Below, in pieces: positions 1 to 64,000 of a stretch of 64,000 nt of DNA; the first letter of the stretch is position 1, and each line of letters starts with the position of its first letter. Location: NCBI GenBank assembly GCA_014859835.1, contig JACZKW010000047.1, forward strand, positions 2,723 to 66,722, in the 5' to 3' direction. Source of the stretch: Thermoplasmata archaeon (lineage in GTDB: Archaea > Thermoplasmatota > Thermoplasmata > UBA10834). The notes below the pieces were generated by a model that worked only from the letters and a program-made list of their open reading frames with translations, did not search any database and had not been told where the DNA came from. The position numbers were made by a program, and so were the translations under genes.

Positions 1-2
1 TG

Positions 3-734
3 ACCCCTGAGGAGAAGCTGGTCCTCAGAATCGTGAAGGACCAGCAACCGATCCGTCGGGACAGGGCGCTCACAATATCGCCATTGGGTACTGAGGATAC
101 GACAGAGGCGCTCAAATCATTGTATTCCTCCTCCATGCTTTATCTCGATACCACCCGAGGATACGTCGCGACTCCTAAGACGCGACTCTCCCGAAGGTCT
201 GCTTGGATAAGGATAATCAGGCGCATGTTCCTCAGCTATGGCATATGCTCGGCCGAGGCGCTCTCCATGATGATCGGCTCGGAGATTCCCATGCGAGAAC
301 TGAGGGGTATCCTGAGATTCCTCGAAGGGGAGGGCACTCTGGTGAAGGGCCATCTGATCCGAGGCTCAACGACCATCTACTGGGCCACTGGGGACGCACA
401 CGCTCTCCTGGGCGAGGCGGCCCCGAGTGTATCGGCCGTGGTGGCTCCAGAAGACAACATCGTCGGATATCTTCGCGCTGGCTTCAGAGACTCCCTGCCG
501 GAGACCGGAAGATACGCGGTCTATTCGGGATCCAAACTGATCGGCTCATTCATCGGGCGTATAGTACAGAACAAGCTCGTGGTGGACGATCTTCAGAGCG
601 AGGATGACTGCGCAGAGGTCATGGCGTCTTTCGCGAAGAGGCTGGGTGTTGCCCTTTCAGATAGGGCGGAGAGCAGCCTGTCCGAATGGGAGATCATGGA
701 ATTCTACAGGAAGAGCCACCCTGGGATGGGTTGA
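3..734 (+). CDS. hypothetical protein, 5'-partial (reading frame is open to the window edge)
   Basis: ORF frame continues upstream of the first Met to position 3 with no stop; no recognisable motif; downstream neighbour is convergent. Confidence 0.4.
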   Translation, partial: TPEEKLVLRIVKDQQPIRRDRALTISPLGTEDTTEALKSLYSSSMLYLDTTRGYVATPKTRLSRRSAWIRIIRRMFLSYGICSAEALSMMIGSEIPMRELRGILRFLEGEGTLVKGHLIRGSTTIYWATGDAHALLGEAAPSVSAVVAPEDNIVGYLRAGFRDSLPETGRYAVYSGSKLIGSFIGRIVQNKLVVDDLQSEDDCAEVMASFAKRLGVALSDRAESSLSEWEIMEFYRKSHPGMG

Positions 735-747
735 TTCCATCCTGCCA

Positions 748-1629
748 TCATCCCTGATCTTGTGCGCATCTTGAGAATTCGCAGCCGCTGCTCTTTGCCA
801 AGGTCCTCTCATTGAAGTAGAGGTACTCCTGCGCATAACCCGCGAAATCCCCCCATCTCTGGGTCGCGAACCCTCTGATCGCCTTGTACGATCCTTCGAG
901 ATTGAACAATCGTGAGATCGCACGTTCTATCCAGACGTCGATCGGGAACGCATCCAGTTTGCCGAAACCGAACAGAGAAACACAATCAGCGACCTTCTCT
1001 CCGACCCCCGGCAGGGTCATCAGCTCTCTCTGCAGGTCCTGGTACTCGAGCAGCTTCAATCGCCTGATCTCCGCTCGATCAATACATCTGGAGATGGAGT
1101 GGAGATATTTCGCTCTGTATCCAAGCCCGCACTTCTGTAGTTCTCTCACACTGGCTTCTCTTAGGTCGGAAGGTGATGGGAACGAATGCACCCCATCCAC
1201 GATTTCGTGGCCGAACCGCATGGAGACCTCGTCGATCATCTTCGCGATCCTAGGGATGTTCGCGTAGGTTGCCAACACATAGCTCGCCAGGCATTCCCAT
1301 TCATCCATCTTGACGATTCTGAGTCCCCTGAACCGTTCGAGCCCAGAGGACAGCACAGAATCACCGGAAAGCGTCGATTGGATCTCCATGATGTCATCCG
1401 ACGCCCTCAGAAACTCGGAGACTCGGGCAGGCATTCTAGTTTCTCCAGGATGAGCACTGACGGACAATCGGTCGTTCTCCCATCCTAGAGTGACCAGATG
1501 TTTCCCGAGAGGACCGATCCAATCGCCCCTACCCGTCCTGGACCATCTGAACACCTGTCCACATCCAAGGGTCAGGTCCAGGTCCAGAGGCTCGATTTCT
1601 AGCGTGAATCTCATGATGGCATCTTCCAA
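748..1629 (-). CDS. ogg: 8-oxoguanine DNA glycosylase / N-glycosylase-DNA lyase (Ogg family, HhH-GPD)
   Basis: N-terminal LDLDLTLGCGQVFRW (OGG N-domain) and HhH-GPD signature LPGVGEKVADCV. Confidence 0.8.
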   Translation of the reverse strand: MEDAIMRFTLEIEPLDLDLTLGCGQVFRWSRTGRGDWIGPLGKHLVTLGWENDRLSVSAHPGETRMPARVSEFLRASDDIMEIQSTLSGDSVLSSGLERFRGLRIVKMDEWECLASYVLATYANIPRIAKMIDEVSMRFGHEIVDGVHSFPSPSDLREASVRELQKCGLGYRAKYLHSISRCIDRAEIRRLKLLEYQDLQRELMTLPGVGEKVADCVSLFGFGKLDAFPIDVWIERAISRLFNLEGSYKAIRGFATQRWGDFAGYAQEYLYFNERTLAKSSGCEFSRCAQDQG

Positions 1630-1636
1630 TCACCAA

Positions 1637-2119
1637 TCATCTCTTGTATCCGAACTTGCGGAGAAGGGCCTTCCTATCGTCCGCATCTTTCTCGGTCTCC
1701 ACGCCTTTTGGTCTTTCGCCGTCGATCACTCCAATGACCCCTCTTCCCCTCTCGTTCTCGACCACGACCACGTCCAAAGGGTTCGCGGTGGCGCAGAATA
1801 TAGTGCATATCTCCTGCACATCACGAAGCCTGTTCATGATGTTGATTGGATACGAATCCCTCAATATGATGACGAAAGTGTGTCCCGCGCCGATGCTCAT
1901 CGCATTCTCGGATGCCGATTTCATCAGGTCTTCATCATTTCCGTCTACTCTCACCAGGCATGGACCCGAAGCCTCGCAGAACGCGACCCCGAACTTGGCC
2001 TGTGGGACCGTACTGACTATCACCTCATAGATGTCCTCCACCGTCTTGATGAAATGACTCTGCCCTATCACGACATTCGCATTGTCTGGGAGCACGACCT
2101 CGACTGATTGCATCTTCAT
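1637..2119 (-). CDS. adenosine-specific kinase family protein (PF04008-like)
   Basis: MKMQSVEVV...GQSHFIKTVEDIYE...AKFGVAFCEASGP...GAGHTFVIILRDSYPINIMNRL...CATANPLDVVVVE...LRKFGYK matches the archaeal adenosine-specific kinase family; ORF-track start at 2236 looks over-extended, in-frame ATG at 2119 gives the family-typical ~160 aa. Confidence 0.55.
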   Translation of the reverse strand: MKMQSVEVVLPDNANVVIGQSHFIKTVEDIYEVIVSTVPQAKFGVAFCEASGPCLVRVDGNDEDLMKSASENAMSIGAGHTFVIILRDSYPINIMNRLRDVQEICTIFCATANPLDVVVVENERGRGVIGVIDGERPKGVETEKDADDRKALLRKFGYKR

Positions 2120-2301
2120 GACAGCAAACCCATTTGGCGAGAAGGTCGATCGTCGGGAAAAATCTTTCTCCGCATGGCTGGCGGACGCATTGGGGTTTCG
2201 CCACCCTCCTCCCAAGTTATCGTCAGTCGGAATCAAAATGGTTAACTATTTATCCAGGCATACCGTAGACTTGTAAATCATGTCTGAGGAGGCACTGCGA
2301 G

Positions 2302-4011
2302 TTGCCAGATTCTAGCGGGGACAAACTCTGCCCCATCTGCGATTCTCCACTCCAGCCCGGATCGAAGAAGTGCGGGTTCTGTGGGACAGATTTGTCCATA
2401 TTCGATATGGATGTCGAAGAGCCTGTTCAGCCCATGCCTAGCGCTTCGGCTCCAAAGAAATCAATCGATACGATGGTTCGCGAGATCTTATCGGCTCCTC
2501 GCAATGAGCCCGAGGTCCCTGAGACCCCCAAGACCGAGGTCTCTGATGAATCCGCCGCGACTGCCGCTTCGCTGTTCTCGCAATCCCTATCTGATACCGG
2601 TCCTGAAACGGAGGAACCGGCAGCTGTCGAGGAAGAGGCCACTCCCAAGACACAAGTGACCGAGCCCGCCCAAGAGGACCAATTCGCATGTCCCGAGTGC
2701 GACGCAAGAGTGAGCATCACCGCATCCTCCTGTTCGAATTGCGGTGTTATCTTCTCAGACGAAGGCACAGAAGTATTCCAATGTCCTGCATGTAACACGC
2801 TCGTCAATATCGCCGCCAAGACCTGCCCTGGTTGTGGCGCTATGTTCGTCGAATCCGAGGAGGAAGCGGCTGCGTCAGTGGAACCTCAGCAAGAGCTCGA
2901 GCCGCCGATCGCTGAAGTCCCGGCCGTAAGCGAGACCCCAATCGTGAATGTGGAGGTCGAACCCGAGGATGCCGAGGAACCATCTTTTGATGAGGAGGAA
3001 GCGCCTGAGAAGGCTGCTCCTAAGGAGAAGAAGACCCGCTCACCATTCGGCTGGCTGAAGAAGCGCAAGAAGGACGATGCCCAAGAAGAGGCGGAGCTAG
3101 AGCAAGAACCCGAACCTCTGGACAAGCATGACCACGTCGAGGCCGGGCCATTGCGCCATCTAAAGGAAGAGCCGCAGCCAAGGATACACGAACCGGAGTC
3201 CACCAGACCTGCTCCAGTCCCGAAGACCACTCCCATGAATGTGGATCTGAAGGACAAAGGGAAGGAGCTTGCGAGGATGGTGGCGGAGATGAAGCCACTC
3301 CTGTCCCTGGCCATGCAGAATGAGATCGAGATATCCGAGAGTAAGCAGCTCATCGATGACGCGGCCATAGCTGGACGAGAGAGGCAGCTCGAGAAAGCCC
3401 TTGAGCTCGTTAACACCGCACGCGCGTCCCTCGTGGATTCAATAGACGAGAGGCTGGCCGAGACGCTCGATCAACTGAGGGAAGAGGCCCAAGTAGCCGA
3501 GGAGCTCGGCGGCGAGGTATCTCGATCGAAGACATACATAAGCGAGATGGAGAAGGCCAAATCCAGTGGTGATGTGGAGGCCGCTTTCATCTATTCAGAC
3601 AAGGTCTCGAACGAGCTCCTTCCGATCACGGGCAGATACAACGAAGCGAAGAAGAAACTCAAATCATTGAAATCATTGCTTTCGGATTGCGAGATGCTCA
3701 TACTCGATACAAGGGAGGCACGTGCATCTTTCGTCGAGGCCAACAAGGCCTTTGATTCCAGGGACTTCGATAAGGCCGAGATGCTCATCACGCAGACGAA
3801 CGAGCGCCTCAACGCGGCCATCCCTGAGCGACTCACCGAAGAGATCAAGAACGCTCGTCACCTGCTCGTTGATGCGAAGATCCGAAACGTGAACATAACG
3901 CCTATGCTGACGATATTGAAGTCGGTGACCAACCTGACGAAATCGAAGGACTATTCGCAGGCGCTCAGAGAGTTGAGGGAATTCAAAGAGATGTCGAAGA
4001 AGACCATGTGA
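2302..4011 (+). CDS. triple C4 zinc-ribbon (DZR-type) protein with acidic/Pro-rich linker and C-terminal coiled-coil domain
   Basis: CPICDSPLQPGSKKCGFCG, CPECDARVSITASSCSNCG, CPACNTLVNIAAKTCPGCG; long E/P-rich linker; alpha-helical C-terminus; TTG start with GGAGG 11 nt upstream. Confidence 0.6.
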   Translation: MPDSSGDKLCPICDSPLQPGSKKCGFCGTDLSIFDMDVEEPVQPMPSASAPKKSIDTMVREILSAPRNEPEVPETPKTEVSDESAATAASLFSQSLSDTGPETEEPAAVEEEATPKTQVTEPAQEDQFACPECDARVSITASSCSNCGVIFSDEGTEVFQCPACNTLVNIAAKTCPGCGAMFVESEEEAAASVEPQQELEPPIAEVPAVSETPIVNVEVEPEDAEEPSFDEEEAPEKAAPKEKKTRSPFGWLKKRKKDDAQEEAELEQEPEPLDKHDHVEAGPLRHLKEEPQPRIHEPESTRPAPVPKTTPMNVDLKDKGKELARMVAEMKPLLSLAMQNEIEISESKQLIDDAAIAGRERQLEKALELVNTARASLVDSIDERLAETLDQLREEAQVAEELGGEVSRSKTYISEMEKAKSSGDVEAAFIYSDKVSNELLPITGRYNEAKKKLKSLKSLLSDCEMLILDTREARASFVEANKAFDSRDFDKAEMLITQTNERLNAAIPERLTEEIKNARHLLVDAKIRNVNITPMLTILKSVTNLTKSKDYSQALRELREFKEMSKKTM

Positions 4012-4026
4012 CCTCGATCGATGAGG

Positions 4027-6255
4027 TCAGGTCAGGTTCAGAACCTCCATCTCCCTCTCCATTATCGATATCTCCTGCTCCTTCATGGTCTCAGGACTTA
4101 TCGAGACTGCGAATATGCATTTCGATTCTGACACTTCATCGATTATGCTCCTCAGGAATCTGAGTACTGAATCGAAATTGGTGTTGCTGATAAGGTATTG
4201 TATGCCATCGAGGACGACCATGCTGTTCCCCTCCTCCGACATGAACTCCTGGATCTTGTGAATGATCATCTCCAGTGATGGTGGGACCGTCTTCTCCATC
4301 GAACTATCCTTGTCCGTAAGCCAGAGTATCCGTGGGTCATTTACGAAAGCATCTCTGATCCTCTTTGGGTTCATCCTCGTTATTATGAGCCCTCTGTAGT
4401 TCTCGGCCATCATTCGTTCCATCAGGACATTGCTGTAGGTCGGTTTCTCTTCCTCTATCAGGTAGCAATGGCCAGGCTGGATATTGACCTCCTTCATAAT
4501 CTCCTTCCTAGTCTCTTGCACGGGGGCGAGCGGCTTGAGTATGTCTGAGATGAGGGTCATGTCGATTTCCATCTTCATTATGGTGGAGAACGCGACGACC
4601 TTGTTCAGCGTGCTCTCTATCTCACGGACATTCTGAGTGACCTTTTCGGCGATGTACTTGACTATCTCATCGCTGAGCTTCAACTTCTTCTCATGAGCCT
4701 TCACCCTGACGAGTTTGATCCTGGTGTTCTCGTCTGGCGGCAGCAGATCGACGGTCAATCCCTTCTGGATCCTGGCATTCAACCTGTCGCTGAAGCCTGG
4801 GATCGCTGTGGGTAGCCTGTCGCTAGCAAGCACGACCTGCTTTCCGGAGTCGATGAGCGAGTCGATGATGTGTACCATCTCACCCTGAGCCTGTTCATTG
4901 GCTCCTAGGAACTGCATGTCGTCGACAAGCAGGAGTTCGGCGTGGTTCAGCTCCTCCCTCAGCTTCTTGATGGCATCTGAAGTCGCACTGTGCTCGACCG
5001 CGTCGACTAGCTTGTCGGCCGGCGCGTACAGGACGGCCAATTCTCTGTTCTTGTTCAGTATGTGGTTTCCGATGGCTGACAGAAGATGTGTCTTTCCCAG
5101 GCCAGTCGCACCGAATATCAGGAGCGGGTTGTATGCCTTGCCTGGATTCTCAGCTACCGCGACCGCGGTCGCTGCCGAGAACTTCGAACCTGGTCCTATC
5201 ACGAAGTTGTCGAATCTCATCTCTGGCGGGAATGACCTGGTGAACCTCTGCTCCTTCTCGCACTTGCCGCACTGTCCATCTTCCATCTCCCTGCCGCAGA
5301 TGGGGCACTTCTCGCCTTTCACTGCCTCCTCACCATCGGGTGTTGTCTGGTACTTGAGGATCAAGTCGTATACATCCGACGCCTTCTCATCCCTCTTCTT
5401 ACGTTCCATCTCCTGCTTTATCGAATCCTCTTCTGCCTTCCTCTTCTGTATCTTGCGGCGGATCTTCTCCTGCAGGAACTCGATGTCCGATTCTATCTCC
5501 GCGATACGAGTGCAATCGTTCAGTTTCGTTCTTATCTCCGCAATCTCCGGCTCGAGTCCGAGTATCGGGAAATTGTTCAGGATCGTCTCGAACTGCCTGA
5601 GCTTGTTCGTATCGCGCTCGAAGCTGGTCAGTTCCTTGGAGATCTCCTGGACACCTTGCTCCCTCGCCGTCTCAAGAGTCTCCACCTTGTACCCCTTCCT
5701 GCGCCATTGCTCTATCTTCTCCGCATACGGGTCGATTTCCGCCTCTTCCTTGACCTTCGCTTCGTCTCGGGCCTTAGGGGTCGGTTTGGGGGCGACTCTT
5801 CCAGCGATGTAGGCGTCGGGGAACCGGCGTTCGAATTCCTCTTTGGGGACACGACTGTGGAGCTCGATGTTGGACTCCTTGTCCTGCGAGTCCTCGAGTA
5901 TGAATCTCAGCGACTTCTCTCCGGTGTATATCCTCCGCAGCTCCCTGGGTTTCGATTTCTCAAACTCGTAGATCGCCATGACAGGCGTCCCAAGCTCCAC
6001 CACTATGTAACCCGTGGAGTTCATCATGGACTTCTCGAGCGTGACCTTCAGGTAACCAGTGAAACTGTATTGTTTCAGGTCCGACAGTATGCCTTTTAAT
6101 GAATCAAGGCCTCCTTTGGCGGTCCTTACGATTATCCCCTCAGGGATTCGGAGATCACTAGCCATGTCTGGGTCCGCTCCGTGAATACTGTCGAAACCTA
6201 TTAACCCTTGTTGCTCGTCATAACCGCTGGCGTGGACCGATGCCGCCATTACCAT
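4027..6255 (-). CDS. multidomain DnaA/Hda-like AAA+ ATPase: DUF4388-like N-domain, coiled coil, zinc ribbon, DnaA domain III (incl. lid), C-terminal DUF835-like domain
   Basis: FDNFVIGPGSKFSAATAVAVAENPGKAYNPLLIFGATGLGKTHLLSAIGN (DnaA box VII/Walker A), LLLVDDMQFL (Walker B), VVLASDRLP (sensor), LTVDLLPPDENTRIKLV, NVREIESTLNKV (lid); CPICGREMEDGQCGKCE zinc ribbon; C-terminal PGHCYLIEEEKP...ILWLTD...VVLDGIQYLI DUF835-like; start moved to in-frame ATG at 6255 because ORF-track N-terminus (to 6411) overlaps a tRNA. Confidence 0.8.
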   Translation of the reverse strand: MVMAASVHASGYDEQQGLIGFDSIHGADPDMASDLRIPEGIIVRTAKGGLDSLKGILSDLKQYSFTGYLKVTLEKSMMNSTGYIVVELGTPVMAIYEFEKSKPRELRRIYTGEKSLRFILEDSQDKESNIELHSRVPKEEFERRFPDAYIAGRVAPKPTPKARDEAKVKEEAEIDPYAEKIEQWRRKGYKVETLETAREQGVQEISKELTSFERDTNKLRQFETILNNFPILGLEPEIAEIRTKLNDCTRIAEIESDIEFLQEKIRRKIQKRKAEEDSIKQEMERKKRDEKASDVYDLILKYQTTPDGEEAVKGEKCPICGREMEDGQCGKCEKEQRFTRSFPPEMRFDNFVIGPGSKFSAATAVAVAENPGKAYNPLLIFGATGLGKTHLLSAIGNHILNKNRELAVLYAPADKLVDAVEHSATSDAIKKLREELNHAELLLVDDMQFLGANEQAQGEMVHIIDSLIDSGKQVVLASDRLPTAIPGFSDRLNARIQKGLTVDLLPPDENTRIKLVRVKAHEKKLKLSDEIVKYIAEKVTQNVREIESTLNKVVAFSTIMKMEIDMTLISDILKPLAPVQETRKEIMKEVNIQPGHCYLIEEEKPTYSNVLMERMMAENYRGLIITRMNPKRIRDAFVNDPRILWLTDKDSSMEKTVPPSLEMIIHKIQEFMSEEGNSMVVLDGIQYLISNTNFDSVLRFLRSIIDEVSESKCIFAVSISPETMKEQEISIMEREMEVLNLT

Positions 6256-6302
6256 GTCAAAAGGCTTAACTACAGAGACAATCTTCCCAACATTCCGTCT
6301 GC

Positions 6303-6406
6303 CACTGTAGCTCAGCGGTTGCGCCTGCGACCATGCAGGTGCCGCTAGAGAGCGGCAGTTTCGTAAACTGCAGGCCGGGGGTTCGAGACCCTCCAGTGGC
6401 TCCATA
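6303..6406 (+). tRNA. tRNA-Thr (anticodon CGU) with ~27-nt intron in the D-loop; CCA encoded
   Basis: Acceptor GCCACTG/CAGTGGC, D-stem GCTC/GAGC interrupted by TTGCGCCTGCGACCATGCAGGTGCCGC, anticodon arm GCAGT-TTCGTAA-ACTGC, T-arm GGGGG-TTCGAGA-CCCTC, discriminator T + CCA. Confidence 0.65.
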
Positions 6407-6461
6407 TCCACCCTCGTTGTCCAAGTGACAACTCTAATATGTCAGCGAGTCAATCGGCTTT

Positions 6462-7373
6462 TTGATGCCGGGCAAATCCGTTGTGTTCATCCCAGATTCC
6501 AAGTGCTCGAACTGCGGCACCTCCATCTCGGACTACTTGCAGGTCCAGGGTGATGGGAAAGCCACGTTCGTCTGCCCCAACTGCGGTAGTCCTGTTATCC
6601 GCGAGATCGTAGCCGGGGTTGCGCCTCCGACCCATCCTGACGAGGTTATCGAACTCGGGGGTGGCCAGACGACCAAGAGCCACTATCCTTGTCTCTACAT
6701 TCAACCCAGACACGCTCCACGATTCGACCTTCGGAACATGGTCCTGACATCGATCCGTCCGACCAAGTCCTTGACGAATCTGTATCTGTCCACCGATCTG
6801 AGACATGCGATCGCGATGGTCCTGGTATTCAGCGTGATCTCCACGATATTCAGTGTACTCATCACGCACGATATGGCTGAAGTGGTCGGTTACACTTCAA
6901 GGGATGCAGTCGGCATCGTCCTACAGGGGGTCGTGGGATGGATCGTCACCCTGTTATCGTTCCTCATATTCGGGGTCGTGGCTGCGCTTCTGTCCCACGA
7001 GATCTTCGGAGGGCGGGGAGACAAAGGATCGACCCTCACCCTGGTCGCTCATTGCTATCCCTGGTTCGTGGTCCTTTCGATAATCCTGCTGTCCCTCTTC
7101 GACTACGGGTTTGTAGGTCTCGACCTCGCGGGCGTCGATAGTTGGGCAGATGATGAGATTCAACAAGCCATGGTGTTCGGCGCGATATTCCTGGTCTTGG
7201 TCCTTGCTGGTTTGGTGTGGATCCTGCGCATCGTGAGCAAGGCGATTGGAGTAGCAAACGACATATCGACGGGTTCCGCAGCTCTGTGCGCCATCCTCGC
7301 AGGCGTCGCTGCAGGAATAATCGCACTCATCGTCGGCTCTTTCATGCGATTGCCGATAGGGATAAATTTCTGA
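6462..7373 (+). CDS. zinc-ribbon + polytopic membrane protein (Yip1-like topology)
   Basis: N-terminal CSNCG...(17 aa)...CPNCG ribbon followed by ~5 hydrophobic helices. Confidence 0.5.
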   Translation: MMPGKSVVFIPDSKCSNCGTSISDYLQVQGDGKATFVCPNCGSPVIREIVAGVAPPTHPDEVIELGGGQTTKSHYPCLYIQPRHAPRFDLRNMVLTSIRPTKSLTNLYLSTDLRHAIAMVLVFSVISTIFSVLITHDMAEVVGYTSRDAVGIVLQGVVGWIVTLLSFLIFGVVAALLSHEIFGGRGDKGSTLTLVAHCYPWFVVLSIILLSLFDYGFVGLDLAGVDSWADDEIQQAMVFGAIFLVLVLAGLVWILRIVSKAIGVANDISTGSAALCAILAGVAAGIIALIVGSFMRLPIGINF

Positions 7374-7379
7374 CGACCA

Positions 7380-8645
7380 TCATTCATCTAGGAGCCTGTC
7401 TACCATCCTCATCGCGCAGAGATCTCCACACATCGAACAGACATCGGGGGTCTTCGACTTGCGACGGTCTCTGTAAGCCTTTGCCTTCTCGGGATTGAAC
7501 GACAGTTCGAACATGGTGTCCCAATCGAAAGCCTTCCTGGCACATGACATCTTCCGATCCTTGTCGCCACCCCTGCCTCTTGCGAGGTCGGCGGAATGGG
7601 CCGCTATCTTGCTCGCGATGACACCTTCTCTGACATCGTCGACGGTCGGCAGTGAAAGGTGTTCCGACGGGGTGACGTAGCAGAGGAAGTCCGCACCGTG
7701 ATACGCAGCCAAGGCTCCACCGATCGCTCCGGCGATATGATCATAACCTGCGGCCACATCGCAAACGATCGGCCCAAGGACATAGAACGGCGCTCCCTTG
7801 CAGATGGTCTTCTCCGCCACGACATTCGCCTCTATCTGGTTCAGAGGCACATGTCCGGGCCCTTCGACCATGGCCTGAACGCCAGCTGCACGCGCTCTCT
7901 CGACGAGTTTCCCGAGGACGATCAGTTCATGGAGTTGCGGTCCATCGGTGGCATCGGCGGTCGACCCGGGTCTTAGTCCATCCCCCAGGCTCAGCGCGAA
8001 GCCATGTTCCTTTGCCATCTCCAGAAGGTAATCGTATTCCTCGTAGAGGGGGTTCTCCCGACCGTTCTCGTGCATCCATGCGACAAGGATCGCCCCTCCT
8101 CTGGATACGACGCCAGTCAGCCTCTTATGGCTTCTCAACGTGGAAACCGTCTCTTTGGTTATGCCGCAGTGCACGGTCATGAAATCGACACCATCCTTCG
8201 CATGCTTTTCGATGGTTTTGAAAAGATCATCGCTGGTCATCGACATCGGTCCGTCAGATTTCGATGTCCTACATATTGCTTCGTAGATCGGGACGGTCCC
8301 CACCGGAGCGTCGCACACTCCGATGACCTTCTTCCTTATTTCGTGAAGGTCTCCTCCAGTGCTGAGATCCATCACCGCATCAGCACCATATCGCAGAGCG
8401 ACCCTGACCTTCTCCAGCTCCTCGGGCAGGTCGATTCTGTCCTTGGAAGTGCCTATATTCGCGTTGACTTTGACCGTCAACCCTTCACCGATGGCTCTAG
8501 GTCGGAGGTTCTTATGTCTTGGGTTGGATGGGATCACCACTCTCCCGCCTTCGAACAATCTGGTCAACTTGTCTGGCGCGATTCCTTCCGCTCTGCAGAC
8601 CCCCTTCATTTCCAGTGGAGAATCGATTTTCTTTCTAGTCGCCAT
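7380..8645 (-). CDS. thiC: phosphomethylpyrimidine synthase
   Basis: Full-length ThiC: VEGPGHVP, radical-SAM-like C-terminal CSMCGDLC cluster motif. Confidence 0.95.
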   Translation of the reverse strand: MATRKKIDSPLEMKGVCRAEGIAPDKLTRLFEGGRVVIPSNPRHKNLRPRAIGEGLTVKVNANIGTSKDRIDLPEELEKVRVALRYGADAVMDLSTGGDLHEIRKKVIGVCDAPVGTVPIYEAICRTSKSDGPMSMTSDDLFKTIEKHAKDGVDFMTVHCGITKETVSTLRSHKRLTGVVSRGGAILVAWMHENGRENPLYEEYDYLLEMAKEHGFALSLGDGLRPGSTADATDGPQLHELIVLGKLVERARAAGVQAMVEGPGHVPLNQIEANVVAEKTICKGAPFYVLGPIVCDVAAGYDHIAGAIGGALAAYHGADFLCYVTPSEHLSLPTVDDVREGVIASKIAAHSADLARGRGGDKDRKMSCARKAFDWDTMFELSFNPEKAKAYRDRRKSKTPDVCSMCGDLCAMRMVDRLLDE

Positions 8646-8919
8646 CTGATACCACTGCTACAAAACGACCAATCAGTATAAAGCCTTTGATTGACAAGGC
8701 GATTCATGGTATCTGACAAGGGCTTCTGGCCACAGCCAATCGGTGGCCTTTCTTTTTCGACCTGTGACTTCTGGCTCACCTTGCGCGATTCGCCCTATCA
8801 TCGACCATTCCCCGCTCCATCGGCACCTGCCGATTTTTCGAGTGGAAACCAGTCGGATGAGTCGGCGATATGCTGCAATGGAAACGGAGGTGAGTTTTTG
8901 TCGTAGCCAGATAGTATTC

Positions 8920-8940
8920 TCAAAGATTTTATATACGCAG
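8920..8940. promoter_or_regulatory. palindromic TATA-like element (TTTTATATA) in the thiC/gyrB divergent intergenic region
   Basis: AT-rich ttttatatacgc centred ~8930 between divergently transcribed thiC and gyrB; could serve either direction. Confidence 0.3.
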
Positions 8941-8951
8941 GCTCCATTTAA

Positions 8952-10952
<2,001 letters not shown>

Positions 10953-10962
10953 GTGATCACTC

Positions 10963-13545
<2,583 letters not shown>

Positions 13546-13570
13546 CCAGGTGGATTTTTCAGCCATCTGG
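13546..13570 (+). terminator. hairpin CCAGGTGG-ATTTTTCAG-CCATCTGG immediately after gyrA stop
   Basis: 8-bp stem (one mismatch) with T5 in loop directly following TAG at 13543-13545. Confidence 0.3.
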
Positions 13571-13672
13571 CCCGCGTCTCACTCTTGATAACGACCCGCA
13601 AACCTTTATTAGTAGACAATCTATTGAAATCCGCAGAGGAGTCCGACTCGCTCGAACAGGGAGGGCTGCACT

Positions 13673-14386
13673 TTGTTTAGAGACTCGATACAAGGTCTGG
13701 AAAAGGTTTTCAAGAACGACATCGAGAGGCCCAAAGTCATACTCGTCACCGGCCCTCCAGGATCGATGAAGACGAGCTTCTGCTATTCTCTGATGTCGCA
13801 CTACCTGAGAGATAAGAACGAGTTCGGCCTCTACGCCACTCTCGAAGAGACGGTCGACAGTCACCTGAAGAACATGGAGAGCATGGGCGTGAAGCTCTCC
13901 GCGAAGATGCAGATATCGGATATGACCGACCTCAGGGAGATCGACCAGATCGACGAGGTCATCGGCGATTCGGCACAGACGGATTACGTGCTCTTCATAG
14001 AGAAGATGATACAGCGTTTCAGGAGGACTCATGGAGACAAGTTCTCGATATTCGTCCTCGACTCGCTGGGCGCGCTTTACTCTCTGATGGAGAACGCGGA
14101 GGACATGAGGAAGAAGATGTTCTATTTCTTCAAGATGCTAAGGGACAACAACCTCACATCATTCATAATCATGGAACGGTCGTTGACAGGTGAGTCGCAG
14201 CTTCTCGGAAACGAAGGCTTTCTCGCAGACGGCATCGTGATGCTGGGCCTTGACCGCCAGAGGGGTAAGCTGGTGAGATACCTCCAGGTTGAGAAGATGA
14301 GAGCTGCGGAGCACAGTATGGAGAAGCACGCCATCGAAGTCAACAACTCCGGGATGCAGGTGCTGGGCCCGTTGCTCAGCACTTGA
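13673..14386 (+). CDS. single-domain KaiC/RecA-superfamily ATPase (ArlH/FlaH-like size), degenerate P-loop
   Basis: SIQGLEKVF...VILVTGPPGSMKTSFCYSL, IFVLDSLGALYSL; Walker A reads GPPGSMKT (Gly before Lys replaced by Met). Confidence 0.7.
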   Translation: MFRDSIQGLEKVFKNDIERPKVILVTGPPGSMKTSFCYSLMSHYLRDKNEFGLYATLEETVDSHLKNMESMGVKLSAKMQISDMTDLREIDQIDEVIGDSAQTDYVLFIEKMIQRFRRTHGDKFSIFVLDSLGALYSLMENAEDMRKKMFYFFKMLRDNNLTSFIIMERSLTGESQLLGNEGFLADGIVMLGLDRQRGKLVRYLQVEKMRAAEHSMEKHAIEVNNSGMQVLGPLLST

Positions 14387-14505
14387 CGATGCGACATGGC
14401 CGACGCGGCTCGTGTTGCGTGAAACCCTACGAGTACGCGCCATCCATCCCACTGGGATTTGGCGCGTATCACGAATGACATTGTCAACAAGGAGAGGGAT
14501 CGGCG

Positions 14506-15513
14506 ATGACAGAAGACCAGAGCATTTCGCAGATAATCGAAGACGCGGTCAAGAGCCTTAGGACCCAGGAAGCCGAGGTCCGCAAGAAGGACCAGGACGT
14601 TCAGACCCAGAAGTCCGAACTTCAGAAGATGAAGGCAGAACTGGAGTCCAGCGAGCAGAGGCTCCGTGAGAATGAAGATTCCTTGAGGGAGAAAGAATCG
14701 TCCCTCGAGATCAAGGTTGCGGAGATCACAGCCCGTGAGGAGTCCGTCCAGACTAGCGTAGCTCAGGTGGATGCGAAGAAGGCCGAGATCCTGAAACTCG
14801 AGGAACAATCGAAGGTTGCACTCGCGAGCGCGGAGGCGAGGGAGCTGGAAGCCGTGACCTCGTTATCGGAATCGTCGCGCGCCCAGGCCGAGGCGACGCA
14901 AAAACGCAAGGCCCTCCTCGATCGGGAAGATCAGATGAAGAAGTCCGAGGAGGAACTCCAGAGACTTATGGAACAAGTGGCATCGAGGCGTGATGCGCTA
15001 ATATCGCGTGAGCGTTCCCTGGCAGCAGAGGAGGAATCCATCCGGAATGATCGCGAGAGACTCTCGGAAGATGCCAGAAAACTCCTCAGTAGGCAGACCG
15101 AAGTGATTGAGAACGCCTCTATGGAGCAGGCCGATGCCATGGAAACGGCCAAGCCCGATCTTGGCGACGATGAGACCGAATGTCCACGGTGCAGGACCGT
15201 CATAAGCAAGGATGCCATAATGTGCTATTCATGCGGCCACCAGCTGAGGGATGTCGAGCCAGAGGAGATGTCTGAGGCGCCATCTGACCAAGAGGCCGAT
15301 GCCGAATCATCCGAGGAGGATGAGGTGTCCTGTCCGAAGTGTAAGACGCTGGTCAGCAAGAGTGCGATAATGTGCTACGCCTGCGGCTCCGATCTGAGGG
15401 GGGCACAACCCGCGGCGGATGGAGAAGGGAGTCGCGACGAGGCGAAGGTCCCCGAGGAACAGAAGAAACCGCAGGTCTTTGTCAAGAAGATCGTCAAGAA
15501 AAAGGTTGCTTAG
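14506..15513 (+). CDS. coiled-coil protein with C-terminal tandem zinc ribbons (DZR)
   Basis: ~220 aa heptad-rich E/K/R/Q sequence then CPRCRTVISKDAIMCYSCG and CPKCKTLVSKSAIMCYACG. Confidence 0.6.
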   Translation: MTEDQSISQIIEDAVKSLRTQEAEVRKKDQDVQTQKSELQKMKAELESSEQRLRENEDSLREKESSLEIKVAEITAREESVQTSVAQVDAKKAEILKLEEQSKVALASAEARELEAVTSLSESSRAQAEATQKRKALLDREDQMKKSEEELQRLMEQVASRRDALISRERSLAAEEESIRNDRERLSEDARKLLSRQTEVIENASMEQADAMETAKPDLGDDETECPRCRTVISKDAIMCYSCGHQLRDVEPEEMSEAPSDQEADAESSEEDEVSCPKCKTLVSKSAIMCYACGSDLRGAQPAADGEGSRDEAKVPEEQKKPQVFVKKIVKKKVA

Positions 15514-15554
15514 CCAGCATCTGCTCAAACCCTTCTTTGTCATGAAAATGTGGC

Positions 15555-15572
15555 AAATAGCTTTTTATATAG
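15555..15572 (+). promoter_or_regulatory. archaeal TATA box/BRE-like element upstream of the adhesin gene
   Basis: aaatagcTTTTTATATAgcc ~45 bp upstream of ATG 15612. Confidence 0.45.
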
Positions 15573-15611
15573 CCGAACTGCTTACTTTGATTCGCAATAC
15601 CCAGCATCTGG

Positions 15612-18600
15612 GTGGGTGAACTTATGGAACACAGAGCTGGCCCTCTTCAGGCCAACAGATCTCTGAGCGCATTGATTGTCGCCACATTCGTGCTGTCGGC
15701 GTTCGCCGGGCTATTCGTGATGTCGAATCCTGCGCCTACCGCTGCACAGACACCAATCGGTGACCTGATTGTAACCGCCGGCACATACACAGTCGAGAAT
15801 GTGAACCAACCTGTAGATGGTGATGTTCTCGTCAGTGGTGGGGAGCTGATAATACGGAACGCTGCTTTGCTGGTGATCAGCAACGTGGGTGTTCAGCGAA
15901 CGGTGACGATTGAAACCGGCGGAACCATGATTCTTGAGCGTGGCACTCTCACCACCTATCTGAACCAGATCGATCCATGGCCGTTCCTGATTGTAGACAT
16001 CGATGGAGGGACTCTCATAGCCTCGGAGAGGTCGCTATTGAGTTTCCCCGGCACAATCACCGTACAGAACGGTGGCGAGCTCATACTATATGACAGCACC
16101 ATCGAGCCGCTACCCGCAGGTGATATATCCCTGTACATTTCCGGGTCCCCTACAGTCGTCATTGACGCCGCGGATGATGGGCCAGCGATCTCAGTCATTG
16201 ACGGTTCAATAATGATGTTCGACTCCGAGATCACGAGTCTTCCGGAATATCCTTCGCTAGGTCTTGTCGCCAGCAATCTCACGCTGAGTGGAGAATCTAC
16301 TCTGCTGGCAGTCAACAGCTACATCAGTGTTGACTTCGGACCTAACGTCAGCGCATCTGATTGGTCCACCCATAATATGCTGGTCTTGTCGGATTCTTCA
16401 AAAGCCCATCTTTACGGAACATATTTCGATGAGTATTCTGGTAGCTATTCCGCAAGATCATCTGCCATCCTTGCTGACGGCGAAAGCTACATTGCATTGC
16501 CTGCTTCCTCTGGACCAGAAGATACTACGACGGGACAGTCTTACACTGATCTTGTGGCCAGCAATGAAGGTTCAACATATCACGTCGCTCCTGGGGATGT
16601 AATGGCCATCGACACTTTTAGTGCAGGTCCTCCTGCGACAGTTGATGAAGCAACACTATACGTGAGATATCTCGTAGACGCGGGATATAACGGTGCGAGA
16701 TCATTTACATGGCGCCTTGAAGGAGGAACTGCTGCATCGACTGGAATCACTCCCTTGCCATCTGAGACTTCCTTCGTAGAGAAGAGCTTCGATTTGCGTG
16801 ATGCGGGAGTAACCACCACTGGCGACCTCGCTGATTTGGACATCAACTTCATACACGATGGATCGACAGGCGATGTCCAAGTGGACAGCATGTCCATTGT
16901 AATCTCTTTGGGGCCAGAAGCCTACATATATAGATGGATCAACCTGACTGTCGGCGATGAATACGGCGTGCCGATTCCTGACTGTGACATTTCATCGACA
17001 TTTACGGGGTCTTTGACGTTCTCTGATCAGCCATCATTCTACTTCGGGCTGGGTGAGGGGAGTTCATCTGTTCCACCACAAGTTGTACTTGACTACATGG
17101 ATGAGACTGCTGAATCATTTGGTGTCACAGGCCCACTTGGTGCCGCGACCATACCACTACTGACTGATTTGGTGTCTGGTGGCCAATCTCCCAACTCTCT
17201 GTTTGTCGGAAGTTACAGTATTACTGGAACCGTCATACAGGATGCAGTGGAGCATGCATCAAACGAAACCTTCTCATTCCCTGCATACCCTGCGATGTCG
17301 ATTACAGATCAGCAATTCGATATGACGGTCGATGTCCAAGGCATATCTGCCGAGAGTCCTGACCCATCCAAGTGGTTGGTTGTTCCGCCAAACCTAACGA
17401 TTGAAAACATGAGCTACTATCACGCGGGTGATGTCATAGTGGCGTCTGATGGGAATCTCACATTGAGGAATGCGATATTTGAGTTGGTCCAATCAACTGC
17501 GAATGAGAGAACCGTCTATGTCGATGGAACCGCCAACTTCGTGATCGAGGACTCTCAGGTGAACAGCGCACTCGCGATTGATATCATAGTGAAGGGTCAT
17601 GGGACGCTCGAAGTCAACAGATCAGTTCTGAACGGCGTGAACATAGTGGCGATGGACGACGCACTTGTGATTCTCAGAGATACTGACTTCGATGGTACGA
17701 TAACCACTTCATGGGACTCATCGGCCAGAATCGTGGTCGTCGATTCCGTACTTGCTCAGGCACCAGTACTATCTGGCAACGCATTAGGAGAGTTTACGAA
17801 TTCGAGTGTTCCATCAATCGTGGTAACGGAAGACGCAAGAGCATTGATATACAGATGGATTCACGTGACCGTTCTGGATGGTGGCGACAACCCCCTGCCA
17901 GGAGCGTCTGTCTCGGCATGGTTCTTTGTGAACAGTACATACTGGTCGAGTGCACCCAGCGACGAATCGGGAATAGCACAGATCAAATCCCTTGGGACAA
18001 TACTGACATCCGACGGCTCGACGTTCATCGGCAATTACAAGATCAACTCGACGTACATGAGCGACGGAGACCTGCATTTCTCTGATCAGACGATATCCAT
18101 AGGTGTGATGCCGTATACCGAGCCCCTGACTGAAAACGCAACATACGCCGTGTTGAGAATGTCCACCGTCGTACTTCCCGATCTTAGCGTGAGGCCCGGT
18201 TATATTTGGACCGAGCCAACGGATGTCGTGTACAACTCTACATGTACGATCTTCGCCCTAATCGAAAACACCGGAGATAAGGTCGCGGAAGATGTCATGG
18301 TTGAGTTCTTGATAGGGGAGGATATCGAGACGGCAACTCTTCTGAATTCGACCGTGATTTCAACGATAAATCCGGACAGTCAGGTGACTGCTGATGTAGG
18401 ATGGATACCCGACAGTATCGGGACATTCACGGTATGGGTCCGGGTCAACGGTGGGCTCGACGGAACACCGGATTTCAATGAGCTTTCATTCATTGACAAC
18501 CAGGAATGGGTCTACATCCGAGTATTGGACTATGCTGACCTCTCGTTAAATGCGATTGAATTCCTGGCCGGCGACCCGTCGGTCATCGTGTCAAGCGTAC

Positions 18601-20414
18601 CTGGTGGACAGACCGTGTATGTTCGCTCAGTGCTGTACAACGACGGTGAGGCTCCTGTCTTGAACCCTGTAGTATCATTGACTGTGAACTATAGCGACTC
18701 AGAGACCGAGTTTTTCAATCAGACACTGTATGGTGTTCTTTATGAGGGCTCTCAATTCGCGGTTGAGTTCGTGTATTCCGCACCATTTGTGATGAACAAC
18801 ACTGTTTTCACTTTCACCATGGACGCGAACCGCTATGGGGCAGTGACGGAGACGGACCTGACAAACAACGTAGTGACGGATACGCTCACCGTCCTTGATA
18901 TCCGCGAGGACTTCAAAGTCGGCGTAGATGACATCTCTGTGGACGACGGCTCGAATGCTCATGAATTCGGGAGACTGATCACGATCACGGCCAACATCTA
19001 CAACCTGGGTGGGACAGACCCCGGAAGTGTGAGCATCAGATTCAACCTCACATTCGGGTCTCTGGAGTATGAGATCGGCATAAGGGCGACAAACATACCT
19101 TGGGGTATGATGACGCCTGTCTTCATGCCGTATATGATAAACCAGACGATTGGTGGAACATATTCCATATCCGTATACGTCGACTATGATGACAACTATT
19201 CGAATGAGAAGAACGAGGAGAACAACGAAGCAGCGATTGATTTCGAAATCGTCGATCTCGTGTATCACATCTCCATGACTACGAACGCCGACACGGGCGA
19301 GTATAAGGCGGGCGACAACGCCTTCGTGACCTTGTATGTCTTCTATGGCGCGACTGCGCCGGATGTTGGTAGCGAAGAAGCGGTATCTGGACTGCCAGGC
19401 GTTTCCGTGAACCTCGTGAGCCCCGATAGCATAGTCCTCGTGCGCGCCGATCCGATTTCGACATCCGCTACAGGCCAAGCATCATTCACAGTGGTGCTCC
19501 TGACAAGTCTAGAGACTGGTCAGTACACGCTGGTCCCAGTGATTCTTGAAGACGAGCAGCCTAGCTTCTCGCTTACGATAAGCATAGATGGCGAAGTCTC
19601 TGGACGTGGCATCGCGTTGTGGGTCTGGCTCGTAATAATCGGCGTGATCGTCGGATCCGTCCTCGGTGTCACTGCTTATATCTATTTCAGAGGTCTCGGC
19701 AAACTGGTCGAGTGTGGAGAATGCGGCGCATTCATCCCGGCTGGGAACAAGAGATGCCCGAAGTGTGGAGTTGAGTTCGAAGTCGGCACGATGAAATGCT
19801 CTGAGTGCGGAGCATGGGTGCCTGCGGAATCGACCGAGTGCCCCAACTGCGGCGTGAAGTTCGTCGGCGAGGAGATTGGCGAGGAGGATTACCTCGAGAA
19901 GATGAGGCGCGAGTACGATGAGATGGTCTCGAAGTACCGTGAGTTGGCAAAGCCCGAACTCGGCAAGAAGTTTAGCGACAAGAAGTTCGAAGAGTGGTGG
20001 GCAACCCAGCCGACATATATCTCATTCGATGATTGGCTCGCAAAGGAAGAGGAGAAGCGGAAGGAGGGGCCGGTACCATGCCCTGTCTGTGGCACGATGA
20101 ACCCGAAGGAATCGACTGTATGTCACAAGTGTGGCACGGTCTTCGGAGTCGAGACGGAAGTGCCTCCCGGAAAGCAGCCTCCCACCCCACCGTCCTCAGG
20201 CGAGGCGTTGCCAGAATCGTCTGGAGTCGAGCCTGCCCTGTCAGGCGAGAAAGCTTCAGAACAACCGCGCCCTCCCCAGGCTGCAGCACCGAAGATGGTC
20301 ATCAGAAGGCCCATCGACCGAAAGGTGGTCCCGAAGAAGATCATCAAGACTCCTATAGCCAGGGATTCGAATAACGAAGGCAACGGATCCTACAACGACG
20401 AGGATCAGCAGTAG
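15612..20414 (+). CDS. giant cell-surface adhesin-like protein (N-terminal signal/anchor, beta-rich repeats incl. CARDB-like modules, C-terminal TM, cytoplasmic triple zinc-ribbon + Pro-rich tail)
   Basis: N-terminal hydrophobic LSALIVATFVLSAFAGLFV; CARDB-like VRPGYIWTEPTDVVYNSTCTIFALIENTGDKVAEDV; TM GIALWVWLVIIGVIVGSVLGVTAYIYF; then CGECGAF..CPKCG, CSECGAW..CPNCG, CPVCGT..CHKCG. Confidence 0.8.
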   Translation: MGELMEHRAGPLQANRSLSALIVATFVLSAFAGLFVMSNPAPTAAQTPIGDLIVTAGTYTVENVNQPVDGDVLVSGGELIIRNAALLVISNVGVQRTVTIETGGTMILERGTLTTYLNQIDPWPFLIVDIDGGTLIASERSLLSFPGTITVQNGGELILYDSTIEPLPAGDISLYISGSPTVVIDAADDGPAISVIDGSIMMFDSEITSLPEYPSLGLVASNLTLSGESTLLAVNSYISVDFGPNVSASDWSTHNMLVLSDSSKAHLYGTYFDEYSGSYSARSSAILADGESYIALPASSGPEDTTTGQSYTDLVASNEGSTYHVAPGDVMAIDTFSAGPPATVDEATLYVRYLVDAGYNGARSFTWRLEGGTAASTGITPLPSETSFVEKSFDLRDAGVTTTGDLADLDINFIHDGSTGDVQVDSMSIVISLGPEAYIYRWINLTVGDEYGVPIPDCDISSTFTGSLTFSDQPSFYFGLGEGSSSVPPQVVLDYMDETAESFGVTGPLGAATIPLLTDLVSGGQSPNSLFVGSYSITGTVIQDAVEHASNETFSFPAYPAMSITDQQFDMTVDVQGISAESPDPSKWLVVPPNLTIENMSYYHAGDVIVASDGNLTLRNAIFELVQSTANERTVYVDGTANFVIEDSQVNSALAIDIIVKGHGTLEVNRSVLNGVNIVAMDDALVILRDTDFDGTITTSWDSSARIVVVDSVLAQAPVLSGNALGEFTNSSVPSIVVTEDARALIYRWIHVTVLDGGDNPLPGASVSAWFFVNSTYWSSAPSDESGIAQIKSLGTILTSDGSTFIGNYKINSTYMSDGDLHFSDQTISIGVMPYTEPLTENATYAVLRMSTVVLPDLSVRPGYIWTEPTDVVYNSTCTIFALIENTGDKVAEDVMVEFLIGEDIETATLLNSTVISTINPDSQVTADVGWIPDSIGTFTVWVRVNGGLDGTPDFNELSFIDNQEWVYIRVLDYADLSLNAIEFLAGDPSVIVSSVPGGQTVYVRSVLYNDGEAPVLNPVVSLTVNYSDSETEFFNQTLYGVLYEGSQFAVEFVYSAPFVMNNTVFTFTMDANRYGAVTETDLTNNVVTDTLTVLDIREDFKVGVDDISVDDGSNAHEFGRLITITANIYNLGGTDPGSVSIRFNLTFGSLEYEIGIRATNIPWGMMTPVFMPYMINQTIGGTYSISVYVDYDDNYSNEKNEENNEAAIDFEIVDLVYHISMTTNADTGEYKAGDNAFVTLYVFYGATAPDVGSEEAVSGLPGVSVNLVSPDSIVLVRADPISTSATGQASFTVVLLTSLETGQYTLVPVILEDEQPSFSLTISIDGEVSGRGIALWVWLVIIGVIVGSVLGVTAYIYFRGLGKLVECGECGAFIPAGNKRCPKCGVEFEVGTMKCSECGAWVPAESTECPNCGVKFVGEEIGEEDYLEKMRREYDEMVSKYRELAKPELGKKFSDKKFEEWWATQPTYISFDDWLAKEEEKRKEGPVPCPVCGTMNPKESTVCHKCGTVFGVETEVPPGKQPPTPPSSGEALPESSGVEPALSGEKASEQPRPPQAAAPKMVIRRPIDRKVVPKKIIKTPIARDSNNEGNGSYNDEDQQ

Positions 20415-20449
20415 GTTGCTGCCATCCTCAAAACTCACAAACCCTTTGA

Positions 20450-20519
20450 CGGTTTTTCATTTCTCATGTTTCAATGCCATTAATGCGTATTGTATCGAGC
20501 CGCGGCTCATTGCAATACA
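20450..20519. terminator. bidirectional terminator-like element between convergent genes: T5 run plus palindrome TGTATCGAGCCGCGGCTCATTGCAATACA
   Basis: perfect 12-bp core palindrome GAGCCGCGGCTC flanked by TGTAT/ATACA; sits between stop of 15612..20414 (+) and stop of 20550..22304 (-). Confidence 0.4.
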
Positions 20520-20549
20520 TGATGTCTATCGAGAACGGGATTATCGAAA

Positions 20550-22304
20550 TCAGGTTCGCTGAGGAGGTCCGGTCTCTGCCAGTTTCGCCCGGACCTCTTT
20601 CATCACCTTGTCAGGATCCTTGTAATATGCAGATATGATGGTGGCAACCTTCCTGTGATTGTCGATGCTCATCTTCTTCATGTACTCGAGGATGTCGACA
20701 CGCCTCTTGATCTCCCTTTCCATCTCGCGAGGTGCCCAGTTTCTGGCCATTCTGACCTTCTCGTACACGTAGCTGTGACCGCTGTAGTTGAAAGTGTCAT
20801 CTGCTGGATTCCACGTGTAGACGGAGTTTGTGATCAGCTCATCGGTCTCGGGGTCGATGCCGACGATCTCCGTCAGTGACTTGACTCGTCTGGTCATCTT
20901 GGTCCCGACCTTGACCTGAGCCTGCAATAGCACGATATTGAGGGCGGTTATCAATGCCCTGGGCAGGTTGATGGGGTCGTTCTCCATCCTGTGAACCATC
21001 GCCTGGACATCCTCTGCATGGAAAGTGGAATAGCAGGTCTTGCCAGTTGCCATGGCCTGGAACACGACATACGCTTCCTTGCCTCTGACCTCACCGACCA
21101 TCAGATACTGAGGCCTCTGTCTCATGGCTGCCGTGAGCAAGTCGAACATGTCTATCTCACCGGAAGATCTTCCAGTGATCATGCTCTTCCCGCCGAAGCC
21201 TTCTCGGGTCAGACCCGGGACCCAGTTCTCATGTGGTAGGTTGAGCTCCCTGGTGTCCTCGATGGAGACGATCTTCATCTGCGGGGGGATGAAAAGGAGA
21301 ACGGCGTTCAAGGTCGTGGTCTTTCCACTCGCGGTACCTCCACACACGAGCATCGACTCTCCATGCTCGATGCCTATCCAGAGGTATGCCATCATCTCCG
21401 TGCTCATCGTCTTGAATTTGAGTAGGTCGAGCGGGGTGAAAGGATTCTCCTTGAACCGTCTGATTGTGAATGACGAACCCCTCTTCGTGACATGCTTCCC
21501 GAGGGTCGCCTGCAATCTGGAGCCGTCCGGGATCGTAGCGTCCAGAAGTGGGCTCGCAACCGAGATGTGCTTGCCGCACTTCTGGGCAAGCCATACAACG
21601 AAACCATCGAGTTCCACCTCCTTCTCGAACCTGAGATTGGACCTTATTGAGCCGTATTTCCTGTGATAGATGTACAGCGGGACGTCGACTCCATCGCACG
21701 AGCAGTCCTCTACATTGGGTTCGGCCATCATCACGTCGATGACGCCGTAGCCGAGGAAATCCCTGAGGAGATAGTACATCACCCTCTCCTTGGATACTGG
21801 ATGCAACGAGATGCCCAGCTGGTCCATGAGCTCCTCGATGATCCGTCTGAGGTACTTCTCCTTCTCGGAAGGTTCCTCCTCGGTCATCTTCTCGACAGAT
21901 GCGATGAGGGTCTCTTTCAGCAGAGCGAGCACAGCTGCCTCGTCCCCCAGCAGCTTAGGCTCGATCACCTCGTATGTGTACTCGTTGGCCTTGTTGTCGT
22001 ACCTTATCCTGACATATGAATAATTCTGTTTGACCGGGATCATCTCGACCTCGTCGATATTCGACTCGGTCAGCTTTGGTATCTCCGTGATCTGGCTGAT
22101 GTCGACCTTCACCTCGTTCTTGGTGATCGCGATCATCGCAGGTCTGGGCTTTATCTTCATAAGGAAACCGTAGTACGCTGCGAAAAAGCCTCCGCTCTTC
22201 GCCTTCTCCTCCTCTGGTGGGGGAGTCTCATCTGCTTCAGGCGCGTTTGGCTGCGGTTCTTCCGTTTCTATCTTGGCCTGCTCGGTTTCAGACATCTCAA
22301 TCAC
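20550..22304 (-). CDS. FlaI/TadA/VirB11-family secretion-pilus ATPase (paralogue B)
   Basis: LVCGGTASGKTTTLNAVLLFIPP Walker A, Asp/His boxes, FlaI-like N-domain; no archaellum accessory genes nearby. Confidence 0.85.
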   Translation of the reverse strand: MIEMSETEQAKIETEEPQPNAPEADETPPPEEEKAKSGGFFAAYYGFLMKIKPRPAMIAITKNEVKVDISQITEIPKLTESNIDEVEMIPVKQNYSYVRIRYDNKANEYTYEVIEPKLLGDEAAVLALLKETLIASVEKMTEEEPSEKEKYLRRIIEELMDQLGISLHPVSKERVMYYLLRDFLGYGVIDVMMAEPNVEDCSCDGVDVPLYIYHRKYGSIRSNLRFEKEVELDGFVVWLAQKCGKHISVASPLLDATIPDGSRLQATLGKHVTKRGSSFTIRRFKENPFTPLDLLKFKTMSTEMMAYLWIGIEHGESMLVCGGTASGKTTTLNAVLLFIPPQMKIVSIEDTRELNLPHENWVPGLTREGFGGKSMITGRSSGEIDMFDLLTAAMRQRPQYLMVGEVRGKEAYVVFQAMATGKTCYSTFHAEDVQAMVHRMENDPINLPRALITALNIVLLQAQVKVGTKMTRRVKSLTEIVGIDPETDELITNSVYTWNPADDTFNYSGHSYVYEKVRMARNWAPREMEREIKRRVDILEYMKKMSIDNHRKVATIISAYYKDPDKVMKEVRAKLAETGPPQRT

Positions 22305-23284
22305 GCAAACAGTATTCTGAGGGAAACAAATCCTGCGACCAACATGATGAAGCTGTGCCTCATCCCTATGGGTATGCTCCCCTTCTGGATGACACCAGCT
22401 AGCAGCCCATCCCCAACCGCATGCACCACTATCGCAAGTAGGAATATGAATGAGATATCGTCGATGAGGGCGACCTTGATGTTGACTCCCGGAATCTCCT
22501 GTAATCCCATATCCTGAGCCGCATCGTTCACCGTCGTTCCCGCCTCCTCCATCTTAGGGAGGAACTGCAGGTCGAGGATCAATATTGTCGCAATGAACAC
22601 GAAGAATGAAATGTAGACGACCATCACATAGGTCGACATGGTCACGTTCCTCTCCTCCTGTGTGAGGATGGATTCCTTGGCATCATGGGACACCATAGTG
22701 AGGACATCGGCGACGTTGCCACCCGCGTCGTTGGCCTTCCTGATTATCGATGTCATTCTTACGACCAGAGGTGTCTTGACCCTTTCCGAGAACAATCTGA
22801 TGGCCTCAGATGCGGGCACACCCCATTCTATCTGCGCAGCCATCTTCTTGATTTCCGGAGTCAATCGGCCATATCTGCCGGACGATGCGATGACGATCGA
22901 GTCCGCCAAAGTCATGCCGAACCTTCCGGCCTCCGCCACATCTCTGAGGAAATCGGGTAGTCTGGTCTCGATCTCCCTGATATGCTTCTCCTTCGCCGAT
23001 GTGTAGAATCCGTAGGGGGCAAGGAATGCCAATATCCCAAAGATGACGTAATCGATCGGTTCGAACGGGAGCGAAAGGCTGCCTATCCCATCTATGATCG
23101 CCAAGAACACGCATATGCCCACAGCGGCGAACGAACCTGCTAGGATGGTTCTAGTCTTATCGGACTTCTCAGTGGCAAGGATCTTCTTGATCGCCCTCTC
23201 CTGTTCTGCCTGACTGAGCTTCTTCGTTGCCATCCTACATCGCCCCTTCCTGTGACATGTTCCAAATGACAAATATGAATCCAA
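22301..23284 (-). CDS. FlaJ/TadC-like platform membrane protein (half-size, part B)
   Basis: 327 aa, polytopic, T2SSF-like cytoplasmic domain; overlaps neighbours by 4 and 50 bp. Confidence 0.65.
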   Translation of the reverse strand: MDSYLSFGTCHRKGRCRMATKKLSQAEQERAIKKILATEKSDKTRTILAGSFAAVGICVFLAIIDGIGSLSLPFEPIDYVIFGILAFLAPYGFYTSAKEKHIREIETRLPDFLRDVAEAGRFGMTLADSIVIASSGRYGRLTPEIKKMAAQIEWGVPASEAIRLFSERVKTPLVVRMTSIIRKANDAGGNVADVLTMVSHDAKESILTQEERNVTMSTYVMVVYISFFVFIATILILDLQFLPKMEEAGTTVNDAAQDMGLQEIPGVNIKVALIDDISFIFLLAIVVHAVGDGLLAGVIQKGSIPIGMRHSFIMLVAGFVSLRILFA

Positions 23285-24278
23285 ACTGCGAGATCGGGAT
23301 CATCCCCAGGACGATCAGGTACAGGAGCGTGACCATCATGTCGGAGTCACCTCCACCGACGATTGCCATGATCGCCATGATGAGAACAAGGAATAGGGGG
23401 AAAGCAACGACGACAGTGACGAAGGATTCGGCGAGCATGCCAAGTGTCTCCATCTGGGACTTCATGGCGAGCTTGTTCTCCTTCTGGTATTCATCCGCCT
23501 TGAGCAGGAAGTACGGCTTGAGTTGCCCACCTGATGTGGAAGTGGTGACGACACCCTGCAAGAACTCCTGGAACTTGGCCGAGGGTGACCTCTTCGAAGC
23601 CTTCTTGATGGCGGTCAGGATATCCGATCCCAGTAGTTCCGTGTCACGCGTGATCCACGAGGACTCCTCCGAGATCTCACCGTAGACCTTCTGCCTCGAG
23701 AGTTCCTTGAATATGACATCTATGTTGACATCCGCCGACGCCATGGCAGAGATGAAGCCCATCGCAGCCGCGATCCTCTTGTCGATATCCCTGCCCCTGG
23801 ACTTGGCCTTGGAGGCCGGTGATCCCATGAGCATCATGAACGCCATCATGGGTAACAGACCAATCGCTATGCCTGATATCATGATCCTAACCATTATCGA
23901 TACGCCGAGCACCCCGAAGAGGATGATGCCGACGACCACTGCTATGACCACTCCTATGGCGAATGCGATGATAGTGCTCATGAGTACATAGGCATAGTAT
24001 TCTTCGACCCGTATCCTCATATGGGCCTTGTTGAGTGATTCCTCAAGGGCCTGGTTGTTGGCGCTGGTCATCTTATCGCTCGCGAACTTGCCCATTATGC
24101 GCCAGGACAAATCCTGAAACTTGGTCAGGCTGACGTAGTCGGGGACGGCGCCCTTGGTCAATCGGACTCCATGAGGTCCGATGTCCTCCCCTCTCTGGGT
24201 CAGCTTCGTCTTGAGGTACTCTCCCTTCTTGGTCTCGACCCTCTCGAAGACATCGGAGACTTCAGGCAGAGTCGACAC
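23235..24278 (-). CDS. FlaJ/TadB-like platform membrane protein (half-size, part A)
   Basis: 347 aa, polytopic, T2SSF-like; 17-bp overlap with upstream ATPase. Confidence 0.65.
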   Translation of the reverse strand: MSTLPEVSDVFERVETKKGEYLKTKLTQRGEDIGPHGVRLTKGAVPDYVSLTKFQDLSWRIMGKFASDKMTSANNQALEESLNKAHMRIRVEEYYAYVLMSTIIAFAIGVVIAVVVGIILFGVLGVSIMVRIMISGIAIGLLPMMAFMMLMGSPASKAKSRGRDIDKRIAAAMGFISAMASADVNIDVIFKELSRQKVYGEISEESSWITRDTELLGSDILTAIKKASKRSPSAKFQEFLQGVVTTSTSGGQLKPYFLLKADEYQKENKLAMKSQMETLGMLAESFVTVVVAFPLFLVLIMAIMAIVGGGDSDMMVTLLYLIVLGMIPISQFGFIFVIWNMSQEGAM

Positions 24279-26022
24279 CTCCTGTCGGCATCTTCAAACC
24301 GCTCTGGGAGGCTGCCGGGTACATTTCCTTTCGAGCCATTTCCGCCACTCCCTTCGGGTCCTTGTAATATGATTTGATGATGTTCCAGATGTCCACATGG
24401 TCAGACATGTCCTTCGATACCATGTATTTCACGATATCCACACGGCGCTCGAATTCCTCCAGCAGTTCCTCGTGTGTCAGGTTCTTCATTTCCATGATCT
24501 TGTCAAACAGGAAACTGTGGCCCTTGAAGATGAACTTGTCCGTGGCCTGATCCCATTCGTAGACCGTGTTGCTGATGAGCTCGTTCGTTTCGGGTTCGAA
24601 ACCGACGATTTCGATGAGCTGCTTGATTCTCCTGACCATGTCCATTCCTACTCTTGCATGTGTCTGGATGATGACATTCCTGAGGGCAGTGAGCAGAATT
24701 CTGGGACAATTGATCGGTGGGTTCTCAAGCCTGTTGACCATGCCCTTGACAGAATCCGCGTGCATGGTCGAGAAGGTCGTGTGACCGGTCGCCATCGCTT
24801 GGAACATGGTGTAGGTCTCCTTTCCTCTCACCTCTCCGACGATGATATAGTTCGGCCTCTGTCTCAACGCGGCCCTGACGAGGTCGTACATATCTATCTC
24901 ACCCGCGGCCTTTCCGTCCGGCCCTCGCTCACCTGAGCCAGATCTTGTCGTGGCGGGAATCCAGTTCTCATGAGGTAGGTTGATCTCTCTTGTATCCTCC
25001 ATGGTGACGATTTTGGCACCAGGGGGTATGAATAGTGACATGGCGTTGAGCGTCGCCGTCTTTCCACTAGCCGTGCCTCCGGCTATGATGGCCGACTCTC
25101 CATGCTCCACACCGAGCCACAGATACGCGACTATCTCTGGTGATGCCGTGCCGTACTTGATCAGTTCGACCGGCGTGAACGGTTTCTCCTTGAATCGTCT
25201 GATTGTGAACGAGGCACCCCTCGTGGTCACTTCTCTCGCATAGGTCGCCTGGACTCTGTGCCCTTCCGGCGTAGTACCGTCTAGTATGGGGTTCGAGACG
25301 GAGAGCTGCTTCCCACATCTCTGGCCAAGCGATATGACGAACGAGTTGAGGTCATCCTCATCCTCGAACACGACATTGGTCTTGATGGATTCGAACTTGC
25401 TATGGAACAGGAACAGTGGGATGCCTACGCCATCGCAGGATACGTCTTCGACATGAGTGTCGCTAATCATTGCATCTATGGGACCATATCCGACGAAATC
25501 CCTCGTGATGAAGTACTTCACCTTGTCTTCCGAGATCGGTTCGAGTCTGATACCCCTCGACTTGATGTAGCTGTCCACGCTCCTCTCCAGGTAGGTCTTC
25601 TTGTTCATGTGGTCGAGCTTCGCCCACTCGTAATCGAGGATCATCTCGAAGGTGGCCTTGATCTTCTTCAACAACGCATCTTCGTCTTCGGTCAGCACCG
25701 GCTCGATCACGCTCATTATGTAATCGCTAGTGGCTGCGTTGTAAGTAACCCTCACATAGCTGAACGGATCAACCACTGGATAGAATGCCATCTCCTGGAT
25801 ATCAGGATCCGTTATGGGGGGGATCTCGGTGTACGGTGACCCCTTCCCGTCCTTCCACTGCTTCCTCCTAGCAGCTGCACCCTTCGCGGATTTGATTTTG
25901 ATGGGTTCGGATTTGAGCCTGCTCACAGCGTTGATGTATCCATGCCAGATGCGAGCGCCTATTGGCTGCTTAGGGACTTTAACGGGTATGTCATATTCAA
26001 TTTTCGCATCTGCCTCAGACAA
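24262..26022 (-). CDS. FlaI/TadA/VirB11-family secretion-pilus ATPase (paralogue A)
   Basis: IIAGGTASGKTATLNAMSLFIPP Walker A, GEVRGKE, His box; clearly paralogous to 20550..22304. Confidence 0.85.
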   Translation of the reverse strand: MSEADAKIEYDIPVKVPKQPIGARIWHGYINAVSRLKSEPIKIKSAKGAAARRKQWKDGKGSPYTEIPPITDPDIQEMAFYPVVDPFSYVRVTYNAATSDYIMSVIEPVLTEDEDALLKKIKATFEMILDYEWAKLDHMNKKTYLERSVDSYIKSRGIRLEPISEDKVKYFITRDFVGYGPIDAMISDTHVEDVSCDGVGIPLFLFHSKFESIKTNVVFEDEDDLNSFVISLGQRCGKQLSVSNPILDGTTPEGHRVQATYAREVTTRGASFTIRRFKEKPFTPVELIKYGTASPEIVAYLWLGVEHGESAIIAGGTASGKTATLNAMSLFIPPGAKIVTMEDTREINLPHENWIPATTRSGSGERGPDGKAAGEIDMYDLVRAALRQRPNYIIVGEVRGKETYTMFQAMATGHTTFSTMHADSVKGMVNRLENPPINCPRILLTALRNVIIQTHARVGMDMVRRIKQLIEIVGFEPETNELISNTVYEWDQATDKFIFKGHSFLFDKIMEMKNLTHEELLEEFERRVDIVKYMVSKDMSDHVDIWNIIKSYYKDPKGVAEMARKEMYPAASQSGLKMPTGGVDSA

Positions 26023-26032
26023 AAGCTCACCT

Positions 26033-27223
26033 CTAAGGGGCCACCTCGCCCAGTGTTACCAGGATCGTCGCGTGCGTGTGGTCCAAAACGTTCACATCCT
26101 TGATCGTGACTGTCAATGTGTAGTAATCGTTCTGGGTGCCTTCCGAATCATGTAGCGTGAGAGGTCCTATTGAGAAGTCAGTATCGTATGTCAAGCCCGC
26201 CATCGAGTTGTTGAGCGCCTTGTTGAAATAGGTCAGCCAAGCGTTTCCGTGCTTGCTCACTATCGTGAACGTGAGGTCAGCTCCCACATCGCTTTCGTAT
26301 ACATTGGTGTTGGCATAGAGGAGATCAACGTATATCCCCTTCGTGCCAGTCCCACCCACGGTCTTGTCCAGGCCTAGCATCGAGACCTGTGTAAGCTTGA
26401 CAACTCGGCTCGTGTCAACCCCTGCAACGATATTCGTGACCGAGAACTGAAGCCCCGCTATGATATATTCTCCATCTGACTGGTTGAGTATCAGGGCACC
26501 GCAATCATAGGTCAGGTGCTGCTCGACATAATACCTGTTAGGTGCATAGAAGTCGATGTATCCGCCAGCGTGTCCGTCATCGCTTGTGCTCAATGTCTGC
26601 TCGTCGCCTACGAATGTCGCATTGAACGATGGATACCCGGTGGTGGATTGAGAACCGAACTGTAATATTCCAGCTGTCGGTGCAGCGAATATCGGTATGC
26701 CCTGGGCATGTAAAGTTATCGGGACGAAAACGGGAGTAGGGGCCAGAAGGCTGTTCGAATAATCCGCGACCAGCCCGTCGACCTGGGACTTGAGGTAGAT
26801 CATCTGCTGGACAACTGTCGCCATATGCGCGCTCTCGTTATCGCTCATCCAGACAGGGACGAACTGGTTGGTGAACATGCCCATGAACGTAAGGAACACA
26901 AGCAGCGACATGATGGTGCCGATTGTAGAGGCAACCCCCTCATCATCGTTCCATCTCGGCGATCGCTTAATACGGCCAATAACGGAGTTTCCAGAATAGC
27001 TATTTCGAATTTCTGACAAGTCCATCCTACCACCGAAGGGGGGTTTCTGAAGCAACCTAATCAGCGTCTGAAGCATATTTAAAGTCTTCGTTTCTGGTAT
27101 CGTCTGGAATACACCTTTTTTTGCCACCCCAGATCGATCGGATTCGCCTGGTCGTATGGACCATCGATGTTGATCAATCTCGTCCGACCCCCTCATCGAT
27201 ACCGTCGATTTCAGTTCTTGCAC
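26033..27223 (-). CDS. signal-anchored extracellular beta-rich protein, first gene of the pilus-like operon (pilin-like/pilus-associated candidate)
   Basis: single N-proximal hydrophobic segment VASTIGTIMSLLVFLTFMGMF preceded by charged RIKRSPRWNDDEG, then Thr/Ser/Asn-rich beta-type sequence; GTG start at 27223 (in-frame ATG at 27196); 10-bp gap to ATPase A. Confidence 0.4.
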   Translation of the reverse strand: MQELKSTVSMRGSDEIDQHRWSIRPGESDRSGVAKKGVFQTIPETKTLNMLQTLIRLLQKPPFGGRMDLSEIRNSYSGNSVIGRIKRSPRWNDDEGVASTIGTIMSLLVFLTFMGMFTNQFVPVWMSDNESAHMATVVQQMIYLKSQVDGLVADYSNSLLAPTPVFVPITLHAQGIPIFAAPTAGILQFGSQSTTGYPSFNATFVGDEQTLSTSDDGHAGGYIDFYAPNRYYVEQHLTYDCGALILNQSDGEYIIAGLQFSVTNIVAGVDTSRVVKLTQVSMLGLDKTVGGTGTKGIYVDLLYANTNVYESDVGADLTFTIVSKHGNAWLTYFNKALNNSMAGLTYDTDFSIGPLTLHDSEGTQNDYYTLTVTIKDVNVLDHTHATILVTLGEVAP

Positions 27224-27245
27224 TCCGCATGATGCGAATCACCGA

Positions 27246-27258
27246 AGATTTAATACCG
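27246..27258 (-). promoter_or_regulatory. TATA-like element (GGTATTAAATC on minus strand) ~25 nt upstream of pilus-operon start
   Basis: AT-rich box between tRNA-Phe and start of 26033..27223. Confidence 0.3.
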
Positions 27259-27289
27259 AGTTCCGCCTAACTGCCCTTCCCAGCATCGA

Positions 27290-27365
27290 GCCGTGGTAAC
27301 TCAGTTGGGAGAGTGCAAGACTGAAGATCTTGAAGTCGCTGGTTCGAGTCCGGCCCACGGCACCA
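27290..27365 (+). tRNA. tRNA-Phe (GAA), CCA encoded
   Basis: GCCGTGG-TA-ACTC..GAGT-G-CAAGA-CTGAAGA-TCTTG-AAGTC-GCTGG-TTCGAGT-CCGGC-CCACGGC-A-CCA. Confidence 0.9.
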
Positions 27366-27475
27366 TTCCCTTGTCCAGGGTGGTCGAGGTGTTGCCCCTC
27401 GATCTGCAACCCTTTATTGGAATAGATTCATGTCCTTGGTACGTCCTATACGCGACAGGACGGAGGAGAACAAGA

Positions 27476-27913
27476 ATGCCGATCAAATCATTCGAACTAG
27501 TGTCGCTCGATGCGAAGAGATTCACGAAATTGGGGGAACGGGTTCCTCAGCTCAGGGTCGATCACAATACTTCAGTGACGAGCATATCGGCGATGTCCGA
27601 GAAGGATGCCATGGTGGAATTCACATTCACCGTCAGCTATGTCGGCGTCGGGATAATCAAGATCGAAGGTAAAGTCGTATGGGACGGGGAAGCCCAAACA
27701 ATCGCGTCCCAATGGGCCAACAAGAAGGAGCTCCCTCAGACTGTATTCAACCCTATCCTGAACGCGATCTTCGCGAACTGCATGCCCGCAACCGTCACCG
27801 TGGCGCGGGACATAGGCCTGCCACCGCCGTTGCCGCCTCCGCAAGTCGCGATGAAGCGGAACGCCAAGATGCCGGGCGGGAAGGACCATAAATCGTCGAT
27901 GGAAGTGGCCTGA
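27476..27913 (+). CDS. hypothetical protein (145 aa, Pro-rich C-terminus)
   Basis: ORF-track start 27293 overlaps tRNA-Phe; in-frame ATG at 27476 has GGAGG 10 nt upstream. Confidence 0.45.
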   Translation: MPIKSFELVSLDAKRFTKLGERVPQLRVDHNTSVTSISAMSEKDAMVEFTFTVSYVGVGIIKIEGKVVWDGEAQTIASQWANKKELPQTVFNPILNAIFANCMPATVTVARDIGLPPPLPPPQVAMKRNAKMPGGKDHKSSMEVA

Positions 27914-27928
27914 TAGGCCTACGTTCTC

Positions 27929-30310
27929 TCATCTTATGTGGTCAAGCGAGAACGATCCGATGTTCAGTCCGGATTTGGTGAAAGAGTATCTTATGAAGGC
28001 TCTTGACTGAACCTCGCAGATACCCTTCACCGATAGGAACATGTTCAGGTTCTCGAGTTTGAACTCGATCATGCCGTCCATGAGCGATCCGAGCATCTGG
28101 ATCTCCTGATCTCCATGGACGCCCTTCTCGATCGTGTACATCGAGACCGCCTTGTCTCTCTTCCTTCTGCCGGCGACTGGACTGAGGAATCTGAATGCTG
28201 TGTTCGGGTCCAGATACGCTATGAGTGTGGAGATCGATCTGAACGCCATCCTATAGTATTCGTGGTCTTTCTTGAACCCTTTGGCGGCCTTCTCCAGCGC
28301 CTTCTGGATCGATTCATAATCAGTTGGCGCCTCGACGTATTCAGTGTACGGGTCCTCGGTCTCGTCACCCATGCTCCGGGAATAAGTGTCCACGTATCTG
28401 ACGAGCCCCCTGCTCTCATATTCCTCGTATCCTGAGAGCACGAACATCATCTCGTTCCTGATCTCCTTAGGTGATTTCTCGGTGATGACCCATATCGCAG
28501 GGATGCCTTTCTTCAACCCCTCTGCGATGAATGAATTCATGAGTACTTCCTTGCCCGTGAAGGGCGGACCATAAATCAGCATGTTCGACCCGAAGGGCGC
28601 GCCGCCCAGAAGCAGATCATCGAGTCTGGTGGTCCCAGTCTTGACCTTCTCCTGCTTGAGTTCGATGAGCCTGTCCTGCTCCCTCTTCTCAATCTCATCT
28701 GTTATGAGCCCCTGCTCCCTCGCACGGAGTTCGTCCTCCTTCATCGAGAAGTACTTCTCCTTGTTCCTAATCTCCTCTTCCTTCTCGGTGATCTGCCCCT
28801 GCAACTCTTCGAGGCGTTGCTTCGTGGTTAATTCGTCAGTGTTCATGAGGCTGGCTTTCTGCTGGGAGGCCCTCTTCAGTTCCTCCTCCAGGAGCCTCTC
28901 CCTGAACATCAGGTCTTCCTCTCGGCGGATCATCTCCTGCTCTTTGTAGGCCAACGGTTCCTTGAGCTTCCTCGTCTCGTCGTCTCGTATCCTCAACTCT
29001 TCCTTCAGCTTCTCGATCTCTTGCTCTCTCAGAGCGAACGACCGCTCGAGGTTCTGGGCCTGTTCCAACCTCTTCATCAGCTCCGGGTCCAGCACGGAAC
29101 CCTTCATCTCTGATATCTTCGCTTTCTCTTCCAGATGCTTCATGTCGAATTCTGTCCGGGAGAGCTTCGCCTCCAATCCGTGTATCTGCTCGTTGAGCTC
29201 GCGTTCCTTGGCGGAGGACTCCTCCAGCTCCTTGATGCGTTCTTCACTGTCCGAAGGCCCTCTGCCATAGGACATTATGCCTTCCTGGAGCGTGTTCTCC
29301 TTGGCCTTGAGCTGTAACTCATAGGCATCGATCTGTGCCATCCTCTGCGATAGCTCGATCTCCTGGCGCTTGAGGGTCTGTGCATCCACTGGCATCTCGG
29401 CGATACCCTTCTCCGTCTTTTCCCTGAAATCCCTCAGTTGGCTCTCGAGCTCCATGACTTTCAGTTCGAGATCCTCCTTCCGGGCCATCTCGGACGCGAG
29501 CTTGTCCGCGAGGTTCTCCGCATCAGCTGGCGCCCCCTGTTGCTTCTTGATGAACTTGATGACTGCGATACTTCCGCGTTTGACGTTCTCCAGCTCCTCC
29601 TCCAGTTGTTTCCTGTGAACGCGCTCGGCCTCGACTTCGCTCTTCGTGTGGGCTAATTGTTCAAGGACGGCCTGAGGATTGAACCCATCCGTCTCGAACT
29701 GCTTCAGCGTCTGTCTCAGTGTTTCGCGGAGTTGTGTGATCTCCTCTCCGTGCTCGAGCATCTCCTCGGGCACGCTCTTCTTAGGTATGGAGGCGCTCTT
29801 GATCTTGGGCTCATCGAGCCATGACTCAAGCCCCTCCTCGGTGCCAGCGAGCCATTTGGCCAGTGAATCATCATGGGTGAGTCCCGGTTCGGTCGTGGCC
29901 ACCGCTTCCTTCTCCTCATGGTTCTCGCCAGAGATCCATGCGGACAGACCTTCGTCCTCCCCAGCCAGCCAATGGGCGAGTTCCTTGTTCTCAGGGTTCA
30001 CCTGCGATCGGGCACCCTTGAGTATCTTTGCGGCTAATTTGTCCCCAATGCCTTTGATCCCGGCCAGTTCGCCAAGGTCTGCATTCTGCAGGTCATTGAC
30101 ATTCCTATAGCCGGCTTTGAGCAATAAATGAGCCTTTGCCTCGCCGACTCCCGGGACCGACATAAGTCTCTCGACGTCCCCCTCGCCCGAAGGAGAATCC
30201 TCTACCAAGGGGGCAGCACAGTGCTCACAACTGCCCTCGGAAACGGAAGACTCCTGCCCGCAATTCGGACATAAGGCGTGTCGCTTTTCCGCGTCATCTT
30301 TTTTCGGCAT
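27929..30310 (-). CDS. zinc ribbon + helix-hairpin-helix + long coiled coil + C-terminal KaiC-like RecA-fold domain (degenerate Walker A)
   Basis: CPNCGQ...CEHCAAPL; HhH GVGEAKAHLLLKAGYRNVNDL...IKGIGDKLAAKI; ~400 aa E/K/R/L/Q heptad region; TRLDDLLLGGAPFGSNMLIYGPPFTGKEV (KaiC-like, Ser/Thr of P-loop replaced by Glu). Confidence 0.75.
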   Translation of the reverse strand: MPKKDDAEKRHALCPNCGQESSVSEGSCEHCAAPLVEDSPSGEGDVERLMSVPGVGEAKAHLLLKAGYRNVNDLQNADLGELAGIKGIGDKLAAKILKGARSQVNPENKELAHWLAGEDEGLSAWISGENHEEKEAVATTEPGLTHDDSLAKWLAGTEEGLESWLDEPKIKSASIPKKSVPEEMLEHGEEITQLRETLRQTLKQFETDGFNPQAVLEQLAHTKSEVEAERVHRKQLEEELENVKRGSIAVIKFIKKQQGAPADAENLADKLASEMARKEDLELKVMELESQLRDFREKTEKGIAEMPVDAQTLKRQEIELSQRMAQIDAYELQLKAKENTLQEGIMSYGRGPSDSEERIKELEESSAKERELNEQIHGLEAKLSRTEFDMKHLEEKAKISEMKGSVLDPELMKRLEQAQNLERSFALREQEIEKLKEELRIRDDETRKLKEPLAYKEQEMIRREEDLMFRERLLEEELKRASQQKASLMNTDELTTKQRLEELQGQITEKEEEIRNKEKYFSMKEDELRAREQGLITDEIEKREQDRLIELKQEKVKTGTTRLDDLLLGGAPFGSNMLIYGPPFTGKEVLMNSFIAEGLKKGIPAIWVITEKSPKEIRNEMMFVLSGYEEYESRGLVRYVDTYSRSMGDETEDPYTEYVEAPTDYESIQKALEKAAKGFKKDHEYYRMAFRSISTLIAYLDPNTAFRFLSPVAGRRKRDKAVSMYTIEKGVHGDQEIQMLGSLMDGMIEFKLENLNMFLSVKGICEVQSRAFIRYSFTKSGLNIGSFSLDHIR

Positions 30311-30627
30311 TCTTGTTCTCCTCTGAGCTTCGAATGGGTCGGACTTGTGAAATCAACTCTAGGGGTTATCATTAATCCCAATATAGCACGTTTTCCCATA
30401 ATGTGCCCCATGTAGTGCATTCGAGACTATGAATATGCTAAATAACCTGGTCTCCATATATATACTTGCTCGGCCCGTGTTCGGAGGCCAGTTATTCTGA
30501 ATTCATCTATCGGTTACTTCAGGCTAGACACATCGTATCGCGTGGTTATAGGTCGGTCCGTACCTCGCACTCCTCTATAGACTCGACCAAAAGGCCAATA
30601 ACCCACGCATTGATTCTTAGATGCAAA

Positions 30628-33039
30628 ATGACTGGAGACAGGGGTACGAAGGACAAGAAGGAACGGATCGGAGTCTATGTGTGTCACTGTGGCACTAATA
30701 TAGGTGGCACGGTGGACTGCAAGCTGGTGACGGACTATGCCGGCACTCTGGATGATGTAGTGGTCAGTAGGGATAACATCTACACATGCTCCGAGCCGGG
30801 CCAGAATCAGATAGCCGAAGATATCAAGAAACATGGTCTCACGAAGGTCGTTGTCGCATCATGCTCTCCGAAGATGCACGAGAAGACCTTCAGGAAGACC
30901 CTCCAGGACGCAGGTCTGAACCCGTACGTCCTTGAGGTGATCAACCTGAGGGAACAATGCTCATGGGTGCACAAGGACAAAGCAGAGGCGACCAAGAAGG
31001 CCAAGGACCTCGTGCGCGGCGGCGTGTCTCGTGCGGCCCACCTGGAAGGTCTCAATCCCAAAGAGATTGAGCTCTCCAAGGATGTGCTTGTCATCGGCGG
31101 CGGGATCGCGGGGATATCATCCGCCCTCCAGCTGGCAAATTCTGGATATCAGGTCCATCTGATCGAACGGAACCCGAGCATTGGTGGGAGGATGGCTCAG
31201 CTCAGCAAGACCTTCCCCACCCTCGACTGTGCTCCGTGCATCCTCAGCCCGAGAATGGTCGACATTGCATCGCATCCGAGGATTGCGCTGTACACAAGGT
31301 CTGAGGTCATATCCGTATCCGGTTCTCCAGGCAACTATTCCGTACGAGTGAGGGTGGCGCCGAGGGGCGTAGATCTAAAGAAATGCATCGGGTGCGCGAA
31401 GTGCGAGAAGGTGTGCCCGGTGAAGGTCCCCGACGAATTCGAGGAAGGATTGTACGAGCGCAAAGCGATCTACAAACCGTTCCCGCAGGCAGTCCCTGCG
31501 GCTTACGTGGTCGATTTCGACAACTGTAAGGAGTGCGGAGCATGCGAGAAGGTCTGCTCCGCCCATGCGATAGATCTGGATGAGAAGGAGCGATTCGAGG
31601 ACCTCGAGGTAGGTGCGGTCGTGATCGCAACGGGCTTCGACCTCTTCGATGTCAGGAAGCTCGGAGAATACGACACGTCGATTCCCGATGTCATCACAGC
31701 GACCCAGATGGAGCGGCTGATGATCAACGAGTGCGGAGCTGGGATGGTCCTCAAACGCAAGACCGATGGCAACAGGGTGAAGAAGGTCGCCCTCGTACTA
31801 TGTGCAGGTTCGCGGACGCGCAAGGTAGGCATGCCATATTGCAGCAAGATATGCTGCAACTATGCGATCAAGCAGGCCGTGATTCTCAGGAAGACCTTCC
31901 CATACATGCAGGTTTACATCTACTATATAGACATCCGATCGGCTGGCCGCGGGTTCGAGGAGTTCTATGTCCGCTCACAGGAGGAATTCAATGTCAAGTA
32001 CATGCACGGCCGTGTTTCCGACATCCAGAAGGGTAAGAACGGCATCATGGTCCGAGCGGAGGATGTCACTCTCGGAGAGGTCATAGAGAACGAATTCGAC
32101 ATGGTCGTCCTATGCACCTCGATGATGCCTTCGGAAGGGACTGACACACTGGCGCGCACACTCAAGGTACCTCTCGGGGAAGACGGGTTTGTATCAGAGA
32201 AGCATCCAAAGCTCGACCCTGTGTCCTCGCACCGGTCAGGCATTTTCGCTGCGGGTGCGATTCTGGGGCCAAAAGACGTTCGGGACAGTGTCGTGGATGG
32301 GAGGAGCGCCGCTGCCCATGTGATCGAGTTCCTCGGGTCCGGGAAGATGCTGCTCGACCCAGTCAAAGCTCTGATTGTGGATGCGAGCAGGTGCATTCAG
32401 TGTGGGGCATGTGAGTTAATCTGTCCTGTACATGCGATAACCGTCAGCGACATGCCTCTGATCGATCAGATCGCATGCATCGGTTGTGGCGCCTGCGTAT
32501 CCGAGTGTCCTACACATGTGTTCGATCTCGCGCACTACACTGACGCGCAGGTCGATGCCGAAGTCCGCGGCCTTTTGGCAGAACCGTCAGAAGATGTGAG
32601 GATAGTCGGCTTCTTCGGTGACATCCTGGCATACGTCGCAGCCGACTCGGCCGGTACTGCACGCATGGAATATCCGACCACCTTGAGAATTCTTAGGGTG
32701 CCTTCTGCAGCCAGAGTTGCGCGGAGGGAGATACTGTTGACATTCGCAAACGGTGCGGACGGCGTCATGCTGTCCGATGAGGAAGGGGGCGAGGTGGCGG
32801 AGATCGTCGAGCGCCGCGTGAAGGCGCTCATCCCAGAATTGGACCAGCTTGGGATTGGCAAGGAACGCCTAACCTTCGTCCCGATGCTCCTGCCGATCTA
32901 CAAGGTCCTGCCGAAGTTCGTGGACACTTTCGACAAGAAGATCAAGCAGCTGGGCCGACTTTCGAAAGAGGCGAGGAAGAACGCTCTCGAAGCCGCAGAA
33001 GAGCAATATAATCCCGTGTTCAAGAAGCGCCCTGAATAG
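30628..33039 (+). CDS. hdrA: heterodisulfide reductase subunit A-like flavoprotein fused to MvhD-like domain
   Basis: VYVCHCGTNIGG, FAD-binding VLVIGGGIAGISSALQLA, 4Fe-4S ferredoxin motifs CKECGACEKVC/CIQCGACELICP/CIGCGACVSECP, C-terminal MvhD-like region; start moved to ATG 30628 (MTGDRG...). Confidence 0.8.
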   Translation: MTGDRGTKDKKERIGVYVCHCGTNIGGTVDCKLVTDYAGTLDDVVVSRDNIYTCSEPGQNQIAEDIKKHGLTKVVVASCSPKMHEKTFRKTLQDAGLNPYVLEVINLREQCSWVHKDKAEATKKAKDLVRGGVSRAAHLEGLNPKEIELSKDVLVIGGGIAGISSALQLANSGYQVHLIERNPSIGGRMAQLSKTFPTLDCAPCILSPRMVDIASHPRIALYTRSEVISVSGSPGNYSVRVRVAPRGVDLKKCIGCAKCEKVCPVKVPDEFEEGLYERKAIYKPFPQAVPAAYVVDFDNCKECGACEKVCSAHAIDLDEKERFEDLEVGAVVIATGFDLFDVRKLGEYDTSIPDVITATQMERLMINECGAGMVLKRKTDGNRVKKVALVLCAGSRTRKVGMPYCSKICCNYAIKQAVILRKTFPYMQVYIYYIDIRSAGRGFEEFYVRSQEEFNVKYMHGRVSDIQKGKNGIMVRAEDVTLGEVIENEFDMVVLCTSMMPSEGTDTLARTLKVPLGEDGFVSEKHPKLDPVSSHRSGIFAAGAILGPKDVRDSVVDGRSAAAHVIEFLGSGKMLLDPVKALIVDASRCIQCGACELICPVHAITVSDMPLIDQIACIGCGACVSECPTHVFDLAHYTDAQVDAEVRGLLAEPSEDVRIVGFFGDILAYVAADSAGTARMEYPTTLRILRVPSAARVARREILLTFANGADGVMLSDEEGGEVAEIVERRVKALIPELDQLGIGKERLTFVPMLLPIYKVLPKFVDTFDKKIKQLGRLSKEARKNALEAAEEQYNPVFKKRPE

Positions 33040-33043
33040 CCTT

Positions 33044-33110
33044 CATGCGTGCATATGCGCATGCGCCCGGCAATGACGAGTGCGCATGGACGTGAGCCTG
33101 CGCATGCGTG
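33044..33110. repeat. three copies of palindromic TGCGCATG(CG) within ~55 bp in the hdrA 3' / small-ORF 5' intergenic region
   Basis: tgcgcatgcgc at 33056-33066, tgcgcatg at 33081-33088, tgcgcatgcg at 33099-33108; GCATATGC palindrome adjacent; TATA-like ATTTATAT at 33131-33138. Confidence 0.45.
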
Positions 33111-33193
33111 ACTCCAGCCTGAGTAAACCTATTTATATCCAGATTTCCCATAGGAATCTATACTCCTCGCCTGGCCGAGCGCAGAGGTGTACT

Positions 33194-33361
33194 ATGCAGA
33201 AAAGGGTTCTGATTAAGATAAAGAAAGACGGCACAGAGCTCAGCCTGCGCGAGGTGCTCGAGAAGATCAAGGAGCTGCAGGACCAGAACCCTGATCTGGA
33301 TGTTTTCTTCGACGGGGACGAATATGCGATTTGCAGCAGACCAAGGGACGCTTCCCAATAA
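33194..33361 (+). CDS. small hypothetical protein (55 aa)
   Basis: ATG preceded by GAGGTG and a TATA-like box ~60 bp upstream; ORF-track version (33080) starts inside the repeat region. Confidence 0.3.
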   Translation: MQKRVLIKIKKDGTELSLREVLEKIKELQDQNPDLDVFFDGDEYAICSRPRDASQ

Positions 33362-33419
33362 CCGTGATCCGGCCGGCCATCGATGCCTCTCCCGGCTTCT
33401 GCACGAGGATGTGTGACAC

Positions 33420-33950
33420 ATGCCTGGGCGAGTCACGATCGGTCTCTTCAATTCCTACGACCCAGTGAAGTTCCGTGAGGCTCACAGGCGCGTCTTGGCA
33501 AGAGCCGGGCCGCTCGCGCTTGCATTCGATTGCAACCTCGCCACGTTCGGTTTCCCTTACGATATGGAGCTGTCAACCCCGGTCGAAATAGCCAAATGGG
33601 TCTCGACCACGACTACCATCGGGGAGAGTGGGGGATATCTCGTGGAACTCTCGGAGAAGGGTAGATTCTCGTGCTTCGATTTCCCAAAGAAAGGCTTCCC
33701 TCCACAGATGGGTGAAGTGATCATCACCACAAGGAAACCGCAGCCTGCGAATGCAGCGTCGACCGCTCAGGTGAGGTCTATGGTCGCATCTGGGAAATCA
33801 GCGTTGCTCGTATTCGGTCTGGGCCCTCATGGGTTGCCAAAAGATGTGTTCAACATGGCTCGCATGCACATGGACATCACTGGCCGCGGTTTATCTCTGG
33901 AAACTTGCACCGCATTAGGAGCCGTCATCGGATCGCTTCTAGGCAGATGA
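33420..33950 (+). CDS. SPOUT-like putative RNA methyltransferase-family protein
   Basis: C-terminal ALLVFGLGPHGLPKDV...DITGRGLSLETCTALGAVIGSLLG resembles SpoU/TrmH knot region. Confidence 0.35.
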   Translation: MPGRVTIGLFNSYDPVKFREAHRRVLARAGPLALAFDCNLATFGFPYDMELSTPVEIAKWVSTTTTIGESGGYLVELSEKGRFSCFDFPKKGFPPQMGEVIITTRKPQPANAASTAQVRSMVASGKSALLVFGLGPHGLPKDVFNMARMHMDITGRGLSLETCTALGAVIGSLLGR

Positions 33951-33970
33951 TGATCGAAACGGTGATTCAA

Positions 33971-34981
33971 TCAATATACGGTGTATTCGAGTTCCAATTC
34001 CGGGACAATGACACTCCCGCTCTTGGTCACGCGACCTATGATCTTGGCACCTTTGCCTGCAGTCCTCAGAACATCGTCGGCTTCCTTTCCCCTGACCACG
34101 ATACAGAATCCCATGCCCATGTTGAATGTCTGATACATCTCCTGGTCAGTGACATTCCCCAGCTCCTGGAGCACTTCGAACACAGGATTCGGGGTGATCG
34201 GATCCGTTATCTGGAACCCTACCCCGTTCTTCAGCCTCAAAAGATTCCGCAATCCGCCACCGGTAATGTTTGCCATTCCTTTGACTTGGTGCTTCCCGAT
34301 GATCTTCAGGACCTGTTTGACATAGATCGTGGTCGGTTCCAGGAGTTCAAGACCGATCGGTCTCGCGAGTCCCTTGACTCTCTTCCGATATCCAATCCCG
34401 TTCCTCTCGATTATCTTCCTGGCGAGTGCCAATCCATTCGAATGGATCCCTGAGCTCGGCAGTCCTATGAGTGCGTCACCAGGCCTTATCCCCGCGCCTG
34501 TTATGATGCGTTTCTTGTCAACGATCCCAAGGCACGTCCCTGCAAGGTCGAGCCCATTCACGAGTTCTGGGAGGACCGCGATCTCGCCGCCAACTATGGT
34601 CATGTTGGACATGCGCGCGCCTTTCTCTAGCCCCTTACCTATCTCGGAGGTGACCCTGGCGTCTGGTCGGTCGATCGCTATGTAGTCTACGAATGCGATC
34701 GGTTCAGCGCCGACGCAGATGGTATCGTTCACGTTCATCGCTATGCAATCGATTCCGATCGTGTCCCATTTCTTCAGCGCGTCTGCAATTAGCAGCTTGG
34801 TGCCGACCCCATCCGTGCACAGTGTGAGCGCTCGGTCCCCAAGGTCGAGCAATCCTGCAAAATGACCTGGAATGTCGAGAGGCTTCCCGACGCCTTTTCT
34901 CTTGTACTTCAGATGCTCGACAAGGGCGTTTATGCTGCTCGATTTCTTGTCTATATCGACTCCAGCCTGCGCATAGGTCAT
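33971..34981 (-). CDS. purM: phosphoribosylformylglycinamidine cyclo-ligase (AIR synthetase)
   Basis: MTYAQAGVDIDKK..., GGLRNL; start set to ATG 34981 (family-typical N-terminus), ORF track extends to 35020. Confidence 0.9.
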   Translation of the reverse strand: MTYAQAGVDIDKKSSSINALVEHLKYKRKGVGKPLDIPGHFAGLLDLGDRALTLCTDGVGTKLLIADALKKWDTIGIDCIAMNVNDTICVGAEPIAFVDYIAIDRPDARVTSEIGKGLEKGARMSNMTIVGGEIAVLPELVNGLDLAGTCLGIVDKKRIITGAGIRPGDALIGLPSSGIHSNGLALARKIIERNGIGYRKRVKGLARPIGLELLEPTTIYVKQVLKIIGKHQVKGMANITGGGLRNLLRLKNGVGFQITDPITPNPVFEVLQELGNVTDQEMYQTFNMGMGFCIVVRGKEADDVLRTAGKGAKIIGRVTKSGSVIVPELELEYTVY

Positions 34982-35081
34982 ACCTTTTGGCACTGGGTTC
35001 GCCTCTAATCTGCATTGCATACCACTTCTATACTTTTTGCCTTCCCGGTGGGAATCAATAAATCCGATCGAGGGAATGGGG

Positions 35082-35714
35082 ATGGTCGTGTCGAAGCAAT
35101 GGCGGGCCCAGCGTAAGAGGGATTATTACTACCGCAAGGCCAAGGAGGAGCAATATAGGAGCAGGGCGTCCTACAAGCTTCTGCAGTTGAACGAACGCTT
35201 CGGGATGATCCATCCTGGCGACACGGTGGTCGACCTCGGGGCCTCTCCTGGAGGTTGGTCACAGGTGGCGGTCGAGCTCGTAGGCGAGGGATCGAGAGTG
35301 TTCGCTCTGGATATGGACCGCTTTGTTCCGATTGATGGGGTCACATTCATACGAGGGGACATCCGAGATGCCGATGTCGTCGCTGGCCTTCTCGAACTCA
35401 TACCTGAGGGTGTGGATGTCGTGATATCTGATATGGCGCCAAACATAAGTGGCAACTATTCATACGACCACGCCCGATCGATCGAACTATGCGAACACGC
35501 TCTCAGGTTCGCCTCCACAGTACTGAAACCGAACGGCAATTTTGTTGCGAAGATGTTCTTCGGGGATCTAAGCAAGGATTATGTCGCGTCCGTGAAACGC
35601 TTGTTCTATAGTGTGAACGTCCATCATCCACGCGCTTCTAGAAAGACGAGCTCAGAGGTCTATGTCATCGGCCTGGGGTCAAGGAAACCGCGGTCTAATC
35701 CCAGAACCTCTTAG
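35082..35714 (+). CDS. rlmE: 23S rRNA (uridine-2'-O)-methyltransferase RlmE/FtsJ
   Basis: SRASYKLLQLNERFGMIHPGDTVVDLGASPGGWSQV, DMAPNISG; GAGGG 7 nt upstream of ATG 35082. Confidence 0.85.
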   Translation: MVVSKQWRAQRKRDYYYRKAKEEQYRSRASYKLLQLNERFGMIHPGDTVVDLGASPGGWSQVAVELVGEGSRVFALDMDRFVPIDGVTFIRGDIRDADVVAGLLELIPEGVDVVISDMAPNISGNYSYDHARSIELCEHALRFASTVLKPNGNFVAKMFFGDLSKDYVASVKRLFYSVNVHHPRASRKTSSEVYVIGLGSRKPRSNPRTS

Positions 35715-38439
35715 TCCTGGCATAGGTTATCTCCGCCGCCAGGAGGTCTCTTAGGAATTCGTACTCCTCCATGTGACATCGAGCGAGTATCCTCGCTGCC
35801 GTGTCCACACCCACTCCTCTTCCTACGAGGGCCATCACCGCCTTCTTCCCATGAGCCGTGACCAAGTTGGCGTTCTTGTATATCCTCTTCAGAGTCTTCC
35901 GATCCTCTTCACTCGCGGTCCCTTTCTTGAGTATCTTCAAATCCTTCTTCACGTATGGCTGTATCGCAGCGATGACGACTCCACCGCATTTGCTGCACGA
36001 GATTCTTTCAGGAAGGTTTGCGACCTTTCCCTTCCGTTGACTCCTGCAATTCATGCAGACCATCACGATCTCCTCGGCCTGCAATCTGTCACTCAGTGCT
36101 ATCAGCACGGTCTTGTCTGCCCTCTGCGGCTGGACGATATGCCTTCTCTCGCCTATGGCCTCGAACCCCATCGGCGACAGCTTGCCGGTGACCAGCTCTA
36201 TCGCCCCCTCTTGGATGCGTTTGAGCACGGTCGCCGTGCCTTCGACATCCATGTTCTCCCATAGGGTCTTGGCGATCGCCTCCTCGAACATCGGCGAGTA
36301 TTCGAACACGTCGACCAGCTTCGAAACGTTGAGCATTTTATAGTCAGCATCCTTCCGAACCGCGCCGAACTTCTTGGCTACATGTACGAACTGCCAACGC
36401 AGATCGGAAGAGTTCCTGACGATCAGCCTCATCAGCTGGTGCAGGGTCGATACGTCTGTCTCCTTGATCACTCGGACCACGTCGCTCACTCCTAGTCCTC
36501 TCGGTGTCTCAAGCACGATGGAATATGGCTCCGTGTTCACACCGATGCTCTCACCGAACCGCGCTGCAAGCAATGCGGTGATCAGCTTCGCGATGGTCTC
36601 ATTGACCTTGGTGCCGAAGCAGCAGTTGATGACTATCACACCGTCTCCCTGTTCGATCGTGATCAACTTATCGCTCGGAACGACATGGTCCTTCTGACCA
36701 GACACCCATTTGGTGATCTCCTTCTTGGTCGTCTCGTCAGCCGGATATATGTCCAGCGGCAGGAGCCGCCGCATGGCACCGACCTCTTGCGCGATTTCAT
36801 ATGGGACCGGTATCTCTTCGCCTATCCAGGATGGGGTCGCCCCGATCTCGTTGATCTGCTCAACGATGACTTCATCCTCTCCGACCTCCACCACCCTCCA
36901 AGTCCTTCCCCTCGCGACGAATGTGGCATATGGTTCAGCGTAGCTGGCAACGAAACTCTCATCGAGGGTTCCGATGATACTTCTCGAGGATACGTCTCTG
37001 ATCTTGTAGGTGCGCTCATCTGGTATCATAGAGATGTTGTCGAAGAAATGTCTCATCCCTGTGGTCTTGCGGCGGAATTGGTTTTCGTCGTTCCAGATGA
37101 TGTGCAGCTCTCCCAATAGGCGCAGCACCTCGTCAAAATCCTTTCTTATGAGGTTCCTGAATGGGTAAGCTCTCCGGACGGTCGTGTACGCCCATTCCTT
37201 GTCCACCTTCGGTTCGGTCATCGTCATAGCGACGATCTGATTGGCCAGGACGCTGAGTGGATTCTGCCTTATCCGATAGCGCTCGAGCTCCTCTACCATC
37301 GCCTTCCTCGCTATCACCATGCTCTCCGCGGTTTCCGAAGGTGTCGTCGTTATGATCTTGCCAAAGGAGACGGCATCGTGTCGGTGTCCCGACCGGCCAA
37401 CTCTCTGGATCAGCCTCGTGACCTGTCTCGGGGAGTTGAACTGTAGCGTGAAATCGGCGGAGCCCACGTCAATCCCGAGTTCGAGCGACGATGTGCATAT
37501 CAATGCCTTGAGCTTCTGCGATTTGAAATCGTCCTCCATCTGCACTCGAATGTCTTTCGACAGAGAACCGTGATGCACGCCCACAGTGAACGACTCGTCC
37601 CAAAGGTGGTATCTGACTCCCAATGCCTCTGCGTAGTCTCTCGTGTTGACGAAGAATAGGGTGGAAGTGTTCTCCTCTACCAGTTGCCTGCTTCTCTTCA
37701 TGCAGGCCACATGCTTCTGATCGGTCTGAAGCCGGTCCGCCAGCGATTTGTCGCCGTCCTCCACGGCCGGGCTTTCGACGGATATCCTCATATCCTTCAT
37801 GGCCGAGATCCTGAGTGAAGTGACCGTCCTTCCCTCTCCCGCGAGGTACGCTGATATCTCATCCACTGAACCTACGGTTGCCGAGAGTCCGATCCGCTGG
37901 AACTCCCCCGCGAGGTGCGCGAGCCTCTCCAGGGCAACCGACAGTTGAGCACCCCTTTCGTCCTCCGCGAGTTCGTGTATCTCATCGATTATGACGTGCT
38001 TTACGCCGCCCAGATGCTTTCTCAGGTTGCGGCCAGTGAACATTATTTGGAGTGTCTCGGGCGTGGTTATGAGAACATCTGGAGGATTCTTCGATTGCGC
38101 CGTCCGTTCAGATTGTGAAGTGTCGCCGTGCCTCACAGCGACCTTGAGTCCGACGGCATCACCTATCTCCTCAAGGCGCTTGAGAAGATCCCGATTGAGA
38201 GCTCTGAGGGGTGTCACGTATACGCACCTGATGCCCTCCCTCTTCCCCGTACTGAGCATGTGCAGTATGGGAAGCATCGCAGCCTCGGTTTTCCCTATGC
38301 CCGTTGGGGCAACGAGCAACACGTGCTCTCCTGCAAGGATCGGAGGTATCGCCTTCGTCTGCGGCTCAGTGGGCGCGAGGAACCCTCGATTCGCGAGAAG
38401 ATCCTGGATCCTCCTATCCAGTCTCTGGAAGACGTTCAT
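35695..38439 (-). CDS. lhr: Lhr-family large ATP-dependent helicase (DEAD/DEAH box)
   Basis: TEPQTKAIPPILAGEHVLLVAPTGIGKTEAAMLP, DEIHEL, ~900 aa with Lhr-type C-terminal extension. Confidence 0.85.
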   Translation of the reverse strand: MNVFQRLDRRIQDLLANRGFLAPTEPQTKAIPPILAGEHVLLVAPTGIGKTEAAMLPILHMLSTGKREGIRCVYVTPLRALNRDLLKRLEEIGDAVGLKVAVRHGDTSQSERTAQSKNPPDVLITTPETLQIMFTGRNLRKHLGGVKHVIIDEIHELAEDERGAQLSVALERLAHLAGEFQRIGLSATVGSVDEISAYLAGEGRTVTSLRISAMKDMRISVESPAVEDGDKSLADRLQTDQKHVACMKRSRQLVEENTSTLFFVNTRDYAEALGVRYHLWDESFTVGVHHGSLSKDIRVQMEDDFKSQKLKALICTSSLELGIDVGSADFTLQFNSPRQVTRLIQRVGRSGHRHDAVSFGKIITTTPSETAESMVIARKAMVEELERYRIRQNPLSVLANQIVAMTMTEPKVDKEWAYTTVRRAYPFRNLIRKDFDEVLRLLGELHIIWNDENQFRRKTTGMRHFFDNISMIPDERTYKIRDVSSRSIIGTLDESFVASYAEPYATFVARGRTWRVVEVGEDEVIVEQINEIGATPSWIGEEIPVPYEIAQEVGAMRRLLPLDIYPADETTKKEITKWVSGQKDHVVPSDKLITIEQGDGVIVINCCFGTKVNETIAKLITALLAARFGESIGVNTEPYSIVLETPRGLGVSDVVRVIKETDVSTLHQLMRLIVRNSSDLRWQFVHVAKKFGAVRKDADYKMLNVSKLVDVFEYSPMFEEAIAKTLWENMDVEGTATVLKRIQEGAIELVTGKLSPMGFEAIGERRHIVQPQRADKTVLIALSDRLQAEEIVMVCMNCRSQRKGKVANLPERISCSKCGGVVIAAIQPYVKKDLKILKKGTASEEDRKTLKRIYKNANLVTAHGKKAVMALVGRGVGVDTAARILARCHMEEYEFLRDLLAAEITYARTKRFWD

Positions 38440-38688
38440 CTACTCTGACTCAGTCCACATTTGGGTATAAAACCTTCCGCCTTAGGTGGATGAATATCCC
38501 TCGTCTTGCTTCGATAATTATCGCTTCGGCAATGGTCTAATCGCATGGAATGCACTCCCTCGGGTTCATCCACATTTGCGAACGTAACTCTTATGTATAT
38601 TCTTTGATCCGTCAGTATAGTTCTAATCTTGTACCAAAACGACTATCTATCGCTACTTTCGATTTGCGACCAACGAGGGGGAAAAACC

Positions 38689-39984
38689 TTGAGAAGGAGA
38701 ATATCTGGAATAGCTGTATCTATGCTCATGCTGATTGCTGCCATATCCATGGCAAGCATTGCTGGGCTTGCGAAACCTGACTTCATGAACAAAATGATGG
38801 CTGGGCCATCCGATGACGTAGCCGAGTGGACTATAATGGTCTACTTGGACGGTGACAACAATCTTCAGCCCGACGCATTGAACGATCTCGCAGAGATGGA
38901 AGTCGTCGGATCGGTCGGTGATGTCAACGTGATCGTCATGATGGATACCTTTGATGCTATCGAGGGCACGCACTGGTACTTCATCGAAGCTGGCAGTGAT
39001 CATGTCAATGTCGAAGAGGGGATAAATGCCTGCGAATGCGAAGCGATAGCTGGCGGATGCCCGGGCGAGCTCAACATGGGTGATCCCGCGACGCTCACTC
39101 ACTTCCTCGAGACTGCCGTCGCATATGCACCTGCCGATCATTACATGCTCGACCTATGGGACCACGGCGGTGGCTGGTGGGGCGTCTGCTATGACGACAG
39201 CTCCGTATCTGAGATTGGCTACAAAGACCGGTTGATCATGGATGAAGTTGCGAACGCTGTCGAGGCATCGGGCGTGCATCTCGATATCATCGGATATGAT
39301 GCATGTTTCATGGGAATGGTCGAGATAGCCTATGAGAACAGGAACATCGCGGATTACATGGTCGCATCGATCACCACCGTACCTGGTCTCGGTTGGGATT
39401 ACACTGGATTGTTGAACTCGATTCAGGCGCTGGATGAGAAGACTGCTGAGGCGGTCTCAAATTCGACCGTTGATGCGTACATAACATCGTACGAGATCTG
39501 CGCCGGCAGCGGAATCGCAGGTTATCCGTATGTCAGCGCGTCGGTGTTCGACTTGTCGAAGGTCAATGACCTCGCGGTTTATGGTATCGATCCATTGGCC
39601 GAGGCGCTTCTGGATTTCGCGGACGACTACTACCTGAGAGGAGCTATTGAATCTTCTGAATCACGGACGCCTCAGCTGCAGTTCGCGGGCGAGCAATTCC
39701 CGTTCGTGGACATCGGTTGGTTTGTTACGCTCATGGCCGACAAGATACCAGGCCTGGAAGCACTCTGTGACAATACCTTCGCGCTGCTCGACGAAGCGGT
39801 CGTTCATGTGAGCTCGGTCACATCAGATTACGGCGGTGTCCTTGACACCTACGGCATGTCGATCTACTTCACATGCTCGTGGGACAAACTGTACGAGAAC
39901 TACTTGACCAGCAATCTCGACCTTGTTGACGACACGCTCTGGGACGAGTTCCTGTTCGCGTTCTCGATGGTATACGTCGAGTGA
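38689..39984 (+). CDS. secreted clostripain-like (peptidase C11) cysteine protease
   Basis: MVYLDGDNNL, DLWDHGGGWWG (His region), IGYDACFMG (Cys); N-terminal signal/anchor; probable TTG start at 38689 preceded by GAGGGGG. Confidence 0.7.
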   Translation: MRRRISGIAVSMLMLIAAISMASIAGLAKPDFMNKMMAGPSDDVAEWTIMVYLDGDNNLQPDALNDLAEMEVVGSVGDVNVIVMMDTFDAIEGTHWYFIEAGSDHVNVEEGINACECEAIAGGCPGELNMGDPATLTHFLETAVAYAPADHYMLDLWDHGGGWWGVCYDDSSVSEIGYKDRLIMDEVANAVEASGVHLDIIGYDACFMGMVEIAYENRNIADYMVASITTVPGLGWDYTGLLNSIQALDEKTAEAVSNSTVDAYITSYEICAGSGIAGYPYVSASVFDLSKVNDLAVYGIDPLAEALLDFADDYYLRGAIESSESRTPQLQFAGEQFPFVDIGWFVTLMADKIPGLEALCDNTFALLDEAVVHVSSVTSDYGGVLDTYGMSIYFTCSWDKLYENYLTSNLDLVDDTLWDEFLFAFSMVYVE

Positions 39985-40065
39985 TTCTGTCCAGGATCGA
40001 CGAAACCTCTTAATCAATTCATTTCCCGGGAGGGCAAAGCCTCCAACCTACCGGGCTTTTCGTGA

Positions 40066-41448
<1,383 letters not shown>

Positions 41449-41839
41449 TCTCGTCTACCAGGGTTCTGCAATCCGTGCTCGCGAGAGCTCGATCATACTT
41501 TTGATGTCGATAGCGGAAGCCTGCCTCCGAATTCGAGAGAATTCGAAATTCATATGAACACTATATTGGTGCAAGAGTGGGCAATCGTCATTTATCAAAG
41601 TCATATTCGCGACATACAATCTATATATTGCAAGAAGAATGGGCATAATGATAATCATGGGATTGGGCACTTTCCCGTGACGCAACCAGCCACTCCCGAG
41701 GTCGTTTGTCCTTATCGAAGGATGGAAACGCTGACCAAGTGGAATGGCCAACCTGCGCTGTCGAATCGAGGTGATCTATGTGAATGCGAAAGACAGAACG
41801 ACCATTGGATCGAACAATGGCTCCTGTGGGAATGATGGA

Positions 41840-43093
41840 ATGCATGCTGGAACGAATTCTGTTGGCTCAGGGAGTCCTCGTCTCGGGGAAGTGCGCATCG
41901 TCGACACCACTTGCCGCGACGGAGAGCAGATGCCAGGAGTCGCATTCACAGGTGATGACAAGTTGATGATCGCCGGCGGGTTGCAGCAGATAGGGGTTGA
42001 ACAGATCGAGACATTCGCGACCTACAACGACAGCGACAGGAAATGCGCGAAGCAGCTCCGGGCACAGATGGGAAGCATATCGATAATGGGCTGGAACAGG
42101 CTCGTCAAGACCGATATCTCCGATTCCATCGGCCACGATGTCGATGCGGTCTCCATATCTACAGATACTTCCGACATCTCGCTATCGACAAAGCTCAAGA
42201 TCACCAGGGAGCAACAGCTCTCTCGTCTGGTCGATTGCATCGAGTTCGCGAAGGGTCATGGAGTATACGTCTGCTTCAATGCTGGAGATGCTACGAGGAC
42301 GGATCTGAGTTATCTCATCGAATTTGCAGAGACTGGGCTGGATGCGGGTGCCGATCGGTTCAGAATATGCGATACAATCGGCATCCTAACACCTTCGACT
42401 TCAGCAAGGCTCGTCCATTCTCTCATGTCACGTGTTGATATCGATTTGGAATTCCACGCTCACAATGATTTCGGACTCGCCGTCGCAAATGCACTCTCCG
42501 CATGCGAGGCTGCTTCAGCCTTTGATGGTCGTCGGATATGGATATCGACGACGATCAATGGTCTGGGTGAGCGTGCGGGGAATGTCCCACTCGAGGTGCT
42601 GGTGATGAACCTGAGAACACATTATGGCCTAGCGAAGTACAACGCGGAACACATAGTGCCTCTTTGCAGGAGCGTCGAGCACGCCAGCGGTCTCCGCATC
42701 CCACTGAACTATCCGATCGTGGGTGGAAACATGTTCACCCACAAGTCCGGGATACACGTCGATGGCATTCTGAAAGACCCTCACCTCTACGAGGCATTCG
42801 ATCCATCCATCCTCGGCGTCTCGAGACAAATCGTCATAGGCAAGCACTCTGGCAGTGCGTCCATCAAACACAAGCTTAAGCTGCTTGAGCTGGACGCTTC
42901 AGCTGATGCAGTGGAACGGATTCGGATAGAGGTCAATCGAGTAGGGGAGCTCAAGAAGGACAATCTTTCTGATTCCGAGCTGATTGCGATTTACAGAAGC
43001 ATCGTGGAGGATGGCGCGTTCAGGGACTCTACCCACGCCGACATTGAGAAGCGGATTTCCGCAGTCGATGCTAACATCGAGTGGAAACACTGA
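41840..43093 (+). CDS. LeuA/CimA/NifV-family 2-oxoacid:acetyl-CoA condensing enzyme, short form without regulatory domain
   Basis: VRIVDTTCRDGEQ, HAHNDFGLAVANAL; ~417 aa lacking the LeuA C-terminal regulatory domain. Confidence 0.8.
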   Translation: MHAGTNSVGSGSPRLGEVRIVDTTCRDGEQMPGVAFTGDDKLMIAGGLQQIGVEQIETFATYNDSDRKCAKQLRAQMGSISIMGWNRLVKTDISDSIGHDVDAVSISTDTSDISLSTKLKITREQQLSRLVDCIEFAKGHGVYVCFNAGDATRTDLSYLIEFAETGLDAGADRFRICDTIGILTPSTSARLVHSLMSRVDIDLEFHAHNDFGLAVANALSACEAASAFDGRRIWISTTINGLGERAGNVPLEVLVMNLRTHYGLAKYNAEHIVPLCRSVEHASGLRIPLNYPIVGGNMFTHKSGIHVDGILKDPHLYEAFDPSILGVSRQIVIGKHSGSASIKHKLKLLELDASADAVERIRIEVNRVGELKKDNLSDSELIAIYRSIVEDGAFRDSTHADIEKRISAVDANIEWKH

Positions 43094-43110
43094 CAGGAGT
43101 ATGATGACGC

Positions 43111-44367
43111 ATGGGGAAGACCATCGCTGAAAAGGTACTGTCATCTCATTCTGGGTCGGATTGCCGTCCGGGGGATATAGTGGTCGCGGATGTCGACTTC
43201 TGCATGTCCCAGGACGGGACCTCGTCGATGATGATGAGTGAACTCCATTCGATGGGGTTCGTTTCTCCGAAAACGAAGCGCGGAATGGCCATGGTGATAG
43301 ATCACAATTCACCATGCCCATCAGCGGATGTCTCTGTGATCCACAAAGCCATCCGTAGCTTTGCGGATTCTCATTCAATCCCTCTGCATGATGTCGGGGA
43401 GGGAGTCTGTCACCAGGTCGTTTTGGAGCAGGGGAAGGTGCTCCCGGGGGACCTCGTGATCGGGGCGGATTCTCACACATGCACCTACGGTGCATTGAAC
43501 GCCTGCTCCACTGGGCTCGGGTCAGCCGATGTTGCCGCGGCTGCTTACACTGGCAAACTCTGGTTCAAGGTCCCTGAAACAATGGTCCTTCGAGTGGATG
43601 GAGACTTCGGTCTGATGGTCGGGGCAAAGGATCTCATACTTACCATAATCGGGAAACTCACAGCAGATGGTGCGACGTACAAATCTCTCGAGTTCAAAGG
43701 TACCGCAATAGATTCCATGTGCATGGACAGCAGGATGACCGTCGCTAATATGGTGGTTGAGATGGGGGCCAAGTTCTGTCCGTTCGAGTTCGACTCTACC
43801 ACCGCCAAATGGTTCTCCGAACGGGGTATCCACGCAGAACACGGTCTGTCTTGTGATCCCGATGCACGAGTCGAGAGCGAGATGGATTTCTGCACAGACG
43901 ACATCGTCCCCATGGTTGCGAGACCGCACAGTGTGGATAATGTGTGCCCAGCATCCGAACTCGCAGATGTCCTCGTGCACCAGGTCTTCATCGGCACCTG
44001 CACGAATGGGAGATTGGGTGATCTAGAGGCTGCGGCGCGAATTCTGAAGGGCAGGACCGTGAAGAGGGGGATGCGACTGATCATCGCCCCTGCCTCGAGA
44101 GCGATATTGTTGGATGCCATCGATGCCGGCATCATGCATCAATTGATCAAATCAGGCGCTGTCGTGGTCTCTCCGGGATGTGGGCCTTGTGTCGGCACAC
44201 ATGCTGGCGTACCATCGGATGACGAAACGGTCCTATCTACCGCGAACAGGAACTTCAAAGGACGGATGGGCAACAACAAAGGTGTCAATATCTATCTCTC
44301 TTCTCCGGAGACCGCCGCGGCGACCGCAATCAGAGGTACGATAACGGATCCCAGGGAGGTGATGTAG
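43111..44367 (+). CDS. leuC: 3-isopropylmalate dehydratase / homoaconitase-type large subunit
   Basis: aconitase-family large subunit, Cys ligands (CTNGRL, GCGPCVG). Confidence 0.85.
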   Translation: MGKTIAEKVLSSHSGSDCRPGDIVVADVDFCMSQDGTSSMMMSELHSMGFVSPKTKRGMAMVIDHNSPCPSADVSVIHKAIRSFADSHSIPLHDVGEGVCHQVVLEQGKVLPGDLVIGADSHTCTYGALNACSTGLGSADVAAAAYTGKLWFKVPETMVLRVDGDFGLMVGAKDLILTIIGKLTADGATYKSLEFKGTAIDSMCMDSRMTVANMVVEMGAKFCPFEFDSTTAKWFSERGIHAEHGLSCDPDARVESEMDFCTDDIVPMVARPHSVDNVCPASELADVLVHQVFIGTCTNGRLGDLEAAARILKGRTVKRGMRLIIAPASRAILLDAIDAGIMHQLIKSGAVVVSPGCGPCVGTHAGVPSDDETVLSTANRNFKGRMGNNKGVNIYLSSPETAAATAIRGTITDPREVM

Positions 44368-44892
44368 TTGACGATTCTTCGCGGGCGAGTGCATAGGTTC
44401 GATCCGAACGACAACATCAACACCGACTACATCATCTCGGGGAGATACAAGTTCAAGATAGACGACATCCAGAAGCTGGCCGAGCATGTGATGGAAGACA
44501 TCGACCCTGATTTCGCGAGCAGGATCGAGAAAGGCGACATCATCGTGGCAGGTCGCAATTTCGGATGCGGTTCGAGCCGAGAACAGGCTCCCAGAGCTCT
44601 CAAGGCTGCCGGAGTGTCCGTGATCATAGCAGAGTCTTTCGCACGCATATTCTACAGGAGCGCGTTCAACATCGGTCTTCCTCTGTTGACATGCGAAACT
44701 GGTTGGGTGCGCAGTGGTGACATGATCGAGGTAGACCTGTCGAAAGGCGAGGTTCGCCGGGGATCGACTGGCACAGTCATGTCCACTTCCAGAATCCCGC
44801 AGGTCATGCAGATTCTGTTGTCCGATGGCGGTCTCACGTCTCACATAATGAAACACAATGGTTTCTCATTGGAGACGGATAAGATGGAGTGA
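44368..44892 (+). CDS. leuD: 3-isopropylmalate dehydratase / homoaconitase-type small subunit
   Basis: aconitase swivel domain; TTG start abutting leuC stop. Confidence 0.8.
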
Positions 44893-44898
44893 TGATGA

Positions 44899-46071
44899 AT
44901 GCCTTCTGAGGACAGGGAACTGCTCGTGCCATTCATCCCAGGTGATGGGATCGGTCCAGATATCACAATAGCTGCCCAGACCGTGATCGAAGCGGCCATC
45001 AACAAGGCCACCGACAATCGGGTCAGGGTCAAGTGGGAACATCTAATGGCTGGACAGGAATCCTTCGATATTACTGGCGAATGGCTGCCTCGCGCGACAA
45101 TAGACAGGATAAAAGCGGTCGGAATCGCGATCAAAGGTCCACTGACGACGCCTGTGGGCGGGGGAATAAGGAGCCTGAACGTCGTCCTCAGGCAAGTGTT
45201 AGATCTCTATTCATCTGTCCGGCCGGTTCGTCACTTCCGCGGGGTTCCTAGCCCTGTTAAGAATCCCGAGAAGATGAACATGGTGATATTCCGTGAGAAC
45301 ACGGAGGACGTTTACAAGGGTCTGGAGTGGAAGCGCGGCTCAGAGGAAATTGGCAGATTGAGGCAGTTCCTCCGATCTGACCTGGGCGTAGATATCTCTG
45401 AGGATTCCGGCCTCGGTCTCAAACCTATATCTGAATTCGCCTCGAAGAGGCTGATCCGAGCAGCCATGGTGCATGGTATCCGACATCATAGGAAGTCGGT
45501 AACGCTCGTCCACAAGGGGAATATAATGAAGTACACTGAAGGGGCCTTCCGCGACTGGGGATACGAACTCGCGAGGGACGAATTCTCGGACGTGACGATA
45601 TTCGAAGGAAAAGACGGAGATGCCACAGATATCGATGGCAAGATTCTGTTGAACGACCGGATAGCGGACAACATGTTCCAACAGATACTGACTCGGCCAG
45701 ATGAGTACTCCGTGCTGGCCGCCCCGAACCTCAACGGTGACTATCTCGCCGACGCGTGTGCCGCCCAAGTCGGGGGTCTGGGGTTCGCTCCAGGCGCGAA
45801 CATCGGCGATGGTGTCGCAGTGTTCGAACCTGTCCACGGGACGGCGCCCAAGTATGCAGGGAAGGACATTGCGAACCCAAGCGCTCTGATTCTCTCCGGC
45901 GCGATGATGCTGGATCATATCGGATTTGCAGAAGCTGCCAGGTCGATAGAAAAAGCTCTTGAGATGACAATATCCGATGGGTTTGTGACCTGGGACGTGG
46001 CGCGGCAGATTGGATCAAGCAGCTATGTTGGCACGAGGAAGTACGCCGCGGAAATCGTTGCGAGGATATGA
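44899..46071 (+). CDS. icd: isocitrate dehydrogenase-type beta-decarboxylating dehydrogenase (bacterial NADP-Icd-like)
   Basis: GDGIGPDIT, AIKGPLTTPVGGGIRSLNVVLRQVLDLYSSVRPVRHFRGVPSPVKNPEKMNMVIFRENTEDVY closely parallels bacterial Icd including the Ser of the IRSLN substrate loop. Confidence 0.75.
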   Translation: MPSEDRELLVPFIPGDGIGPDITIAAQTVIEAAINKATDNRVRVKWEHLMAGQESFDITGEWLPRATIDRIKAVGIAIKGPLTTPVGGGIRSLNVVLRQVLDLYSSVRPVRHFRGVPSPVKNPEKMNMVIFRENTEDVYKGLEWKRGSEEIGRLRQFLRSDLGVDISEDSGLGLKPISEFASKRLIRAAMVHGIRHHRKSVTLVHKGNIMKYTEGAFRDWGYELARDEFSDVTIFEGKDGDATDIDGKILLNDRIADNMFQQILTRPDEYSVLAAPNLNGDYLADACAAQVGGLGFAPGANIGDGVAVFEPVHGTAPKYAGKDIANPSALILSGAMMLDHIGFAEAARSIEKALEMTISDGFVTWDVARQIGSSSYVGTRKYAAEIVARI

Positions 46072-46077
46072 GGGAAA

Positions 46078-47382
46078 TCATGCTTTTGTCAATCTCTTCC
46101 TCAGTTCCTTTCTCTGTCTGCTATCGATACCCTTCTCAGTTATGACGCTGAAGATCGTGGTCAGGAGTGTAGTCCCGAATATCACGATGAGCGTGGTGTT
46201 AAGGATTAGCACACCGAGAGCGGGATCCCATATGGCCGAATCTGCCAGGACAACAGCCGGCAACGTGGCTAGTACCGCAGCCGCCAATCCCCTCGGCATG
46301 CTGGCGAAGACCGTTTCGGCATCCTCTATGTTGAGATTCCCCAACTTCCACGCGAGCATTGCAGCTATCCATCGAATGAGGACTATGACGCTTATCATCA
46401 GCAGGCCAGCGATCAGGTGTATCTCTGTGAAAGTGCTGAACCTGAACAGCAATCCGAGGTAGACGAAGAAGAAAGTCCTGACAAAGAAAGTGATCTCAGA
46501 ATGGAATTGTTGTATCTGCACATTAGAGGATAATGTGAGTGATATGTTGGACAGCCGTCTTTTAATGAACTGACGGTTCCCTACGGCTAGGCCAAACGCG
46601 AGAGCGGCGACCGCTCCAGAGCTGCTGATGGGTGACAGCTCGACCGTCCCTGCAACTATGAACAATGCTGCGATCGTGATCATATATGACAGCGGTTGAT
46701 TCTGAAGCTTCTGTAGCACGAAGAGCCATAGTATTCCTGCCACGAAACCAATGACCCCTCCGAGCAGGAACTTCGATGCAAGGTCCCTTGTTATCAATAC
46801 CCAATTCAAATCCTCAGTCAGTATCACACGGATCAGGGACAGGGAGATGACTATGACGAGCACATCCGTTGTTATGCTCTCCATTATCAGCATAGCCTTT
46901 GTCTGCGGTCTTATCCTCATCTTGCTGACGATGGGTATCACGATCGCCCCGCTCGTGCCACCGACTATGGCACCCATGGTCAAGGAAAGGAGGATGTCGA
47001 TGTTCATCAGGAAGTGGAGTGCGAGGGCGATGGTCACGAATGTGAGGAAGAAAGCCACGATGGACATGAATGCGGATAGCCGCATAGATTCAACGACGGA
47101 TTTTATGTCTAGGCTCAATCCACCATCGAAGAGGATTATCACGAGCGCTGCCGAAAGGAACAGCTCTTTGAAATTGTCGATGGCCGCTAGGGCGTCATGG
47201 CTGACTAGATTGAACCGTTCACCGAATATATCTGGGCCGATGACCATGCCAAGGATTATGAGAATCAGTACATCTGGTATCCTGTATCTAGTGAAGATCA
47301 CATTCCCGAAGAATCCTAGGAATATGATGGAGCCGATTGCCATGAATGCCGTTATCGTCCCCGTATCCATATCCATGCACAC
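46078..47382 (-). CDS. Na+/H+ antiporter, NhaP/CPA1 type
   Basis: 12-13 TM helices, N-terminal FTRYRIPDVLILIILGMVIGP motif. Confidence 0.8.
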   Translation of the reverse strand: MCMDMDTGTITAFMAIGSIIFLGFFGNVIFTRYRIPDVLILIILGMVIGPDIFGERFNLVSHDALAAIDNFKELFLSAALVIILFDGGLSLDIKSVVESMRLSAFMSIVAFFLTFVTIALALHFLMNIDILLSLTMGAIVGGTSGAIVIPIVSKMRIRPQTKAMLIMESITTDVLVIVISLSLIRVILTEDLNWVLITRDLASKFLLGGVIGFVAGILWLFVLQKLQNQPLSYMITIAALFIVAGTVELSPISSSGAVAALAFGLAVGNRQFIKRRLSNISLTLSSNVQIQQFHSEITFFVRTFFFVYLGLLFRFSTFTEIHLIAGLLMISVIVLIRWIAAMLAWKLGNLNIEDAETVFASMPRGLAAAVLATLPAVVLADSAIWDPALGVLILNTTLIVIFGTTLLTTIFSVITEKGIDSRQRKELRKRLTKA

Positions 47383-47561
47383 CGTGAGTGATTGTCTTCT
47401 CTGACGGAAATCTGTCTTACAATCCGAAATATCTCGACATTCGGAGAAACGCCCAGGTTAGTATTTTATTGTATTGGCCTCGCAGCCATCAGGCACGGAT
47501 ATCTCATTGCTCATATTGGATGGCCCAATCGTTATTTATCATGCACTCGATGCACGTCGTG

Positions 47562-48527
47562 ATGACAATCGAGGGCGTTTCCTCAGATTCCTCGGATATC
47601 AGTCCTCAGGAATTCGACGTCGTGATCATTGGTGCAGGTCCAGCGGGACTAGCCGCTGGAATATATGCCAAACGAGCCGGCTTGAACTGTATCATCTTGG
47701 AGAAAGGAGTTCCTGGAGGCCAGGTCCTCACCAGTCCGATGATCGAGAACTATCCCGGGTTTCCTGAGATTGAAGGCATGAAGCTGATGGACATAATGGC
47801 CGAGCACGCGAGAAGGTATGTCGATATTAGAGAAGGTGAGGACGTTCTGCGCGTGCGCAGCGGAGAGCGGTTCCAACTCTCGACCACATCCTCGAAATAT
47901 ATTTCCAGAGCACTCATACTGGCAACCGGGGCCACTCACAGAAAGCTAGGCGCGCCCGGTGAGAATAAGTTGGCGGGCAGGGGCGTAAGCTATTGCGCGA
48001 CTTGCGACGGGTTCTTTTACAAGACGAAGGAGGTCGTCGTCATCGGGGGCGGAAACACCGCATTGACCGACGCACTGTACCTTCATTCGATCGACTGCAA
48101 GGTGACTTTAATACACCGTAGGGGATCGTTCAGAGCGGACAAACACCTTCAGGACAGCATTGCGGAAAGGAAGATCCAGGTGCTATTCGATACTGTAGTG
48201 GACGAGATACTGGGAGAGAACGGGGTGACTAGCGTTAAGCTGAGGGATCTGAAAACCGGGGTCACGCAGGAGATGGTGGTCAGCGGCGTTTTCGTGGCGA
48301 TCGGTGAAGTCCCCAGCAGCCAGCTCGCATCCGAGCTGGGGTTGAACCAGGACCCAGGTGGCTTCATAATCGTGGACCAGTCATTCCGGACGAGCGTGCC
48401 TTTTGTCTATGCTGCGGGGGATGTGTCAGGAGGTATCCGACAGATCGTCGCGGCAGTGCACGGAGGAGCGGCGGCTGCTCTATCCTGCTTTGAAGATCTG
48501 GTCAACCCATACTATAGGAAGACCTGA
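47562..48527 (+). CDS. trxB: thioredoxin-disulfide reductase
   Basis: DVVIIGAGPAG, CATCDG redox centre, second GGGNTA Rossmann motif; start set to ATG 47562. Confidence 0.9.
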   Translation: MTIEGVSSDSSDISPQEFDVVIIGAGPAGLAAGIYAKRAGLNCIILEKGVPGGQVLTSPMIENYPGFPEIEGMKLMDIMAEHARRYVDIREGEDVLRVRSGERFQLSTTSSKYISRALILATGATHRKLGAPGENKLAGRGVSYCATCDGFFYKTKEVVVIGGGNTALTDALYLHSIDCKVTLIHRRGSFRADKHLQDSIAERKIQVLFDTVVDEILGENGVTSVKLRDLKTGVTQEMVVSGVFVAIGEVPSSQLASELGLNQDPGGFIIVDQSFRTSVPFVYAAGDVSGGIRQIVAAVHGGAAAALSCFEDLVNPYYRKT

Positions 48528-48582
48528 AACCACTCGTGTCAGGGTCCGCGATGATTGCCGTCGACAAGCCATTTCCAACAGT

Positions 48583-49371
48583 CTATCTCTCTCCGATGTC
48601 CAACTGCAAATAGTGTATTTCCGAGTCGTGAAGCTCCTCCATGACCAGCAGACCCTTGTCCGCGAACCCCTTCTTCTCGAACCAGCTCGATGGACCATTG
48701 GGGAACACGCCCTTCTTGGCAGCGGCCACTGAAACCCTTTCGAATCCCCAGTTCCTGAGGTCAGCTATCAGGCGTTCCAATGGTTGGGTCTTATAATCTA
48801 AGGTCTCATGCGACAGATACACGCATGTGAGGAACGCATCACCGTCTTCCTTGTCCAGAATCGGGTACGGTACCGCCGTTGAGGGCAGGAATTCTGCACC
48901 TCCGATGCAGGAACCGTCGTGGAAGTGCATGTACCCTATGTGATTCAGACGGTGAGTCTGGAGTATTCCTGCCGTCCACTCTGCCTTGCCTCTGCAGAGT
49001 CCTATGTCTTGAGTATTGGTGCAGGGTTCGCATGTTGATAGGACCGATTCGGGTGTTATCATCACTAGATCGCCTCGGACCACACTGTCCCCTTGTTCGA
49101 TATTCGAAGGTGACGAATCCACAATGTCATCATCGAGCAATTGCAGAACTCGCTCCTTGGTGAAGGGACCATGCAGACGATACCGGTCATTGACTATGAG
49201 CATCTGAGGGGAGAACACCCTGTATTCCTCACACGCTGACCTGTCCTCTGAGATGTCGAACAGCTCAAGCTGCACACCCTCCTTCCAGGCGATGGTCTTG
49301 ATTCGAGCCAGCAGATAGCCGTTACGAGGGCACTGGTTGCCGAAGTAGAAGAACTTGATACTCCTAACCAA
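48583..49371 (-). CDS. hypothetical protein with N-terminal thioredoxin/glutaredoxin-like fold
   Basis: KFFYFGNQCPRNGYLLARIKTIA; remainder unassigned. Confidence 0.4.
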   Translation of the reverse strand: MVRSIKFFYFGNQCPRNGYLLARIKTIAWKEGVQLELFDISEDRSACEEYRVFSPQMLIVNDRYRLHGPFTKERVLQLLDDDIVDSSPSNIEQGDSVVRGDLVMITPESVLSTCEPCTNTQDIGLCRGKAEWTAGILQTHRLNHIGYMHFHDGSCIGGAEFLPSTAVPYPILDKEDGDAFLTCVYLSHETLDYKTQPLERLIADLRNWGFERVSVAAAKKGVFPNGPSSWFEKKGFADKGLLVMEELHDSEIHYLQLDIGER

Positions 49372-49584
49372 TCTTACCCGTCCATCTTCTCAACGCCGGA
49401 TGGTAGATACATGCCTTCCGGCGATTTTCTCGAAAAACATGGAACATCGATGGCCATGGTCTTTTCGGAGCCGTTTTGCTCGTTAATCGCCGTATTATCA
49501 CTGTTACGGTCGCTGGATCACGGCGGGGACGACTACAAATGCCTATGAACACAAAATCTGGGTTGGCGCAAATCATATATTATA

Positions 49585-49836
49585 GTGGTTAAGGTCATGG
49601 TGGTTTCATACCGGGCTGATCACACAGTTCGGGAACATATAATGGAGGTAGTCCAAATGGACGACAGACCACGCAGACAGAACCGCGACGGATTCGATTC
49701 CCGCCCACGTGAAATGCACAACGTGAAGTGTTCTGACTGTGGTGCCGACACACAGGTCCCCTTTAAGCCGACTGAGGGCCGACCAGTGTACTGCAAGGAA
49801 TGTTATCAGAAGCACAGACCACCACGCCGATTCTAA
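49585..49836 (+). CDS. small C4 zinc-ribbon protein
   Basis: VKCSDCGADTQVPFKPTEGRPVYCKECY; true start may be an internal Met. Confidence 0.45.
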   Translation: MVKVMVVSYRADHTVREHIMEVVQMDDRPRRQNRDGFDSRPREMHNVKCSDCGADTQVPFKPTEGRPVYCKECYQKHRPPRRF

Positions 49837-49998
49837 GCCTATCGACTGGTCTGACTGCTAGATATCAAATCCACAAACCCGATCCTTTTCATATACACCC
49901 CTTATTAGGGGCCTCTCCGCAGATGATCGACCCTCACGCGGCGGGGAAATGTTTATTCGACCCAGACCGCTTAGACCTCCTATCTGGAGGTGAGAAAT

Positions 49999-50118
49999 GT
50001 GGTGAAGGGAAAACTTGGCAAGACATATCACTGTGATATCTGTGGTCAGGACGTGAAGGTCACAAAGGAAGGTGTCGGAGTCCTGGTGTGCTGCAACAAG
50101 CCTATGAACGAAATGTGA
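49999..50118 (+). CDS. desulforedoxin-like mini-rubredoxin (39 aa), absent from ORF track
   Basis: VKGKLGKTYHCDICGQDVKVTKEGVGVLVCCNKPMNEM parallels D. gigas desulforedoxin YKCELCGQVVKV..GGTLVCCGEDM; GTG start, GGAGG 8-11 nt upstream. Confidence 0.6.
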   Translation: MVKGKLGKTYHCDICGQDVKVTKEGVGVLVCCNKPMNEM

Positions 50119-50195
50119 GCACCCAGTCGCCGTCAGCTGCCCTCCATGCGGAATGTGGGAGCCAGCGCTGCCTTTTATGATTCTATTAGATTGAG

Positions 50196-50292
50196 TGGGC
50201 CCGATCGGATTTGAACCGATGACCAACTGGTCTCTCAGGGAATTTTTATTCCCGTATGAGCCAATCGCTCCGCCGGACTAAGCTACGGGCCC
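50196..50292 (-). tRNA. tRNA-Met (CAU) with ~23-nt canonical intron after position 37; CCA not encoded
   Basis: GGGCCCG-TA-GCTT..GAGC-G-ATTGG-CTCATA[CGGGAATAAAAATTCCCTGAGAG]A-CCAGT-TGGTC-ATCGG-TTCAAAT-CCGAT-CGGGCCC-A. Confidence 0.8.
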
Positions 50293-50374
50293 GTGTGATT
50301 GCTCCTAATCGCCCGATTACATATTAGGATTTCTGTGCCGTTCGCTTCCTTGACTACGGTCAGGCACTCGAACT

Positions 50375-50932
50375 TCAGTACCTGTAAGTCCTCGTCTTGC
50401 CGGTCTCCAATTCTACGCCCAGTCCCAGAGAGACTCTGTTGGAGAAGTTGAAGTAGCTCGCAATCAGGTTCGCTCGAAGGATCTCCTGGTCGGTCAGTCC
50501 AGCATCCCTTAGGTCCACTATGTCATCGGCCGTGATGTCCTTCGGGTCAAGAGTAAGCTTCGCGGCATATGCCAGGAGTGACTTGTTCCTGGGAGTCTCA
50601 TGTTTCGAGGCATATTCCGCAAGAAGGCTCTTCAGAGCGCCAGGGTCTTTATCTACGCACTCGAGCGCTTCCGAATGGTGCACGACACCATAGGCGCACT
50701 TGTTCGCCGCCGAGACCACGACAGCGATCATCTCCCTCTCCTCCCTCGAAAGAGGCCCAGGGCCCATCATCAGTTGCTCGTAAATATCGATTTGATGCGA
50801 AAGGACGTCTGGCTCCATCCCCTCCGCTCTGAATATGTTGGCTAGGTGTCCCCGTTCCTTCACTATTCTCTCATAGACTTCCTTCGTCCTGTCCGTCGCT
50901 TCTAGGGGGTCTATTGTCCTTATCCAAGCCAT
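50375..50932 (-). CDS. carboxymuconolactone decarboxylase / AhpD-like peroxidase-related protein
   Basis: CMD-family fold with CAYGVVHH-type motif. Confidence 0.75.
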   Translation of the reverse strand: MAWIRTIDPLEATDRTKEVYERIVKERGHLANIFRAEGMEPDVLSHQIDIYEQLMMGPGPLSREEREMIAVVVSAANKCAYGVVHHSEALECVDKDPGALKSLLAEYASKHETPRNKSLLAYAAKLTLDPKDITADDIVDLRDAGLTDQEILRANLIASYFNFSNRVSLGLGVELETGKTRTYRY

Positions 50933-51055
50933 GTCAAACCGTCTCCTGTCTTCTAGGGTTCTTCGAATTCAGTGTACTGACGAGGGCTGGTTATAAGCCT
51001 TGTCCTCGGCCTCTTGTGCTGCAGAGGTTAATATCCATTCCGTCAGTACGCGGGC

Positions 51056-52030
51056 GTGTTCAGCGAGAAAGGACGGGCTATCTGGTTCCTCGCACTCTTG
51101 TCTCCAATCACTGTCGAGCTCCTTTCAGGCTCGTCTCCACCCATCGAGTTCTTCCACCCATTCGGATTCCTGCTCCTCCTCGGTATGTATGGTGCAGGAG
51201 TCCTGCTGATCCGTGAGCTCACTGTGATCTGGCGGAAGGGTTGGGCGACCACGATCGTGCTCGGTTTCGCGTATGCCGTGGCCGAGGAAGGTGTCGCGGT
51301 CAAGAGCTTCTTCGATCCTGGCTGGGCCGATCTGGGAGCGCTTTCTGAATTTGGACGCTTCGCCGAGGTGAATTGGATATGGGCGACCTGGTTGAGCATC
51401 TTCCATTCAATGATCAGTATCTGCCTGCCGATATTGATCTTCAACCTCTGGTATCCCCATCTCAGGGAAGAACGGATTCTGGTCCCGAGGCGATTCAAGC
51501 TGGTCGGCGCGATATATCTCATAGACCTCGCATTCGCTGCGATTGTGTTCGTGTCGATTCAGGACTACTACCCTCCGCCTCTGCAGTACGTCGCGTCCAT
51601 TCTCATGACCATCATCTTCGTGCTCATCGCTAGAGAGTTTCCAATCGATCTGGTGAGCGCCAGGCACGAGTTGCCAACATGGAGTCCGTGGCGATTCATC
51701 GCATTTGGGTTCACACTCATACTCCTGGACTTCATCATCGCATCTTCGGCACTGTCCGCCATGCCAGCTATAGTGGCCATCGTGACCATTTTGATGGTGA
51801 ACGCGGCCGCTCTGTTGCTGCTCCAACATAAGCTCGGCAGGTGTCAGAACTCATTGCACAAGGCGAACCTCGCGCTCGGGTTCGTCCTATTCTTTATCGT
51901 CCTGGCCCCGATCCATGAGGTGTCCGATGGGATGATCGGCATGTCTGTTGTTGGTGTATGCTATCTGATGTTCATGATCGCTCTGATCAAGAAGGTGCGG
52001 CCCAGGGTCGAAAGTGTCAACCCTTTCTGA
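51056..52030 (+). CDS. polytopic membrane protein, function unknown
   Basis: 8+ hydrophobic helices; no motif recognised. Confidence 0.5.
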   Translation: MFSEKGRAIWFLALLSPITVELLSGSSPPIEFFHPFGFLLLLGMYGAGVLLIRELTVIWRKGWATTIVLGFAYAVAEEGVAVKSFFDPGWADLGALSEFGRFAEVNWIWATWLSIFHSMISICLPILIFNLWYPHLREERILVPRRFKLVGAIYLIDLAFAAIVFVSIQDYYPPPLQYVASILMTIIFVLIAREFPIDLVSARHELPTWSPWRFIAFGFTLILLDFIIASSALSAMPAIVAIVTILMVNAAALLLLQHKLGRCQNSLHKANLALGFVLFFIVLAPIHEVSDGMIGMSVVGVCYLMFMIALIKKVRPRVESVNPF

Positions 52031-52049
52031 GAGATCGATGAGAAACATG

Positions 52050-52125
52050 TGGCGCCGTCGAACGGGTTCGAACCGTTGACCTTCCGCTTAACAGGCGGAC
52101 GCTCTACCGACTGAGCTACGACGGC
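52050..52125 (-). tRNA. tRNA-Asn (GUU), CCA encoded
   Basis: GCCGTCG-TA-GCTC-AGTCGGTA-GAGC-G-TCCGC-CTGTTAA-GCGGA-AGGTC-AACGG-TTCGAAC-CCGTT-CGACGGC-G-CCA. Confidence 0.9.
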
Positions 52126-52229
52126 ATGCTTGGCTCGCAGGCGCAGTTAACCTGACCAGTTTAATAAGCCTTTTGCCACTGGGGCCGTCTCGGACACGTT
52201 CAGAACCATTGCGCGGGAGCATGGACCGA

Positions 52230-52547
52230 CTATTCGATGGACACTCGCAGCTCATTGACGGTAGAGCTCATCGTCTCCAGGATGTCCTTCAGGTGGTCGA
52301 GAAAGTCCTGTATCTTGTCGGTCGTGATCGCCCCGTCCGGCGAAGGTTCGATCAATCCCTCTTGCTCCAGGATCCTGAGAGAATACCTGACCTTGTGCTG
52401 TGGATACTCTAGCATCTCCGCCAAGCGTATGATGCCTATGGGCTCGTTGTCCATGATCGCCTTGAGCATCGCAACATGCCTCTGGAGCAAATCTATCTCG
52501 GCCTCGATCTTGCTCGTCAGAACAGATTTGCCTGCCTTTCCTTTCAT
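52230..52547 (-). CDS. winged-helix transcriptional regulator-like protein
   Basis: IIRLAEMLEYPQHKVRYSLRILEQEGLIE HTH. Confidence 0.5.
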   Translation of the reverse strand: MKGKAGKSVLTSKIEAEIDLLQRHVAMLKAIMDNEPIGIIRLAEMLEYPQHKVRYSLRILEQEGLIEPSPDGAITTDKIQDFLDHLKDILETMSSTVNELRVSIE

Positions 52548-52691
52548 TTGGATTCCTTCCAGCGATAATCAGACACGACTTGTCGTGCTACATGATAACA
52601 CTTGAGTACCTTAAAGCGTCGGAAGAAACCACCGAGTTGGTAACGGCGCGACCAAACTTGATATAAGTTCTAATGGATAACTCCGGCCACG

Positions 52692-53423
52692 ATGGCTGTT
52701 ATAGACGCAAAAGACCTGGTGATGGATTTTGGCGGAATGAAAGCCCTAAATCTGGTCTCGCTTACGGTCGAGAAAGGCGACCTCTATGGTTTCTTCGGAC
52801 CGAATGGTGCAGGCAAGACCACATTGATCCGGATACTGACCGGTCAGTTGAAACCCACATCGGGGACGGTCGATGTGCTGAGGGTGGATGTGGTCAAGAA
52901 CCCTATCAAGGCCAAAGAACTGGTCGGCATCGTTCCGGAGGTGGAGAGTCCTCCGACCTATTTGACCGCCTATGAGTACCTTTATTTCGTGGGAAAGGTC
53001 CGGAAAGTCGACAATCTAGAGGATCGTATTGACAAGTGGTTGTCCTTCTTCGATCTGGAGAGTAAGAAGGGGACGATCTGCAAGGATATGTCGAAGGGTA
53101 TGCGCCAGAAGCTCATGCTCGCATCGGCATTCATGCATGAGCCAGAGCTTCTCCTCCTCGATGAACCCTTCATAAACCTCGACCCGATCTATCAGAAGCT
53201 GCTCAGGGAACATCTCGAAGAATATGTGTCGAAGGGGGGGACCGTGTTCCTCTGCTCACACATCCTCGAGATAGCCGAGAGACTGTGCAACAAGCTGGCG
53301 ATAGTGAATCTCGGAAGGGTCGTCGTGCAGGGCAGGAAGGATGAACTGGTCAAAGAAGATGACGACCTCGAACGCCTGTTCATGCGTGTGATCGGAGGGG
53401 ATACTCTACGAAGACCCTCCTGA
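52692..53423 (+). CDS. ABC transporter ATP-binding protein
   Basis: GFFGPNGAGKTT, LSGGMRQK-like signature, Walker B LLLDEP. Confidence 0.9.
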   Translation: MAVIDAKDLVMDFGGMKALNLVSLTVEKGDLYGFFGPNGAGKTTLIRILTGQLKPTSGTVDVLRVDVVKNPIKAKELVGIVPEVESPPTYLTAYEYLYFVGKVRKVDNLEDRIDKWLSFFDLESKKGTICKDMSKGMRQKLMLASAFMHEPELLLLDEPFINLDPIYQKLLREHLEEYVSKGGTVFLCSHILEIAERLCNKLAIVNLGRVVVQGRKDELVKEDDDLERLFMRVIGGDTLRRPS

Positions 53424-53428
53424 AACTG

Positions 53429-54874
53429 ATGCTCAAAGAGGAGTTCCGGACACACACATCCTATTCCGGTCAGGACAGGTTCCTCAGCTTCCCTATCTTC
53501 GTGTTCTTCCTCGCATCGGTAGTCGCGCTCACCCTGGATAGGATGCTCGAGACCGTCTCGTTCAGGCAGATGATTGATCTCGCGCACCTTTCAGCATTCA
53601 TATATGGCCTCAGCGTCGGCACATTCGGCATGATGGGGCGGCAGTACCTAGAAAGACGTTATGGCCGGAGCAACTACCTGATCGCCATGCCGTTCCTTCT
53701 TCCGATCTCCTTCAAGAAAACCTTCCTAGGAATATACCTCCGCGATGCCATCTTCTATATCGTCCTTCTGCTGATCCCTGCGACATGCGGCTTGCTCCTG
53801 GCGTCACCGGTGATGGGATATTCATACGTGAGCATCGGCCTCTTCTTCTCGGCGATCTTGATGACTTTCCTGCTCGGCCTTTCGATGAGTTTTCTGGCGT
53901 CCGTAATCTACATCCGGAGCATCAGATGGTTCGTCGCCTTCACCTGCCTGATAGTCTTCCTCTTCTCACTTCACGGGGCCTTCAGGCTGTTGCCTCTTGA
54001 GGTGTTGATCCCATCCCTGGGCTTCCAAACGTCTGTTCAGCCATTCGGTTCGGAAATCGGCTCGGCTGCGATATTTGCGGCAGCATCCATTCTCGCGACG
54101 GTGGTCATGACCGTGCTATCGTACACCCTGGTCGAGATCAGGATGACCATGTCAACGCAATCATATCCTGAGACGCTGCCCAGATATCACAATCGAATCC
54201 CGTTCTTCAAGGGACTTTCTCGTACACTCGCTGCAAAGGAGTTCGTGGACCTCCGCAGGAGCGGAACTCTCGCCAAAATGACATTCTCTTTCATCCTTCC
54301 ATTGCTCTTCCTCTCGTTCACGGCCTGGTTCGTGAACTACGGTCTCTCCATACCCGTAGGATTCAACACTGTGTTCTACGCCGCAATGGTAGGATTCATA
54401 GGAGTGCTGATGTATAGCTGGCTCAATAACATCGACCTAGCCGAATATTACTCTCTGATCCCCGTGACCGTTCCTCAACTGATCCGCGTGCGGGTCGCAG
54501 TCTTCCTCATCCTGACCTTGGGGATCTCCGCCGTGTTCGTCGTCGCCATCGCCATATTGAACCATGAGACCAGATATCTCTGGCTCGCTCTGATAGTCAT
54601 GTTCGTGACCTCCTTGTACATGGTATTGGTCCTGGCATATCTCACAGGACTCAAGACGAACACATTCCTCTTCGATACAAAGATCCTGGCCAGATTCAGC
54701 ATAATGTCATTCATGCCGGACGTGTGCCTCGCCATACTGTCCTTCAGCATCGCCTACGATTGGACCGTGGCCTTGGCGGGCCTTTCCTTGGTGCTTTCCT
54801 CGATGTTCATAACTTCGTTGATCCTCTACAAAGGGATCGAGTCGAAATGGTCAGGCACGCCTTTCGGTGAATGA
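53429..54874 (+). CDS. ABC-transporter-associated polytopic permease-like membrane protein
   Basis: 6-bp gap after ATPase; ~12 TM helices. Confidence 0.6.
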   Translation: MLKEEFRTHTSYSGQDRFLSFPIFVFFLASVVALTLDRMLETVSFRQMIDLAHLSAFIYGLSVGTFGMMGRQYLERRYGRSNYLIAMPFLLPISFKKTFLGIYLRDAIFYIVLLLIPATCGLLLASPVMGYSYVSIGLFFSAILMTFLLGLSMSFLASVIYIRSIRWFVAFTCLIVFLFSLHGAFRLLPLEVLIPSLGFQTSVQPFGSEIGSAAIFAAASILATVVMTVLSYTLVEIRMTMSTQSYPETLPRYHNRIPFFKGLSRTLAAKEFVDLRRSGTLAKMTFSFILPLLFLSFTAWFVNYGLSIPVGFNTVFYAAMVGFIGVLMYSWLNNIDLAEYYSLIPVTVPQLIRVRVAVFLILTLGISAVFVVAIAILNHETRYLWLALIVMFVTSLYMVLVLAYLTGLKTNTFLFDTKILARFSIMSFMPDVCLAILSFSIAYDWTVALAGLSLVLSSMFITSLILYKGIESKWSGTPFGE

Positions 54875-54927
54875 AGCAAGAGTTATGACCCGCTCATTCG
54901 ATAACGGTGTCGCAACGGGGTACTTGA

Positions 54928-55500
54928 ATGGATAAATGGGGACTCCTGAGACGGACAATTCATCTGATGATCGGGTTCACACCGTTGTATTATGCCCTAC
55001 CAGACGAACTGCCCATCATAGGAACCGATCATTGGGTAATCCTCTTCATTGGATTGCTTATGGTGGCTGTGATCGAGGGCGTGCGCCTTTCTTTCGGGTT
55101 GATGTTTCCGGGGCTGCGTCCATATGAACGCCACCAGGTAGCCTCGTACGTCTGGGCGTCCGTGGGAGTACTGGTGGCACTCTGGCTCATGCCATCTGAA
55201 GTGGGTACTGTCTGCATAGTCGGCATGGCGGTCACGGACCCCATCGCGGGCGAGCTCCGGAAGCGTTACAGGACACCCATGGCGTCGATACTTCCGCCAA
55301 TAGCGATCTACGGCGCGATATGCCTGACAATAATGGTTCAAATGACTTCCTGGACGTGGGAGTTGATACTGATCATGTGCGCCGTAGGATCAGTCTCGGC
55401 CATCCTGTCTGAACGCTGGAAGACGAAGTACCTCGACGATGATTTCCTCATGATCGTGGTACCTGGTATACTGATGACCGCGCTCGCACTCACCTTATGA
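54928..55500 (+). CDS. small polytopic membrane protein, possibly CTP-transferase/CDP-archaeol-synthase-like (DUF46)
   Basis: ~190 aa, 5 TM, VTDPIAGELRKRY resembling the GDxxExxxKR motif; weak. Confidence 0.3.
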   Translation: MDKWGLLRRTIHLMIGFTPLYYALPDELPIIGTDHWVILFIGLLMVAVIEGVRLSFGLMFPGLRPYERHQVASYVWASVGVLVALWLMPSEVGTVCIVGMAVTDPIAGELRKRYRTPMASILPPIAIYGAICLTIMVQMTSWTWELILIMCAVGSVSAILSERWKTKYLDDDFLMIVVPGILMTALALTL

Positions 55501-55536
55501 AGAAAAGAATGCCTTCGGTGTGTGCGCGCCGCAAGA

Positions 55537-55830
55537 TCAGAGCACTTCTAGTTTCCCGTACTTGCCAGCGCTCACTTGGAGCTTATCCTTGTACGCGGAT
55601 GCCCAGCCGTTGGTGATCTTTATCCGGGAGTTGACCTCGACCTTGTCAATGTCATCATTCCAGAGCGTGAGGCTGACCGTGTCGCCGTTCTCGTCCTGGC
55701 CGACAGCATCGCAGACCTTACCTCCGGTTCCACTCCAGTTCGACTTCCACTCTCTTGGCTCACTCTTTTCGACGACGGTGACTGTCAATTCGTCGACTTT
55801 CGCCTTATCTTTGAGGTCTTTTGCCAACAT
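55537..55830 (-). CDS. single OB-fold nucleic-acid-binding protein (RPA/SSB-like)
   Basis: TVSLTLWNDD...RIKITNGWASAYKDKLQVSAGKYGKLEV; start set to internal ATG (ORF track to 55917). Confidence 0.5.
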   Translation of the reverse strand: MLAKDLKDKAKVDELTVTVVEKSEPREWKSNWSGTGGKVCDAVGQDENGDTVSLTLWNDDIDKVEVNSRIKITNGWASAYKDKLQVSAGKYGKLEVL

Positions 55831-56018
55831 TGAAGCACGCCTCTCATCGATGCGAAGTTGCTCCCCATACTTAAACCTCACTCTGATTCTTGGGTGCGGT
55901 CGACTTATACTACACATCTGTGCCTTGCCGGCGTTTTAGGCATTAGCCAGCTCTATCTCGGAACCTACGTTTCGACTCCAATTAGCCTTATATTCTTGCA
56001 CTCAGATAGGGGCCGTCC

Positions 56019-56516
56019 ATGACTAGGATTAAGGTCATAACCGAGCCGGCAGAACTAGTACCGATGTTCCGGGCGGTAGACACAAAAGTAAAGAGGGAGG
56101 TCTTAAAACTAGTCACCCTCGAATGGCACACTATCCGAGATATAGAGAAGCAGTTCGGCCTTGCAGGAAGAGACGCCCTGCAGTTCTTTGAGAAGATGAA
56201 GCTCGTTGAGACAAGATGGCAGACTTCCGAGAGCCAACAGCCAGAGAAGGCCTACCATACTTACTATACATCTTTTCACATTAACGCATCCTGGCCAGTG
56301 TATGAGATCAGCGATGTCTTGGCAGCCGCGGTGATGGAAGAGAAAGAGTTTACGAAGATCGAGAAACAGATCTTCGACCTCGTGGGCGCCCAAGGCAAGT
56401 TCGCCGGGGACGTGGCGGAGATCCTAGGCGTGACTTTCACGATGCTGAAGAGCCTAGTGAAACGTAGTACCAAGCTCGACTACCGCGGTCACAGGATCGA
56501 GCGCGTGAAAGAATGA
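56019..56516 (+). CDS. hypothetical winged-helix protein
   Basis: ArsR-like wHTH KLVTLEWHTIRDIEKQFG. Confidence 0.4.
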   Translation: MTRIKVITEPAELVPMFRAVDTKVKREVLKLVTLEWHTIRDIEKQFGLAGRDALQFFEKMKLVETRWQTSESQQPEKAYHTYYTSFHINASWPVYEISDVLAAAVMEEKEFTKIEKQIFDLVGAQGKFAGDVAEILGVTFTMLKSLVKRSTKLDYRGHRIERVKE

Positions 56517-56548
56517 TTCCCATTGGCGTATGAGGTTGAGGTGGCAGG

Positions 56549-57091
56549 ATGATTGTCGTCCTGAGGCTGGGCCATCGCCCCGAGCGTGATCAGAGGGTGA
56601 CTACGCATGTTGCACTCACAGCGAGAGCCCTGGGCGCAGACGAGATATGGGTCTCTACCGAAGATCATGATCTTGAGAAATCCGTGCGCGGCGTCGTGAG
56701 CAGGTTCGGCGGGAATTTCTCGATAAAGACCGGTGTGGAATGGCGAAAGGCGATACGGTCCTGGAAAGGCACCGTCGTTCACCTTACCATGTATGGGGAG
56801 CGGCTATCCGATGCCCTGCCCACGCTCAGGGACCAGGATCTCTTGATCGTGGTGGGGGCGGAGAAGGTTCCTCGAGCGGTCTATGATCTTGCTCACAGGA
56901 ACATATCGGTGGGCAGTCAGCCGCATTCCGAGATTGCCGCACTCGCAATCCTGCTTGATCGGCATTTTAGTGGCAAAGCCCTTAACGAGGACTTCGGTGG
57001 ACCGATGAAGATCGTTCCTAATCCAAGGGGGAAGACTGTAATTGACAGCAGAGACGAGGTCAAGGCCCGTAATCCTTCCAAGCAGGGATGA
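56549..57091 (+). CDS. trm56: tRNA (cytidine56-2'-O)-methyltransferase aTrm56
   Basis: MIVVLRLGHRPERDQRVTTHVALTARALGAD, HLTMYG, IVVGAEKVPRAVYDLA, GSQPHSEIAALAILLDR. Confidence 0.85.
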   Translation: MIVVLRLGHRPERDQRVTTHVALTARALGADEIWVSTEDHDLEKSVRGVVSRFGGNFSIKTGVEWRKAIRSWKGTVVHLTMYGERLSDALPTLRDQDLLIVVGAEKVPRAVYDLAHRNISVGSQPHSEIAALAILLDRHFSGKALNEDFGGPMKIVPNPRGKTVIDSRDEVKARNPSKQG

Positions 57092-57587
57092 ATGCATCTC
57101 CCTCCTTCGAAGTAACGGTTGCAGCGAGGATGTGGTAGAGCACTGCATCGCGGTATCTAATCTGGCTGTCAAGATTGCGCGGAGGTGCGATGCCGATGAA
57201 TGTTTGGTCGAATCTGGAGGCCTGCTGCATGATATCGGAAGATGCCGCACGCACGCCATCAACCACGGGGTCGAGGGTGCGAAGCTTGCTCGAAAGCTGA
57301 AGCTACCTATACCGCTCATCCAGATTATTGAAAGACATGTCGGAGCAGGTATCGACAGGGCTGAGGCCAGACGATTGGGGTTGCCTAAGAAGGATTACTC
57401 TCCAAAGACTCTCGAAGAGATGATTGTGGCACATGCCGACAATCTCATAGATGGGACCAAGAGGATAACTGTCAAGGAATCGGTAGCCTCGATGGTGCGC
57501 AAGAATCTGCATGATCAGGCATCTCGCATTCTCGCTCTCCACAGAGAGTTGTCTGAACGATGTGGCCTTGATGTCGATAGTGTCTGA
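57042..57587 (+). CDS. HD-domain phosphohydrolase
   Basis: LLHDIGR...H..G, overlaps trm56 3' end by ~50 bp. Confidence 0.7.
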   Translation: MTAETRSRPVILPSRDECISLLRSNGCSEDVVEHCIAVSNLAVKIARRCDADECLVESGGLLHDIGRCRTHAINHGVEGAKLARKLKLPIPLIQIIERHVGAGIDRAEARRLGLPKKDYSPKTLEEMIVAHADNLIDGTKRITVKESVASMVRKNLHDQASRILALHRELSERCGLDVDSV

Positions 57588-57592
57588 TGGAT

Positions 57593-58141
57593 TCACCATC
57601 TCTGATAGTGGACTATCTCCGACAGCTCTTTCCGGTTGGCGCTTCCGACGACCCTCTTGGTTACTCTAGCCATGAGACTGTCCTTCTCAGCTGGATATCC
57701 CACAGGCACGAGTGCCACCACCTTGATGCCATCCGGTATGCCCAGAGCGCTCCTGACCTTGTCTTCCTTGAACGCGCCTACCCAGCATGTACCGAGCCCC
57801 TGCTCCCACGCTTCCAGAACGAAATGCTCGGTCGCAATGGCCACATCCACTAGATAGTACTGCTTCCCCTCGCGTTCCCCGCTCTTTGCCGGGTCGCCGC
57901 AGGCTGCGAGGAGCGCGGGGGTGTTCTTGATGGGTGCGGGAACTATGCCAAGGCTTGCGATCTCATCCTTGCCGATCACCAGGACGAACTGCCAACATTG
58001 TTTGTTGGCCCACGATGGCGCCAGTCTAGCAACTTCCAGGCATCGTTCCAGTTTATCTTTCTCTATCGGGGCGCCATCAAAAGTCCTGATGCTCTTACGG
58101 GTGGTTATCGCATCCCAGACCGTCAAGGCTCGTGTATCCAT
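57593..58141 (-). CDS. nitroreductase-family protein
   Basis: ITTRKSIRTFDGAPIEKDKLERCLEVARLAPSWANKQCW. Confidence 0.85.
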   Translation of the reverse strand: MDTRALTVWDAITTRKSIRTFDGAPIEKDKLERCLEVARLAPSWANKQCWQFVLVIGKDEIASLGIVPAPIKNTPALLAACGDPAKSGEREGKQYYLVDVAIATEHFVLEAWEQGLGTCWVGAFKEDKVRSALGIPDGIKVVALVPVGYPAEKDSLMARVTKRVVGSANRKELSEIVHYQRW

Positions 58142-58195
58142 CGTTCAATCATCGCCGTCCGGCATAATCAAAGATGCGCCGTTTGTGTTTCGAAC

Positions 58196-58750
58196 TCAAT
58201 GCTTGTATCTAGCGAACTCGCCGCGTTTGTGAGCGTCCCTCAACTTGTGATACTCCTCGGCGTTTCTCTTGGCCGCTTCTTTGAGCGTGGCGTCACCTTC
58301 CTTGACTATCTTGGCAGGGACCCCTACCACTAGACTGCCTGAAGGCACCTTCATGCCGGCCTTGACGAGTGCATTAGCCCCTATTATCGAGCCGCTACCG
58401 ACCTCAGCACCATCGAGCACGGATGAATTCATTCCGATGATCACATAATCCCCTATCTTCGCCGCATGTACGATCGCCCCATGGCCCATCGAGACATTCT
58501 TCCCAATGATGGTCGGCTTGCCGGGATTGCCATGGATCTGACAATGCTCTTGAACACTCGACCCCTCCCCTATCCTGACCTCGGATAGGTCCGCTCGGAT
58601 GACTGCGTAGGGCCAGATGCTGCAACCTCTTTCTATGACGACGTCACCGATTATGACCGATTCCGGCGCGACGTAGCAGGTAGGGTCTACTCGTGGTTCT
58701 GACACAGACGAGTTGAGGGCTCGCAGAGGATAAATGCCTTGCGAAAACAA
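58196..58750 (-). CDS. gamma-class carbonic anhydrase-like hexapeptide-repeat protein
   Basis: left-handed beta-helix repeats, His ligand pattern of CamH/PaaY family. Confidence 0.85.
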   Translation of the reverse strand: MFSQGIYPLRALNSSVSEPRVDPTCYVAPESVIIGDVVIERGCSIWPYAVIRADLSEVRIGEGSSVQEHCQIHGNPGKPTIIGKNVSMGHGAIVHAAKIGDYVIIGMNSSVLDGAEVGSGSIIGANALVKAGMKVPSGSLVVGVPAKIVKEGDATLKEAAKRNAEEYHKLRDAHKRGEFARYKH

Positions 58751-58754
58751 CGAT

Positions 58755-59033
58755 TTACTTGTTGGACTTCTCGGTCTTCTTGGAGCCCCTCTTTAGTGCC
58801 ACCCTCTTTGGGAAGTACTTCAGAATGACTATGTCACCGACTGAATTGATCCATCTAAACGGAACATTCACCGATTTGGACCCCTCGACCAACAGCGGGT
58901 TAGTGCTGCTAATGAACAGCCCTTGAACCTTGTTTTCGTCGACCTCAACTACGAGGTTCGAGATGTTCCCTAGATAGATACCCTGATTTGTATAGACCTG
59001 CAATCCGATAAGCTCAGAAGCTTCTGAAAGCAT
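58755..59033 (-). CDS. PRC-barrel domain protein
   Basis: ELIGLQVYTNQGIYLGNISNLVVEVDENKV. Confidence 0.6.
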   Translation of the reverse strand: MLSEASELIGLQVYTNQGIYLGNISNLVVEVDENKVQGLFISSTNPLLVEGSKSVNVPFRWINSVGDIVILKYFPKRVALKRGSKKTEKSNK

Positions 59034-59204
59034 CCTGCATCCCTATCGACCGTATCGTGCTATTCCGGTTAAATAGTTTCTCTTGGTCCAGTATTCTCCT
59101 CTCAAGACTCTGTCTTGAGCATGAAACACACAATTACGTGACAATGATTAAGTATTCATCACACAATCGGTATTGTAGAAGAATGGCACAAGTGTGCAAC
59201 CACG

Positions 59205-59627
59205 GTGGAATACATGTCATCCGAACTCGAAGAGATACGACAGAAGAAGATGCAAGAACTGATTAAGACAACTAGCTCCACGCAATCAGGAGGAAATGGC
59301 TTCCCCAGTGCACCGGTCGTGGTGACGGACGAGAACTTCGAAGAGACGATCAAGAAGTATCCAAACGTCGTCGTCGATTGCTGGGCTCCGTGGTGCGGCC
59401 CATGCAGGACGCTCTCGCCGACGATCGACGCCATGGCCAAGGACTACACTGGGAAAGTCGTCTTCACGAAGCTGAACACTGATGAGAACATCAATGTAGC
59501 GAGCAAGTTCAGGATAATGAGCATACCGACCCTGCTCTATTTCAAGAACGGTTCTTTGGTCGATAAGACCGTTGGCGCTCTCCCAAGGCCGATGCTTGAA
59601 TCACAACTGAAGAAACACTTGGCGTGA
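59205..59627 (+). CDS. trxA: thioredoxin
   Basis: VVDCWAPWCGPCRTLSP. Confidence 0.9.
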   Translation: MEYMSSELEEIRQKKMQELIKTTSSTQSGGNGFPSAPVVVTDENFEETIKKYPNVVVDCWAPWCGPCRTLSPTIDAMAKDYTGKVVFTKLNTDENINVASKFRIMSIPTLLYFKNGSLVDKTVGALPRPMLESQLKKHLA

Positions 59628-59744
59628 GACCAAGACTAAACTCAGGATAACCAACTTCCCCCCATTCTTTTTATTTCCAGCGAATAGCGACAGCTCATAT
59701 GGGATATTATAAATCCGGAATATCCTCTAGCCAATCCGATCAAG

Positions 59745-60158
59745 ATGGATTTCGAGACTACTGTGGAGTTCACCGGCGATTTCCCAGGAACGATGCGCTG
59801 TCAGAATGGCATGGTCATCGAGTACTCACCACCCGTGGAACTCAACGGAATGAAAGGCCCCATGACGCCTGAGGATGCGTTCATTGGTGCGGCCAATATG
59901 TGTTACCAGATAGTCTTCAGGTCGATTGCAGCTGGATTGGGGCTCAAAGTGCTCAGCTACAAGTGCAGGGCCGTCGGTGATCTGCAAACCGTCGAGGGTT
60001 CCAAGGGGTTCGTCAGGATTACGATGTATCCGGAGATATCATTTGAGCAGGGTTCGAACATGGCGAACCTAGAAAAAGCTCTGGAGACAACCAAGCGAAA
60101 ATGCCTTGTCACCAATTCGATATCGTGCGAAGTAAGAATCGAACACCGTGTGATCTGA
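59745..60158 (+). CDS. OsmC/Ohr-family peroxiredoxin-like protein
   Basis: OsmC fold with two Cys (ANMCYQ..., KRKCLVTN). Confidence 0.7.
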   Translation: MDFETTVEFTGDFPGTMRCQNGMVIEYSPPVELNGMKGPMTPEDAFIGAANMCYQIVFRSIAAGLGLKVLSYKCRAVGDLQTVEGSKGFVRITMYPEISFEQGSNMANLEKALETTKRKCLVTNSISCEVRIEHRVI

Positions 60159-60162
60159 GTCA

Positions 60163-60918
60163 TTGGACGAGGTGAATTCAATGTGCAGAATGATTGGTGG
60201 TGTGTTCAGAGACAAGTTCCCGATCGGGGCCCTGAAGGATCTTCAGCATGTGTCTGAACTTGGGGAAGTGCCAGATAGAGGGACCGAAGAACTTGGTCAT
60301 AGGGATGGCTGGGGGATTGTCACATTCTCATCTGGGTCTTCGAAACTCTTGGGCAAGAGCGAGCGACCTATGCATTTGGACCCATCGTTCGATGCAGCCC
60401 TCGAGGACGTTGCTAAGCTGGAAGGCCCGAACATTCTGATCGCTCATGCTCGTAGAGGTTCCGAAGGCAGTCTATCGTTGGCAAACACGCATCCGTTCAT
60501 ATCTGATGGTATCGTCTTCGCCCATAACGGCACCATCAAGAAATTCCATCCGAACACCTCGAGGAATCCGTTGGGTCAGACGGACAGCGAGCGGGTGTTC
60601 ATGACTCTCCTCGATCGCTTGGATGAAAAGAAATCCATGACATCCGCGATCGAAACCCTGGTCAAGGAAGACGTCAGAGGCCACGAATTCACCGGTCTGA
60701 TGCTGTTGATATCCGATGGTAAGAAACTATATGGCTACAGGGGGTACTCGCAGGAAAAGGACTCATGGTACTATACCATGAATGTCTCGAAATGCCCTGA
60801 TGAAGTGATAGTGTATCAGCAGACGCATATGGGATACGCGCCTCCGATCGATGAGGTCAAGAACGGTGAATTGGTCACGGTGGACCTCGACCTGAACGTG
60901 GAGATCATTCATCTCTAG
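60163..60918 (+). CDS. class II (Ntn) glutamine amidotransferase-like protein, YafJ type
   Basis: N-terminal MCRMIGG (Cys2 nucleophile), IAHARRGSEGS...NTHPF. Confidence 0.7.
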   Translation: MDEVNSMCRMIGGVFRDKFPIGALKDLQHVSELGEVPDRGTEELGHRDGWGIVTFSSGSSKLLGKSERPMHLDPSFDAALEDVAKLEGPNILIAHARRGSEGSLSLANTHPFISDGIVFAHNGTIKKFHPNTSRNPLGQTDSERVFMTLLDRLDEKKSMTSAIETLVKEDVRGHEFTGLMLLISDGKKLYGYRGYSQEKDSWYYTMNVSKCPDEVIVYQQTHMGYAPPIDEVKNGELVTVDLDLNVEIIHL

Positions 60919-61469
60919 TTTTTCGACTTCCGCGCGGCAAGCCGGATTGCTTCTGTGACACTGTCCCTCGGCATGATAGTCGCTATCGGAATATCCACGA
61001 CCTTCTCTATCGTATAGCTTACGATTGGTGCACAGACGACGGCTATCGCGCCATCTCTCTCCGCTCTTATCGCTGCGACGATTGCATCCTCTACCGTCGA
61101 TGCGGGGTATTCTCTGACCCTCACACTCCCAGTGCCTATTTGGACCGACCGTTCAACGACCTCTTCCAGTACGTGCCTCGCGGCTATGACTGCGATGAAT
61201 TTTCCCGCCTTTCTGCCATCTGCCTCTCTGACGGCCGATAAGATCCGTCTGAGGACATCCAGGCTCGGTGCACGGTCCTCGTTGACGATCTTGTAGATTG
61301 TGCTTGGAGATACCCCTGCTCGCCTTGAGAACTCCTGAACTGTCAAGCCTATAACTTCCAGTACCTCGGCCAATTCTTTTCTGAGCGCATCGTCCGACTG
61401 CATAGATGCGGACAGCAGTCTCCTGTAATTGTCCATGTATTGTCCTAATTGTAGTAATATTCGAGTCAA
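60915..61469 (-). CDS. HTH (XRE-type) domain regulator with C-terminal uncharacterised domain
   Basis: GLTVQEFSRRAGVSPSTIYKIVN. Confidence 0.5.
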   Translation of the reverse strand: MTRILLQLGQYMDNYRRLLSASMQSDDALRKELAEVLEVIGLTVQEFSRRAGVSPSTIYKIVNEDRAPSLDVLRRILSAVREADGRKAGKFIAVIAARHVLEEVVERSVQIGTGSVRVREYPASTVEDAIVAAIRAERDGAIAVVCAPIVSYTIEKVVDIPIATIMPRDSVTEAIRLAARKSKN

Positions 61470-61554
61470 TATTTATACAATTGTATCATCTATGTGGTAC
61501 AATGGTGGGAAATGATTAATATCTCGCTATCAATCTCATTACAAGGACGATACT

Positions 61555-62664
61555 ATGGACAGGAAGATCATAATCGCCATGGCAATTGCAGTGATAGTGG
61601 TGATTGGAATAGTCGGAGCGACCCTGCTCTTTAGCAACAAAGCCTCGGGGTCGGTCTATTACATCACACTTGCTCCAAGCAACATGAAGGCCGCATTGGC
61701 ATCCGGACAGATTGATGCATACATAGCTTGGGAGCCATATGTTTCCGACTCGGTCGTAGGTGGTGTAGGCGAGATACTGCTCCTGTCTGAAGACATGATG
61801 CCGAACCATCCCTGTTGTGTAGTCGCGGTGTCGAATGATTTCCTAGGGTCGACGGACGGTACGGAATTATCCGAGCGGTTCTTGAAAGCGCACATGGACG
61901 CGACGGACTGGATGGTCGACGCCTTGGAGAATCCTGAGGGCGAGAATTATACTCTACTGGTATCTCTCGCCATGGATTTCACGTTGAGGAACGAATCGGT
62001 AGTGAAAGCTGCGCTGGATCACATGATCTATGGTTATGCGATGGGGGCGACCTTCACTTCAGCGCTTGAGGAATTCACACAGATGTACATCGACACTAAC
62101 ATGACGACTGATGCCGCCCTCGAGGAGCAGGGATACTCTTCCGTGAGCGACTTCGTAGACGAATATGTCGATCAATCATTGCTCGAAGGCGCAGCTGACA
62201 TCGAACCGAGTTCAACCATCATGAATCCAGACTCGCCGATTAGGCTCGGATTCCTGAACGGTGATCTGCACCAGCTCGCACAATTCGTTGCTCAGGACAT
62301 ACGCGTGCTGGGTGACCAGACCATGTTCGAGATGTATGGTGTCAACGTGGTCAATGCGACCGGTGCACCATTCGCCAACGGCGGCGCGGTGATGACACAA
62401 TTCGCGGCTGGTAATGTGGATGTCGGCTACCTAGGCGCTCCGCCAGCTCTGCTGCAGCACCTGAATGCGGGCGTCGACATAACGATAATATCGCAGGCTA
62501 ACAGCGAAGGAAGCGGCCTTGTGGTCAAGGCAGGCTCAGGCATAACGAGCGTTAAGGACCTGATCAACCGGACGGTTGCCACTCCTGGTGAGTCTTCCAT
62601 ACAGTTCCTTCTCCTGAAGATAACCTTGCAGAAGGAGGGTTTGGATCTGGAGATACGGACCTGA
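61555..62664 (+). CDS. ABC transporter substrate-binding protein (NitT/TauT/NMT1-like)
   Basis: N-terminal anchor, IDAYIAWEPY..., GNVDVGYLGAPPALL. Confidence 0.7.
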   Translation: MDRKIIIAMAIAVIVVIGIVGATLLFSNKASGSVYYITLAPSNMKAALASGQIDAYIAWEPYVSDSVVGGVGEILLLSEDMMPNHPCCVVAVSNDFLGSTDGTELSERFLKAHMDATDWMVDALENPEGENYTLLVSLAMDFTLRNESVVKAALDHMIYGYAMGATFTSALEEFTQMYIDTNMTTDAALEEQGYSSVSDFVDEYVDQSLLEGAADIEPSSTIMNPDSPIRLGFLNGDLHQLAQFVAQDIRVLGDQTMFEMYGVNVVNATGAPFANGGAVMTQFAAGNVDVGYLGAPPALLQHLNAGVDITIISQANSEGSGLVVKAGSGITSVKDLINRTVATPGESSIQFLLLKITLQKEGLDLEIRT

Positions 62665-62688
62665 TTCCCAAACTTCTATCTCCATGCA

Positions 62689-63540
62689 TTGTATCACTCT
62701 AAATCTGGGGGCTATATGGAGAACATCCTGTCGCAGATTACGAAGATGCTCCGAGAAAATGGGAAGACGATAGTCCTAGGTCTCCTGTCGATCTGCGTAT
62801 TCATCCTCGCCTGGCACACACTTGCTTGGTATCTCAAAGATACAGGGTCCAGTGTCGCATATCTGATGCCTTATCCTGCGGAGGTCGCAGAAGCATTCAT
62901 CGATTCCTTCATGTCTCGGGACCCGGCGACCCATCTCTACATGCACGACCATATCATCTCAAGTCTCAAGCGGATCGTCCTTGGATTCATGCTCGCTCTC
63001 GTCATCGCTCTCCCTGCAGGCATGCTGATGGGCGCTATGAAGGGTGCTGAAGCAATAGGTAAACCGATAGTCGAGATATTCAGACCGATCCCACCGCTTG
63101 CCTGGATCCCACTGTCCATGCTGATGTTTGGCATAATCTGGGGGCCGATATGGATAGTCTTCTTGGGCATATTCTTCCCGATTCTTCTCAGTGTCATGTT
63201 CGGTGTGAGGAGCGTCGATACGGTGCTTATCGATGCTGCTAAGACATTGGGTGCGAGGAGAACGGACGTATTCACCAAGGTGATACTTCCGTACACGCTG
63301 CCTTACCTGATGACTGGAATCAAGGTTGGCCTGGGCATAGGATGGATGTGCATTGTCGCGGCCGAGATGATGGGCGCGGTCGGCGGAGGTGTTGGCTACT
63401 ACATCTGGGCATCTTCCACCGTTGGAAGATACGAGTACATGTACGCTGGAATGGCCGTGATCGGTTTGGTCAGCGTTCTCACGACCGGCATCGCTGGTCA
63501 GATTGAAAGGAGGGTCTACAAATGGATGGGCATGAAGTAA
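62689..63540 (+). CDS. ABC transporter permease (NitT/TauT family)
   Basis: 6 TM with EAA-like loop VDTVLIDAAKTLGARR. Confidence 0.85.
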   Translation: MYHSKSGGYMENILSQITKMLRENGKTIVLGLLSICVFILAWHTLAWYLKDTGSSVAYLMPYPAEVAEAFIDSFMSRDPATHLYMHDHIISSLKRIVLGFMLALVIALPAGMLMGAMKGAEAIGKPIVEIFRPIPPLAWIPLSMLMFGIIWGPIWIVFLGIFFPILLSVMFGVRSVDTVLIDAAKTLGARRTDVFTKVILPYTLPYLMTGIKVGLGIGWMCIVAAEMMGAVGGGVGYYIWASSTVGRYEYMYAGMAVIGLVSVLTTGIAGQIERRVYKWMGMK

Positions 63541-64000
63541 ATATCCTCCTCAATCACCTGTCCAAGGAGTTCCTAAAGAACAAGGACAGGGTCGTCGCAG
63601 TCTCAGATTTTAGCCTTGAGGTGGATGAAGGGGAGTTCGTGTGCCTTCTCGGGCCATCTGGTTGTGGGAAGACCACTGTGCTTAGAATCGTGGCTGGTCT
63701 CGAATCGAAAACATCTGGAAGCGTGAGGATAAACGACAAAGAGGTCACGTGCGCTGGCTCCAATCGGGGTATGGTGTTCCAGGAATTCGCTCTGTTCCCC
63801 TGGAGGAGCGCAAGGAAGAACATCGAGTTCGGACTGGAGGTGAAGGGCATTCCGGAGGAGAAGAGGGAGGAGATTTCCACGCGCCTTCTGAATCTTGTAG
63901 GTCTCAGAGGATTCGAGGACGCTCATCCCAATCAGCTGTCCGGTGGAATGAAGCAGAGGGTGGCTATAGCCCGCGCACTGGCCAACGATCCAGATGTGCT
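63522..64000 (+). CDS. ABC transporter ATP-binding protein, 3'-partial (runs off window; not in ORF track)
   Basis: ATG 63522 overlapping permease end; LLGPSGCGKTT, LSGGMKQRVAIARAL. Confidence 0.85.
   Translation, partial: MDGHEVNILLNHLSKEFLKNKDRVVAVSDFSLEVDEGEFVCLLGPSGCGKTTVLRIVAGLESKTSGSVRINDKEVTCAGSNRGMVFQEFALFPWRSARKNIEFGLEVKGIPEEKREEISTRLLNLVGLRGFEDAHPNQLSGGMKQRVAIARALANDPDV

Follow-up and report, generated by a model that had tools for sequence, protein, structure and literature searches.

Four genes of a Thermoplasmata archaeon encode, with a probability of about 0.8, a Re-type citrate synthase (Re-CS), a LeuCD-type aconitase and an NADP-dependent isocitrate dehydrogenase (NADP-IDH), which together would lead from oxaloacetate and acetyl-CoA to 2-oxoglutarate. 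They are found in a stretch of 64,000 nt ("the window"; assembly GCA_014859835.1, contig JACZKW010000047.1, positions 2,723-66,722). The genes would form one operon under its own promoter and encode the oxidative "left branch" of the TCA cycle. Acetyl-CoA and oxaloacetate would be condensed to citrate by an enzyme of the LeuA/homocitrate synthase (HCS) family, citrate would be converted through cis-aconitate to isocitrate by a heterodimeric [4Fe-4S] hydro-lyase of the LeuC/LeuD type, and isocitrate would undergo oxidative decarboxylation to 2-oxoglutarate by the NADP-IDH, the physiological role that we infer being glutamate supply and nitrogen assimilation. The Re-face stereochemistry is assumed because, to our knowledge, every characterised citrate synthase of the LeuA/HCS superfamily is Re-specific. 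This route was one of two proposed in a first-pass annotation, and it is supported by the dehydrogenase, the dehydratase residues, the synthase pocket and the gene order in Firmicutes.

The four open reading frames are contiguous and co-directional on the + strand. The first (41780..43093) encodes a 437-aa condensing enzyme of the LeuA/HCS family, the candidate Re-CS. A gap of 17 bp (43094-43110) separates it from the gene of a 418-aa aconitase-superfamily large subunit of the LeuC/HacA type (43111..44367, candidate aconitase large subunit), whose stop codon (44365-44367) directly abuts (0 bp) the TTG start (44368) of a 174-aa small subunit of the LeuD/HacB type (44368..44892, candidate aconitase small subunit). 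After 6 bp (44893-44898) follows icd (44899..46071), coding for a 390-aa NADP-IDH of the type I homodimeric prokaryotic class. Contiguity and gaps are as first annotated. A Shine-Dalgarno site precedes all four genes, that of the LeuD-like gene being GGAGGTGAT (44355-44363). The synthase start had been placed at ATG 41840; GTG 41780 is more likely than this codon or ATG 41744, the start of the longest frame, because two relatives (L004 and L039) have ATG in place of this GTG, GAGGTGATC (41768-41776) lies upstream, and the NCBI call P0001 (437 aa) agrees with it. ATG 41744 is GTA in L004. Upstream, a conserved element (41591..41675, +) is probably a promoter plus operator: a GTC-N8-GAC dyad (41600-41613) is followed by an A/T-rich box, the core of which, CATAATGATAAT (41644-41655), has its sole exact copy within the 64 kb here. 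The consensus across 32 orthologous loci is aGTC-N8-GACA-N14/15-GTCC-N8-GACACAATGATAAT, the second dyad being degenerate within the window's own subclade.

The block is syntenic in ~33 species-level Thermoplasmata metagenome-assembled genomes (MAGs), including the four available members of the order UBA10834 (L008, L026, L032, L044). The order eno-syn-leuC-leuD-icd-(nhe, minus strand)-trxR, in which the operon is flanked by genes for enolase, a Na+/H+ exchanger and a thioredoxin-reductase-like protein, recurs in these ~33 loci with 60-98% protein identity, so that the arrangement is not due to chance. Median intergenic gaps among 28 loci are 14, 3 and 6 nt. HdrA/MvhD-type genes are also present in the window. 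The host is an uncultured, anaerobic and probably non-methanogenic Thermoplasmata archaeon of the order UBA10834 or close to it.

By its sequence, the dehydrogenase is unambiguously a genuine NADP-IDH: it clears NF005425, the NCBIfam model for this enzyme (514 bits, cut-off 490), whereas the LeuB model gives 126 bits (cut-off 353). Its top PDB matches are the IDHs of A. fulgidus (504 bits) and E. coli (419 bits), and homoisocitrate and isopropylmalate dehydrogenases stay at or below 173 bits. Residues S113, N115, R119, R129, R153, Y160 and K230 of E. coli IDH are conserved, as are D283, D307, D311, R292, K344, Y345 and R395, and 30-31 orthologues share with the window protein the full set of residues for isocitrate binding and NADP specificity. 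The GGGIRSLNV substrate loop is located at residues 87-95 (nt 45157-45183). The earlier statement that this enzyme carries that loop and tracks NADP-IDH, not LeuB, thus holds. The translational packing of an IDH gene after those of a synthase and a dehydratase implies isocitrate as the intermediate of the operon.

The LeuC-like protein passes only NCBIfam subfamily cut-offs (PRK00402.1 with 508 bits, IPMI_arch and hacA_fam) and none of the NCBIfam equivalog models, HacA included (395 bits, cut-off 550). It retains the three cysteine ligands and all catalytic and cluster residues of mitochondrial aconitase. At the column of Q72 of that enzyme, all ~40 orthologues display a Gln, as do pig aconitase and the Firmicutes aconitase encoded downstream of Re-CS genes. 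In contrast, two characterised methanogen enzymes, the isopropylmalate isomerase (IPMI) MJ0499 and the homoaconitase MJ1003, harbor a His (342 and 310 bits to their structures). The LeuD-like subunit belongs to the LEUD_arch subfamily, its best equivalog-type match being HacB2_Meth (187 bits, cut-off 230). Its specificity loop, kept in all orthologues, has the form YKF(K/R) and ends in (K/R/S)I. The second Lys aligns with Arg26 of homoaconitase, where IPMI has Val, and pig aconitase reads LKFR580 at the same point. A basic residue at the position of Arg26/Arg580 excludes a hydrophobic, isopropylmalate-type substrate; it is also what homoaconitase needs. The specificity residues, which the first-pass annotation had singled out as informative, therefore combine an aconitase-type Gln with a basic small-subunit loop and fit the aconitase reading. 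We know of no LeuCD-type two-subunit aconitase that has been biochemically characterised.

Pfam detects only the HMGL-like and HCS_D2 domains in the synthase and finds no LeuA_dimer regulatory domain, as first noted. The protein scores under all NCBIfam cut-offs, the top model being a 2-isopropylmalate synthase subfamily (380 bits, cut-off 517). In sequence comparisons, its best characterised matches form the HM1_2993 clade: HM1_2993 of Heliomicrobium modesticaldum, C. difficile AksA and Teth514_0415 of Thermoanaerobacter share 42-44% identity with it (280-285 bits). The HM1_2993 deletion phenotype supports a Re-CS (PMC12016533). This identity to the validated Re-CS is limited, and methanogen AksA orthologues score nearly equally (237-269 bits, 36-41% identity), both points against the assignment; NifV reaches 203 bits. 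The pocket resembles that of HM1_2993, not those of AksA, NifV, LeuA or CimA. Its 11-position signature, MWSSDYCNGCE, agrees with HM1_2993 (MWASSYSNECE) at seven positions (M70, W72, S94, Y131, N135, C164 and E193) and with methanogen AksA (LLIFAFASEAG; LL-IF-A-FAS-E-A is common to all 119 AksA sequences) at none. Asn135 is rare, occurring in seven of the 150 nearest 50%-identity cluster representatives, among which are the closest relatives of the window synthase. In 119 of 119 family members, the xAED Glu (TtHCS E137) is replaced by Gly, which could mean an altered chemistry; among 150 relatives, however, 39 have Gln or another residue there. A family-specific Asp is found two residues past the strand-4 pocket residue. 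The phylogenetic placement advised in the first-pass annotation stands in part: neighbour-joining trees put the synthase outside the clades of AksA, NifV, LeuA and CimA, but give no bootstrap support for joining it to the bacterial Re-CSs (deep nodes 27-66%). Pockets other than the HM1_2993 type occur in the biochemically characterised Re-CSs of C. kluyveri/Syntrophus and Dehalococcoides, and hence there is no universal Re-CS signature.

The closest known counterpart in gene order is found in Firmicutes. In the Peptostreptococcaceae C. difficile and Peptacetobacter, an HM1_2993-type synthase is directly followed by a fused 641-aa aconitase and an Iso_dh protein, the order seen in the window, and a Bacillota MAG has an HM1_2993-type synthase directly upstream of a 633-aa aconitase. 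The HM1_2993-type synthases also share the superfamily and the HMGL-like plus HCS_D2 architecture without regulatory domain. However, together with L040-42, P0361 and a Lokiarchaeia protein, the window family forms an archaeal clade of its own, distinguished by the Gly and the extra Asp. Moreover, the window aconitase is split in two subunits instead of being a single 633-641-aa fusion, and the IDH next to it, of the 390-aa NADP type, differs from the 330-aa short type of Firmicutes, which lacks K344/Y345. CKL_0973 of C. kluyveri and SYN_02536 of Syntrophus aciditrophicus are biochemically proven Re-specific citrate synthases of the LeuA/HCS superfamily that share W72 with the window synthase. 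They are, however, longer, only 28% identical (104-106 bits), carry R133/H135 in the pocket and form a separate deep clade, making them analogues in function and not orthologues. In Dehalococcoides mccartyi, which is strictly anaerobic and whose TCA cycle is incomplete, the LeuA-family Re-CS CAI83711/cbdbA1708 supplies citrate (PMC4720418), and genes for large and small aconitase subunits lie directly upstream of the experimentally validated NADP-IDH DET0450 (PMC4720418 and its supplement). The likeness to the window, for the aconitase subunits a comparison by description only, is a two-subunit aconitase beside an NADP-IDH; the gene list of that operon, which goes on with malate dehydrogenase and fumarase, does not include the synthase (PMC4720418 supplement). 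This synthase shares only 29% identity with the window enzyme and differs from it in the pocket (E131, V133, V135).

The other proposal of the first-pass annotation, a coenzyme-B-type 2-oxoacid elongation of the AksA/DE/F kind, is now disfavoured and seems highly unlikely. In it, the homocitrate synthase AksA, the homoaconitase AksD/E and the homoisocitrate dehydrogenase AksF would lead from 2-oxoglutarate to 2-oxosuberate. It could draw on the AksA scores of the synthase, on HacB2_Meth as the top equivalog-type LeuD match, on the basic residue at the Arg26 position and on a lineage akin to the methanogenic Methanomassiliicoccales. The methanogen sets (AksA/HacAB/AksF, and the IPMI MJ0499/MJ1277) also belong to the same three superfamilies and share the split LeuC/LeuD architecture, with 40-50% similarity between dehydratase subunits. 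Yet none of the 11 AksA pocket positions is matched, the HacA and HacB equivalog cut-offs are missed, the large subunit has Gln where MJ1003 has His, and the small-subunit loop is YKFK instead of YLRT or YLVY. The methanogen dehydrogenase is IPMDH-like, whereas the window enzyme passes the NADP-IDH model, reaches 189-216 bits with AksF models that require 500-540, and retains S113/N115, the residues that recognise the short gamma-carboxylate of isocitrate. Furthermore, the operon-bearing UBA10834-order MAGs are reported to lack mcr and most methanogenesis markers, so that no requirement for coenzyme B is known in them. Another reading would be the homocitrate synthase, homoaconitase and homoisocitrate dehydrogenase that open the alpha-aminoadipate route to lysine in Thermus, Sulfolobus and Pyrococcus. 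It would suit a short synthase without regulatory domain, the best solved-structure match of which is Sulfolobus homocitrate synthase 6KTQ (246 bits). This assignment becomes even less probable as the T. thermophilus HCS ligands of the 2-oxoglutarate C5-carboxylate (H72, R133, S135) are W, C and N, the dehydrogenase is a type I IDH and no IPMDH-like homoisocitrate dehydrogenase (173 bits to structures of the latter versus 504 to IDH), and lysW/X/Y/Z/J/K do not adjoin the operon in the window or the syntenic loci.

A leucine/isoleucine pathway (LeuA or CimA, LeuCD and LeuB) with an unusual dehydrogenase is the least credible reading. The 2-isopropylmalate synthase subfamily model and the generic archaeal IPMI subfamily models passed by LeuC and LeuD speak for it, but the LeuA_dimer domain is missing, the pocket is unlike LeuA or CimA, the LeuD loop is a charged YKFK versus YLVY in IPMI, and the dehydrogenase falls far below the LeuB cut-off with IDH-specific S113/N115. 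Finally, the same enzymes might work mainly reductively, by 2-oxoglutarate carboxylation and then citrate cleavage through a reversible synthase, in a carbon fixation resembling the reversed oxidative TCA cycle. Both IDH and aconitase can run either way, Si-type citrate synthases that are reversible are established, and the hosts are anaerobic, with HdrA/MvhD-type genes in the window and reported Wood-Ljungdahl genes. Against this direction, which we consider highly improbable, we know of nothing to show that a LeuA-family citrate synthase can run backwards in vivo. The Re-CS is treated as the one irreversible step in PMC12016533. A Wood-Ljungdahl organism already makes acetyl-CoA, and neither in the window nor in the syntenic loci is the operon linked to a 2-oxoglutarate:ferredoxin oxidoreductase gene or to succinyl-CoA genes.

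The Re-CS route to 2-oxoglutarate, with citrate as the substrate that we infer for the dehydratase and oxaloacetate plus acetyl-CoA as those of the synthase, agrees with what is reported of the hosts. UBA10834-order MAGs carrying the operon have been described as those of non-methanogens with Wood-Ljungdahl/ACS genes, a setting in which an acetyl-CoA-fed anabolic branch fits. The combination of Re-CS, aconitase and IDH is a known bacterial solution; its occurrence in this archaeal lineage would be new, and the database labels of these genes would be wrong.

Four plus-strand open reading frames follow one another between 41.7 and 46.1 kb of the window. They encode a 437-residue synthase of the LeuA/homocitrate synthase family with Pfam support (41780-43093), a LeuC-like large subunit (43111-44367), a LeuD-like small subunit with a TTG start (44368-44892), and an Iso_dh protein (Icd, 44899-46071). 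The gaps between them, of 17, 0, and 6 bp, agree with the first-pass annotation, and a Shine-Dalgarno-like sequence is found 5' of each gene. The enolase gene (40075-41448, plus strand) lies 330 bp upstream of the synthase, and a convergent Na+/H+ exchanger gene on the minus strand lies 6 bp past the icd stop. The first-pass annotation had suggested that a Re-citrate synthase (Re-CS), a LeuCD-type aconitase, and Icd form a route to 2-oxoglutarate. Residues of the dehydrogenase, the Gln72/YKFK signature of the dehydratase, the synthase pocket, and the gene order all support this suggestion, and the operon is predicted, with a probability of about 0.8, to encode a Re-citrate synthase (EC 2.3.3.3) pathway to 2-oxoglutarate.

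GTG 41780 is the most likely start of the synthase. In the homologous loci L004 and L039 the codon reads ATG; it sits 3 nt past GAGGTGATC and yields the 437-residue product also called by NCBI. An alternative upstream ATG at 41744 reads GTA in L004, and the ATG at 41840 proposed initially is possible, but less likely than GTG 41780. The window is of archaeal origin, and the resulting protein is 100% identical to P0001, a database protein of "Thermoplasmata archaeon" MAGs. About 125-190 nt 5' of this start, an element (41591-41675) shows DNA sequence conservation across 32 Thermoplasmata loci, the proteins of which share only 60-70% identity. It contains two GTC-N8-GAC dyads spaced by ~30 nt, with CA(C/T)AATGATAAT and then an A/T-rich box on their 3' side. 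The consensus of these 32 loci reads aGTC-N8-GACA-N14/15-GTCC-N8-GACACAATGATAAT, then an A/T-rich stretch. The window keeps the first dyad intact (41600-41613), and the core CATAATGATAAT (41644-41655) is the sole exact copy within 64 kb, looser matches occurring at chance level. The element is probably the operon's own promoter together with the putative operator of a dimeric regulator.

Icd was considered from the outset a true isocitrate dehydrogenase (IDH) rather than a LeuB protein, and this holds. It clears the NCBIfam NADP-IDH equivalog NF005425 (514.2 bits, cut-off 490) and falls slightly under the cut-off of TIGR00183 (547.8 bits vs 567.3). It stays far under the AksF, LeuB, tartrate dehydrogenase, and iso/homoisocitrate dehydrogenase models (AksF_Meth 189 vs 500, AksF2_Meth 216 vs 540, leuB 126 vs 353). 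Its best relatives of solved structure are the IDHs of A. fulgidus (504 bits), B. subtilis (446 bits), and E. coli (419 bits), and structures of homoisocitrate and isopropylmalate dehydrogenases score at most 173 bits. In an alignment with the E. coli enzyme, the sequence of which was verified against PDB 1AI2, the isocitrate-binding residues S113, N115, R119, R129, R153, Y160, K230', D283', D307, and D311 are all identical. The NADP determinants R292', K344, Y345, and R395 are present, V351 and Y391 being replaced by Ala and Trp. Across 30-31 Icd orthologues, the substrate-binding positions are conserved along with R292, K344, and Y345; at position 395, 23 of 31 carry Arg. At the level of sequence, the assignment of Icd as a prokaryotic NADP-dependent isocitrate dehydrogenase of the homodimeric type I is thus fully confirmed.

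The LeuC and LeuD proteins clear generic archaeal subfamily models only, and neither the LEU2/leud nor the HacA/HacB equivalogs. The homoaconitase models give 187 vs 230 bits (HacB2_Meth), 148 vs 230 (HacB_Meth), and 395 vs 550 (HacA_Meth). Their specificity residues, which the first-pass annotation had proposed to inspect, were read against the sequence of pig mitochondrial aconitase, verified against PDB 5ACN and 1B0K. In LeuC and its orthologues, the three Cys ligands of the cluster are conserved, as are D100, H101, H147, D165, S166, H167, N258, E262, N446, R447, and R452 (pig numbering). This catalytic set is common to the whole aconitase superfamily, and is therefore necessary but not discriminating. 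The column of aconitase Gln72 is more telling. It is Gln, in the motif M(A/S)QDGT, in the window LeuC and all ~40 Thermoplasmata orthologues, as it is in pig aconitase and in the fused aconitases that C. difficile and Peptacetobacter encode behind genes of the Re-CS type. It is His in two structurally characterised methanogen enzymes, MJ0499 (isopropylmalate/citramalate isomerase) and MJ1003 (homoaconitase), so that the diagnostic value of Gln72 rests on two His-type and a few Gln-type references.

In LeuD, the specificity loop, a stretch of twelve residues followed by (K/R/S)-I, is nearly invariant within the clade. It reads YKFK, to be compared with YLRT in homoaconitase and YLVY in isopropylmalate isomerase (IPMI). 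The second Lys, K30, aligns with Arg26 of the homoaconitase small subunit MJ1271 in both HMMER and MAFFT alignments, a position occupied by Val in the IPMI small subunit MJ1277. It is replaced by Arg in two homologous loci (L006, L029) and by Ser in two others (L019, L021). The equivalent loop of pig aconitase reads L-K-F-R580, where Arg580 binds the distal carboxylate, and its likeness to YKFK is suggestive only. The direct alignment of LeuD with the domain-4 loop of aconitase is ambiguous, MAFFT misplacing it, and the alignment of LeuD with homoaconitase was relied on instead. With a basic residue in this loop, the substrate should bear a distal carboxylate, as aconitate and homoaconitate do, and should not be isopropylmalate. 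In combination with Gln72 and the neighbouring IDH, the basic loop favours aconitase as the candidate role of the LeuCD-type pair.

The synthase possesses only the PF00682 HMGL-like (197 bits) and PF22617 HCS_D2 (74 bits) domains. The LeuA_dimer domain (PF08502) is not returned by Pfam, in line with the original observation that the LeuA regulatory domain is lacking, and no NCBIfam model reaches its cut-off. The metal and 2-oxoacid ligands of the T. thermophilus homocitrate synthase (TtHCS), R12, E/D13, T166, H195, and H197, are R, D, T, H, and H in 119/119 members of the family of the window synthase (the window family). The SGIH histidine is present as FTHKSGIH. Reference Re-CS sequences were taken from Table S1 of PMC12016533, at OCR quality with small errors possible, and methanogen AksA references are database matches (P0121-P0240, named by NCBI, JGI, or UniRef). 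The synthase is closest to the Firmicutes clade of HM1_2993, Teth514_0415, and C. difficile "AksA" (42-44% identity, 280-285 bits), followed by methanogen AksA (36-41%, 237-269 bits), NifV (36%, 203 bits), LeuA (169 bits), and the Re-CSs of Dehalococcoides (29%, 151 bits) and C. kluyveri/Syntrophus (28%, about 105 bits). Deletion of HM1_2993 abolished growth of Heliomicrobium on acetate, which its authors take as confirming a Re-citrate synthase (PMC12016533).

In bootstrapped neighbour-joining trees, the window family falls outside the AksA (100%), NifV (82%), LeuA, and CimA clades. It belongs to an archaeal clade with the sister synthases of loci L040-42 (100%), joined by P0361 and the Lokiarchaeia protein P0383 (70%). 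The phylogeny called for initially thus separates the synthase from AksA, NifV, LeuA, and CimA, but the node linking it to the Firmicutes Re-CSs and the deeper nodes are without support. Searched against 1.84 billion cluster representatives, it stands apart as one isolated 50% cluster (653 bits), the next match being at 318 bits. NCBI names the condensing enzymes P0001, P0063, and P0091, as well as the Methanothermococcus AksA orthologues P0147 and P0150, "homoaconitate hydratase", and JGI names relatives of the window synthase "homocitrate synthase NifV". Both names are systematic misannotations, and they keep the pathway from being seen when metabolism is reconstructed.

The substrate pocket was mapped on TtHCS (sequence verified against 2ZTJ) at positions 70, 72, 92, 94, 96, 131, 133, 135, 137, 164, and 193. 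It reads MWSSDYCNGCE in the window family (119 sequences), MWASAYCNECE in the L040-42 sister group, MWASSYSNECE in HM1_2993, LLIFAFASEA(G/A/S) in methanogen AksA (119 sequences), TWACPY-GESE in NifV, and VHDLGERSEAE in TtHCS. Seven of the 11 positions, N135 included, are identical between the window family and HM1_2993, and the window departs from it at positions 92, 96, 133, and 137, with S, D, C, and G. Pockets differ from this one in both of the remaining proven Re-CS clades, and hence the HM1_2993 signature is not diagnostic of Re-CS activity. Asn135 occurs in 7 of the 150 nearest cluster representatives, among which are the cluster of the window family itself, those nearest to it, and the Firmicutes type. 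Structural studies of homocitrate synthases have established that H72, R133, and S135 of TtHCS hold the C5 carboxylate of 2-oxoglutarate. The combination of W, C or S, and N at these positions, as opposed to Gly135 in NifV, would make the pocket shorter by roughly one methylene and suit oxaloacetate.

Position 137 deserves separate mention. It corresponds to the Glu of the xAED motif, the equivalent of the general-base partner proposed as E155 in yeast homocitrate synthase and E218 in the M. tuberculosis isopropylmalate synthase. This residue is Gly in 119/119 members of the window family (F-N-A-G-D-A-T-R). Position 96, two residues past the pocket residue of the neighbouring strand (motif STDTSD), is Asp in 118 of the 119; it is Ala in L040-42, and 144 of the 150 representatives have Pro, Ser, Ala, or Gly there. 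The sister group keeps the canonical Ala96/Glu137 pair, and the Gly137/Asp96 pair is confined to the window family among these 150. Position 137 is not itself invariant in this set (Glu 111, Gln 21, others 18). An earlier reading of Gly137 as the loss of an essential catalytic residue was accordingly toned down, Gln, Met, or another residue being present in 39 of 150 relatives. Given this variability, the relocation of the catalytic carboxylate to Asp96 on the neighbouring barrel strand is put forward as a hypothesis and not as a finding.

The coupling of the synthase to aconitase-family and icd genes, noted at first in the window, extends to ~33 Thermoplasmata loci and to Firmicutes counterparts. 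A scan with one genome per species returned ~40 Thermoplasmata loci, of which ~33 keep the order enolase, synthase, LeuC, LeuD, Icd, exchanger (minus strand), and thioredoxin-reductase-like gene, with protein identities of 60-98% and median gaps of 14, 3, and 6 nt within the four-gene block. An apparent truncation of the operon in L043 (complete MAG CP070736.1) is an artefact of masking by 100-nt N runs placed about every 2.6 kb, one of them within the synthase gene, which makes this locus unusable. The sister synthases of L040, L041, and L042 (Thermoplasmata MAGs, 52-56% identity) do not adjoin LeuCD-like or icd genes, indicating that the operon is specific to one sublineage. In Lokiarchaeia, the N135-type homologue P0512 (L086, JBGVSQ010000067.1, 1741-7185) is found without aconitase or IDH neighbours, ~2.7 kb from a divergent gene of the CitMHS citrate transporter family. 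A Candidatus Micrarchaeota MAG (L049, 3345-10335) harbors a synthase (40% identity) near LeuC, LeuD, and dehydrogenase genes. Its LeuC has Gln at the Gln72 column, its LeuD loop reads GKYRTL, and its dehydrogenase displays S113/N115 with Asp and Ile at NADP positions 344 and 345; this DPANN archaeon may thus possess the pathway in an NAD-type form.

The gene order of the window operon also exists in Peptostreptococcaceae. In C. difficile (L083) and Peptacetobacter (L084/85), the synthase is followed by a 641-residue aconitase and an Iso_dh protein, and in a Bacillota MAG (L087) an N135-group synthase is followed by a 633-residue aconitase. Synthase genes of the N135 group thus repeatedly precede an aconitase gene. 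A precedent is found in Dehalococcoides mccartyi, in which the gene of an experimentally validated NADP-IDH lies directly behind genes named "aconitase large subunit" and "aconitase small subunit" (PMC4720418 supplement). The route from a LeuA-family Re-CS through aconitase and IDH to 2-oxoglutarate is established in anaerobes without the usual citrate synthase, among which are clostridia, Dehalococcoides, Syntrophus, Heliomicrobium, and others (PMC12016533, PMC4720418, PMC3971608, PMC8027424). The only archaeal Re-citrate synthase case cited in PMC12016533 is an activity in Ignicoccus, and our literature search found no paper linking Re-citrate synthase to Thermoplasmata.

The same family memberships could in principle belong to a coenzyme B-type elongation set (AksA/HacAB/AksF), the alternative offered by the first-pass annotation. 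The pocket, the loop, and the HacA/HacB and AksF scores all stand against it, and it is disfavoured. Residues L72, I92, F94, A133, S135, and A164, found in 119/119 methanogen AksA orthologues, are W, S, S, C, N, and C in the window. A basic LeuD loop would also be compatible with homoaconitate, but this loop is YKFK and not YLRT, and the HacA/HacB equivalog cut-offs are missed. The IPMDH-like AksF partner is missing as well, the dehydrogenase clearing the NADP-IDH model instead. A leucine pathway (LeuA/LeuCD/LeuB) was likewise rejected on the missing PF08502 domain, the YKFK loop in place of YLVY, and the leuB score. The Re-citrate synthase route is retained, as a well-supported new archaeal case of a known pathway; no new pathway is revealed. 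Three of its traits are lineage-specific: the putative split aconitase bearing Gln/YKFK, a synthase with the Gly/Asp swap, and the conserved putative operator.

Four of the syntenic loci belong to MAGs assigned to the order UBA10834 by Zinke et al. (bioRxiv 10.1101/2020.03.09.984617): UBA9653 (L008), RBG_13_57_23 (L026), RBG_19FT_COMBO_56_21 (L032), and UBA10834 (L044). According to the same authors, this order is non-methanogenic and possesses Wood-Ljungdahl/ACS genes. An HdrA-MvhD-like fusion, ThiC, and nitroreductases in the window fit an anaerobic host. The fusion (30466-33039, plus strand, 857 residues), an HdrA-like flavoprotein with a fused MvhD/FlpD domain and several 4Fe-4S motifs, also fits the heterodisulfide-reductase-like genes reported in non-methanogenic relatives of Methanomassiliicoccales. 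No citrate synthase (gltA), AcnA/B, LeuB, or mcr genes are found within the 64-kb window. In Re-citrate synthase hosts, the Si-citrate synthase (gltA) is usually, though not obligatorily, absent.

Other features of the window were recorded in passing. It carries four tRNA genes, of which two of ~100 nt, presumably intron-containing (6301-6401, plus strand; 50196-50292, minus strand), are detected by Rfam and missed by ARAGORN. A minus-strand ORF of at most 794 residues (4027-6411) combines DUF835 with an ATPase domain of the bacterial DnaA type (PF00308, 172 bits), which is seldom seen in archaea. Because the ORF overlaps at its 5' end with the opposite-strand tRNA at 6301-6401, the true start probably lies further downstream. 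Three plus-strand genes (2302-4011, 14506-15513, 15612-20414) encode proteins with double zinc-ribbon (DZR) domains, one of them 1600 residues long with a CARDB domain. KaiC-like ATPases (13673-14386, 27929-30310) are encoded beside them, as is a set of genes (20550-26022) for an ATPase and membrane proteins of type IV pilus/archaellum-like character.

A wider proposition is more tentative, and we place it somewhat short of even odds. The operon would represent the first gene-level Re-type citrate synthase pathway in Archaea, held by a Thermoplasmata lineage of the order UBA10834 with relatives in other Thermoplasmata and Lokiarchaeia. Its synthase would dispense with the xAED Glu and carry a unique Asp, possibly the relocated catalytic carboxylate, and the cell would rely for aconitase on a LeuCD-derived two-subunit enzyme alone. 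In that event, proteins of the LeuCD type that bear the Gln/YKF(K/R) signature could be re-annotated as aconitases in many "TCA-incomplete" anaerobes. The incomplete TCA cycle commonly reported for uncultured Thermoplasmata and other anaerobes results from Re-citrate synthases and LeuCD-type aconitases being annotated otherwise. Asn135 in the synthase, and Gln72 with YKF(K/R) in the dehydratase, are candidate annotation markers, and the split aconitase and the Gly-for-Glu synthase are singled out as an enzyme pair for cheap biochemistry. Recognising the predicted operon closes the 2-oxoglutarate/glutamate route in a widespread order of soil and sediment archaea.
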